From positions 2,852,001 to 2,916,000 of the forward strand of contig CM075998.1 of assembly GCA_038087875.1 (NCBI GenBank): DNA of 64,000 bases, in the 5' to 3' direction. The DNA comes from Malacoraja senta (lineage: Eukaryota). The notes beneath the pieces are model-generated. The model saw nothing but the letters and a program-made list of their open reading frames with translations. It did no database searches and had not been told where the DNA came from. The position numbers and the translations under genes are program-made. Shown here piece after piece: positions 1 to 64,000 of the stretch (positions within the stretch are counted from its first letter, which is position 1; each line of letters opens with the position of its first letter).

Positions 1-478
1 CTCCTGTGAATCACAAATTACGAATGATTACAATAAAGGCGTTAAGTCACATAAATTCTAATTAAACATCATCTTTGATGTCACTAATGCTTACTAAACT
101 CAATTATATCAAACAAGCCAATTCTAAATTAATGCCAGCCACATCAGTTCACACACTTTATTGTTTCACATGGTAGTTATTTGTTTTGGAACCATGCATA
201 GTTATATTATAGAATGGTTCTTATTATTGTCAAATACAAAAGCCTCTTAGACAAATCCAGACTACTTGAAATGCAAAAATAACCTCAACAGATCGAAGAA
301 TCACTGGTCAGTGGTGGCTCAATCACATTTTTTACAGGCAATAATTCTGAAGAGGAAATAGATGGACAATGCTGCTTTATTGTTGCAATGGAAGTAACAT
401 TCACTGACATACAGTGTAATACTGGACAGTGTCACCCCTCTCAAAGCTTCGCAGACGGAACTCAAATCAGTTTCAAAT

Positions 479-770
479 GGGCGGCACAGTGGTGCAGCGG
501 TAGAGCTTCTGCCTTGCAGCGCCAGAGACCCAGGTTCCATCCCGACTACGGGTGCTGTCTGTACATTCTCCCCGTGACCTGCGTGGGTTTTCTCTGAGAT
601 CTTCGGTTTCCTCCCACACTCCAAAGATGTACAAGTTTGTAGGATAATGGGCTTGGTATAAAATGTAAAATTGTCTCTTGTGTGTGTAGGATAGTGTTAG
701 TGTGCGGGGATCACTGGTCGGTCGGACTCGGTGAGCCTGTTTCCGCACTGTATCTCTAAACTAAACAAAC
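479..770 (+). mobile_element. tRNA-derived V-SINE (HE1-like)
   Basis: A/B-box-like head, V-domain GGTTTCCTCCCACACTCCAAAGA, CR1-type tail CCTGTTTCC...TGTATCTCTAAACTAAAC. Confidence 0.85.
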
Positions 771-1086
771 GGCTTGGGAGCGAGGGGACCCACCAACCTG
801 GTGAAACCTGTTAACCAAATTGATTAAAGCTGTTAACATTCACACAAATATTAAACGGTCTCCTCAGATGTGGGAATTTGAATCAGAAAATTACTGAATT
901 ATTCAGGACCAGTGTTATGGTGATGCTGCATTGAACCTCATTGTCGTCATCACATGGGAAGTAGCAAATCAAATTTTAAAGGCTATTAAATTCTATGAAA
1001 TAGGAATCCTTTCAAATTTATCCCATTACATTGATGAAATCTAATATTTCTGACTGCAAACTCTATTCCTTAATTGATTGCAATGA

Positions 1087-1426
1087 TTTAAAGATACAGG
1101 ATGGAAACAGGCCCTTCAGCCCACACCAACCATCGATCATCATCCGTTCACACTGGTTGTATGTTATCCCGCTTTCTCAGCCATGCCCCACACACTAGGG
1201 GCAATTTACAGAAGCCAATTAACGTTCAAACCCGCGCGTCTTTGGGATGTGGAAGGAAACTGGAGCATCCGAAGAAAACCCACGCGGTCACAAGAAGAAC
1301 ATGCAAACAGACTTGAATATTTGAACAGACAGAACTTGCACACAGACAGTACCCGTGGTCAGGATTGAACCCGGTTCTCTGGAGCTGCGAGGCAGCAGCT
1401 CTACCCGCTGACAGTCTGTGCCACCC
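1087..1426 (-). mobile_element. V-SINE (HE1-like)
   Basis: Reverse complement of the same head, V-domain and tail. Confidence 0.8.
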
Positions 1427-2169
1427 AAAAGCCAAACCTTTCACAGGACCACAACTCTAATTCTGCCGCTTCACTCCAAGCTGAAGAGCATCAGTATGTT
1501 ACCAGAATTTTACAAACCTGCTAAAATACCGATGGTCTTGAATTTGGCACAGTCTTTTGTAGTTGAATTCTTTGGACAGTTTCTTTTTGAGAAAGCAATG
1601 TTTGATATCCACAATAAAGTATGGTCATCGGGGAGTCTAAAGATGGGGGGCCATAAATACAGGTCACTCATAAATTCAGACAAAACTTTGTTTATCCACA
1701 GAGTGGTTAGAATGTGCATCACAATACCACAAGATGTGGTTGCGGTGAAAAGCAGGCTTACATTTGAAAGGAAGCAAATATTCAAGTCTGTTGCATCTCC
1801 AGCAGTACAGCTCAGGTTTCATGTCCAACAAGACAAAAATCAGAACTAAACCCCTGTAGTGAACAGGAAATGAAAATCAATTGACTGGCCTCTAATTAAA
1901 AGAAAATCTAAGTCAGGAATTACAACCAACAGAAAATAAAAGAAACAAAATTGGATGAGTAAGGGGTGGATAGAAATACATCACGAGAAAACTATGAACT
2001 GGTTTAATGTGCTAACATTCTCTGTGATGGAGGATCCAATCGATGTCTACAAAATGTCTTGAGTTCAAACTCTTATGTTCCCGAGAGCCATTGGCACGGT
2101 CTCAATCCGTCATTCAGTGCAAGGACGTGAAGTGAATAATACAGGGTGTGACAACTGACGTGCCGCATG

Positions 2170-3600
2170 GATCATTGGTGCTGGGAATTCCACTTATTTT
2201 AGACAATTCATATAAAGGACATGCAGAATGGGACTGAAAGCACAGTTGTTAAATTTGCAGATGACGCAAAGATATGCAGGAAAGTACGTTGTGAAGTGGA
2301 CGTAAAGAGATTACTAAGGAATAGAGGTAGAATAAGCGAGTGGATGAAGTTCTGGAAAATAGAGCATAATGCGGAAGTGCCCAGTTCAGCAGGATACATT
2401 AAAAAAACATTTTATTCAAATGATGACAGAATGGAGATGTGGATGGACCCGTGTCAGTGCACGATTCACAACAGACTAGTATGTAGGTTCTGCAAGTAAT
2501 TAGAAAAGGTGACAAAACATTGCTTTACTGTGAGGGGAACTGAATATAAAACTGGTGAGTTTGTGCTTCTGCATGGTGGCATCAGTGAGCTCACACCTGG
2601 AGTACTTAGTTTCCTTTTGTAAGGAAGGTATTGTTATTGGTTTTTTTATGGCCATGTCTACCGAGATACAGTGAGAAGCTTTTGTTTGCGTGCTATTCAA
2701 TCAAATCAGATAATACTATACATGAGGACAATCAGACCAGGTACAAGTACAATAGGTAGAGCGAAGAATACTGATGTGCAGAATATAGTTTCTCAGCACT
2801 GTAACGTAACAGTTCCAGAGAAAAAGTCTAATGGTGTAGAGAAAAAGTCAAGGATGTTAGTGTAGAATACAAAGTGCCAGAGTAACTCAGCGGGTCAGGC
2901 AGTAACTCTGGAGGGCATGGAATGGCGACGTTTCCAGTCGGGACCTTCGTCGCACTCGATCCTGAAGAAGGGCCCCAACTCAAAACGTCAAGAACACGAA
3001 GAAGGGTCCTGGCCCGAAAACTCACCTATCAATGACCTCTTGAGATGCTGCCTAACCCGCTGAGTTAAAGCACTTTTTGTTCTACACAAGATTCCAGCAT
3101 TTAAAGTTCCCTGTGTGTTGAAGGATGTTCATGTGATGGAAGCAGTCCAGAGAAGATTTACTGGACTAATGCCCGGAATGCGTTCCGAGATCAGGATAGA
3201 CGGGCTAGCTCATATCTGATGGAGTTCACAAGAGGGGACCTGGTTGAAACGTTCCAAGATCGTAAGGGGCCAGGACTGGGCCAATGTTGAGGGGATGTTT
3301 CCTCATGTGGGAGAATCTGCAACTAGGAGGCCACTGTTTAAAAAAGAGGTTGCCCATTTAATACAGATGAAGGGAAGTCTTTTTTCCCCGCTTGGGGCGG
3401 GGGGGGGGGGGGGGATGAAACTTTGAAATTCTATGTCTCAGAGGGTCTTGAAATGTTTTTAAAGGCAGAGAGAGATTCTTGATGAGCAAGGAACGGAAAG
3501 GTGATGGGGTGGATCAGAATGTGAAGCCGAGGTTACAATAGGAGCAGCACTAACGGAGTGGGTTTGAAGGGCTGAGTGGCCCACTCCTGCTCCTAATTGT
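2170..3600 (+). mobile_element. Old CR1 LINE 3' fragment interrupted (~2640-3118) by younger insertions
   Basis: Degenerate RT C-terminus (VKFADDAKI, VQRRFTGLMPG) and CR1 3'UTR. Confidence 0.7.
2862..3118. mobile_element. Penelope pLTR-derived inverted composite
   Basis: GAGTAACTCAGCGGGTCAGGCAG arm followed by its reverse complement, with two GAAGAAGGG...AAAAC motifs. Confidence 0.65.
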
Positions 3601-4404
3601 AAGCACATGTTAAACGCCTTGTGTGCATGCAAATAGTCGCCTGGGTTGGGCACCATCTTGGAAGCTGTCAGCAAAGCATAAAATGTTGAGCTTTGGCACC
3701 AACTTTCCAAAGAGAAAAGAGGTGGCACTGTATTCAAGTTGTTGTTTACAGCAGATTTCAGGCTGTCAAATGAAGCATTAAGCCATGTCAAATTTCCAAG
3801 TGTATTCTTTTTACGCTGCAATACATTCTAATTTTTGCGACAGTTGCATTTGCTTAGACTGTATTTGATAGGAACAATTACACACGCACACATATATTAC
3901 ATAATCAGTTTATGTAACTCCAATCTGCACAAAGAATGTAAAGAAATCCTTCACCATCTCTGGGAGGTACAAATGTATATGAAAGCTGCATCATTCGCTT
4001 TGCCACATCTGAAAACAATTAGGCATCTGATACATTGCTCATGTTATTGACATTAGTTATGTCCAGCTGGACCATGTAGCACAGTAATGTAGTACACCAA
4101 ATCCCACCGACCACCATTGTAGAATAACCTTGTGTGGCACTTGACAAATGCATTGTGAAAATCAAAATGTCTACATCTATTGGTTGTCTCTTCGACTTTC
4201 AACTACAAATAACAAACTTGTCACACACAATTCTTCCTTTCCAAAATCTGCCCCATTACATTGTGATTTTTCTCACCACCGCCATATTAAACAGCCCCAA
4301 TAACATATTCTAGAGTTTTCCCCCACCACCTATGTGGTTACATAAAATTGGAGAATTCAATGTTCATACTGTTGGGTTGTAAGCTACCCAAGCGGAATAC
4401 GAGG

Positions 4405-4780
4405 TTCTCCAGAGATGCTGCCTGACCCGCTGAGTTACTCCAGCACTTTGGTTTTTTTTAAAATGCAAACCAGCATTTCCAGTTCCTTGTTTCTATTCCA
4501 ACATGTTGTGTTTTTTACTTAAGACTCCAGCATCTACAGTTCCTTGTGTCTCCATTCTGATGAAGGGTCTTCAACCATATATGTTAACTGTTTCTCTCTC
4601 CAGAGATGCTGCCTGAACTCTGTGGCCAACACTTTGTGTTTTTACCCTTCATCCGAAGTTCATCAGGTTATTGACCTGAAATCTTAACTATGTTTCTCTC
4701 TCCACGGATGCTGCCGGAACACTAAGTTCTGCCACACTTTCTGATTTGCTGCTGAGTGTTTCCAGCATTTTATGTTTTTA
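4405..4780 (+). mobile_element. Tandem cluster of Penelope pLTR-derived units
   Basis: Three head-to-tail CTCCAGAGATGCTGCCTGA-type units with degenerate CTGATGAAGGGTC motif. Confidence 0.65.
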
Positions 4781-5629
4781 TCCCAGTCTTACTAGTGCTG
4801 GTTTCCAAGTGAAATTAGGAATATAGTTGTATGCACATTGTAATCTTCTGATCCTTTCCCAACAAACCCAGTTCTTTATAACGCCAAAGTAAAATTAAAC
4901 AGTGCAACTGAGGGTGGTCCGGTTTCCTCCCACATCCCAAAGATATGTGCACTTGTAGATTGAGCATGTAGGGAGTCGACACAAAAGTGGGATCTCATAG
5001 AACTAGTGTGAATAGGTTGATGGTCAGTTTGAACTCAGTGGGACGAAGGGTCTGTTTCCATGCTTTATCTCTAAAAGTTAACCCATATTTTACCAAGATG
5101 TTCTGCACACAAGTGAATGCTTTAATCTCACTATTCATCCAGGTAATGTGTTTTGATCTGTTGTGTAGGAGGCCACAAATAACTATTCATTTCTTTTTCA
5201 CACTAAACAGCCACTATTATACAGTCCATGGATATTATTTCATCTCTGGGTACAAATGCGTTTTGTTGAGGCAGGCGAACAAAAAAAAAAGGGCCATTTT
5301 ATCTGTCAAATAAGTAAAAGCGTGAACTAACATTGCTTCCTGATGTAGCCAAATCAAATGCAGAAAAGTCAAGTTCAGATCCATCCTACTCAAAACACGA
5401 GGACTGGAACTTTAAATAATCCTGCCTTTCGGCGGATTGTAAACTATGTTATAATTTAATGAAAAGCACACACACAACTGACTCCAGAGATGCTGCCTGA
5501 GTTACTCCAGCATTTTGTGTCTATCTTCCGTGTAAACTCGCATCTGCAGTTCCTTCACACACACACACATATGGAATCGGGTTTAAAATCCCAACTGGGT
5601 GTTTAATGCATTATATGCCCTTAGTCATC

Positions 5630-6070
5630 ACACGGTCGGGTGATTTGTCCCACGCTGATGGGTGTGATTGGAGATGTTTGCAACCCTGAAGTGACAGAAC
5701 AAGGTCGTGCCCACCACAAGGGCGCCCCAGGGAAGGAGACCCTCTCCCTCCCCGCATCCAAAAAACGTACCGATTCCATCGCCATGGCTCCTCCGATCTG
5801 CCTCTCTACACCTCCTGACGAGCCGGCTCGCTGTTCCCTCCGATTCTTCTCATGTACTCTCTCTCTCTGTCTCTCTCCTCAGGACTTTCAGCTCCCGCCT
5901 CGCATCCAGCACAACCAGCGCTTCCGGTCCGCGCCCGCGGCAACGACAAGGCAGCGGACAGCCGGGCAAGATGGCCGCGGCTTTCACTGCCGTCTGTCCG
6001 CCCCCTGTCTCCGGCAGCGCCACCTGCAGGCTCAGACAAGCAGGCCGGAGGAATCCGGTTGCTCAAAGGC
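5630..6070. promoter_or_regulatory. CpG-island promoter with ETS (CCGGAAG, 5921-5927 minus), YY1-like (CAAGATGGCCGC, ~5967-5978) and CTCF-like (CCTGCAGGTGGCGCTG, 6015-6030 minus) motifs
   Basis: Non-repetitive GC/CpG-rich segment; motifs read directly from sequence. Confidence 0.7.
5771..5785 (-). CDS. PRKAG1: Putative first coding exon (ATG GCG ATG GAA TCG|gtacgt; MAMES) of the downstream gene, likely AMPK gamma-1
   Basis: Kozak context GGAGCC-ATG-G inside a CpG island, then a phase-0 donor. Mammalian PRKAG1 lies directly downstream of KMT2D on the same strand and its exon 1 codes only M-E-T. Identity rests on synteny. Confidence 0.55.
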
Positions 6071-6224
6071 ATTCTCCACAGATTTTATTCTCTCCACAGA
6101 CGCTGCTTCATTTGCTCAGTAGTTCTTGCATCCACAGTTAGGTTTGCGAGAATATTGAGATCATTCATCTTAAGCCTTCAGATGAATGATCTCAATATTC
6201 TCGCAAACCCAACTGTGGATGCAA

Positions 6225-6450
6225 GAACACAGACAGCACCCGAGGTCAGGATCGAACCCGGGTCTATCTGATAGCTCCAGAGGGTTGCACACCACTACCC
6301 GATAGCTCCAGAGACCCCGGTTCGATCCTGACCTCGGGTGCTGTCTGTGTGAAATTTGCACGTTCTCCCTGTGACCCGCGTGGGTTTCCTCCGGGTGATC
6401 CCAAAGACGTGCAGGTTTGTAGGTTGATCAGTTGCTGCAAATGTCCCCAG
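6225..6450. mobile_element. V-SINE head with inverted duplication
   Basis: ~6228-6265 is the reverse complement of ~6312-6350. Confidence 0.7.
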
Positions 6451-6452
6451 TG

Positions 6453-6545
6453 TGAAGAAGGGTTTCGGCCCGAAACGTTGCCTATTTCCTTCGCTCCATA
6501 GATGCTGCTGCACCGGCTGAGTTTCTCCAGCATTTTTGTGTATCT
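6453..6545 (+). mobile_element. Young short Penelope pLTR-derived insert with hammerhead-like motif
   Basis: Near-identical to copies at 31076, 52389 and 55684. Confidence 0.75.
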
Positions 6546-6974
6546 TAGATTAGATTCTGGGAGGAGTTGATGGGAATGTGAAAGAAAATAGGTTATAGAA
6601 AATATTTGTGGAGAATGGTATTGATAGGATGCTCTGAGAGCTGGCGTGCATTTGATGGGCTGACCGGCCTTCCAGTGTTTGTGTGGAAAAACGTACCCTC
6701 AGGTCCCCTTTAAACATCCTCCGTCTCACCTTAAACCTACTTTAGACACTCCTACCACGAATAGGGAACAGTACAGCACAGGAACAGGCTCTTCAACCCA
6801 CGATGTCTATGCCAAACACAATGACAAATTAAACGAATCTCCTCTGCCTGCACTCGTGAAACAGACTCTGATTATCTACCCTATCTCTGACTCCCACACT
6901 GTTATACACTGCTAACATGTGACCTATATGATCCAGTTTATCCAATATTTCCTTCTAATTCAAGCATTCTAATC

Positions 6975-7112
6975 GGGGTGGGAGATTGCAACCTTCACGT
7001 GGTCCGCCCTGTTTCGACGAATGCAATCAACTTGGCGTGCACAATTAAATAAGATCAAATAGAACAAGTTGTCCTACAACTTTAGGCTGTGCACGCCATA
7101 CGCAGGAAGAAG
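6975..7112 (+). mobile_element. Short 5'-truncated non-LTR retroposon with (GAA)n tail, possibly Vingi/RTE-type
   Basis: 13-bp TSD AAGCATTCTAATC (6962-6974 and 7113-7125); 11-bp internal stem. Confidence 0.7.
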
Positions 7113-7946
7113 AAGCATTCTAATCCAGGCAACATCCTCACCACTGTCTGCCCCATGAATGTTCAGCAGTGGAAGGACACTAAACTGTGGTCTTTTCCCA
7201 CAGAGCCTCACGTTGGATGAACTGAGCTTCAGCGAGTCCCTCCGCATGTAAGCTTGCAGTCTGAATGCAGTCAGCAACGTTCCCTGACTTCTGTTCGGCT
7301 ACCAGGGGACCATGCATCCCATTGGTGAAGAACAAACAGCAGTTCTTTTGAGCACAACAATCTCTGGATCAGTGCCGCTAATTCAGAAAAGAATAGCAAC
7401 TGGAATCATTTAATCTACCCATTTTTAATGATTTGTTTTGATTTATTAGGGAGCTTTCTTTCCACTTCCTATTTAGCAGGTGGTATTTTCATCTTTTATC
7501 AAACTGTGATTTATTGCAGTTTCCTGAACATGGAATTTGCCCGCAGGCACAAAGGTTGCTCAACAGATGGAGAAATCAGCATTCGATGTATTTAATGTAC
7601 AACTGTTCCCAAAATATTACTATTACCCAGAGGTTACTGTTTTAAAATCGATTAAGAATACAAAACTTTGGGTTTTAAAGCCTTGTATAACAGTACAAGT
7701 GTTTCTCACTGCTGATTTATATGGAATTTGACCCAAGAGTAAATTTAATATTAGTTGCAGGAAATGTAGTGGCAGACAATTGCATGTTGGAGACCTTTGA
7801 AATGAATGAAATTCAGAATACTTAAATTTAACTATACATTTTAAGACCACAATTTAATTGGTGTTAAAGTAATACTTATTAGCAATAGGAGACACATGAA
7901 ACTGCAGATGTTGGAATCCTGAGCAAAACACAGTGCTGGAGCAAAT

Positions 7947-8112
7947 CAGGTTTGTAGGTTAATTGGCTTGGGTTTGTATACTTGGCATAAGTGTAAAATT
8001 GTCCCCTAGTGTGTGCAGGTTTGTGTTAATGTGCGGGGATCGCTGGTCAGTGCGGACTCGTTGAGCCGAAGGGCCTGTTTCCACGCTGTATCTCTAAACT
8101 AAACTAAAACTA
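7947..8112 (+). mobile_element. V-SINE 3' part
   Basis: Tail GCCGAAGGGCCTGTTTCCACGCTGTATCTCTAAACTAAACTAAA. Confidence 0.8.
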
Positions 8113-9834
8113 AGTTGACAGCCTGAGAACCATTTAATTGCTTCCAAGTAAAACACAACAATGCTGGAGGAACTCGGCGGGTCAGGCAACATCTGGGGAG
8201 GGAATGAACGGGTGATGTTTTGGGTCGGGGCACTTCTTCACTCATTCTATCCATTCCTCCCCCTGATTACAATTGACCCATTCACAGTGTACAGATACGT
8301 GATAAAGGGAATAACGTGAATAACATTTAGTGCAAGATAAAGTCCAGTAAAGCCCGGTCAAAGATAGTCCGAGGGCCTCCATTGAAGTAGATCGGTCAGG
8401 ACCGCTCTCTAGTTGTTGGTAGGATGGTTCAGTTGCCTGATAACAGCTTGCACTCTGTGCACCTTCCAATTCAAGTGCTGGATTGACAAATTGCACAGTT
8501 TCTTACCCAGATGCATCTCTCATAAACGACACCAATGTGTTAATAGTAGATTAATTTGGCAAATAAATGTTGTTCAGGCCATTGTTGTGGGAAAGTACAA
8601 TAAAATCTTGTAGAAAATGCGATAATATTTTGCGCTTCAAGTTTTTCATACATTCCAAATTACACTTGATATTTAAGATTTGCCACAGGGCTTTATTTGT
8701 TTCAACATGGGGGTGGTGAACCGCCTTCTTAGACTGCTTCAGGCCTTTTGGTGATGTGCTCCCACAGTGATGTTGGGCAGGGAGTTCCAAGCTTTGGACA
8801 ATACCCCAGTAAACATATTTCACTCAGGATATTGTATGACTTGGAGAGGAATGTGCAGGGATGGTGTTCCCATGTACCTGTCACTCTTGTGTGTCTTGGT
8901 GGTAGAGATTATGAAATGGGAGTATCCCGCGGGAGCAACCACATCGCATTATAAACATGGTACACACTGTAGCCATTGTGTGCCAGTGCTGAAGGGAATG
9001 AATGCTGAGGGTGCTTTCATCCAAATCATTTACACAAATATGCTTTTTAACCCCCCCCCCCCTCCCCGATGTTTTTTGCTTAATGACATTTCAGTGAATA
9101 GATTTTAGCAGCGGCTGCAATTATGCACAGCACAAAAATATCTTTTGATTGCATTTGTAAAAGGCCACATGGGTAACTCGAAATTTACATTGAAGACGCA
9201 TTTAGACAGAGACTTGGAGGCAAGGAACAGAAGGATACGGTCCTATTGAGTTAAATGGGATTAGTGCAGATGGGCAAAATGGTCAGCACTGATGTGGTGG
9301 GCTGAAGGGGCTGTTTTTTAAAATTAAAGATAGACACAAAATGCTGGGGTAACTCAGTGGTACCGGCTTCTCTGGATAGAAGGAATGGGTGATGTTTCGG
9401 GTCGATCCCCAACTTCAGATTGTTTCTGTGCTGTGTTAGACTTGCGTTAGTTTTGTAATAACAAAACTATCAAGCAGTGTGTTCCGATTCCTTATTTATA
9501 TTTTATTTTAATTACCCCCTTCAAAAAGGTAATGATCCCGTTTTGTTTTATGTAAACTTTATTAGCAATTTATTGCCCCATGACATTGCAGTAGAGGTTT
9601 CAGAGCCAGGAGAATAGATACAGTTGTGCTCCTGTCCAGATGCAAGCCAGCTGTGTGCGTGTTCTTATCCAGTCCTGTGGATTCCTTATGTTGAAGGCAA
9701 AATCTGCATGCATGCAACTCAAATGCTACATCAATAAGCATGCAACTCAAATGCTACAGCAAGCTCAGATTTGCCACAGCCAGAATACAGCATCTGGTAT
9801 GTACTGAAGCTTCTGTCAAGTGTACAGGCATGCA

Positions 9835-10490
9835 CTATAGAAGCTGGCCCTTCAGTACTACTCGTCTATGCCAACCAAGATAGCCATCTAAGTTAATCCC
9901 ATTTATCTGCATTCAACCCATATCCCCCGAAACTTTTCCCATTCACATATCTGTCCAAATGTCTTATAAATGTTTTTACCTGCCTCAATCACTTCCTCTA
10001 GTTCCCACCACCCTCTGTAATGTTGCCTCTAATTAAATCTTTCCCCTCTCACCTTAACCAATGCCCTCTACTTTTTGATTCCCCAACCCTGGAAAAAACC
10101 CTGCATTTACCCTATCCCACTCATGATTTTATGAGATCATAAGATCATCCCACAGCCTCCTACACTCCACACCTGCCCAACCTCATCCTATTAGTTAGTC
10201 ACTCCAGTCCTGGTAGCATCTTCTATGCAATCTTTCCAGCATTAGAACATCTTTCCTATAGCATGGCGACCAAAACGGATTGAAATATCCCATGCAGGCT
10301 CACCCAACGTCTTATTCAACTGCAACATGACGTCAGAACTTAAATACACAATATGCCCTGAATGCTGAAGGACAGGACGCCAATAGCCTTCTTCACCACC
10401 ATCTACCTGTGATGAGGACCATGCATTTGTACTCCAAGGTCCCTCTATTCAACCATTCACTATGAAAGTCCTACACTGGTTTGACTTCCC
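9835..10490 (-). mobile_element. Diverged CR1 LINE 3' fragment
   Basis: Similar to the reverse complement of the CR1 copies at 10.6 and 16 kb. Confidence 0.65.
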
Positions 10491-10612
10491 CAAAGATGAC
10501 CCCGTTATCCTTCAGGCTGCACTTCAGCATTGGAGTTAAGAGCCCAGCCAATGTCCTGCAATTCCTCAGCAATTGCATTGGAAAATCTGCCCATTGATCT
10601 GTTTCAGGTTAG

Positions 10613-11290
10613 AGCAGGTACAGCAGGCAGTGAAGAAAGCTAATGGAATGTTGGCATTCATAACAAGGGGATTTCAGTATAGGAGTAAAGAGGTTCTTCT
10701 GCAGTTGTATAGGGCTCTGGTGAGACCACACCTGGAGTATTGTGTCCAGTTTTGGTCTCCTAATTTGAGGAAGGACATCCTTGTGATTGAGGCAGTGCAG
10801 TGTAGGTTCACGAGATTGATCCCTGGGGTGGCGGGACTGTCATATGAGGAAAGATTGAAAAGACTAGGCTTGTATTCACTTTTTAGAAGGATGAGGGGGA
10901 TCTTATAGAAACATAACATTATAAAAGTACTGGACAAGCTAGATGCAGGAAAAATGTTCCCAATGTTGGGCGAGTCCAGAACCAGGGGCCACAGTCAAAG
11001 AATAAAGGGGAAGTCATTTAAGACTGAGGTGAGAAAAAACGTTTTCACCCAGAGTTGTGAATTTGTGGAATTCCCTGCCACAGAGGGCAGTGGAGGCCAA
11101 GTCACTGGATGGATTTAAGAGAGAGTTAGGTAGAGCTCTAGGAGCTAGTGGAATCAAGGGATATGGGGAGAAGGCAGCCACGGGTTATTGATTGGGGACG
11201 ATCAGCCATGATCAGAATGAATGGCGGTGCTGGCTCAAAGGGCCGAATGGCCTCCTCCTGTACCTATTTTCTATGTAACTCTATCTATGT
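10613..11290 (+). mobile_element. CR1 LINE 3' fragment
   Basis: [13 protein letters not shown]...[19 protein letters not shown]; frameshifts; TTTCTATG tail. Confidence 0.92.
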
Positions 11291-12095
11291 AGCTGATGCA
11301 GGTAAGCGGCTCCATTCATTTCAAAACAGATGGAAAAGGTGAAAAATCATTCAGGTAATTTAAATCTAGGTATCAAATTGAATATTTTAATCTCATTTTT
11401 ATTTTTTGAACAATTGCAAATGGAAGCATCTTTGCGATTTACAATCAATTAGCTAGGAGCCAGCTTCAGAGACCGAGTTGCCAGTGAATGACCTGTAAGT
11501 TTAGCTGGTAGGTGAACACCAAGTGGATGGTGTCCTGATCTCGGCCAATGTATCCACCATCAATACTAAATACAACTAAGGAGATTTTTCACATGACAGC
11601 TAATCTCAAGAGTCCATTCACCACTCAAAAGAGATTGTCCCTTGAAGTTTATTTAGTGTTGGCTGGGTTACCAAACCACACATTATGCAACTGGACTAGA
11701 ATCAGGTTCAGATACCCAAATCCAGAAATTAAAACTGTTTCTGTGGAAAATAATTCAAGTGGTGAGAAAAGTCTTTGGTGCCACTGCTAGGTTGTTATTC
11801 CAAGACAGAAACATTTGCCGTGAATAGTTGCAAGAGTCCATTCTCCAAAAAACAAAACAAATCCTTACAAATATTCTTATATCATCATTTCCTCCATACC
11901 TCCTTGCAATCACATAACTGTATTGATGCTTTATGAAGGAGTTATCACAGATAGTCAAGACATTTAAGTGGTGTGACATATGGAAATATAAGAAACAAGC
12001 ACAATATAACCAAAACTCTTCAATATGGATGCTTCACTGTTGCAAACCAACATCTCATGATAACTTGAGACCAATAAATGTAATCCAAGGATGTT

Positions 12096-12116
12096 TTTAT
12101 TTCAAACAATTTTAAT
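12096..12116 (-). terminator. Candidate poly(A) signals ATTAAA (12111-12116) and AATAAA (12096-12101)
   Basis: Hexamers seen on the minus strand, with several upstream UGUA motifs at 12170-12260. Confidence 0.5.
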
Positions 12117-14444
12117 GCAGTAAATTCACCTCTGTAGGAACAATGTCCCTATTTATCATACAGTAATGCAAAGATGCTACATTTTGTATTTAAAAAAGGT
12201 TTGTACAATCTAGCCAACATGATCATAAACGGTCTCTACATGTACCAGGGATGTACAGAATAAGCTTATTCCTGCAGGAGATTTAATACATAGAGCAAGA
12301 AACATCTTGGCTCTTTTGACATAAATTATATACAATTCAACTTATGTTCAGTACAAAAAAAACATGCCACATACAATAAAAAAGGATAATTTTAATTCAT
12401 TACCAGTGACAACATTTGCTGTACAGAATGCACACAACACAAACAAAAAAAACCCTTTCATATTCTAGAAGTTTTTTTGTCATTAAAAAATACTCAAATC
12501 TCTGCTTTTGTTTTTGCCCCAATTGCAAGGATAAAATGCACCACAAAATACCTAGCTCAGAGTGTAAACAGTATGAACAAGGCTTTACTGCAAACAGGAC
12601 ATTTTCATGTGTTAACTGAACATGTTCCAACAAATACATTATGTGACTGCAACCTCCCCTGCTTAGGGATGGAGGATCTCACAATGCATTCGGGCTCTGC
12701 GGACATCTTCAGTTAACATGAAAGAGCCCCATTTTTAAATTAGATTCTTCCATTAAAAGACACCCGGCCCCTATCAGTTGAAGAGGGGGTGAAATCAGCT
12801 TTTATTATAAAAACAGTAAAACACTGTAAGCTTAAATTTATCTAACATGATCTACATTACCTAGAATCTTCTCATTGCATGCTAATGTCTTCCCTGCTTC
12901 AATCCAACCAGCAGCTATTTTATATCACCAATACCAACCGTTCATTTGTACGAATGAGAATCTGATCCAGTGGTTTCTGCTTTGGAGATTTCTACAAGTT
13001 TGTATTTACATTTTTACAGTTGCAGCGTGGAGAAGATGCAGTGGGGGAAGCAGCTTTCACGAATCGCGCCAATAAAAAAAATCTCCCCCATCCAGACCTA
13101 TCCTACTGTTCCGAATAAAATTCACACTTTTATATATATATTACAGGAACAAAACTACAGTAAAATGACTTGTGGAATCAAGTAGGTAAGAAATCCTTCA
13201 GTGCAAGTCTCCTCTGCAAGAGATTTCAGAGAGAGTCCATTTGTGCGTTGAACCAAATGCCTTAACAATTTGCCCGTTTGATACTGACTGATCAGGATCA
13301 AGGAGGCCTCGGACCAAGTCTTCTTTGTGCCACCTTCCTTTTCACTATATTTTGCATTATTGATCAGCAACTGAGGACTTATAATTGATGTTATCCGTCC
13401 CCACTGTCCTCCTTGAAATCCCTCTGAATTATTCTAGTTTTAAAATAATATGAATTGTGTGATGGAAGAAATTCTCATCAATCTTGAAAATATGTGTTGT
13501 CAGGTCGACAGTTTAAAAGGGATCGTCAAGATTCAGAATTGAAAGCTGGTCAATTTATTTTGATCCTTTGTTTTCAACTGAGTTACAGATAGACCTTAAC
13601 AGTAACAGTATTATTATCGTGCTAGCCCCAGTGTCCCCGTTAATGAAATTCACTTCCAGTAACTTCCCAACACAGAACCATTAAAACTGGTCCTAGCGAG
13701 ACCTTACCAACGTGGATTGTCTTTCAAAAAGTATCTTTTGCACATTTATTTTTGAATAACCGTGTGTAAAAGATTAACATTTCTTACATGGTCACTCAGA
13801 TCGTACACACTGCGACCAACATGGATGGATGTTTACATTTCTCGGTTTCTATCAAGCTACGTCGTTACTTTTTTCCCCAAGATATTGGTCAAAAATTGAG
13901 TTTATTTCCTTTGAAATAAATAATCTGGTGATAATAACACACAAAAAGGGTATGTTACTTCAAAAATCAAAGATTTTGAAGTAGTAATCAGAAATGTTTA
14001 CAAACAAAATAAAAATATCCCACACTGATTCCCCGGGATACAATTAGGGCAAATAGTATGAGAAATCCAACATACTAATGCAGTTAAATTCATCACACCC
14101 AAGGGACACTATCTCTTTAAAACTCTAGTGTTTTTAGGAGTGCTGCTCATTACATTGCTGCCTTGGTTTCATAATCAATCCACTCCCACAAAAGTGTTTA
14201 TTTTACACGAACCCTGCAATATTCAAATATTCTTTTTAAAAAAACGTAATGGATGAAAATGCAATTCCCTTTGACTTTGATATGTACCACACCTCTGTCT
14301 AACATCAGAGACCACTTCCAGCAGAGTTAGGAAAGATATAGACTTTTCAATCCCAGTCTTCCCTCCTTTGGCTGAATTTCATTAGAAATATAACCTTTCC
14401 TATAGATTAAGTCCCATCAGAAAAGGGCTGCACAGGTGAGAGAT

Positions 14445-14451
14445 TCTCATT

Positions 14452-14484
<33 letters not shown>
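14445..14484. repeat. (TTCTCA)n/(CT)n microsatellite in the 3'UTR
   Basis: Seen directly. Confidence 0.9.
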
Positions 14485-14487
<3 letters not shown>

Positions 14488-14871
14488 GGAACTAGACAAA
14501 AGAAAATCCAGAGATTACATTCAGAAGCAACCCATAGACCTGGCAGAAAACGCAGTCATTGGCTGTGCATCTTAGTATCTTTGTACACCTGCTCAGTCCA
14601 TTTGTTTTAGTAACTCATTGTTTGCTAAATGTTGTTAAAAGGTTCTGCACTTCTGAGCTTAACAAGATCACTACACGAACTCCCAACCACAGATATACTC
14701 CCATCATGGATCGCAGTAAATACTTCATTGTGAACTAGTGAGAATTCTTCCCATCTTCATGAAGGAGGATCTGTCAGAACGATTTATCCAAGTATAGCAG
14801 ATGTTGACTAGAGTTCTGAACCATCTGAAATTATTGTGAATTCTGAGTCAGCTAAACTTGCTCGGATTGCC

Positions 14872-14964
14872 TTAGTTCATCCATTTTCTGCAGTTGAGAG
14901 CTCCACAATGGCATGGAATCTTGTGCTGATCATCTTCAAAATCAAACTTATAGTCATATGTCAA
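14872..14964 (-). CDS. KMT2D: KMT2D terminal coding exon, post-SET ([30 protein letters not shown])
   Basis: cttcag acceptor; TAA stop at 14872-14874. Confidence 0.97.
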
Positions 14965-17900
14965 CTGAAGGAAGAAAAATAATTATTAATGCAGGAACTA
15001 TTTACTGAACAATCAACATTCAGAGTGTACACAAAGAAGGCCAAATGGCTCCTCAGCCTGTTCTATCAATCAATAAGATTATGGCTGATCTGCTCTGCAT
15101 TCTTCTATATCTGTGGTAAGCAAATGAATGAAAGGTTACCAAGTATCTATTTCCCTCGGTCTTAGAAATATTCTAAGATTACCATTTCCACCAAATGGAA
15201 ACAAAGGATGATATGCTGGATGTGGAGGCTAGTGGGGGTGAAGACCAAGGGAACTCTTTTGATGTTGTCTGTGGTGAGGGCAGGAGGCAGAGGAAGCAGA
15301 CATCTGGGAAAAAGATGAAATGCCAGCGAGGGCTCCATCAACCATGGTGGAGGGGAACCCACGTTCCCTGAAAAAGGATATTTCAGAAGTCCTGGAACGA
15401 AAAGCCTCACCTCGGCTTTGTCCTGCCCCTCCTCTCATCAAGCTTTCTTTCCCTCCCCTCCACAATCAATTCGAAGAAGGGTCTCGACCGGAAACGTCAC
15501 CTATCCATGTTCTCCAAGAGATTAGTGTGCAAAAGTAGAGTGCATGGTATTGGGGGTAGGGTATTGACATGGATAGAGAACTGGTTGGCAGCGATGGCAC
15601 CCCACTTCTAAAATCATACCAATCAGTAAAAAGACCCATTAATGTCTATTCCTGGTTCCTGTTAGCCAGTAAACTTTCTATCCATGCTAATATGAAACCT
15701 CCTACACCAAGATGTTTTATCTTCCCCTAATGCAGCACCCTCTGGAAAATTAAGTACAGTATACCCACCATTTTCCTTTTATCGACATTATTTATTTTGA
15801 GATAACTAAACTGGTCAGCTGATGTAATTTTTGATTATGTAGTTATTAAATTATACAGCCTCCCAATTTATTACAAATCAATAACTTTACAAAGAGGAAA
15901 ATATATTTAAAATAAGCTCAGACTGAAATATACAACAATAAATCTTTTCACTTTTGTTGCCTATCTCTACAACATTTATGTTTTTATAATGAAACTTAGT
16001 GCAGATAGAAACATAGAAAATAGGTGCAGGAGTAGGCCATTCGGCCCTTCGAGCTTGCACCGCCATTCAATATGATCATGGCTGATCATCCAACTCAGTA
16101 TCCTGTACCTGCCTTTTCTCCATACCCCCTGATCCCTTTAGCCACAAGGGCCACATCTAACTCCCTCTTAAATATAGCCAATGAACTGGCCTCAACTACC
16201 TTCTGTGGCAGAGAGTTCCAGAGATTCACCACTCTCTGTGTGATAAATGTTTTTCTCATCTCGGTCCTAAAGGATTTCCCCTTAATCCTTAAACTGTGAC
16301 CCCTTGTCCTGGACTTCCCCAACATTGGGAACAATCTTCCTGCATCTAGCCTGTCCAACCCCTTAAGAATTTTGTAAGTTTCTATAAGATCCCCCCTCAA
16401 TCTTCTAAATTCTAGCGAGTACAAGCCAAGTCTATCCAGCCTTTCTTCATATGAAAGTCCTGACATCGCAGGAATCAATCTGGTGAACCTTCTCTGTACT
16501 CCTTCTATGGCAAGAATGTCTTTCCTCAGATTTGGAGACCAAAACTGTACGCAATACTCCAGGTGTGGTCTCACCAAGACCCTGTACAACTGCAGTAGAA
16601 CCTCCCTGCTCCTATACTCAAATCCTTTTGCTATGAATGCTAACATACCATTCGCTTTCTTCACTGCCTGCTGAACCTGCATGCCTACTTTCAATGACTG
16701 GTGTACCATGACACCCAGGTCTCGTTGCATCTCCCCTTTTCCTAATCGGCCACCATTTAGATAATAGTCTACTTTCCTGTTTTTGCCACCAAAGTGGATA
16801 ACCTCACATTTATCCACATTATACTGCAAGATCATGCTTGTGCTATTTTTCATTTGAAATGAAAGGAATATTTTTAGAATGCAGCAAATTTTACAGCTTT
16901 CAACATATATCTCGAGGGAATGTTACATGGATACTTAGCGGGTGGTGGGAGGAGAGACTGATGGTGACCAGAAATACCCAGAGGCTTAAGCAAGTCGTTT
17001 CATATCAATCTATTAGTTCTATGTGCTAAATAATAGTCCACACGCAGGGCTGCAAACATGTCAGAAAATAGAATTCATCTCAAGGGCAACTGATTTTCTT
17101 AAAACATTACATCCACCTGGTCTGTCTGAAGAAGGACCCCGACTCAAAATGTCACCTACAGAGTTTTCTCCAGAGATGCTTCCTGGCCCACTGAATTACT
17201 GCAGCATTTTGTGCCTATTTTTGGTACACACCACCAACTGCAGTTCCTTTTTATTATGTCGGTTTTGTTATCCATTATGTAACATTTTGGACTAAACTAG
17301 CAACACACAAGTAACGAAGTGAGCAAACTTACTCTTGGGCTTGCTATACCTCAGATAAGCATCAGTGTGAACATTGCATTTCTTGTATTATTTCTTATCT
17401 TCCTTTTCCTCTTTTTTTTTAACCACTTACCTCTTCACCTTTTGGAATTCGCCTGCTTGAGATAATGATTATTTTGTCCTCCTTGTCAAAGGTCACAACC
17501 TCTGCCACACAGTTAGGGGCACAGGAATGATTGATATATCTGCACAGTAGACATTTTTTTTCCCCGAGAAAAGAGAAAAGCAGCCAGTCAACATCACAAA
17601 AGTACATATAGAAAAAACAAACAAATTATAATACAATCATGGTTCAGCAGATTTCAAAATATAAAAAGCAATATCGCAAGTTCAACAATTAGTAAAGTTA
17701 CTTCCAGTACTGATGCATAATACTGGGATGTAAATACATTGAGTAGAATGCAAAACAAAGCTGTCAATGTAGTAATAAAAGTTTTAAAATAATTAATTCC
17801 CAAATATCCTATTTATAAAAAAAACATTAATTTCCTTACTAATCAGCAACAAAATAAGGCTCCTTGTCAAAAGTCACAGGTTATAGCAGGGTTCTGATCC

Positions 17901-20900
17901 TGAAAGATGTTCGTGACCGGAACAGTTTACAAGTGGGAAATGAGGTTGCAAGGCTTAGTTCCTACACGGCAGAAGGTGCTTGCAGCGTTGCAGCAGTAGG
18001 CAAACCCACCCTGCTACTGTCCTGAACGCTCATTCATATGTACGGGCAGTACACAAGTCGAGCTGGGGAAGATCTGCACATCTATCTAATACTTACAACC
18101 ACCATTTTATGTCAGACTTTGCAGGATCACCCTTCTGATGAGATAACCTAGATGTGGATTTCTACATTCTCTTAGATGCAAAGACTGTATAGATGAGGAC
18201 AGCAAAGAAACAGGGTAGAGTCTCCCAAGAGAATAATAAAAATCAGACTCATTGCTTGTAAATCACTGAAGTTACCAAATTTCATATTTCATAACACCTG
18301 CTGATGTCATCCCACCAGAAAGTCACCTACCTGGCTGGGCCTCCAGTTAAAGTAGCATCAATCACATGCTCATTATTAATCCGAAACATATAAACACCTC
18401 GATTCTGAAGAAAAAACAGAAACAATCCTTAGCTTCCTATCCACTTCTCTTCCGCCCTTCGAACAGTTTTATAACTTTGGAATGCTCAGTTTTACACTGT
18501 TAATGCAATTTCATGCTTCAGATAATAGTTCCGAGTCGAAGTAGCTCCAATGTTAGTTACAAAACTTAACGTGAGAAACTGCCACTATGTCAACAGTAAA
18601 GGAAGGAGCATAGAAATCTGCGTCCTTTGTACCGTTCTACTGATGCTACAGTATTTCATAACGTCACCCATTCCTTCTCAGCAGAAATGCTGCCCGTCCC
18701 GCAGAGTTACTCCAGTATTTTGTGTCTATCTTTGGTGTAAACAAGCATCTGTAGTTCCTTCCTATACATAAGTTCTATACATTATATACTGTTTGAGTAT
18801 ATAACATATAATCGCACATATATTATCTGATATAGGTTATTTGACAGAACAATTTAACCTACATCAAATTTCATACATAGGCACAAGAACGTCACCCAAT
18901 ATTATATTCTGATACACAACAGTAGCTACAGCTAACAACATGTATATCTTTCACCACTAAATTTAATAAATGATGCATTATTCTGACAAAACATATCACA
19001 CCTAGACAAAAATCGGCCTTTTTAAGCTTACTTCCAATTGGTTTGGAATCATAGAATCACACTCCAGGGAATTAAGCAAATATGGAGCACTTTTGCAGAA
19101 GTGCCATGGGCAGCTGGGCTGCCTATGTCACTATTCAACCCAGCTGCCTTGTGCGATCTCTATGAAACAGTTATGCACTTACCTATTTCCCTGCCCATAC
19201 TCTTAAAAAGTTTCTTTTAAAAAGGAAGTGGGATAAATGCTTAAAAAAAAGGTCACAATATAAGCATAACCTTTGTCATCAGTTCCTTATATTACTTGGG
19301 TTTTGCAGTTGTAAAAACAAATCTCCATCCCAAATATAGCCAGTCCATTCCCAGAGTCTCCAATGCTGCTCAGAGGTCTGTCCATCTCCCAGTCATAGCT
19401 TTGTTGATATGGACAGTACCTGAATATTACATGTCAACTGTTTACATCATAGTTGTAGACTGTGGGCGGCGCAGCGGTAGAGTTGCTGCCTTACAGCATT
19501 TGGAGCACCGGAGACCCGGGTTTGATCTCGACTACGGGTGCGGTCTGTACGGAGTTTGTACGTTCTCCCCGTGGCCGCGTGGATTTTCCCCGGGTGCTTC
19601 GGTTTCCTCCCACACTCCAAAGACGTGCAGGTTTGTAGGTTGATTGGCTTGGTACAAGTGTAAATTGTCCCTAGTGTGCGTAGTATAGTGTTAGTGTGCG
19701 GGGATCGCTGGTCGATGCAGACTTGGTGGGCCGAAGGGCCTGTTTCCGTGCTGTATCTCTAAACTAAAAAAAATCAGCAAAACTACGACTGAGAATTACA
19801 TTACAGGGATAAATACCAGCAGGGTAACACAAAAGCTGACTGTATTAGAATGGAAAAGTAATATGCCTGACAATCTTTTCATTTTAAACTTGAAACTAAA
19901 TTTGACTTGATGGCATAACAATTAAGGTGATAAAATGAATCAGCCTTATCAATAAATTAGCTTACTAATTGAGTTTGAAGCAGTATACAACATAACTGCA
20001 CACAGATGAAGCTAATCCATACCTGAGTCTCATATAATTTCTCCCTGCGATTTGCAACCTCATTGCGAATGATTGTCCCAATATATTCAATCACCATTGT
20101 GTGCTTCTCAAGGTCTTTGGCTGCATAGAGACCCAGACCCTATAAAACATGGAAACAAAAGTAGTACAAATATTGTAATGAATTCCATCAATACTAAGAA
20201 CTGTGAAGGGTTCATTATTGATAGCTGGGAGCCTCGAGGTTTAACCTATGAACATATCATTGAAGCCCAATACTGAAAAATATACAAACTGATATTATAC
20301 CGTCACAATTCACAAATATTATAAGATAAGAAATGTGCTATAAATTTCAATACAAGAGAAATATTTTAACGTACTGTTTGGTGTGTAGCAGTTTATAGCA
20401 AACACAGAAAACTGTAAACACAAGAACATATGACGGCAGAAAAATAGCCAAGAATCTAGAATAGAAGCTAATGTACAGACATATGAAGTGATCATCATTA
20501 AAATTATGGTTATGCAAGCGTGAAATTGTTCTCTGGGGACAATTCTCAATTAAAATCTGGAGGATACCAAACACAAATATTAAAGAAATGAAATAGAACT
20601 TTGATTCCAGAGTACACAATTTGTTTAACTAGCATTTCTCATCTTGTTGGTGTTAAACTCACTTGTATTCGAGATCGAGCCAGGTAAACGTTATTTTTCC
20701 ATTCAGTTTTCAGTCTGCGGTATTGAGAAGATTTGGAGTGGACAAACTGCTTGCTGTAGGGAGTGTTAATTTCTCCAGTTACTGTACTCTGAAATGCTTT
20801 TGATGTGCTGGTACTGTTCAAGGTGTGTGGCCTTTTATGGAGATGGAAAAACAATTTATAATTGGACAATTATATCCTGTAATTCATAAAATTACATTTG

Positions 20901-23900
20901 CTATTTTTAAATAACAAAACAAAGAGAGACTTTGCAGGAGCAAAGCCTTTAGATCTTTGGAGACATCCTCATTAGCTGAACTAAAGACTAAACATGCATT
21001 TTGGGCCATCAGTGCTCTCTACGCATCAGAATTCTGTATAGAACTTCGAACAGTACTGTACAGGTACACATCCTTTGTGCTTTGTCCAATGATGCCAAAT
21101 TAAACTAATACCTCCCTGAACATGATCCATATCCCTCCTTGCATATCCACGTGCCTATCTAAAAGGCTCTTAAATCCCACTAGTGTATCTGCCTCACCAC
21201 CAGCCCAGGTGGCATGTTCCAGACACCCACCATCCTCTGTACAAAACCTCCCACCTCCCGGCCCCATCTCTACTTCCACTATATGCGCCTTTCATTATTC
21301 CACCTGCACCCCCCCCCCCCCCGCATCCTTCTAAATTTCAGCGAGTAGAGGCCCAGAGCGTCAAACACTCATCATATGTTAACAGTCATCCTGGGATCAT
21401 CTTCGTAAACCTCCTCTGGACTCCTCCTACGCCAGCACATCCCTCCTCAGATGTTGTCCATAGTAGTTTAAATCTCATAACATAGATCACTTTGTTATAC
21501 TTGGTCCTGTCTGCAGCATGTTGATGCCATCGTTAGTGGTAATTTATTTTCTCTATACTTACCGTTTGTAGTGAGTCATAATCTTTGGTTCAGAACGGGC
21601 ACAGCCTGTTGGATTAACAGCTAGTGGGAGCTCCATAAGTGGGTGCCGACCATAGCGGAATATGTAGTTCTGACAACTCTCTACGCCTGGCAACTAAAAG
21701 TAAACAAAATTAATTCATAAAATAATGTTATAGTTTTTAAAACATAAAGAACTCTTGAGCCTAGTCAATGCCAATTTATGCCAACTTTAAATTATTGTGC
21801 TTATAATCAGAAATAGCAAAATTCAGAAAACAACTTTACCACTCCACTCAACCAAAACTGCCCATCTCACACAATGATAAATCTCTTGGATTTCAATAAG
21901 TCAAATTAAAACATTCCCTTCATACCTCCACCAGAGTCTTAGGGGCACCGTACGATGGCAGCTCCGTCGGCAGTCTGTTCGTTTTTTTATTTATTTTATT
22001 TTTAGTGTTTGTTAAAAGTTTGTTTTAATGTTCTCCGGTTTGTCTTATGTGGGGGGAGGGGGAGGGGATCGGGGGAAACCTTTTTTTCAGGTTCTCACCT
22101 TGCCGGAGATGCAATTGATTTTCGCATCGCATTCTCCAGGAGCTCTGCGGCCTTCCATCGATGGAGCTGGAGGCCTCCTCGGACTGTCGTGAGCCCCACC
22201 GCGGGGCGTGGACTTAACATCGGAGCTGATCCCTTACCTGGGATCGCTCCAACCACGGCCTGCGGCCTTACCATCAAGCTCGCAGTCTCGGGAGAGGCCG
22301 AGTCGGGAAGCTCCAACGACGCAGAAGGTTCGACCAGCCCCGACGGGAGGTTCGATCGTCCAGCGCGAGGGAGCTGACTTCCCCCCCCGATGCGGGAGTG
22401 GATCGCCTCAACACGGAGGGCCAAAACGCCGCCGGCTACGGGAGTCAAGATCGTCCCGTCAACGGAGGGCTCGAGGCCCCCGACCGCGGGAGAACAAAGG
22501 GAAGGGACTTGAACTTTATTTTGCCTTCCATCACAGTGAGGAATGTGTAGGAGTCACTGTGGTGGATGTTCATGTTAAAATGTGTTTTTGAGTGATCTGT
22601 TACTTTTTATTGTATGACTGACCAGGCAAATGAGATTCCTCGTATGTTGCAAAACCTACCTGGCAAATAAAGTACTATTCTGATTCTGATAGTTCATTTC
22701 TTTCAAACTAACAAATAAATCAGGAGCAGGAGCAAGCCACCAATCCTCCAAAAAAAATATCCTGTGATTATAACCTCAACTCTGCATTCCTACACATCTT
22801 GGTAACTTATCATCCCCATGCTATCAAATATTTATGCCACCTCTGCCTTAAAAATATTCAACATTGCCTCCATTGCTGTTGCAAAGAGAGTTCCAAAGAC
22901 TAACGTCTCTCAGAGAAAATGTATGCACCTCCTTTCTGTCTAATACAGTCCCATAATGATTGGGACAAAGACCCATCATTTATTTATTTGGCTCTGTACT
23001 TCACAATTTGAGATTTGTAATAGAAAAAAATCACATGTGGTTAAAGTGCACACTGTAAGAAAAAGGCCATTTTTATACATTTTGGTTTCACCATGTAGAA
23101 ATTACAGCAGTGTTTATACATAGTCCCCCCCCCGTTTCTGGGCACCATAATGTTTCCCAGAGAATGGCACCAGAAGGATACTAGATGGCAAGATTGAAAA
23201 CTATCTGAACTTCCAGGAATCTGCTTGTAAGATACCATGATTCATTGCTCTCCTATGAACTATCGCAAGATTATGCACTGTTATTACCAAATAATGGACA
23301 ATCTTGCATCATTTACTAACTTCCACCAAAAACAATGTTTTCACCATTTCTGCCCTGCTTCATCCTACCCCCATCTCCAAATCACTTTCAATCAACAATT
23401 CTGTGCCTCAGCACATAACGTTTGTGTTGCTGGATTTTACACACGTCTATATCTACTTACATACATAAAACTATTGCTATCTGAATGGCTATTTTTACTG
23501 AAAAAACCTTGACCAGTCTACCCATGGGCCAGCTTCTCATCCACTCTACATTCAACTCTCATCTCAGCAAGCCATTCACAAACCTAATTTTCCCTTGCGT
23601 TCTGTCAGGATTGAAGTGACTACTGGATATAATCACAGCGCATATCTGCTCCATTTTGGACATCCTGTTTCAGGACTACAACACATCACCATCCTTCATA
23701 TATTCCCTCCCCATCTTTCTCCTTATTTTCACGTCATCTTATGACATTTATTAGTCTCTACAGTGGAGGGAGGCACAGTAGCCCATCTTAGTGAAGATTT
23801 AATAGATTTTTACATTATATGCTGAACCAATAATAAGTACTTCAAGAACTTGAATTTGCAGGTACTTCTTTATTTGGGGCTTATCTTTTCTTACCGATTC

Positions 23901-26900
23901 TGCGATCCTCAGGACAGCGTGGATAGTCAGACCAAACATATCCTCTCCTTTAATATAATCAGGAAAAAGTCTCAGCATGTCTGCTTCTTTACGCAGCCGC
24001 ACAATCGGGTCAAGAATTCTGTTCCAAACTCCTAAGAAATGAGAGGATGTGGAAAATACACACTGGTTATTTACAAGTTATGGTTCAACAGCTTAACTAC
24101 CAAAAAATACTCAATTCCAAAATGTTTCACTTTCCCAACCCGTTTGCACTGACTAAAGCATGTCAATGGATCAGCAGCACAACATACGGTGGTATTAGAC
24201 GCACTCTTCCATTATGCTAAATGTACCACAGATATCTGTCCTGTCTGCTATGAAACGGTAGCTGACCACATATGGCAATAATGGAAATTATGAGTAGCAT
24301 TTGAAAATAGAACCAAATAATACATTTTTAACAAGACATTAACAGAATAATAATTTCTATAGATCACAATCATAAAAACAGGACAGAATACAAGGTTGTC
24401 ATTTGACACATTGAATCTGCACCCGTGTGCTTAAAGAACATTACAATTAGTAAATATAGTCAGGAATAAACAATTCCAACACTATAAATTTAAGAGTGAA
24501 AGCCAACTGCATAAACTGCCCTGAAGCTACATAGGATGAGATACTAACATTTAAAATAACACAAGTGGGAGAGGAAGTATTGCATTCAAAGTGATATGGC
24601 ATGTTTCACAAAATAATATTAAGAGGCAGGCATCCTGTTGACATTTTTGGAGTTAAGGATTGGATGGGGCCATCAAGTATTTCTAAACTGCAGCAATATT
24701 TTAGCTCAATATTTATTCCGAACATGATTTGGTCATATTTTACCTTGTGGGGTCCAATCAGTAACAATCAAATCCTCATGTCCTTGTTCAATAATCTGGA
24801 CATCAAACTCGGGTTTTCCATTAGTATCATTGATGGTGCAGTGGTAGCAGCAACGCCTGTTGGTGTATCGCATACTCCAATAAATTCGAGTCGCTTCAAA
24901 TCCAATTGGATAAAGAGCGGTTACACTGTGGAATTCCTGCATCTGATGGGGGAGCAACTGACCGATGGTATGAAATATCAGGCCGCCAACCCTGAACATA
25001 TGGCTGCGTTTGCCACGCTGCACAATGCTAGCAATCTGCTTCACCTCATCTCTCTGAATGTAGACGCGGCGGTAAACGGCAAAACAACGAATTTCCTGTT
25101 CATTTGCCCCTTTCAATTTATGTTGACTGCAGAGCATGGTCTTGTCCTTAAAAAACATACACCGGGCACGGATAGCACAAGCAAAATGGTAGGTGTTTGG
25201 GCACCGAACCCGATGACAACCGGTAGTGGCACCGGTCTTTTGACAAAAAGCACACTTTGTGGTGAGTCCCCTGTGGAAAGCCACTTCCACATTTATCAGT
25301 GCCCCTGCCTGAGTCTCATAAACTTCAGAGGACCACAACGCACAGTTTAGATGGACCCACAAATCCAAATCCAGATTCAAGAGTCTTGCTGGCCCATCTG
25401 TTGTTCCATCACCATCTTCATGACAGAAGCAGCACCGCCGAGTGTCCTTGGGCATGGGGTCTGGTTTTAATGATGTCCCCAGCTTCTGAATGAGTTCTTC
25501 AATTTCATGTTGTGAGACATGTTTAAATTTCCCTTTATGAAATATGAGTTTAAATTCCAAACGCTTCCAACGGATTCCTCGCCATCTCTTCATCAGTGGT
25601 TGAGGTTCTTCAAACTGCTTTTCATCCAGTGGAAGAGGATGCTTGATCTTTGGTGATTCAATTGATGGATCAGGCTTACTTGACTCTGCTGGAGTTCCAG
25701 GTGATGATATACTTGGGGATGAGGGTGGAGAACTCTCTGGCTGTATTATGGGAAGCTGGTGAACATCGAGTATAGACATATTATTGCTATAATGATGCAC
25801 CACAATTCTTTCCTTGGTTGGACATTCTGAGGAAGTTTCCTGAAGAGAGAATAGCAATAGAAGCCATTATGTTTTGAAACAACATAAGTTACCAATATAT
25901 TGAAAACAACAATCGGTTTCTCACTTTAAAAAAAGCGTCATTCAAATCTTTTTGCACAGCGACTCCGCGGCAACACTGGCTTCAGCCAATTTTCATTCCC
26001 CAATGCATCTGATTTGAAAATTCTTGACCTTATCTGGTAGTCTCTCCACATTTTGCTCTCCATACCTCTGCAACCTCTTCCCACTCTAGCTAAGCTCACA
26101 TTGCTAATTGCCTTCTGCCAAGGGATGTCGTTTATGTTTGCAGACCATTTAAATACTTTTAAGTTCAGTCACAAGTGTCAACATCAACTGTAAGAAATGC
26201 ACCAGCCAATCTTTGTACACTAAGTTCCTAAAAAGATCAATGATAGGACCAGGTAATTAGTTTTAGTGATGTTGAATGAAGGACATTGTGGATACCACCT
26301 TTAATTTGTTTAAGTTCACAAGACAACCCATTAGGTTTCTGTTTAGTGTGTCATCTGAAAGATCTGCCACAGTACATTGTAGCACTGAATAAGTACTGCA
26401 TTAAAGTGATGCGTATATTTTTCAATTCACATCTCTGGAGACAGAATTGAAAGCTTTCTGACCATCAAGATTGCTACCAGCTGAGTCATGGATGTCACTG
26501 AAAACATGAACGCTTTCTTCTTTAAAAAACAACTTCTCTACTGTTCTCAAAGTGTGTTTGAAAATCATGTTGGTGTAGCAACCAAATTTCATCTGGCAGT
26601 GTGGGGTCTTGACCATCAACCACTGTGACATGTAAGTGGATTAAAGTTGAACATTTTACTAAATGATCAATCCAGCTGTCAATGACATCATCATATACAA
26701 TTGTCAAGATACCTTCAGGCGGAAATAAACTAAAAAGAGCAATTGTAGTTAATTTCAGGAAAATTAGGAAACTTCTCCGAGTACTTAAGCAAGCTCCAAG
26801 AAATCAGGGATTTCCATAACCATCGCCAGTCATACTTAAATATCCCTCTCCCCATCGAAATGTATCCCAATAGCCACATGCTCGTCAGCTGGGTGTATAC

Positions 26901-29900
26901 ACATACCGGTGTGGCAGTTGCCATCTCTTCCCCTGGTTTCTTAAGGGCAGAGCCTGGTAACGTGACATCATACTGCTTGAACCAATTATGTTTTTCCAAC
27001 ACCAGTTTCTCCAAATCCACTGAATCTTCTTTGGAGCCTACTAAGAAAAAGAATTAAAACATCAACATTATCGACTAGCAAGGAAAACGGTGCTAGTTTT
27101 GATAATCCGGAAGTATGTATGGCTGTTGTTACTGTTTTATATTGAGAGTTAAGTAGTACTGCTCAAATGGAGGAAACGTCTTTGGGGCAGCACAGTGATG
27201 CAGCTAATAACATTGTGGAGTCACAACTCCAGTAACTCAGGTTCAATCCTGACCTTGGGTGCTGTCGAAGTGGAGCACGCATTTTCTCTCTGCGACCGCA
27301 TGTTTCCTCCTCCAGTTTAGGGTTTCTAGTTTCTTCCCACATCCCAAAAGATATGTGGGTTGGTAGATTAACTGGATTGCTCTGTGAGCTGGCATAGACT
27401 TGATGGGCTGAAATAGCCACCCCTCTATTGTGAGGACTGGACTATTGTATTCACTGGAGTTTAGAAGGATGAGGGGGGATCTTATAGAAACATATAAAAT
27501 TATAAAAGGACTGGACAAGCTAGATGCAGGAAAAATGTTCCCAATGTTGGGCGAGTCCAGAACCAGGGGCCACAGTCTTAGAATAAAGGGGAGGGCATTT
27601 AAGACTGAGGTGAGAAAAAAACTTTTCACCCAGAGAGTTGTGAATTTATGGAATTCCCTGCCACAGAGGGCAGTGGAGGCCAAGTCACTGGATTTAAGAG
27701 AGAGTTAGATAGAGCTCTAGGGGCTAGTGGAGTCAAGGGATATGGGGAGAAGGCAGGCACTGGTTATTGATAGGGGACGATCAGCCATGATCACAATGAA
27801 TGGCGGTGCTGGCTCGAAAGGCCGAATGGCCTCCTCCTGCATCTATTTTCTATGAAATATACATGGAAACTTCAACAAGAGTTCGGTCAAATGGCCCGAT
27901 TGTTGTAATTTCTATATAATTCAATGAGTGATGTATGATGAAATAAATAATCATATCGTGTTTGGGATGGGTGGTGTTTGGGGACAACCTTGCTTTGTGG
28001 GGTTAATTAAACAGAGCCAAGAATATAATAGGCAGTATATGATGTATGATGAATCCAAGTCTTTTTTCATTACTTTAATTGTTAACAAACTGAAATTGAC
28101 AACAAACGATATAGATAACCATCTATTTTGAATGCTGAGCCATTAAGGAAATCGAATACGTGCCAAAACCCCATCTGCGGAAAACACAGAATGTCAAGAG
28201 TCAATTTCCGACTCCCAAGTTGCAAAGTTAGTTTAGAAACTGTTGGTTTACTTACTTGAATAGAAATGACCAGAGTAGCACAATTGATCATGGTTTGTTA
28301 CTTTTCGCTTATGGAGCATAGGATTTATTATCCATGGGAAATATCTAATTCCCAGCGATGGATTCAAATTACTTCGTTTTGAAAAGGTCAAAGTTACACA
28401 TACCTTGATCAGGGGCTTCCAACGTGGATTTTTTCCCACCTGGCAGGAAAGACCGTGAACCGTCTGGAACAGCCGCAACTTCGTAGGATCCTGGGATCTT
28501 CATTTGGAGCAACTGAGCAAGAACCGTCATCATTCTATTTATATCCTATAACAAATACAGTATTGAGATATTAAATACATGAAACCAGTTTGTACCATTC
28601 CTAATCTTGTTTCTTTATACCTATATCTTCATCTCATAGATGTATTTGTTCAGTGTTAATGTGTACAGAATTTGCCTTACATTTTGTACAATGTCTACCT
28701 GTGGTAAACAGGAGAACATTTAATGATTTTGTGCAATACGACTTTCTAATGACACCGGCTGCCATGAATCAAACTGCCAAGAATGAGACCAGAATAGGTT
28801 TAAATTATTTATTCACCTTGGCAACAGTTCCTGAGACAGTGAGCGTGACTGCAACCTGGTTTCCTTTTTCACTCTTCCATGGACCAGAGAAAGGTACGTC
28901 CTTCTCAGTATTTTCGACAAATGGTTCTGTATTTACAAATGGCTTTGTATCAGGAAATACTAAAGAGAAACAAGTATTTGAAATGGACAAATTAGTAACT
29001 CAGAATTGAAATGTGGACTTAGCAAGACATTAATTAATACCACAGTGCTTGCTATTTTTCCTTAAAATTACAAAATTAACCTAAAACGCTGTATTTATTT
29101 ATTTGAATAGAAGTATCATCTACATATTGCATTAGCAAGTCCAAGTTTAAAGACCGTTTAAATGACGTTTTGCACCAGGTGCTCCTGCATATAGATTAAC
29201 AACGTATGTCATACATAATAACTAATATTGGAAGGATTCTGATGCCACTACGAGATGACCATAGATCTTTTCTGAACCCTTTCTAACTTGACAATATCTT
29301 TCCTATAACATGGTGCCCAGAACTGAACACAATATTCTAAATGCGGTCTCACCAACGTCTTTATATAACTGCAACATAACCTCCCAACTTCTAGACGCAA
29401 TACTCTAACTGATGAAGGCCAAAGTGCCAAAAGCCTTTTTGACCACCTTTATCTACCTGCGTCTCGACCTTCAAGGAACCATGCACCTGTACTCCTAGAT
29501 CCCTCTGCTCGACAACACTACCCAGAGGCCTGCCATTTACTGTGTAGGTCCTGCCCTTGTTCAACGTCACAAAATGCAACACCTCACACTTCTCTGTATT
29601 AAATTCCATCAACCATTCCTCCGCCCACCTGGCCAATCGATCCAGATCCTGCTGTAATTGTTCACAACCTTATTCACTATCTTGAATCCTTGAAATAAAT
29701 AAGCGAGTTTGGTATTCCGAAAAACGCAAGGAATCATGGGATTTGTCAAAGGTCACTCGCGATAAACACTCTCAGCAACTGTGCCGCCGCATGCACAAGA
29801 CCTGCGCCTCGTCCGCAGCCAGGATCGAACCTGGGTCTCCGGCGCCGCAAGCGCTGCCGAACGCCACTGGACCATCCCCGTCCCCTCCCGGGGGCGGACG

Positions 29901-32900
29901 GAGACATTGGGAGTCAGACAGGAGCGGCGCCCCAGGCTCACAGCCAGCGCGGAGAAGCAATGCTGACTCCAGCTCAACTCTGCCTGTCCCGCCGGGTTAA
30001 CTGACAGCCCTGGACTGACGTAAGCCAGACGGGAGTGGCGGCCCAGGCTTACAGCCAGCATGGAGAAGAAGCGCTAACTCCACTGCTCCGGGCTGGTGTC
30101 CGGTCAGTCCAGGGCTGCAGGTTAACCCGGCGGGACAGGCAGAGTTGATCTGCAGTTAGCCTCCGCGCTGGCCGTGGGCCTGGGGCACAGCTCCCGGTGG
30201 ACTCTCGACGTCTCCGGCTGCCCCCGGACGGGGGTGGGGCACGCGGGAGGGGACGGGGATGGTCCAGTGGCGGTTCGGCAGTGCTTGCGGTGCGAGAGAC
30301 CCGGGTCCGATCCTGGCTGCGGATGAGGTGCAGGTCTGTGTGCACGCGGCGGCACGGTTGCCGAGCGTGTTTATCGCGAGTGACCTATGACCTGGGCATG
30401 CGCAGTCAGAATACCGAACTTGCTTATTCAAGAGAATGTTTAAAAAAAAGTATTTCACAAACTGATCAAGAGGGGGCAGTACAGGACTTTGTTTCAAGGA
30501 TTTAACTGGACAAAGGGGAAAATGTGGGCAGTGGGAAAATAATTTGGAGACAGCAATCATAATTTAGTTAGATTTACCAAAGTGACAGAAAATAAGTTAA
30601 ACCAGATGGAGAGAAAAAATCTGCCAGAATGAGATATGAGCTGGTGAAAAAATGGACATGAAGGGAAATCAGCATCATGAGTTGAAGGCATGACTTAAGC
30701 CAAAAACCCTTTCTGGCTTAAGTCCTCCCTCCACCACCTCCAGTTTAAATTCCATTTGGAATATTTTGGAGGACCAAGAAACCAAGAACCATTCAATAAG
30801 ATGAAGGTTCAGACTAAATATTTCCCCACTAAAATAAAGGGGATATCCAAATCAGAAAGTTAAGGAACATACAGGGTTGGAAATGGCATTAAAAGGCAAG
30901 TTAATGACGAGTGCTCAACATTGTAGAAAGTTGGTGCAGGGCAAAACATTGCAGAAGGTGCAGGGATAAAATTAGAAAGGTATTATAGAATTCTTTGCGA
31001 CCACAGGATCACAATAAACATTGTAAGCAATGATTAAACATTGCTTGATGATTGTAAGCAATGATTAAACATTGCCCTACTCCCCACCCCCTATCAGTCT
31101 GAGGAAGGGTTTCGGCCCGAAACGTTACCTATTTCCTTCGCTCCATAGATGCTGCTGCACCCGCTGAGTTTCTCCAGCATTTCTGTGTACCATTAAACAT
31201 TGCTTAATTGGCAATTACTAATTTCTCGTACTAACCTGGGATACAAGCTCCTGGAATGATGGGAATTACAGGAGATAGGGCACGGTCCATTGACTCTTCC
31301 TTCACTTCAGTCAGCAAGGGAAACCGGGATGTTTCCTGCCCAAGCACACTTTCTGGTGAGGATGCCGGCACAATGCTGTCAGGGGTTTGTCTGTCCTCTT
31401 CCAACTCTGCTCTACTGTTGAGAAGAAAGTATGAATCAATTTCTTTATGATTTAGAACTGCTGCAACATTCTGGACCGCAGGTAGATTCTCATCATAAGG
31501 CTACTGGACATCACCTGTGTGCTTTCCTTCAATCGACTGTTTCATTTTCACTCTAGAACTTTGGTTACTTTAAAGGTAATCTTAAAGTTTAAAAAAAAAG
31601 GAAAATAATTCATCCTTGGTTGCACATGCTTATTCTGCGATATGCCAGAGCTTGTGATGTATTCCTGAAGGGGTCACACAAAAAAACTGGACAAGGGAAG
31701 CAGATATTCTTGCATGAGAGGCATTAGAAAACCAAATGGGTTTTTATGCCAATCTGGTAGTTTCATAATTACCATTACTGAGACTACTTTTTTAAAATCC
31801 AGATTTATTGAATCATTTGAATTTAAATCTCCCTGCTGCTATATTGGGATTCAAATTGGTCTCCAGTTTAAAAGCCCAAATCGCTGGATTCTAACCCAGT
31901 AACTTATCCATTATGCTACAATACTTCTTGAAACGATAGGAAGGAAGTATTTCCAACATTAACTTCCCCAAGCTGTTAACAAAAGTTATATTTACCAATT
32001 TGGCGACCTGTTACAAGGAAGAAGGAGCAATGCCTTTGCACAATGCTCTAGGATTGCATGCCAATTAGGTACAAAATCCACCTGCTACTTTGTGTAAATA
32101 GCGCAGTGACTTACGGCAGTAAAGCTTTACTGTTATGAAAATTGAAGACTTAAAATAAATCAGTGAGCATTTAAGAAAAAGAGCGAGTAGAATTTTAAAG
32201 AAGTCTTAGCTGTGAATAAAAAACCTTAGATCTTCATTTTGATTGTGTGGTGGTGTGGGCAAGGAAGCCAACATGTCCATATTTTTCAGTTCTGTCGTCA
32301 TGAGATCTGCAATGAAGTAGAATAAAAATAGCATTACACTGCATTGTAATAAATAAACCAAGGACTAAAGTTACATAATATTCAACTGTGAGCTATGTAC
32401 CATGCCACGGGCATATCAGAAATTAAAACCAATATGACAAGATAGGGAATCTCACCAATAAAAGGTTTTCTAATTAAATACAATCACTTCAGTTTAATTC
32501 CAACTTACAATAAAACATAATAGCATTTGAAATTTTTTTTTTTGAACAAGAATATCACACAAAATCAATCCATCTTTTTTTAAAAATTAATTTAAGATTT
32601 GGGCACCCCAATGGCACAGCTAGTAGAGCTGCTGCTTTTTACTCCAGTGATCAGGGTTCAATCCTGACCTCGAGTCCCATCTGTGTGGGAATTTGGGAAG
32701 AGGTACAGGAGCATCAGCTGCAGAACCAGCAGGAACCAGACACAGCTTCTTCCCACAGGCAATAAAAATGGTTAACGGACTGTGTCCCCTCCCCATACAT
32801 CATACACCAACACATCTAACCTCGCCCATACCTTGACAGCTAGACACCTGTCAAGGTAAAGCCACTGTTCGGTCTGAATGTCTGTTTTTAGTTCAATTTT

Positions 32901-33907
32901 TAGGTCTATTTTAGATATGTTAATTTTAATGTTGTATGTATTTATTCTGCTTTTATTAACTGTACTGACAGGAACTGATGAGAAACAATTTTTTGTTTCT
33001 TCTGTGTATGTAAGTACTCAGTGAAATGATATTAAAGTAAATACTGAATACTGAAATACTGGGTGTGGAGTTTCCACACCCTCCGTGCGACTCCATGGGT
33101 TTCCCCTGGGTGTTCCAGTTTCCTCCAACATACCAAAGACATGCTGGTGGTAGGTGAACTGGCCACTGTAAGTCACCCCTAACTATTGTGTACGTGAATG
33201 GTAGGATTTTGGTGGGGTGGGAAACAGTTGTTAACATTAAGGTCATGAAAATTCAGTGCAAAACCTTTCACAAAGCAATCTGAGACTCAGTCATAGCGAG
33301 ATGCATTGTGGAAACGGCAAATGCGGGCCACTGAGTCTGCACTGATCACCAAATCACACATATGTTTGCATGGTTCTCCCCTACACCAATTTTATTCTCC
33401 CCACATTCCCATCAACTCCCCGCCCCACACAAATTCTACTACTCACCAAAATCAAAAAATCCCTCTTGATAGGGTTAGATCAAATCATTGTTTATTGTGC
33501 CAATAATTTTGCTCATACCTTTTTGTCCTTCATGTTCTTTCTGTCTTTCAGTGAGCTCCTCAGAAGTGGCTAAACCATTTACCAGTTTCTGCTGAACAGA
33601 GGGAGGTGGCGTAGGAGGCAGCGAAGAAGGTGGCGTTGGTGGGTTACTCAGATTGTTCTGCTGAAGACGGACAGAAAATTTAATCGACAATGCCAGAAAA
33701 TGGAAAGAGACGACCTTGCACTCAAGGTCCAAACCAATGTAACTTTCTTTTGAAAGCTATAAAGCAGCAAAATGCATACAATTAAGACAGCAGTATGAAA
33801 TAATTAGTAAATACAAAATGCTGCAGTAACTCAGCGGGACAGGCAGCATCTCAGGAGGGGGGGGAGAGGGAGAGGGAGAAGGAGAGGGAGAAGGAGAGGG
33901 AGAGGGA

Positions 33908-33949
<42 letters not shown>

Positions 33950-36900
33950 CTTTGATCCCGTTGGAGGTGGCAGAAAGGACTAGAGGGACTCTGTCTCTGT
34001 TGCGACTCGGGGGAAGGGGGAGCAAGGGCAGAGCTGCCGGGTACCGAGGAGACACAAGTGAGGGCCTCATCTATGATGGGAGAGGGGAACCCCCCTTCCC
34101 TGAAGAATGAGAACATCTCGGATGTTCTAGTATGGAACACCTCCTCTTGGGCGCAGATGCGGCGTAGACGGAGGAAATGGGAGTAGGGGACAGAGTCTTT
34201 GCAGGAAGCAGGGTGGGAAGAAGTGTAGTCGAGATACTTGTCTTTGGTTCGAAATATATTTGTTTGAAGCTCGACCAGCATACAAAATGTTTCACCTAAA
34301 GTCCTTGACTTTGATTACCAATATATTCTCAGAATTATTTTTGAGTTCAACATGTTAGACTATTTCTGTCTGCAAGTCTCCACTCACCTGCGTTCCAGAC
34401 AGCATTTTCATCACTATTGATCCATTAATTTGCTTTGACAGACCCAAACTACTTTTTTGACTCACTGCTTTTATCAGATGCCAACGAACAAGATTTAACT
34501 TTGGAAGGCAACAGAAAACGCTCTGTCAGAGACTTAATTCAGACTTTACAAAGCAGTGAGATAACTAAACAATAGCAGTGACACAATACTTGCAAACACA
34601 GGATGAGCCCATTCAACTCATCGTGTTCATGCTGGCACCCAGTGGAACAATCCCATTCATCATCTTATTTGCAGAGGTACAGGAAATGTATTCACTCTCA
34701 CATATCCATCAACTCCTCTTTCGACTTTAAAGCGTGGAAACAGTATCTTTGGCCCACCGAGTCCACACGGACCAGCAATTAACCCCGTACACTAGCACTA
34801 TCCTACACACTAGGGACAATTCACAATTTTTACTGAAGCCAATTAACCTACAAACCCGCACGTCTTTGGAGTGTGGGAGGAAACCCACGCAAACACAGGA
34901 AGACAGCACCCGTAGTCAGGATCGAACCCGGGTCTCTGGCGCAGTGAGGCAGCAACTACAGCTGCACCACTGTTTATTATTCACCGCCAAATTTATTATT
35001 CTTTCATCATTTTAGTACCATTTAGCTGCACTAAAGGGCAATTTATTCTAACCAATTAACCTACCAACACAACTTTAGGATTGTGGGAGGAAACTGAAGC
35101 ATTCAGTGAATGTGGTCAGAGAGAGAATGAGCAAACTCCACACAAGGTTGGGCCAAAGGGCCCATTTCCAAGCTGAATGACTCAATCGCATTATTCTGCA
35201 GGGAAAGCTAGATCTTTTACTCCTTATCTCAGCAAATTATGCTAAACGCAACCATAAGTGTCATTTCAGTCATTTACCTTGTACAGAAGCTGCGAGTAGT
35301 AATCGGGAACACTATCCAGAACTGCATTCCCAAATGATCCTTTCAGTTGGTTCTTGCTATTGAAGGGACTGCTCCCAAATGGAGGAAAGAGGCCAAAATT
35401 CACCTCAACGGTAGGTTCCATCAAAGGGAGGAGGGACAGTTGCTGGGGGGAATAAAAATGATAATAATGCCCAAAATAGAGAGAAGCACATCAACAGCCT
35501 GGCATGTAATCTACAGATTCACTCATGAAAAATCATGTATTTACCATACATACTCTTGCAATCCTTTATGTTAAATGACATTTAATTCTCATATTCTATT
35601 TCGTTTTCCCCCTTTTCATTTCAACTCAATTTATTATATTTAGCTTGGTTCACCATGAATCTGAACAAGTTCTTCTTGCCCTATAACCTGACATCAGGGA
35701 GGTACTATGCCATGCAAAGCTCACATGAAAAAGATTAGAGAATTCTCTGTAATGGATTGATATGACTTTACTGTCTGATCTCAGTCAAAGATTCCAAGTG
35801 ATACTAAGTTAATTAAAATCATGGACTGATACCTGCTGCAACTGCTTCATGAGGGCATCTGTACTTTTTATTCCCTCTTCCTTTTTACTCTTCTTTCGTG
35901 AGTTGGTGCCTCTGTCATTTGCTTTTTGTGTCCTTTTCGATTTTGGAGCCAGGTTTTTCTTGCTAATTTCTTGAAATTCCTTAATCTTGCATAAACAAAA
36001 AAAAACAAATTAAACTCAGCTTCACACCTCAGCATTTTCACTCAAATACTCCAAAGCACAAACAAAATCCATAAAATCAGGTATGATTAAGTTCATTTTA
36101 TCCATACTAGATTACTAAATGTGATCCCAAAGCAAGAGAAGAAAGAGCCAACTGCGCTTTGCCATTTCTCTTCAATATTATTTTGAACGTTTATAGAAAA
36201 TCTCTATCATTGGATGAAGAGAAAGCTTGAAACTAAAAAAAAACGCTGATGTGCGTTTGTGTGTGAATATTTCCTGCATTTACTTTTTTATTTTAGATTT
36301 CCAGTACCTGTACTTTTCTCGATTTTCAACTTTGCAGACATAATTGTAAACTAACCTCTGGATTTCCAGTTGCACCTTGAAGTTTCCGATCTATCATCAC
36401 GGCTTTGCTTTCAATGTGTCCTTTTATAGCTAAGTGAGTTCCATCACCAGAGCGCTGTGCCACAAGCTGCAAGTTCTTAGTGCGCAACAGTTTCTGCAGA
36501 AGCAGTTGACCAGCTTCAGATCTGGGGGCAAGGAAAGACTGGTCCCCTACATTCAAGGCATTGAAGGAGTCAGTATTTAACTCATGTTTTAAGGTTCCCT
36601 CAGAATACCCACAGCGAATTGCCTCAATGTTTTCCTGTTTCACTAAGTGACCTGCACTTGTTGTGTTGGCACCTTTAACAGTACCATCCTGTAAGTTGGA
36701 ACAGCTATCCTGTCTTCCCACGACTTTGTGTACACATTCCTCTTGCCCATTCGTTTGATTCAACAGCGATGATTCTGCTCGCAGTCCAGGGTATTCCTCC
36801 TTTGTGACTTGATTTTGGGGGGATACTGGGAAGTCGAATGTGCAAGCTTTAGTCAAGTCGCTTTGCTCATGCGTCTCCATATTAATTCTAGTTTGTGACT

Positions 36901-39900
36901 CAGTGACAGAATTTGCTTTTTCGCCAGTGCCATGTGGCTTCATTGCCGATGCATCAGATTTAGAATCCAATATCTTCTGATGTATTATCCCAATAGGGTT
37001 TGCCATACAATGAGTACTTTCTTCAGATTCGTGGCTTTTGAGTACTTCTGATTGTGGCTGTACTATTGTTTCCAAAGTTTCATTTTGTAGTGACACATCT
37101 CCTGAATTGCTTTTATTTACCTCAGGATGGAGGATTTGTGAACGAATGCAATGAGCTTGGGCAGATACCGATTCATTTGTTGACCCTGCGTTCTGCCTTG
37201 CTTGTTTGTTTTGAATTAGATGGGCCATCTCTTGAGGTTTCCCTCCATGTTCAGCTTTAATTTGCTGCACATAAACCATGCCTGGACGAAGAGGACCCAA
37301 ACCCATCTGTTGACTGGTCACTTGAACTGGACGTAGGCCTGGATGCTGCTGTTGAAACGACTGTGAAGTCATGATGCTTTGCATTCCCTGCCTTGGATCT
37401 CCCACTGTTCCATGCTGCTGAGATGTCGCTACACGCACGACTCCTTGCAAACCGAGACCATTATTCTGTTGGAGATTTGTAACAGATGGGTGTACACGTC
37501 TCATTAATTGATTTTGATGAGCCATTGATCTCTGCTGCCCTGCGACACCTTGTTGCATTGCTTGTTGCACTGATATCACCGATCGTGTTTGTAGATTCTG
37601 ATACATCATGCCCGGAGACTGTCCCAGCCCCACTGCGCTCTTAGGCATGTTCTGAATCTGTGGTTGGTTACGGTCCTGTCCCATTACGCACTGGGGAGGC
37701 AGCAATGAATCTTGCTCCATTGCAATTTGGGCTCGTTGCAGTCCCTGACTCAGTGTACCTGGAGGCGGCTGCTCTTGTTGCTGCTCTTGTTGCTCTCCAC
37801 TAATTGTACCTAAACTCTGAAACCGCTGTCCTTGCCCCATTGTACCTGGAGACTGCCTCTGTGCCATAAAGCTCTGCAGTTGCAGCTGTCCTTGACTTTG
37901 CCCAAATATGCTCTGTGAACGCAGTTGCTGCTGTCCTTGCTCCTGGTTCACCATAGTCTGGGATAGCTGTTCTTGACCAGACAGGTTCTGGAGTTGTCCT
38001 TGTCTGGCTGCACCTTGTGTCTGCAATTGCCATTGTCCCATCAGGCCATGGAGTAGTTGCTGCTGTTGCCCATGCCTTATCCCAATCAAACATTGGGGCT
38101 GCTGCTGTTGCTTTGCCTGCCCCATTGGGGCTTGAGATTGAGATTGTCCCATCCCAATTGTGCCATGGGGTTGCTGTTGTGCTATTCCCATTGTACTCTG
38201 AATTTGGAGCTGCTGTTGTGCCACTCCAATTATACCAGGAGATTGCGTTTGCTGTTGTCCAACTCCTGCCAGACCGAGCCCCTGAGGCTGCTGACCCATT
38301 CCCACAGCTCCCTGGGATGACTGCTGCTGTACTACTCCGTGCCCCAAAGGGCCCTGATGAGGCTGTTGTCCTGTGGCACACAGGGTCTGGGGATGTTGTA
38401 CCATGGTGCCGTGGGTCTGGAGATGTTGTACAATGGCGTTGTGTGTCTGGGAATGTTGTACCATGGCACCCATGGACTGGGAATGTTGTACCATGGCTCC
38501 CTGGCTCTGCGGATGATGCACCATAGCGCCCTGGGTCTGGGGATGTTGTCCACCGGTACCCAGGGACTGGGGATGTTGTACCATGGCACCCAGGGACTGG
38601 TGATGTTGTACTATGGCACCCAGGGACTGGGGATGTTGTCCACCCGTGCCCAGGGACTGGGGCTGTGGTACCATGGCACCCAGGGACTGGGAATGTTGTA
38701 CTGTGGGGCTCTGGGTCTGGGGATGCTGACCCCCGGTGCCCTGGAACTGGGGATGTTGTATCATGGCGCCCTGGGACTGGGGGTGTTGTCCGTCAGTGCC
38801 CGGAGTCTGGGGCTGTTGCCCGTCAGTGGTCTGCGGCCGTTGGCCCACAGTGCCCTGGGACTGGTGCTGTTGTCCATCAGAGCCCTGACCCTGTTGCCCA
38901 CTGGTGCCCTGTGATGTGGGCTGCTGTCCGTCGTTGTCCAAAGGCTGTTGTCTGCCAGTGCCCATGGATGGGGACTGTTGTCCTTGTATCTGGGGCTGTT
39001 GTCCACTGGTGCCCTGGGTCTGGGGGTGTTGTCCATCTGTGCCCAGGGTTTGGGGCTGTTGTCCGGTGCCCTGAGATGGTGGCTGTTGTCCGTCGGTGCC
39101 CTGCAATGGGGGCTGTTGTCCGTCGGTGCCCCGCGATGGGGGCTGTTGTCCGTCGGTGCCCTGCGATGAGGAGTGTTCTCCATTATTGCCTTGGGTCGGT
39201 GGCTGTTGAGTCGCTGTGTCCAGGGACGAGGGCTGTTGTTCGTCAGTAGCCAGGGACGGGGGCTCTTGTTCGCCGGTGCCCTGCGATGATGTGTGTTCTC
39301 CATCAGTGGTTTGGGTAGGGGGCTGTTGAGTCACGGTGCCCAGTGACTGGACCTGTTGTCCGTCAGTGCCTTGGGTCTCGTGCTGTTGAGTCGTGGTGCC
39401 CATGGACTGGGGCTGTTGTATGCGGGGGCCTAGGGTTTGGGGCTGTTGTTTGCCGGGACCCAGGATCTGGTGTGGTTGAGTCGCAGTGCCTTGGGACTGG
39501 GGCCGTTGACCCGCTGTGCCCTGAGACTGGGGTTGTGGAGCCTCAGTGCCCTGGGTCTGGGGTTGTTGAACTGCTCTGCCCTGGGTCTGTTGTCCTGCAG
39601 CGCCCTGGGTCTGGGCCTGGGCCTGTTGTTCGGCTGTGTCCTGAGCCTGTTGTTCAGCCATGTCCTGGGTCTGCGCCTGTTGTCCCGCAGTGCCCTGGGT
39701 CGGGGGCTGTTGTCCAGCCGTGCCCTGGGTCGGGGGCTGTTGTCCGGCTGTGCCCAGGGCACGTTGACCTCTAATGTCCCGGGTGTGGGCCTGTTGACCG
39801 GCTGTGTCCTGGGTCAGGGCCTGTTGTCCAACTGTGCCCTGGGCCTGTTGACCCACGGTGCCCTGGGTCTGGGCTTGTTGACCTGCGGTACCTTGGGCAC

Positions 39901-42900
39901 GTTGAGCCGCTGTGTCCTGGGTCAGGGCCTGTTGTGCTACTGTGCCCTGGGTCTGGGCCTGTTGACCCGATGTGCCCTGGGTTGGGGGCTGTTGTCCCAC
40001 CGTGCCCTGGGTTGGGGACTGTTGTCCCACCATGCCCTGGGCCTGTTGCCCGCCAGCACCCAGTGGCTGGGGGTGTTGTCCCGTGGTGGCCTGGGTCTGG
40101 TGCTGTTGTCCGTCAGCACCCAGTGGTTGGGGCTGTTGTCCCACAGTGCCCATGCGCAGAGTCTGGGGCTGTTGCCCGCCGATTCCCTGGGTCGGGGGCT
40201 GTTGTCTCACGGTGGCCTGGCACTGGAGCGGTTGTCCCATTCCCTGCCCGATTGTACCCTGTGGTTGGGATGGTGTTTGCTGACCTATAGTCCCATGGGA
40301 TTGGGATGGTGGAGGAGGTTGCAGTGGTTGCTGTGCCATTCCCTGCCCCATTGCTACCTGGGGCTCGGGGGGTGGTGGTTGTGGCTGTGCCTGCTGGCCC
40401 ATTCCCACTGCAGTGAGGGGCAGATGCTCCTGTCCCTGTCCAATTGTGCTCTGGGTCTGATGATGCTGACCCTGGGTCATTGCACCCTGTGGCTGGGATT
40501 GCAGTCCTTGTTCCATTGATACGAGGGGCTGATGCTGCTGCCTTATGTTCTGTGTGATCATGCCTTGGGATGGATGCTGCTGCTGTCCCTGCCCCATTAT
40601 ACCTGGCAGCTGGTGCCTGAGGACGTGCAATGGAGTCTGCTGTCCAATTATACCTTGTGATGCTAAGTGTTGTCCCAAAACATCTTGCGATTGCTGCCTC
40701 ATTATACCCTGCATTCGGGCATGATGGACCATTGTACTTTGCTGCTGACCTTGCAAAGGGGTGGACAGCCGAAGGATGTTGTTCTGCCTGATAACACTTT
40801 GTGGGTGAAGCTGTCCTGAAACTGCTTGAAGGTGATGTTGTTGCAATGGAGTCATTGTTGCCAGCTGTTGACTCTGAGAAACATTCACTTGTTGAGGTCC
40901 TATGAGTCCTTGCTGTTGCAATACAGCATTGGATGTCTGTTGCTGTAAAACTAGATTCTGTTGCTGTTGTTGAGAAGCAAGGACTTGCTGTTGACCTGCA
41001 AGACCTTGCTGATGTGCCAACTGCTGTGCCATAAGACCTTGCTGAGGCCTTGGAGGTTTAGGTTGATTGGCAAGTCCCTGTTGATGGGATTGCTGATGTA
41101 GGAGGCCGCCTTGCTGCTGACCAATTGGAGACATATGCTGTTGACTCATCAACCGTAGGTGTTGCTGTTGAGGTGCCAGACTCTGTTGGTGCGGTGCTCC
41201 TGGCTGCTGCTGCCCCTGACCGATGTGCGGCTGGGGTAGTTGCTGCTGACCTGGCTGGTGTTGTGATTGTACAATAATCCCTTGCTGTTGTCCAATGAAG
41301 CCTTGTTGCTGTTGGCCCATGAGAGCCTGCTGCGTCAATATTGGTTTGTTGCCGACAATATTTTGCTGAGTCGTCGGTTGAAGCTGTCCAATGATATTTT
41401 GTTGTTGTAATTTCCCCATGATGCTTTGTTGCTGAGTTGGCCCAACTAGTCCTTGCTGTTGAACAAGCTGCATTCTTTGCAGCTGAAGGTGTCTCTCTTG
41501 CATGAGTCTGTTTTCATTCGCAAGTGTCTGAGCAGCGGAATTTCCAGGAAAAAAGCTAGTTGGAGTGGCAGAAGATACAGTTGCTGAGGCAGAAGAATAT
41601 TCTTGCTGTTGGGTCACAGCTGAGGTTAAGAAAGTTGGTCCTTGTTGAAGTGGCAGTCGTATATTTCCCGTGTGTCCTATTAGTGTATTTGGTTGTTGCG
41701 ATAATGCTTGGGGTCCAAGGATTGATCCTCCTGGCTGGGCTAGTGCTGCCGATAACATGGGTGTTGCAAGTTTAGGCATTACGCGAGGATTCTGGGATGT
41801 GGCTGTCCCTATCACCCCTGAGGGAGATAAGGAGCATTTTTGCTGCTGTTTATTCCGATATTCTGTCATAAGATTTGTATGTTCCTTTTGCTGTTTGCGG
41901 ACCTGAAACACAATTTTTAGAAAAACTCGAAATTAATACCTTGTTAAAAAAAAACAAAAAAAAAACAGGATAATTTTATAATAACCCACTTAATCGGCAC
42001 AAGCTATATTTTAACATTAATTTCAATGGGAGCAATTCATTTTCCAACCAAATTTACATATTTCGAAGATGTAAATATAATAATTAAAGTTTACTTTCAG
42101 CATTGACAGAACTCATTCCACAAAACGTTGGCAATTTTTTTTCTAATTAGGTAAACAGTTCTATTAAGAGAAATGTTTATGTTAAGACAACAGGTTGAAG
42201 ATATGTACCTGTTTCTATGGAATTTTAAGCAGGGATTTATTGCTTCAGAGAATAAAAAATGGAACTCGAGACAAAATTGATTTCACAAAGGTGTGAAGTA
42301 CATTTTTCAATATATGCCTGTTCCATACACGGAAAGAATACTGAAGGGCTTCAAAAATACATAGGCAAAGCAATAGCAGCCAAACATGCCTTTAAGCATG
42401 TATGGTTGTCTCATCACAAAGGTGGTGATGAATTGGATTTGAAGATAGATGGAACCAACGACTTTCACATACCTGTTAATGCATTTACAATATTACACAC
42501 AGCAACCACTTAGCAAAAAATATTGTTGAATCAAGGTAACAAAGGAAGATACTGGACTAAGTCAACCTTAGATAAAAAGAATCTCTCATCATCAAACCTT
42601 ACCTGATCAAGTTGTTTCTGGATTTTACTTTGTTGCTCTGTAACTCGTTTAAGTTTCTCGGCATCTGCCTCGGGGAACTCGCGTCCCGCTTTCTTGGCCG
42701 TCCGTTGTTTGGCACATAATGCTTTTCTCGACTTTCTGTGGACACCAATCTGCTCTTCTAAAAATTTCAGCTGCATCTGAAGCAGCTGTTGAGTGTGCAG
42801 CAGCCATTCTTCATACTGGCGGTGCTCTGCCTCATCTACAGCGCAAGAACCAAATGTATAATTAGACAACATGCAAGTCTTAATCATTCCCTTGCTAACA

Positions 42901-45900
42901 GTTGCCTGAAAGCAATTGCACAAGATGTTAAATTCAGCACCGATAAATGGAAGAAAAAATACATTCTGTTAGGTATTTTGCCAACAGCTTCTAAAAATAA
43001 AGTCGAATATTGTTAACAATTCAAAAATAACATTCCCTTATGCAAATATAATAATGGAACCATTTCCCTGCTGATAAAATTGGAGTGTCAAAAGTGCAAC
43101 ATGTGACAAGGAGCTTTTAGAAAAAGAATATCACATACTTTTGAATGCAGGAAATCAATGCCTGAAGAAGAATACTACCAGTATATCAGATACAATTTTG
43201 TTTTCATCTTCAAGTGGTGTCGGCGCATCTTATTTTTAGTGGTACTCTGACTAGTCTCGCAAACTGAATAGCTGATTAAAGCACATCTGAATCTATAAAA
43301 CTACAAATCAGAAATTTAAATAGAAAATGCTGGTAGCAGTCTCGTGGACCAGCTGGCACGTGGACATGGAAAAAAAAGGGTAACATTTCAAGATAATGAT
43401 CCTTCATTCAAACTGTTTCTCTCATCATAGATTCTAGTTTATCCTTGAAGAATTTTTCAGCATCTTTCGTGGTTCACATTTCTACAGCTTTGATCTTGGA
43501 AGAACAATAGTAACGTGCTAATTTATCATGTGTCCATTTTCCAACGCAGTTTTTTCCCCCCCAACAGCTTGAGGCTCCCCATAAAGGACTATTAGACAAA
43601 AGGGAGGAGGTTGTCTTTCCATTCTCTGGAGGTGGATGTGAATACAAGCTCAAATAGTAAAAGGCAATATGCCAATCTAGTGTGACAGCTGACGTTTGGA
43701 AATTAAGATTCACAAACCATTATAACTGGGAATTTTGTTCCAGATCAAAGTGAATTTCCTAGAATGTGAGAGACCACATTCTTCCCAGAAGATAATAATT
43801 CACAGAGGAAAAAGTCACTCGACAAATCATGGTCCATTCCGACAAGCAGAAATTACAGCTTTGCCAGAAATTTGCAGGATTCTCTCATTAAAATAACATC
43901 CGACTTAAACCCCCTTCAAGCTGAAAAATCACTGAGTGGATATAGAACAGAATTATGACACAAAATCAACAAATCCGATTGGGTCAATTAGTCCATTGCA
44001 AGCCTGCAGATTTTTCCAGTTTAGGGCTGTTACCATTCTTACGATGTCCAGAAGGTTTAGCTTTGCAGGCTTGCCTAGTCATAAAGAAACAATGCACACA
44101 GATTTGGGGAGTGATCCATGGCAACAAATGTATCTAGTTTTATCTTTATCTAAGATTTAACTAATAAGGCTTGGTGGCGGTCCAATCATAACAGATAGGC
44201 AGTTTTAAAAGCTGGTTGCAATTTTGACCCTTGCACATATTTCTCCCGCCACCCTGAAGCATGAAGATGTTTCAAACAAATGTTTAGTGTACCTGAAAGT
44301 ATAATGCACAATGTATAGTTACAGGCATGTTTCCCCATTGAGTTTAAATCTGGTTGTCAGCTTAACTCAAGAAATGTTGGGCAAATGTATTTGTGCTCGA
44401 ACAAAGACTCATTCTCTTGTCACCAACAATAATATAATTTAGGTGATATAATGGCCCTGTCCCACTGTACGAGTTCATTCAAGTGCTCTCCCGAGTTAAA
44501 AAAAAAAAAAAAACAAACTCGTGGTAAGCACGGAGAATGAACGTAGCGGGTACGTCGGAGCTCGGGGACGTCTCTTAGCGGCTCGTAACGCTAACGGCAG
44601 GTACTCGGGAAACGCGGTAAGCTCAGGAAGACTCGTGAAGATTTTTCAACATGTTGAAAAATGTCCACGAGAGCCCCGAGTACCAACGAGCGGCCATTAC
44701 CGTAAATCTCCGAGTTCGAATCAGGGCAAACTCGGGAGAACTCTTTGAATGAACTCGTACAGTGGGACAGGGCGTTAAAGCTGAAAGAATCTGCTCAGAA
44801 CACTGAAAAGTTGGTCAGGTTGATTCCACTTGCAGTTATAATAATTACAAGAATTTCTGTACAGGTAAAATATTAATCTAACAGCAGTAGAGATTGTGAC
44901 ATTTTCTTTCAGCAGAATGCTGGAAAACGCTGGAAGTCTACAGTTTCTTTAGAAAAGCTTGATGCTGGGGATTCAGATTCACATGAATGAAAACATTTGG
45001 TCGAGTGCAGAGCTTCACACAGATTCTGTAAGGCATTTACTTGACACTTAGCAAGTAGCACCTTCTGGAATGTTGCCAAACATGCAAGTTTTTGACAAGA
45101 TCAACCTGAACCAGAGAATCTTAAGATTTCAAAGGAGCGTGCCAAAATGTACAACTATTGCCCTTTTGCAAAGTCAAGAAACCGCAAATGACTGCAAAGA
45201 GGCAGATGCTCAGATCTGAACTTCTCGTCTTCTATTTTTAAGTTGTATTATTTTTAATTGATATACTTAAATTTCAGTGTTATATTTCAAAGAAAATTCT
45301 AAACAGCAAGATTTCAAACTGCCACGCAGTTCACTAATAAAGCCAAACACTTACTTACGAACCCCTGGACAAAGGTGGGTGGATTTGGCCGAGTCTGCAC
45401 CTGTTCACTATTAGTTTCCTGTTGGGAAAATGGAAACCCTAATCATTAGTGGATTTGGACTTGTGCAAAACCAGATCTACACATTTTGAAGATTTCCGGA
45501 TAAATTAATACTGAACTTTTGAAATGGGAAACAAACAAAAACCAAGTGAAGCCAAGTGAACACATGCAGTAAGGAATGAAAAAAGTATCAACTCCCTTTA
45601 TACTTTTAAAACGCAAATATGCTCAGGAGTGAATCAAGTTACATAATTTCAACAACATCACTATTTTTTAGTATGCATGTGGAATGACACATTTTAAACT
45701 TCATTTAAATGAATTAGTTTTGAAAACTAATGACAAGTTTTGTTAAAACCCTCAATCAATGTGATTTCAGATGCTGGACCTTTACCAATGCTTGTTTGGT
45801 AAAGTGACTACTGGTAATTCCCATGTGCCTTGCAATTATTTTTTGCTGAACCTTGGCTGAGGGAAGGGCAATGGGCAAGGTAATGATTGCTGGGGATAAA

Positions 45901-48900
45901 AGAACCCAAAGGAATAAAAGCATACACATCATGTTTTAGCTGAACAAAACAAAATACAATCCTCTTACCAACACCCCCCAAAACACCTTTCTGAGGATGA
46001 TAATTCTTTTACGGTACATTGCACTCCTTGCTCGAAAAAATGTGAACAGCTATTTTTCTTATTTTATTTGTCTTTTATTGCTTATTCTTTTCCTGTACTC
46101 AACGCATGACTAAGAATATCAAAAAAGTGATGAGCGAGTTTTTAAAGAGAGGTGACATACCTGACTGTTTCCAGGTGGCAATTTAGTCTGGGCCTCATTT
46201 GCTCCTGGAGCTCCAGCCAACCTCTGCGCTAATAATGAAACTTGCTGCCTAAGCAACCATAAAAATTGATTAACCGTGAATATTGCGAAGTGACTTTTTA
46301 AAATTCAATATTCTTTAAGCTTAAATCTGATTTTCACTGAAACATAAATCCAATTCTGGATTACGAAATAAAATATTTCCATTTGTATTAAATCTGCCTA
46401 ATCCTATTTTTTATTATTCTGCACAAAATCAAATTAAAACCTACCTATTCATCCCTGGTGCTACAGTGATGTTCCCTTGGGCCATGACCTTTTTAATTCC
46501 CTTCAATGCCACCATCTTTGCTTTGGCAATGGGATCCATGATATCATCGGCTGCAAATTTATCCAAATCTACAAAGAAAGAGATTCTGGTAAAACCGTTC
46601 AAAATGTAGGTTGTTTAGAACTTTTTTGACATTTCAATTAAAAAAATATTCATTCACCTCTTTTTACATCATTATCCCTGTCATTCATTGGTAAACATTT
46701 CCAAAAGATAGCTAATAACGTGGAAACATTTTAAATCATATCTTTCAAAGCAGTTCACCGTTTTTAAAACAGATAGTACTACATAAATTACCAGTCAAAA
46801 GCTCGTTAAACAAATAATGGGGGTGAAGGGAGAGGACAGGGTTGTAGTTTCATGTGAACCTTGGTGCTTTGCATAAGCTGTATTTTTTCTTAAAGGGAAC
46901 ACAATTATAACTGGGTTGGGAATGACATGATTCAACTCAAATTTAGCCCAAGTTTCAACTTGTGCAACTGAGAAGTAATTGTCAGACTTTGTATAACCTG
47001 CTCAAATTATGTATCTACTGGATGTGTCTTTGGCAAATCATTTAAAATATCAGATTTCCCACTTCAGGAATTAATCCTGGAGTCATCAAGCACATTTAAA
47101 TACTGTTATGTTTGCTGATGGTCAAAATCTTATCAAATTGTGCAACACACCAAGTTAAAACATGGGTCCCCATGTCCATTTCACATCGTGGAGGATCCAC
47201 AATAATTTCCAACTGAATTGATGTTTGGCAATATGTGAAAAAGCATGTAGCTGCCCTGCAACAGAGATAAATAACTGCTGATATGGTTAGATTCCAAATA
47301 GATGTGATAAGAACAAAGCCTACAAGACTGAAAGGAGGTGGTCAAAGTAAATTACCTACCTGGTAGATAATCTTCACTGTTCCATTGGTATTCATCCTTC
47401 ACATACTGTAGGAATAAAGCCTAACTTGGTAGTATGAGGAAACCATGCCGGGCAATCACATGAGAATGTTGTCCTGGTGTTGCAGGTAGGTGATGCTGCA
47501 GTTTTTTCCTTCCACATTGTATAATAAAATCCTAAAACTTGTACAACTGCACCAATTCATTTAAATCTGAAGTTAACTGAAACTAGTTAACCAGAATGTT
47601 TAGCAAAAGTAGAAAATACAAGGGTTACATCCCAGGTCAAGCAGCATCTGTGGAGAGAGAGTCACTGTTTCAGGTGGCTTTTCCAGCTCTGAACAGTGAC
47701 TGACCTGAAACATTCATTGTTTTGCTCTCTCTGCAGATGCTGCTTGATCTGCAGTGTTATGCCCAGCATTTTGTTTTTATAAATATCAGATTTTCTGCAT
47801 CTTCAGCATTTTTATTTTTCAATAATCAAAAAATGAATTCCTATTCCACTACTTTCCTGCATAGATGAAGGCGAATACACAAATAATGAAAATTGTCCAC
47901 TGGACAAGTCCAAGTATCATCTTCACAGACATTCCTTCAAAGAACATTAAAGCATGCCCATGTGATGGTGATTTAGGATGGGGGGAAAAAGCCTCTGCAT
48001 AACGAATCACAACACCATCTGTTGATAACAATTTGCAAAAGCTGCTGCCACTCTTGCTATTTGAATGTGTCATATTCAGTAAATTTGTAATTCCTGCAAG
48101 AGGTATTTTGGACTTGACTTGCTCTAATAGAAACTTGATTGAGAAATGCCCATGAATCAGCCATAAAACACAGACTAACACTATAACTTGCAACTTGGGT
48201 TTGCTAAATATCCCGCGGTCTAGGCATAAGCTCAGGGGCGACCGCGCCTTTGCGGTTGCAGCTCCTAGACTGTGGAACAGCATCCCTCTTCCCATCAGAA
48301 CTGCCCCCTCCATCGACTCCTTTAAGTCAAGACTAAAAACTTATCTATACTCCCAAGCCTTTCTTGACGTCCTCTGAGCGAGGGCTATATGTATATATGT
48401 ATGTAGTTTGTTTGTTTATATTATTCTTATAACAAATGTAAAGCACTTTGGCCAACGAGAGTTGTTTTTTAAATGTGCTATATAAATAAATGTGACTTGA
48501 CTTGACTATCATTCTGCCATACAAGATCATCCCACACGTTTTCATCTTCCTCAAATATTATTTTCACATATAAATTACTGACACCTATATAGTAGAAAAC
48601 AGCAGGTTTTTTTTTGCTTACAGCAGTAAGCTAAAAACACTATTGATAAATGATGTTATTCTCTTTTTTGGCAGATATAAAGAAGAAACGCTCATTATCA
48701 GATTAATCAGATCTTTTAACAATGAACTCAAACATCCATTTCACTATTCTGTTCCGTTATTCATTGTTATTTGTTTTCACAGTTCATTAATGTGAACTGA
48801 AGTAATCACCAACAATGCCAATTTAAATGCAAGGAAGAAACCCGTGCACTAAAAATATTTCTGGTGATAGATACAAGGATAAATCCATCAAATGTTACTC

Positions 48901-51900
48901 AGTGAAAGCCTCATTTTAAACAAGTCTCTCCACACTAATGGACTCATCAGTTCTGGTAAAGTTTCACTGCACTCTTTAATCCGTTTGCCCAAAACTGTAC
49001 ACAATGTTCTAATTGTTGCCTTAAGATGCTGCCCAGTTCAACGTTTTAACTTGTCTTTGTATTCTGTTCCTAAGATTTGAAAAAAATCAAGTATTTAATT
49101 TGTCCTTTTCTAAAATCGAAATTGCCACATCTTCTGGTCCATCGCCACCTTGAATAGTTTGTATAGCTGTATATTGAAATCACTTTGTTCCTTTCACTTA
49201 TCTAAAATGTTGTATTTTCAGTTAACTATTCTTAGTATCAGTCTATTATTTAATAATTTCCCATTTTGAGATGCAAATCATCTAAAGGGCCTGTCCCACT
49301 TAGGCTATTTTTAGGCGACTGCCATAATCGTAGCAGGTCGCCGAAAACCCGGCGACTGGACCCCCCCTTCGACATAAAATTTGAAATAGAATCATTACTT
49401 TAACAACAACAAAAAAATGAGGTCAGCACCGGCGACAACCTACATTAACCTGGTGACAACTACGACAGCACCTACGTCAGAAGTCAAGCTACGCTCATTG
49501 GCGTCAAATCCACTGTCGCCGACTGTCTCTGAAAACCTTTCAACATGCTGAAAATCCAGCGGCGACCAGAAAGACGCTACGACTCTTTGGGCGACTGAGG
49601 AGACTACTCACGACCATACAGGCAACACCCCGACGGCCATGTGGCGACAGCTTAGTCGCCTAAAAAAATAGCCTAAGTGGGACAGGCCCTTAAGACTTTC
49701 ATTAGATCAAAAACAAAACACTCAGAGTGCATTGTAGAAAAATTCCTTTAAATACAAATACATGATCTGGAATGCACAATTGGAAAATATGATTAAATGG
49801 AATTCAACTGAAATTCAGTGGATATGTATTTTTAAATGCAACATTTGCGGGGATACAGGGAATGAATAGGAGAGTAGCATTTCATCTCCCCAAGAGACAC
49901 ATGAGATTATACGGGCAAAAATGCTTCCTCTTGTGCTCGATGACACAAAGGGCAGCCTCTTTTTTAAGGGCGTGATGGGCATTGGCACTGTCCATTAATT
50001 TGAAGATGTTCTTGAGAGTTGCGGCGCTCTGTTGATCCAATCCATCCGAGGTGAGATTGCGGGATGTCCACCGGATTCTTTGCAAAAATACTGTACAAAA
50101 ACATGACTAACTTTTCCCATTGCCTTTTGTTATTCTTTCCTTTCTCAATATCCTGTGGCATGGATAAGTAAATGGCAACGGAGAAGCATCAAAACAATTG
50201 GCAATGGGTTCAGAAAAATGCCGTGTACAGCTTACCCAAAAAATGCAGTCAACCAGACTACTCATGCCAGCAGGCAAAATAAATTCATATCCTTGGCTGT
50301 CATGACCTGGGAGATTAGAAGTCTCATGGACAACAAAAGATCAGAAAGAGAAACTGCTCTTACTGTTAAGGAATTATCCAAACAGAGCACCAATTTCACA
50401 TAATCAACAAGTCAAGACTTTCTGATGAAATCGGGTAATGATCATTAAATGCTTCATGCGAGTTACTACTAACACCTTTGCACGTTATTCGTTCAGCATA
50501 AAGCTTGGTGGCATCAACAAAAGGTTCTTGACTCCACACTTCACAATATTGTATTCAGCTTGCTTCAGCGGCCAGAGGTTGCCAACTGCTTCAGAAGGGC
50601 ATCCACGACCAAGAGGAGCATAATAACCTGCCTTACAATCACCACAATGAAATGCTTCGAGATGATGGTTATGGGTCAAATTAATTCCTGCCTCAGAAAT
50701 AATCTGGCTCACGTCCAATTTGCCAATTGCTACGAGTCACAGCAAATGCCGTCTCACTGCTCTCCATTCTGCTCTGGACCATCTGGATATCAGGAACACA
50801 ATGTCAAGCTGTTGTTTATCGACTGCAGCTACAGTTCAACACAATGATCCCGTTCAAACTCTATCACTAAGCTCCAAGACATGGGCCTCTGTACCTCCTA
50901 CTACAACTGGATCACCATCTGCAGACCTCAATCAGTGCGCATTGGATACAACCTCTCCTCCGCCTTCCTAACAAAGGTACACCTCTGTGTACTCAGCCCC
51001 CTGCTCTAATCTCTTCACATCCATGACCGTGTGGCTAAGCACAACTCCAATGCCATCTACAACTTTACTGACGGCAACACTGCTATTGGCCGAATCACAG
51101 ATATGATGAGCCAGCATGCAGGAGTCAGACACAAACACTGGAACAAGGAACTAATTGTTGACTTCAGAAAGTTGGGAGTTCATGTGCAATTTTCATCGGT
51201 GGCTCAGTGGTGGAGAGAGTTAGCTTCAAATTTCTGGTGGTTAATATCGCGGATGACCCATCTTTTGCCCAGCATCCAAATGTAATCATGAAGGCGGTGC
51301 GCCACCGAATACTCCCAACAGATGCACTGTAGAAAGGATTCTGACTGGTTGCATGAAACTCTGGTCCATTCCAAAGCAAATCGAATGCACAAGGCTGCAG
51401 CGGATGGTAGATTCATCCCAATCCGTAATGTGCATAGCCCACCCCACCATTGCAAGCATTTATACAGGGCGCTGCTCTCATCTGGTAAGAGGTTCAGAAG
51501 CCCAGGGTCCCACATCACCAGGTTCAGGAATGGCTACTTTCCTACAGCCATCAGGTTCTTGCACTGACCTGCACAACCCTAACCTTACACCACGGACCAC
51601 CTCTTGCACTACCATGGACTTGTTTTCTAATTGTGTGGTTGCACTGATGTCTTGTTTTTTGCGGTCTTTATACAGTCTTGCAGAATTTCAGTAATTTATG
51701 TATAATATGTTGTGTGCTGTCTGAGTCTATGTGACTGTGATGCAGCTGCAAGCAAGATTTTCATTGTATCTGCAACTCACCATACATGTGCATATGACAA
51801 TACACTCAACTTGACGACATACATGTGATGTAACAATGAACACAACAAAAAGGTCAAGAGAAACTGCCACTCTGAATTATCAAAATTATCGTTACAGGGA

Positions 51901-54900
51901 ATTTCAGCATAGGATTGGCTAAGGTGTACTTCAAGTTGGGATAGCCACCTCCAGCAGCCTGTTTTGCTTCAGTAAATATGCTAACCATGGGCTATTGATC
52001 ACACATGTACTTGGGCAAAATGATGGAAATAATGGCATATGCAAGATTAAAGGACTGAGAGTTTTTGGACGCCAACTTAAGGTTTGATCGGAATCACAGA
52101 ATGCTCTAACTGGTCGGGTCCCAAGTGGCAAACTGAACTATTGGACTACTCCCCAAAATGCCAGAACAAACTTATCTTCTATTTAAACTTGCCTTACAAA
52201 TACCAGACAGGGAGAAAATAAAGTTAAAAACATGGCAAAGCCGAGGTTGCAAAAAGGGAGTATCATTAAACTCACCTGAACAAGACATGATGATAGGTAA
52301 GAAATTAGCAAAGATACTTTGATGTCAGTTTGCCAGCAAACTATGCAATTTTCCAGAAACAAAAAGCACAGAACTAACATTTAATGTATTTAAGAAGGAA
52401 CTGCAGATGCTGGAAAATCAAAGGTACACAAAAATGCTGGAGAAACTCAGCGGGTGCAGCAGCATCTATGGAGCGAAGGAGATAGGCAACGTTTCGGGCC
52501 GAAACCCAAGGGTTTCTCCAGCATTTTTGTGTACTTAACATTTAATGTAATTGGAAACCAAATAGTCCATATCCCTGCCAGCCAAAATCTCCAATTTCTA
52601 GAGCTATAGTTTCTAGAGTGGCGCTGGACGAAACGGGCCCTGTGGCCCACCAAGTCCATGTCAACTATCAAACCCCTACACCAATGCTATATTACTCCAA
52701 TTGTATTCTCTCCACATTCCCATCAACTCCTCCAAGATTCGACCACTTACGAATATGCTTGGAGCAATTTACAGCAGCCAATTAAACTACCAATTGGCAC
52801 ATCTTTGGAATGTGGGAGGAAACGCATGCAGTCACAGGAAGAACATGTAAACTCCACAGAGAAAGCATCAGAGGTCAGGGTCAGTGCGAGTCGGTGGCTC
52901 CGCTCATCCCATTGGCACAACTACTGAATGGGGGTAAAGAGAATTCTAAAATATTCTCGGAACCGCCATCTTTAATATAGGAAGTGTGATTAATAAGACC
53001 AGCTTTATAACTGCCTCAAACAATTCAAGTTAGTGTCAGGCATGATCTTTCTTTAATAAATCTATGCTGACTGCAAGTGATTTAGACTCTCAGAAATTCT
53101 TCCAATAACGCATCAGATGTTCGAATAACTGTCCTAATTAAAAGAGGTGCACCTCTTTCTACAATCTTTGAACAAGAGTTTGGTTCACTGACAATGAACA
53201 GAATTTTAAAAACCCAATCAATTGTGAGCATTAAACATTTGCTAATTGGCAGAAAAGTCCTAATCAATTGATAGAGACAGAATACTACTAACAAAAACAA
53301 TTCCAGCATGAATGGCATTTAACAAAAAATAATTGGTAGATAAAATATTTAGAAAGCCAAGACTGAGACGATCACGAGATGAGAATTTTACAGTACGTTG
53401 AAGTTAGCTGTGTGTCCTATGTGCCATGTTTTAACAGATCAGCACCCAAGGAATTTCAAACAGTAATCAAGCAGAAACATAATAAATCTGTGGTGCTTAA
53501 CACAAGATGAATCGCCTGTCCCACTTCAGCAAGCAGCAAGTATCCTGAATTTGACAATCTCCGACCGGGTACAGAAATTCAAAGGCCAAGGTATCAATTC
53601 CCTTGATCTCTTTTTCTTTCCCCCCTTGAACATAGGGTAAATTGCTTGCCTGTCTTCTGCTATAAACGTTCCTTTTTTTATTGAATGTTATTAGAACTGT
53701 CAATGAATCAGTCAAGTGGTGCAAATTCCTCATTCTCCACATCCTATCAGGCTGATTTCAAACAAGAATATTGCACAATATAGGGAAACCCCCAGGCTAA
53801 CAAATGTCTTTCCAGTATATCATTCACAGTGCCATCCATAATGTTTGGGACAAAGACCCATCATTTATTTATTTGCCTCTGTACTCCACAATTTGAGATT
53901 TGTCAGATTTAACAATAGGAAAAAAAATCGCATGTGGTTAAAGTGAACATTGTCAGATTTTATTAAAGGCCATTTTTATACATTTTGGTTTCACCATGTA
54001 GAAATTACAGCTGTGTTTATACATAGTCCCCCCCCCCCCCCCCCCCATTTCAGGGCACCATAATGTTTGAGACATTTTGCTTCACAGGCGTTTGTAATTG
54101 CTCAGGTGTGTTTAAGTGCCTCCTTAATGCAGATAGAAGAGAGCTCTCAGCACCTAGTCTTTCCTCCAGTCTTTCCATCACCTTTGGAAACTTTTATTGC
54201 TGTTTATCAAAATGAGGACCAAAGTTGTGCCAATGAAAGTCAAAGAAGCCATTATGTGACTGAGAAACAAGAATAATACTGTTAGAGACATCCTATCTGC
54301 TCAAGGTCAAATAAATGCCTCAAAACACATTGGCCTGCAGTTCATTCTACAGTAAGACAATGATCCCAAACATACTGCTAAAGTAACAAAGGAGTTTTTC
54401 AAAGCTAAAAAATGGTCAATTCTTGAGTGGCTAAGTCAATCACCTGATCTGAACCCAATTGAGCATGCCTTTTATATGCTGAAGAGAAAACTGAAGGGGA
54501 CTAACCCCCAAAACAAGCATAAGCTAAAGATGGCTGCAATACAGGCCTGGCAGAGCATCACCAGAAAAGACACCCAGCAACTGGTGATGTCCATGAATCA
54601 CAGACTTCAAGCAGTCATTGCATGCAAAGGATATGCAACAAAATACTAAATATGACTACTTTCATTTACATGACATTGCTGTGTCCCAAACATTATGGTG
54701 CCCTGAAATGGGGGGGACTATGTATAAACACTGCTGTAATTTCTACATGGTGAAACCAAAATGTTTAAAAATGGCCTTAATTAAAATTTGACAATGTGCA
54801 CTTTAACCACATGTGATTTTTTTCTATTACAAATCTCAAATTGTGGAGTACAGAGGCAAAAAAAAAAAAAAAATGATGGGTCTTTGTCCCAAACATTATG

Positions 54901-57900
54901 GAGGGCACTGCATATAGCCTGGTTTGACCCTTTACAACTATTTACAAACTCATGGAATATGGAAAAAAACAACAGAAATATGTGTGTCGATGAAAATGAG
55001 TGTGTGTCTAATGCCCATGTGTGCAATAATTAATAACAGCCCAAAACATCCTCAATTACCTACAAAGTGCTTTCTTTCAAATTAATTCAAGGGAAGTGGA
55101 CACTGCTGAAGGCATCACTTGTGGCCTATTTTTAATTTTGTGACATTTCAGCCGTTTGCTCAACCATTTTAAAGATCAGTTAAGAGTCAAGCACATTGTT
55201 TTGGGATAAAGTTACGTATGGACCAGACCTTGAGGACATCGAACTATGTAGTAGCACGGTCATTAAATTACATCAAATAACTCAGAGGCATGGACAAACA
55301 ATCCAGAGACCAGAATTTAAATCCTAGCATGGAACTTGTGGAATTTAAAATCAATTGAAGGTGTAATTCATTTTATTTTTTTAATATAAGAGGGACCAGG
55401 GGGAGGGGAGAGAAGCAATACAGTAAGTCTTAATAATATGAATATACTAGATTGTGGCAAAAAAGCATCTGATCCAATAATGTCCTTTAAGGGAGGAAAT
55501 CTGGTGATATAAAAGCTAAAAATATTGGAAACATTCAGCTGGTCAGGCAGCATGTGGGGAAAGAAAAACAGTTAATGCTTCAGGTCAAAGACTGTTGTCA
55601 TCCAGACATGACTATATATGTTATCAGACCCATCAGGGTGGTTGACTCTTAAATTGCTTCGTAAGCCACTATGTTCAAACAATGAAGAAGGGTTTCGGCC
55701 CGCAACGTTGCCTATTTCCTTCGCTCCATAGATGCTGCTGCACCCGCTGAGTTTCTCCAGCATTTTTGTGTATGTTCAAACAATAAATGCTTGCCTTACC
55801 ATTGATGCCTAGATCGTGAAGAATGAATAAATGAAGAACAAGATCTGCTTAACATGTCATTATAGAAAGAAATACCGAACTGACACTAGCCTTTTAGCCA
55901 AAGTAGTCGATACGTAGCGTCAACACTAATCCTCAATTAATTAATCCTATTCTATATTCTCTCCACATTCTCAACAACTCCACCCCCACCCCACCATTGC
56001 ACACCTCACCTACACACTTGGGTCAAATTAACCTCCCAACCACGCATCTTGTGGGAGGAATAGAGCTCCCTACCTATCCTGCCTATGGACTGTGTGGGCG
56101 ATCTTAGGAATAGTATCTTGAGAGCCTAAAACAGAGATCCGGCACAATCATCGACATGTTAACAGGAAATGTCTTACACTACATCTGCCACTTGTGACAT
56201 CCTGCACATTTGAGGTTTAGTACAGTGCATTTATTTTTGAACAAACTACACACATAATCTGTCTACTCCCTCGCAACCGGAGCAAACTCATTCTCAAGTC
56301 CACAATGCTCACACTTTGTCTCGCGTCTGACAGTCCTGCTAACATGATAGTGCCCTAAATATTGCATTATGTTACGGCTCCCTGGAGATGCATTTCAGAA
56401 ATGATGAATAATCTCAATGCGGCTGCAAATTCCTGCAGGAAGTTCCAATGCGCATGCAGTCTTCAGCAATCCATAATCATCGAGAGATGTCTAGAAATGG
56501 ATTATCGTTCAGAAGCCTGTAAGCAAATCTGGGATGCAAACAAAGAACTGCAATTATGAATGGCTTTTTCATAGCTGCTCTATTGAGGGATGGGAGATCT
56601 CAAAGGATCCTGCTTTTTTTCCTATGCATCCCTGCAAAACTATTCATTTTCTGTCAGCTTCTAGTTTTAATCAAATTTCCATATGTCCTACATCTGCCTC
56701 ATTAATGAGAAGTTATATCCATCATAATATTAAAGGAAGTCATATTAAATGCAGGTACCAGTTTGTGGACCAATAAATTGAAAGCCATGGATTTGATATT
56801 GAGACCAGGGTTAATGATGTGCCCTCTAATCAGGTTTAGCAGACAAAAGGTTGCTTGGCCATGAAGTAGTTCCCGAAACTCATGAACATTTAAGATAACT
56901 GCTGCATGTTTAAGGAGCAAGCATCAATACCACGATCCACAAAGTCTGCAAATGAGAATGGTCGACTGGAAATGTGATTAGCCTGATGTTGGAATCGGGG
57001 CAGATGTCCTCCCCCATTCATGAAACCTCTGAGTTAATTTTGGTTTGTTGCATTATCACGGGCACTGCGAAGGATGCAACCAACACGAGTCAGTTTGAAA
57101 TCAGTATGAAGAGCATAAAGGTTCAAAGTTATTGCTTCACTCATGTGTTTATCATCGATTTCGGACCACTTTTTTCCCCATAATCACAGTCAAAGAAGCA
57201 CTGATGTTGCTATATCATCTAAAGAACAAGAACAATGCCATTAACCCAGTGGCAGCATTGCTGCCTGAAACTCACAGGTCAAGCTTCAGCCTACACTCCT
57301 GATAGCACCAGTTCAGGTTAACATCTTACACGATACCCAATATCAGAGGGAAACACCAGCCCATCATCACAAGTTACTGAAATCCCCCAAAAAACTCCCA
57401 ATGTATATGACCAGCTGAGGCAAATGCACATTCCATAGATGAACCTTTTTTGAAAAGCATCAAATTTTCAACTTTTTCACTCCAAAAGAAAACTAAAGAA
57501 CATGTCGTCTTCTCCAAACAGCAGCTGAAAGGGACAACATTGTGTTTTGACTCTGTGCTAGCCCATTGAACTTTTATAAAACATGCTATAAATAACCTGA
57601 ACAAACTAGAACAAAAATGTTTAACACTCTCTCGTCAAACCTAGACCTGAGGAGACGCCTGTCAACATTTTTGTAGACTAGCACGTGATATGAAGAGGAC
57701 AGAATATACAATTGGGAAAGACGGAAGCGGTACGATGAAACAGTTCCGAGAAGTACACATGTTGCAAGGGCAATCATTCAAAGCATCACCTTTCTGCAAC
57801 ATCACGGTAACTTTTTTTGTGAGCAAACATGACACATGGTTTCCTGAGAGCATACAAAAATAGGCAATTCTCCTATAGTATGTGGAGGAGGAGGAAGAAT

Positions 57901-60900
57901 GAAAAATGAACTGGACTGAACCAAATGAATTACTACGATTGATCTGCAATGAATCCAGAATACACACAAGCTCCACTTGTGTATTCAGTTAGTCGTAGTC
58001 ATTCCAGAAGGAGAGCTCTGATAAGATGCTAATGTGTGTATTTTCTTACATTTTGCAGGTTTTCTTTTTAAATCTGTTGCCTCCATTTGTTAATGGTAAT
58101 TTCTTCAAATTATTCAATGCGAACATTTTCATTCACACAATAATGTGAAATGTGATTAAATAGCATTGCCAAGCACAAATGAATTTTGAATAGTTGGAGG
58201 TTAACAAAACAGGTTTTAAAAAGGAACACAAAAGCCCATCCTAACCTACTTTCTGCACAACAGCAATTGAAATTAAACAAGTAAACAGAGTCACTTGCTT
58301 TTACATAGCGCATTATCGTGTCTCTCAGAAATGTCTCAAAGCACTTCACGTACATTACTTTGAAGCACAGTGATGGTAATTGCAACAGCATTTTGCGCAC
58401 CACAAGATCCCTTAAACAGCTTTGAGATCTATGATAGGTTACATTCTACTTTTGGTGCTGATTCCTGGGGGAATATTAGCCAAGATACAGTGACATGGGA
58501 TTTTTACTGACCACCTGAACAAGGAATCATGAAGACCAGAGCTTGACATTTCTATTACTAATTCAGTGCAGCCGCCATTAACGGCCAACCAGAAAGAAGC
58601 CGACATTATTTGTAAGCTTGCTCATTACCTACTGTACCTGTATCTGGGAAGAAAGCATTGGCTAACTGTTGCTGTTGTTGCATCACAACTTGTTGCGTCT
58701 GCTGCATGATGCCCATTTGCGATACAGCCAACTGCTGAGTTGGCAATAACTGCGGTGAGGTCAAATGTTGACTCTGCTGTGAGGCCACTATCTGCTGTGT
58801 TGGATGTTGCCCTGTTGCCACATGCTGCTGCTGTTGGGACATGGCTACATGTGGTGAGGCTCCAAGGCGTTGCTGTGATGCTGTCAATTGTTGCTGCTGT
58901 GAAGATGCAAGGGATCTTGGGATCCCCAACTGATGATGCTGTATCACCCCTAGGATATGTGGCTGTGGCAGGTTTAAATTCTGAGGTGGCCCCTCAAGAT
59001 GCTGCGACTGCTGTGTTGTTGGAAGATGTTGGGAGAGCCCTGGATGAGTCGGTTGATGTGAAACCTCAAGCTGTTGCTGCAGAACTGGAAGGTGGGCCTT
59101 TGGTCCTGAATGCTGCTGCTGTTGAGCAGATATACACTGTGATCCTCCCAACTGCTGCTGCTGCTGCTGCTGCTGCAGTTCCATTTTCTCTTGTTCGAGT
59201 AAATCATGGAGAAGTAGTGGAAGTTCACTTGCCTCCAAAGAGCTCTCCACTTTGACAAGGTCATCCACAGACCGCCTTTTCGGTTCCATACTGGGCACAT
59301 GTTGACACATTTCATCAAGTCCAAATTTAGCCATTGATGGCCGAGACTGGACGACCAGTGGCAACTTGGAAATGATCTGTGTTGAAGATGTGCACGGAAC
59401 ACTTTCTAAATCCACATTCGAATGCTCATTGTTAGGCATCCGTGGAGTCCCATGGCTACCTGAAACAACCGTGCCACTTTGAGTAGATGTCTGTGTTCCA
59501 CTGGTAGTACATGTAGAACTCTGACACAGTGCTACACTTGTGTTGACATTAAGTCCAGTACCCAGACTGAGTAGCATTGACACGGCTCCTCTCTCATCAT
59601 CCCCCTTCGTTGGGCTTTCCGGTTTTATCAGAACCGTCTGAGCCGCAGAAGGATTTGCAACAAACTGGCAAGCTGAATTTTGGGAAACATTCTCTTCAAC
59701 CTTCAATACTAAGTCAAGAGTGGGCTTCGGAGAATTATCAGTAGACGGGGCCCTAGTGGCTGGATCACTGCATTGACTGTTAGTGATCGTTTCCGAGTTG
59801 ACATTATTCACCGACTCACAAGTAATCCTATCAGACGTGGATAGAGTATCTGCAATATCAGATTTAGTTTTTGCTTTTTCATTCTCTTCTTCCTTCGCAG
59901 TCTTTTCTGTATCAGAGCGGCTGATATTATCAGTTGTACATTCACCAGCTGGGCCAACAGCATCCTGATCAGCTAGAATATCCTCATTTTCTTCTGCTTT
60001 CTCATTTGCAGATTCTACTAAACGCAGTTGTTCTGTAAATATGTCCTTTTTGTCACCAGTGTCGAGCTCGGGGTCAGTATAAGCTAATAGATCAAATTCC
60101 TCGCATTTCAGAAGGTCATCGAGGTGGGGATCATTGGTTTCTAGGTTATCAAGGTTACCAAGTTCATCATCGGTCTTACTGTCTGGGTCAAGACTCAAAT
60201 TGGCAAGGTCATCTTCTTCATCTAGCTCTTTTGGTGAATCAAGTTCTTCATCCAAAGCTTTTACAACTGAATCATCGCAAGAGATCTTTCGAGGATCTAA
60301 CTCAGAGTGCTGTCTGACTACACTGGAGATGGATGAGACAGAGTTAAGTGGAAAAGGTACCGTGTTATCCTTCAAGGCGTCAGTGCTGCAACTTGAAGTG
60401 GACGTTGTAGTCGATGAACTAGTCTGAAATGACTGTTGTGCTTCACCCTGTACTGTAGATGCCAATGGATCTTTTGTCTGGATGTGCTGATGGGCACTTG
60501 ATACTTCCACCGAATGAGGTGAAGATGGCAATGGAGCAGAGATATTCTGCTGGGGTAAGAGCGTTATCCCAACTGGTGACTGTGGCAAAGGTGTACTTGG
60601 ACCTCTTGATATGACCTTGCATCCCTGCATTTGATGCACAAATGAACCAATTTCTTGATTTGGTAATGGAAGGCGTGGTCTTGGCTGGGGGCCACGCTGT
60701 ACCAGCTGTGTACCAATGGGTAATCGTTGGGAATTGTGCCTCAGTTCTATATACTGAGGACTCACCGGAATTGGAGAAGCTACAATTTGTTGTTGTGCAT
60801 TTTGAAAAGTGATTTGAGTGGCAATTCTAGGGTTAAGCCCAGCTGTGCTGTTCATTTGCATTGTCATTCCAGGCCTGTTCACATGCAAAGATTCAGGTTG

Positions 60901-63895
60901 CTGGAAACGGGTCTGCCCAGGAAGCCTTTGTATTAACTGCTGCTGCCACTGTTGCTGTTGATTAGCTGGTTTGCCTCTCGGGTGGAATCCTTGTGGGTTA
61001 CCAACCCCTGGTTGCCTGGAAAATAAAACATTTATTGTAGATACAAGTAATGAAAGGTAGCAGTACTTCGTGCCCTCTTTTAAGGCCGCTTTTCAAATGG
61101 GGGTCATTTGATCTGCTGGAGGGGTAGGTGAGAAAATAAAGTCTTTAAAACGTGCAAGTGACCACTAGCACAAAATGCTATTTAATATTGAAGGCCCCAA
61201 AATCATCAATATATATAGAAATGCATTCAATGAAAATGCGATGTCAGCAAACCTTTGCCATCAGTACGTGTCCCACAACACCTTTCAAGATCAAATACCA
61301 GACCTCACTGCTTGCTGGCTGCACAACATATGCTACAATTCCTTTGGATAAAATGCAGTATTTGGATAATGCTGAATTACAATGCACATAGGAAGATGAA
61401 CACTTACAAGGACTGTTTTCCCTGGAACGAAGGAAGCCGAGGGTGAACTTATAGAGGGGGATAATCACTTTCTCTCAGGATAGTGGAATTTAAAACTAGA
61501 GGGCCCAGGTTTAGGTGGGAGGGGAAAGATTTTAAAGAGGATCTGGGGGGCAATTTTTTTTCCACACTGGGGATGGAGGGTAGAAGAGATAGCAGAAGAA
61601 AGTACTATTACAACGTTTTTAAATATTTGGACAGGTACATGGATAGGAAAGATTACGAAGGATATAGATCAACCAAAATAGATTGATAAGCATCTCAGTT
61701 GACATGAACAAGTTGGGGCGAAGTGCCTGTTTCCATGTGCGCGGCTCCATGAATCTATAGCTCTTCTGTGGCACAAGCGTTATTTTTCTCTGCCTTCTCT
61801 GTTTTTAAGAACATTCGAGGATTAAAGTTAAAGGAACAGAATACCCTTGATTTATATTTAGATGAAAATGGGTAGCTTGGGGGCTTTACCAAGGATCAAT
61901 TTTAAAATTCCAGAATGTCGTGATAAATTGGAATTTGATATTTTCTAGTTGTGATTGGGCCTCTTACCCCATGTACCTACATGACAGAAGCACACTTAAT
62001 GTAAATTAGTGCAGGGATATAATGTACATATGCACATATACTCAGTCATTCAAAAGATTAAATATATTAATGGACAACTTGAATTGGAATTCATAAAAAA
62101 TAGCATACAGACGAATACAACAGTCGTAAGCAATTATGCTCGATCCAGTTGAAGAGCATTATGCTTTTTTTTTGTATATCCACAAGTAATCACATGCTTT
62201 GAACACTATCCTCTACATGCAGTGTAGATATATAACTGTGCAGTGGCGGCGCCTAACGGCAGCGGCTCGACTACAGTCGTCTGTCTTTTTTTATTTTTGT
62301 CTTGTTAAATGTATGTCTTGAGCTTAGTTTTTATTATTTTTTAGCTGTGTATATGTGGGGGGTGGAGGGGGGGATGTGGGGGAAACCATTAGTCTCTTCC
62401 CTGTACGGGGACACGACTTTTTCCCTGTCGGGTCTCCGATGTTGTTGGGCCTAACATCGTGGAGCCGGCGGCGGCCTCCGGCCAGGATCAACCCGAGGGC
62501 TCCAGTCGCAGAGCCTGCGGACCTGACATCGCAGAGCTGGCCGTCTTCGGAGCAGGGAGAGCTGTGGTGGCGCTCGGCTGCGACCCGACTTTGGAGTTTC
62601 AGAAGCTCCGGCTGCAGGCCCGGTGGACAGGAACATCGGGAGCTCCAGGTCCCTGGTGGGAGACGGCTTTTCGGAGCTCCCGCAACGGCAACTTCTCCCG
62701 CTTGAACCGCGGGGTTTAAAGGACACGGAGCCAGGGCCTAACATCGCCCGGCGTGGCTAAATGGCCACAGGACTTAGCATCGTCCGCCGGGGGCTTTAAC
62801 ATCGGAGCCCCAGTTCGCCTAGACGCTGCAGTTGGACTGCTGGACCGTGGGTGAAGAATAAAGGGAAGAGATAAGACTTTGCCTTCCATCACAGTGAGGA
62901 GGTGCTGGAGACTCACTGTGATGGATGTTTATGTAAACTGTGTTAAGTGTGGGGGTTTTTTGTAATGTAAAAAACTGTAGTAAATGAAATTTCGTTCAAA
63001 CCTAGGTTTGAATGACAATAAATAGCATTCCATTCCATGCTTTGACAAACGACACTATTAAATCAACCAGCATGCATTTTGACATTTTGATGCATGCAGA
63101 TGTTTATTAAATCGCACATACCTGGGAGTGTTCACTTCACCAGCAGGGGAAATGCCTGGTTGTTGAGGCCGACAGAGACTCTCCTCCTGAGGAAATAAAT
63201 GCTGTTTTTCTATTACCACTGGATTCATTAACCTGCCGTTTCCAGAGCCAGGGATCAGACCTCGCAGACCAGACCGATCCTGCAAAACAAAATTACTTTT
63301 AGCCCTTAAAGTGCAAACATTAAACCTCAACACAAAGTGCGTGTGACGTATTTGCGACAACATAATTTGGCACTGAAATATTGAACTCATTCTTCCCACG
63401 TTTTCTTACAAACTATCTTCAAGCTTGATCCGTTCAGTAATTTTAATACAAGAGATTCCAAGTGTTCAAACTCGAAGCATAGTCCATTTAATAATTCCAG
63501 GGAGCAAATACACGAGGCACAGCTAGATGGACAAATATAGGGACATAGACATTGGGACAAATGATTTTGCACTAAACAATTCTACAAGTGAAAACTTCAA
63601 CCTTTCCAGATGAGGATACAAAGCCTAATTAGATATCAGTTGATGGAGACCTACAGAAGAAAACCTTTATTTGAAAAGTTGTTTAAAGTATCAGATATCC
63701 AGTATCAGTCAGTACCTGAGAGAGGGGGTATGGAGGTGGTGCTCTTGTTTGCAGCTCATGAGGCTGACTGGAATTTTCTTGTGACCAATTTGTTGTAGCA
63801 GTGCTGCTACCACATGCAGCAGCCTGTTCTTTCTCCTGTCGCAAGTTATTCCGTTGAATTTGCTGACGTATCAAAAGCTGACGTAACCTCTGGCG
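14872..63895 (-). CDS. KMT2D: KMT2D (histone H3K4 methyltransferase MLL4/MLL2), 3' half; 24 coding exons in window, gene continues beyond the right edge
   Basis: Spliced translation gives KMT2D-type sequence ([124 protein letters not shown]). All junctions are GT-AG with matching phases. Confidence 0.96.
15190..15520 (-). mobile_element. Penelope-like element fragment with oppositely oriented pLTR piece
   Basis: Minus strand [26 protein letters not shown] (PLE RT thumb region); plus strand GAAGAAGGGTCTCGACCGGAAACGTCACC at 15473-15501. Confidence 0.75.
16005..16828 (-). mobile_element. Young 5'-truncated CR1 LINE
   Basis: Uninterrupted ~245-aa ORF2 C-terminus ([13 protein letters not shown]...[14 protein letters not shown]) and TTTCTATG tail. 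Confidence 0.95.
17120..17250 (+). mobile_element. Older Penelope pLTR-derived unit
   Basis: CTGAAGAAGGACCCCGACTCAAAATGTCACC...CCAGAGATGCT. Confidence 0.6.
17431..17539 (-). CDS. KMT2D: KMT2D exon, SET domain ([10 protein letters not shown]...IPKGEE)
   Basis: gtgcag / gtaagt, 109 nt, phase 2/0; NHSCxPN SET signature. Confidence 0.97.
18331..18404 (-). CDS. KMT2D: KMT2D exon, SET domain ([25 protein letters not shown])
   Basis: cttcag / gtaggt, 74 nt, phase 0/2. Confidence 0.96.
19464..19770 (+). mobile_element. Full-length V-SINE (HE1-like)
   Basis: Head, V-domain and tail intact; CpGs retained. Confidence 0.9.
20023..20139 (-). CDS. KMT2D: KMT2D exon, SET domain ([21 protein letters not shown]...LYETQ)
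   Basis: ttatag / gtatgg, 117 nt, phase 0/0. Confidence 0.96.
20663..20831 (-). CDS. KMT2D: KMT2D exon, pre-SET and SET start (PHTLNSTS...VYLARSRIQ)
   Basis: aag / gtgagt, 169 nt, phase 2/0. Confidence 0.96.
21040..21460 (-). mobile_element. Diverged CR1 3' fragment
   Basis: Resembles the CR1 3'UTR and ORF2 end on the minus strand. Confidence 0.55.
21563..21693 (-). CDS. KMT2D: KMT2D exon (~ex50), FYRC end and WIN motif (GCARSEP)
   Basis: [44 protein letters not shown]; 131 nt, phase 0/2. Confidence 0.96.
21945..22689 (+). mobile_element. GC-rich non-autonomous retroposon
   Basis: Shares architecture with 62243-63037; AATAAA then (TTCTGA)n tail. Confidence 0.7.
22946..23156 (+). mobile_element. 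Solo Tc1 terminal inverted-repeat fragment
   Basis: TA-CAGT start; matches the left IR of the element at 53827. Confidence 0.8.
23895..24031 (-). CDS. KMT2D: KMT2D exon (~ex49), FYRC domain
   Basis: VWNRILDP...[28 protein letters not shown]; 137 nt, phase 1/0. Confidence 0.96.
24744..25839 (-). CDS. KMT2D: KMT2D exon (~ex48): extended PHD finger and FYRN domain
   Basis: 374-aa ORF with RCCFCHE...[10 protein letters not shown]...[11 protein letters not shown] and [16 protein letters not shown]...YWS; cttcag / gtaaaa; 1096 nt, phase 0/1. Confidence 0.97.
26907..27037 (-). CDS. KMT2D: KMT2D exon (~ex47), ...[12 protein letters not shown]...
   Basis: tagtag acceptor (alternative end 27040), gtatgt donor, phase 1/0. 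Confidence 0.87.
27183..27430 (+). mobile_element. Diverged V-SINE
   Basis: Head, V-domain and tail remnants. Confidence 0.65.
27440..27856 (+). mobile_element. CR1 LINE 3' end
   Basis: [24 protein letters not shown]...; near-identical to 10870-11280. Confidence 0.92.
28404..28545 (-). CDS. KMT2D: KMT2D exon (~ex46), [23 protein letters not shown]...
   Basis: ttatag / gtatgt, 142 nt, phase 0/1. Confidence 0.9.
28817..28959 (-). CDS. KMT2D: KMT2D exon (~ex45), VFPDTKPF...[13 protein letters not shown]
   Basis: ctttag / gtgaat, 143 nt, phase 1/0. Confidence 0.9.
29262..29682 (-). mobile_element. CR1 LINE internal fragment
   Basis: [19 protein letters not shown]; [15 protein letters not shown]. 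Confidence 0.9.
29698..30428. mobile_element. ~730-bp palindromic MITE / foldback element
   Basis: Termini AATAAGCGAGTTTGGTATTC and GAATACCGAACTTGCTTATT; long internal inverted arms. Confidence 0.8.
31076..31191 (+). mobile_element. Young Penelope pLTR-derived insert with intact hammerhead core
   Basis: 12-bp TSD ATTAAACATTGC (31064-31075 and 31192-31203). Confidence 0.8.
31095..31130 (+). ncRNA. Candidate minimal type I hammerhead ribozyme
   Basis: CUGAGGA-A-GGGU(UUCG)GCCC-GAAAC-GUU; palindromic stem III; very short stem I. Confidence 0.5.
31236..31411 (-). CDS. KMT2D: KMT2D exon (~ex44), [16 protein letters not shown]...[12 protein letters not shown]
   Basis: cagtag acceptor (alternative end 31414), gttagt donor, 176 nt, phase 2/1. 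Confidence 0.92.
32225..32306 (-). CDS. KMT2D: KMT2D exon (~ex43), [18 protein letters not shown]
   Basis: ttgcag / gttttt, 82 nt, phase 1/2; LPTPPHNQ motif. Confidence 0.9.
32599..33230 (+). mobile_element. V-SINE split by a Rex1-like LINE 3' end (~32692-33060)
   Basis: SINE head stops at TGTGTGGGA and resumes at GGTGTGGAG; the insert encodes GKRYRSI...SFFPQAI and ends in an (AATACTG)n tail. Confidence 0.7.
33519..33657 (-). CDS. KMT2D: KMT2D exon (~ex42), [28 protein letters not shown]
   Basis: cagcag acceptor (alternative end 33660), gtatga donor, phase 0/1. Confidence 0.93.
33805..34245 (-). mobile_element. Penelope-like element fragment (RT thumb region plus pLTR piece) with internal (CT)n-rich tract
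   Basis: [34 protein letters not shown]...FFREGGFP is the PLE signature. Confidence 0.85.
33855..33946. repeat. (GGAGAG)n/(GA)n microsatellite
   Basis: Seen directly. Confidence 0.9.
34725..34970 (-). mobile_element. V-SINE (HE1-like)
   Basis: Reverse complement of tail, V-domain and head. Confidence 0.8.
35278..35442 (-). CDS. KMT2D: KMT2D exon (~ex41), [10 protein letters not shown]...[10 protein letters not shown]
   Basis: ccccag / gtaaat, 165 nt, phase 0/0. Confidence 0.92.
35833..35979 (-). CDS. KMT2D: KMT2D exon (~ex40), ...RKKSKKEEG...DALMKQLQQ
   Basis: aag / gtatca, 147 nt, phase 0/0. Confidence 0.85.
36356..41902 (-). CDS. KMT2D: KMT2D giant Q-rich exon (~ex39), 1849 codons
   Basis: Starts [12 protein letters not shown] after tttcag; contains [16 protein letters not shown]; donor gttagt; 5547 nt, phase 0/0. 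Confidence 0.93.
38380..40260 (-). repeat. Coding minisatellite, mostly 33-bp (11-aa) units, inside the KMT2D giant exon
   Basis: Recurrent GTGCCCTGGGTCTGGGGCTGTTGTCC-type units encoding GTxGQQPxTQ, [10 protein letters not shown] and [10 protein letters not shown] variants. Confidence 0.9.
42603..42835 (-). CDS. KMT2D: KMT2D exon (~ex38), coiled coil [11 protein letters not shown]...KIQKQLDQ
   Basis: tgtag / gtaagg, 233 nt, phase 1/0. Confidence 0.95.
44452..44775. mobile_element. PIF/Harbinger-type MITE
   Basis: TIR GCCCTGTCCCACTGTACGAGTTCATTCAA; TAA on both flanks. Confidence 0.85.
45355..45418 (-). CDS. KMT2D: KMT2D exon (~ex37), [21 protein letters not shown]
   Basis: caacag / gtaagt, 64 nt, phase 0/1; RPNPPTF motif. 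Confidence 0.9.
46161..46248 (-). CDS. KMT2D: KMT2D exon (~ex36), [13 protein letters not shown]...
   Basis: cttag / gtatgt, 88 nt, phase 2/0. Confidence 0.9.
46445..46568 (-). CDS. KMT2D: KMT2D exon (~ex35), [32 protein letters not shown]
   Basis: tttgtag / gtaggt, 124 nt, phase 1/2; strongly conserved motif. Confidence 0.95.
48195..48506 (+). mobile_element. L2-clade LINE 3' end
   Basis: [17 protein letters not shown]...[14 protein letters not shown]; AATAAA then (GACTT)n tail. Confidence 0.9.
49286..49690. mobile_element. PIF/Harbinger-type MITE
   Basis: Perfect TIR AGGGCCTGTCCCACTTAGGCTATTTTT; TAA TSD. Confidence 0.9.
50270..50440 (+). mobile_element. Degenerate RTE-clade LINE endonuclease N-terminus
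   Basis: [25 protein letters not shown] resembles the RTE consensus TWNVRTLMD..PERRTALVARELA. Confidence 0.55.
50610..51815 (+). mobile_element. Degenerate Rex1/Babar LINE 3' fragment
   Basis: [36 protein letters not shown]...[12 protein letters not shown]. Confidence 0.8.
52389..52535 (-). mobile_element. Young Penelope pLTR-derived insert with inverted 5' segment
   Basis: 14-bp TSD TAACATTTAATGTA (52375-52388 and 52536-52549); 23-bp inverted repeat. Confidence 0.8.
52631..52880 (-). mobile_element. Diverged V-SINE
   Basis: Tail and V-domain in reverse complement. Confidence 0.65.
53827..54910 (+). mobile_element. Internally deleted Tc1-like DNA transposon (IR/DR type)
   Basis: ~240-bp IRs with CAGTG...CACTG ends; transposase remnant DNDPKHTAK...[13 protein letters not shown]...ACKGYATKY*. 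Confidence 0.92.
55684..55770 (+). mobile_element. Young Penelope pLTR-derived insert
   Basis: 14-bp TSD TATGTTCAAACAAT (55670-55683 and 55771-55784). Confidence 0.8.
58638..61015 (-). CDS. KMT2D: KMT2D large exon (~ex34), includes [32 protein letters not shown] and polyQ tracts
   Basis: Extends the 760-aa ORF; ttttccag acceptor, gtacag donor after FFPDT; 2378 nt, phase 2/1. Confidence 0.93.
61400..61760 (+). mobile_element. Diverged CR1 3' fragment
   Basis: Degenerate ORF2 end and 3'UTR tail. Confidence 0.6.
62243..63037 (+). mobile_element. GC-rich non-autonomous retroposon
   Basis: Related to 21945-22689; AATAAA then (CATTC)n tail. Confidence 0.7.
63122..63279 (-). CDS. KMT2D: KMT2D exon (~ex33), [10 protein letters not shown]...EVNTPR
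   Basis: ttgcag / gtatgt, 158 nt, phase 0/2, fits flanking exons. Confidence 0.85.
63716..63895 (-). CDS. KMT2D: KMT2D exon (~human ex32), [22 protein letters not shown]...PPPYPLSQ
   Basis: ttcag acceptor, gtactg donor, 180 nt, phase 0/0; contains LxxLL (LRQLL). Confidence 0.92.
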
Positions 63896-64000
63896 CTGAA
63901 GAAACGCAAAGTATTTCAATTTCAACAAAATTTTCTTCTTTCACATCTGAATAGCAAACAGTTCCATTGCCACAGGTTGACAATGCAACAATAACAGTGT

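Follow-up and report, generated by a model that had tools for sequence, protein, structure and literature searches.

The large glutamine-rich exon of KMT2D (MLL4) of the skate Malacoraja senta, situated in the 64,000-nucleotide stretch of DNA analyzed here (the window), carries a long tandem array of short Gln/Gly-rich units that was not detected in the KMT2D sequences of a whale shark, four birds, a gecko and a python. Judged from its sequence, the array is likely to be an old, in-frame coding minisatellite, whose likeliest role is that of a tolerated, flexible and highly soluble extension or spacer of the disordered Q-rich region; the constraint on its composition and frame is weak.

The KMT2D locus and its large exon

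The attribution of the gene to KMT2D, made previously in a sequence-only reading of the window, was corroborated, and we regard the skate gene as the KMT2D (MLL4) orthologue on the basis of sequence similarity and domain architecture. Its SET domain was more similar to that of KMT2D (4z4p, 73.5 bits) than to those of KMT2C (5f59 and 5f6k, approx. 58.5 bits), an extended PHD finger and FYRN are encoded within a single downstream open stretch, and the top annotated match of the large exon was the KMT2D-like protein P0045 of Rhincodon typus (E-value 3.7e-203). The latter model shares the exon junction QLDQ/VRKQQKEH with the skate gene, and in it the preceding exon and the large exon are contiguous. 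The LLQKLL motif close to the end of the large exon is a conserved anchor: P0005, P0047, and P0055 carry it within a 17-residue segment, and a 13-residue motif of the exon end is common to them and the skate. In a PRKAG1 synteny query, a gene encoding CBS domains was found to adjoin the whale shark KMT2D locus (the corresponding skate neighbour lies outside the 64-kb window).

The exon was confirmed as a single open frame, devoid of stop codons in the coding frame (70 and 44 stops in the two others) and bordered by the acceptor TTTCAG/GT and the donor GAG/GTTAGT. Glutamine constitutes 24% of its residues but nowhere in the exon forms a run of more than 5, and there is no long, Leu-interspersed polyQ tract. 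The opinion that the exon is roughly doubled in size holds for the two sequences with which it was compared here, i.e., those of the gecko (~957 aa) and a bird (~1050 aa), set against 1849 aa in the skate. The coordinates of all distinguished features are summarized in Table 1.

Table 1. Features distinguished within the skate KMT2D locus (positions refer to the window).
Feature	Position	Strand	Remarks
SET-domain exon, inside an open stretch	17422..17625	-	nearer to KMT2D than to KMT2C
Open stretch holding an exon with extended PHD finger and FYRN, downstream	24736..25866	-	Pfam PF13832, PF13771, PF05964
Large Q-rich coding exon	36356..41902	-	5547 nt, 1849 codons, one open frame, canonical splice sites
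LLQKLL motif close to the exon end	36485..36502	-	conserved anchor with bony-vertebrate KMT2D; within a 17-residue segment present in P0005, P0047, P0055
Tandem array, ~62-65 units	38354..40294 (exon aa 537-1183)	-	1.94 kb; TRF, autocorrelation, segmentation
Block C, His/Met/Val-rich, uncharged	38354..38770 (aa 1045-1183)	-	17 His, 0 charged residues
Block B, acidic, 10-residue unit	38771..39370 (aa 845-1044)	-	18 D/E vs 3 K/R
Block A, net-neutral, GT[AV]GQQ[PA]QTQ	39371..40216 (aa 563-844)	-	10 D/E, 10 K/R; several 8-aa variants
Degenerate QQQ-x-hydrophobic-hydrophobic-G-Q units, ancestral	41258..41455 (aa ~150-215)	-	translation compared by eye with P0046/P0047/P0055
Preceding exon	42603..42830	-	contains a 29-residue segment, ends with QLDQ; donor CAG/GTAAGG; 5' end approximate

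Anatomy and divergence of the array

In the array, units with lengths divisible by three follow one another head to tail in numbers far beyond chance, and it thus has the properties of a coding minisatellite. The predominant unit, G-T-x-G-Q-Q-P-Q-T-Q, spans 30 bp (10 aa). A unit of 11 aa (33 bp) had been proposed previously and has to be corrected: TRF returned a period of 30, the protein autocorrelation peaked at lags 10, 20, and 30, and segmentation yielded 10 aa in 50 of 72 segments and 11 aa in none, the other units being of 8, 9 or 12 aa (the motifs quoted in the earlier description have 10 letters themselves). On the other hand, its estimate of approx. 1.9 kb for the whole array agreed with TRF and segmentation, and the observation that unit deletions keep the frame was borne out, since the length variants of 8, 9, and 12 aa are all frame-preserving. 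The search with a degenerate core pattern gave 35 matches, all of them within positions 38394-40219, while 0.15 were expected by chance. The GC content of the array is 63%, compared with 49% in the remainder of the exon. Depending on the block, Q and G account for 23-31% and 13-17% of residues, respectively, with 0-1 aromatic residues; Q runs inside the array are of 2-3 at most and Leu is placed at unit ends only. The array was also considered as a cluster of SQ/TQ motifs, i.e., ATM/ATR targets; this candidate was rejected, as the 37 S/T-Q dipeptides showed no enrichment over shuffled sequences (33.4 +/- 4.5).

The division into three chemical blocks is real, and their borders are located almost exactly where they had been placed before. 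Higher-order periods of 114, 84, and 54 bp were distinguished in block A and one of 120 bp in block B, while in block C two 10-residue motifs alternate as a 90-bp superunit. The mean Kyte-Doolittle values are -1.21, -1.66, and -0.69 for blocks A, B, and C, respectively, block B being the most hydrophilic of the three.

The units are strongly diverged, with DNA identities of only 60-75% and pS of ~0.44; pS is lower (0.28) in block C, which is the youngest block. Among units, pN/pS was 0.70 in the reading frame (bootstrap 0.60-0.82; 0.88 for block C), while the two shifted frames gave 1.25 and 1.03, although values below 1 between paralogous units are a rough measure, as the pairs are non-independent, gene conversion may be at work and synonymous changes approach saturation. 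Mismatch rates at codon positions 1, 2, and 3 were 0.27, 0.34, and 0.42, and there is no stop codon in frame along the array, whereas the two alternative frames contain 9 and 11. The strong synonymous divergence, together with the frame-specific pN/pS, indicates that the array is old, is probably translated and is no assembly artefact.

The same exon in other vertebrates

In the homologous whale shark exon (L001, with no N across the site), the flanks of the array are joined directly, and 1 unit stands against ~613 extra residues in the skate, albeit this sole other cartilaginous fish in the comparison is represented by a partial model of a gap-ridden region, in which collapse or loss may have occurred. 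The whale shark tail aligned to skate aa 1177-1262 with a score of 193, compared with 119 at best inside the array, and the deletion of skate aa 563-1175 raised the score of the global alignment with the whale shark from 2064 to 2175. The unit pattern had no match in the KMT2D sequences of the whale shark, the four birds, the gecko and the python. The single unit in the whale shark and the lack of any in birds, gecko and python argue that the array is a lineage-specific gain, in agreement with the earlier supposition.

It had also been stated that general occurrence of similar repeats in bony vertebrates would speak against this interpretation, and this is partly the case. In birds (Lamprotornis, Willisornis, Aptenodytes and others), ~20-25 copies of an 11-aa unit, QQPGVMGQxSM, are present near the start of the same exon, in the region which in the skate holds the degenerate ancestral units. 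The bird array is an independent in-frame amplification of a Gly/Gln unit; it differs from that of the skate in the Met/Val character and length of the unit, in its position (after QERQLQRMQL), in its size (~250 vs ~650 aa) and in the lack of blocks. The whale shark exon contains units of yet another kind, QA-rich and of 13-15 aa (39 and 45 bp), running into assembly gaps, and the length of the KMT2D polyQ differs among primates (PMC8121095). The exon is thus expansion-prone in several vertebrate lineages. Such a hot spot is relevant to annotation, assembly and the reading of length variation, and it is at this very exon that the gene model of the whale shark is interrupted.

Other searches were less informative. 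When the skate exon was aligned by BLASTP with the gecko, bird, and P0062 sequences, low-complexity smearing prevailed and only the two ends provided anchors. The HMMER search with exon aa 650-1849, in a library without full-length vertebrate KMT2D, gave unrelated 10-aa repeat proteins and short LLQKLL fragments. The word-index search with exon aa 1000-1500 found nothing among subjects limited to 0.55-1.75x the query length, a rule that excludes full-length KMT2D (at least 5000 aa). In the literature searched, no paper was found that deals with repeats in the KMT2D of birds or cartilaginous fishes.

Origin and possible role of the array

The array probably started from one pre-existing G-x-x-G-Q-Q-P-x-x-Q unit in an already degenerate Gly/Gln periodic region and grew by slippage or unequal exchange after the split from the whale shark lineage. 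The growth would have been staged, the units of blocks A and B having arisen before the 90-bp superunit of block C. In this way, the "prion-like" region would have gained ~610-650 residues rich in Q, G, T, and P, punctuated with Pro, almost free of aromatic residues and mostly unstructured. The predicted lack of structure is consistent with the single-sequence AF2 model (mean pLDDT 41, mostly coil), which is weak evidence for disorder; only the Ala-rich, Pro-free units of block A (aa 655-718) formed a weak helix (pLDDT 62-68). No Pfam family was matched when the exon was scanned in three parts. At the level of prediction, the earlier description of the region as disordered is therefore upheld.

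Human KMT2D is connected with Kabuki syndrome and cancer, and its Q-rich disordered region is needed for condensates. The role of its prion-like domain (residues 3561-4270, with the polyQ tract 3898-3974) in condensates, invoked in the sequence-only reading, is present in the literature, which links it to mechanosensing as well (PMC13584762, citing Fasciani et al. 2020). The skate array belongs to the same large, disordered, Q-rich exon region of the same gene, but it differs from the human domain in several respects. The latter has long polyQ with Leu and a propensity for helix or coiled coil, whereas the array has Q runs of 2-3 at most, a strict 10-aa period and no Leu heptads, almost all of its units contain Gly and Pro, and its site in the exon is a different one. 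The further suggestion that the array stands in place of a long pure polyQ could not be maintained, since it is inserted at a site of its own, which the Q/L-rich stretch precedes by ~220 aa, and the Q runs of the whale shark are similarly short (7 at most) with no array present. We infer that the array would act as a spacer or extension and that the polyQ tract was not replaced.

An alternative, which seems unlikely but fares best among those considered, assumes a functional block copolymer under selection, in which the three blocks re-tune self-association or partner binding and offset the short polyQ. The real block make-up with its hydropathy gradient, the in-frame pN/pS below 1, the persistence of the array for long enough to reach the observed pS, and the condensate-driving role of the human prion-like domain and polyQ tract (PMC13584762) are all in line with it. 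However, with no aromatics, almost no Arg, Pro in most units and such short Q runs, the array would be expected to favour solubility over cohesion; the whale shark has equally short Q runs and no array, the constraint is weak, in block C in particular, and local amplification produces blocks of itself. Either selection or biased gene conversion could account for the block structure and the high GC content, and the spacer interpretation is compatible with both.

Somewhat more doubtful is a broader scenario, in which the length or valence of the KMT2D disordered region was recurrently selected for, with lineage-specific repeat chemistries giving distinct condensate properties. If so, the three-block 10-aa array of the skate, the Met/Val 11-aa array of birds, the QA-rich 13-15-aa units of the whale shark and the mammalian polyQ would all meet the same need, and the block arrangement of the skate would result in KMT2D condensates with distinct, measurable material properties.

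It is also improbable that the array behaves as an exitron, being spliced from most mature mRNAs and thus missing from the main protein. Splicing from a weak donor at 40749 (AAG/GTCAGC) to a site resembling an acceptor at 38371 would indeed excise 2379 nt in frame, but both score poorly on a rough matrix, by which no strong splice sites around the array and no internal donor of at least 5 were found inside the exon. Moreover, the constraint is frame-specific, in-frame stops are missing and the whale shark and bird annotations show the homologous exon without interruption.

The whale shark is a urea-retaining elasmobranch. As it nevertheless lacks the array at this site, a general adaptation to the urea/TMAO-rich elasmobranch cytoplasm, which had been put forward as a speculation, is very unlikely; the presence of the array in a cartilaginous fish is its sole support from the sequence, and the bird exon was expanded as well, with no such osmolyte load. 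In the literature, nothing was found on urea/TMAO and disordered regions in elasmobranchs, and the osmolyte papers retrieved had no bearing on the array. An assembly artefact inflating a short repeat is hardly credible, for although repeats are error-prone and gaps interrupt the corresponding exon of the whale shark, the skate units are 25-40% diverged, form ordered blocks with higher-order periods and keep the frame intact over 1.94 kb in a window free of N, while false duplications would be near-identical.

The array can be set beside other repetitive proteins. Wheat HMW glutenins are storage proteins built of short Q/G/P-rich tandem units, and the skate array shares this make-up. The designation "glutenin-like" is, however, justified by composition only, because the glutenin units (of PGQGQQ or GYYPTSPQQ type) contain Tyr, the array has none, there is no sequence relationship and no glutenin was among the library matches. 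The lengths of Q-rich tracts in primate KMT2D and in RUNX2 were proposed as tuning knobs (PMC8121095, PMC7738678), which resembles the skate array as regards length plasticity of Q-rich sequences in transcription and chromatin regulators, but these tracts are homopolymer or dipeptide runs, whereas the minisatellite of the skate repeats a complex unit of 30 bp. The GRR of Drosophila Argonaute-2 consists of Q-rich tandem units which are lineage-specific, fast-evolving and hypervariable within species (PMC4978909). Like the array, it is part of a disordered stretch in a conserved regulatory protein, its composition is kept while the unit sequence is not, and its function is unknown; unlike the array, it is N-terminal and belongs to another protein and pathway. 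The high divergence between the skate units suggests that their turnover is slower than that of the GRR. Natural repeat variants of this kind provide test pieces for whether it is the length of Q runs, the spacing of Leu, the total length or the blocks of charge that matters.

A coding minisatellite in the large Q-rich exon of KMT2D

In Malacoraja senta, the large Q-rich exon of KMT2D, a gene for a medically important chromatin regulator, carries an unusually large coding minisatellite that is specific to the lineage and has a period of 10 aa (30 bp). The array is described here as a sequence feature, and any function assigned to it is a proposal. The exon is a single open frame, with acceptor TTTCAG^GT and donor GAG^GTTAGT (the caret marks the junction); it is free of stop codons, whereas the two remaining frames contain 70 and 44. 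Its product of 1849 residues is composed of 24% Gln, with Q runs of at most five.

The identity of the gene was indicated by the downstream SET exon, which matched the KMT2D SET structure 4z4p with 73.5 bits versus 58.5 bits for KMT2C. An extended PHD finger and FYRN are encoded in the stretch 25866-24736, and the final KMT2D exon terminates near 14.9 kb of the window. The top database relative of the large exon was a whale shark protein model, [quoted passage not shown] (P0045; E 3.7e-203), in which the junction …QLDQ^VRKQQKEH… is the one predicted here between the preceding and the large exon. No Pfam family matched the large exon. A second large Q-rich open KMT2D exon (58609-61092, minus strand; 828-aa open stretch), present also in P0045, is located upstream. 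In the intron that separates the SET exon from the final one there is a 275-aa open frame (16098-16922, minus strand), which by eye looks like the C-terminal portion of a LINE reverse transcriptase.

The use of Tandem Repeats Finder indicated arrays with a 30-bp period between 38383 and 40237, as well as higher-order periods of 90, 120, 114, 84, and 54 bp, and protein autocorrelation peaked at lags 10, 20, and 30, confined to exon residues 520-1180. Residues 505-1195 were segmented by dynamic programming against a consensus unit, which gave 72 segments: 50 were 10 aa long, the remainder 8, 9, or 12 aa, and none 11 aa. The period of 11 aa (33 bp) given by the sequence-only reading was therefore wrong (its own written motifs have ten letters), whereas the rest of that observation was borne out. 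A degenerate 20-nt unit core produced 35 matches, every one inside 38394-40219, versus 0.15 by chance. The GC content of the array reaches 63% (GC3 61%), compared with 49% (GC3 42%) in the rest of the exon and approximately 40% in introns, and the codons GGC, ACC, and CCC are preferred (38354-40294); such a high GC content may fit a minisatellite that is recombination-active or prone to biased gene conversion.

Position and composition of the large exon, the repeat array, and its neutral (A), acidic (B), and uncharged His/Met/Val-rich (C) blocks
Feature	Window position	Strand	Exon residues	Units	D/E	K/R	His	Mean hydropathy
Large Q-rich KMT2D exon	41902-36356	minus
Array proper	40294-38354	minus	537-1183	~65 by segmentation
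Block A			563-844	typically GT[AV]GQQ[PA]QTQ	10	10		-1.21
Block B			845-1044	one typical 10-aa unit	18	3		-1.66
Block C			1045-1183	two alternating 10-aa units	0	0	17	-0.69

Age, translation, and origin of the array

DNA identity between the array units is only 60-75%. When 49 ten-codon units were compared in pairs, the synonymous difference came to about 0.44; in block C it equals 0.28, which makes this block the youngest. The in-frame pN/pS among units, a rough measure given non-independent pairs and synonymous sites near saturation, was 0.70 (bootstrap 0.60-0.82), versus 1.25 and 1.03 for the same units in shifted frames. Within the array there are no in-frame stops, while the two shifted frames contain 9 and 11, and the mismatch rate rises from the first to the third codon position (0.27, 0.34, and 0.42). 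Judging from these sequence properties, the array is real and old, and is probably translated.

Excision of the array as an internal intron is improbable. The only candidate sites, on the minus strand, are a donor-like one at 40749 (AAG^GTCAGC) and, 2379 nt away and in frame, an acceptor-like one at 38371 (…TGTGTGCCACAG^G); both are weak according to a rough scoring matrix. Splicing 40749^38371 would drop the array together with about 150 upstream residues. A never-translated segment is improbable, since it would show no constraint specific to one frame, and so is an assembly artefact, which would yield near-identical copies. The reading of the array as an SQ/TQ cluster was tested and ruled out.

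As for the origin of the array, a Gly-hydrophobic-Gly-Gln periodicity, in degenerate form, runs through the entire centre of the exon, and one variant of this sequence was probably amplified via slippage or unequal exchange. Blocks A-C would then have been made by local higher-order amplifications, as suggested by the periods, the blocks, and the divergence of units.

Distribution of the array and expansion of the exon in other vertebrates

The unit pattern gave not a single match in any other KMT2D sequence obtained (four birds, a gecko, a python fragment, and a bony-vertebrate C-terminal fragment), versus 34 loose and 18 strict matches in the skate. In the whale shark locus (L001; GCF_021869965.1, NC_063372.1), the homologous site reads …QGIGQHLTQSPMGQQPPQGPLGQGMPQQQSSQAAVGIGQQ… and is continuous, since L001 21943-32331 contains no N. 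The tail of this sequence scored 193 against skate residues 1177-1262, versus 119 for the best match inside the array, and the global alignment score increased from 2064 to 2175 once skate residues 563-1175 were deleted. One whale shark unit therefore equates to about 62 skate units. On the sequences compared, with the whale shark as the only other cartilaginous fish, the array is by parsimony a gain of the skate lineage that postdates its divergence from that of the whale shark.

Further along, the whale shark exon has coding units of its own, 39 bp and 45 bp long (L001:32167-32668), the latter being 97% identical and QA-rich, with QA dipeptide runs. Two successive gaps, of 10 N and 500 N, interrupt these units, with non-coding sequence beyond, and for this reason the exon is considered incomplete in the assembly, which probably broke on a young repeat. 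The annotated gene model stops at the gaps ("partial").

In at least three groups of birds, distant orders among them (starling, antbird, and penguin, plus further assemblies), the 11-aa unit QQPGVMGQxSM is repeated approximately 20-25 times near the start of the homologous exon (bird fragments P0046-P0053, e.g., residues 127-399 of P0047); a literature search found no paper describing this array. The gecko has about five units of this type, interspersed with polyQ, and the skate and the whale shark have about seven degenerate units in the same region. In primates, the total KMT2D polyQ length is variable (PMC8121095). The exon product is about 957 aa long in the gecko and about 1050 aa in a bird, versus 1849 aa in the skate, and the earlier description of the skate exon as roughly doubled is fair. 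The Q-rich exon of KMT2D is expansion-prone in general and has expanded independently in other vertebrates.

Possible role of the array in the disordered region

According to one report (PMC13584762), a prion-like domain (3561-4270) and a Leu-interspersed polyQ tract (3898-3974) drive condensation of human MLL4. In contrast to that tract, the skate array has Q runs of 2-3 at most, Gly and Pro in nearly every unit, a single aromatic among 647 residues, and almost no Arg, i.e., none of the MLL4 grammar. Because of this, the array would most likely extend or space out the disordered region as a soluble, flexible segment rather than serve as a new cohesive module.

The array is situated about 220 residues downstream of a Q/L-rich stretch, which by eye matches the gecko's Q-run region, and the whale shark has equally short Q runs without any array. 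It is thus an insertion, and the previous proposal that the repeat stands in place of long polyQ does not hold. A general elasmobranch adaptation to urea/TMAO, also put forward from the sequence, is unlikely, since the array is absent from the whale shark and the homologous exon has also expanded in birds. The comparison with glutenin applies to composition and to nothing beyond it.

A single-sequence AlphaFold2 model (mean pLDDT 41) was coil except for two helices: a weak one at residues 655-718 (window 39750-39940; pLDDT 62-68), formed by Ala-rich, Pro-free units, and a short one at residues 746-760.
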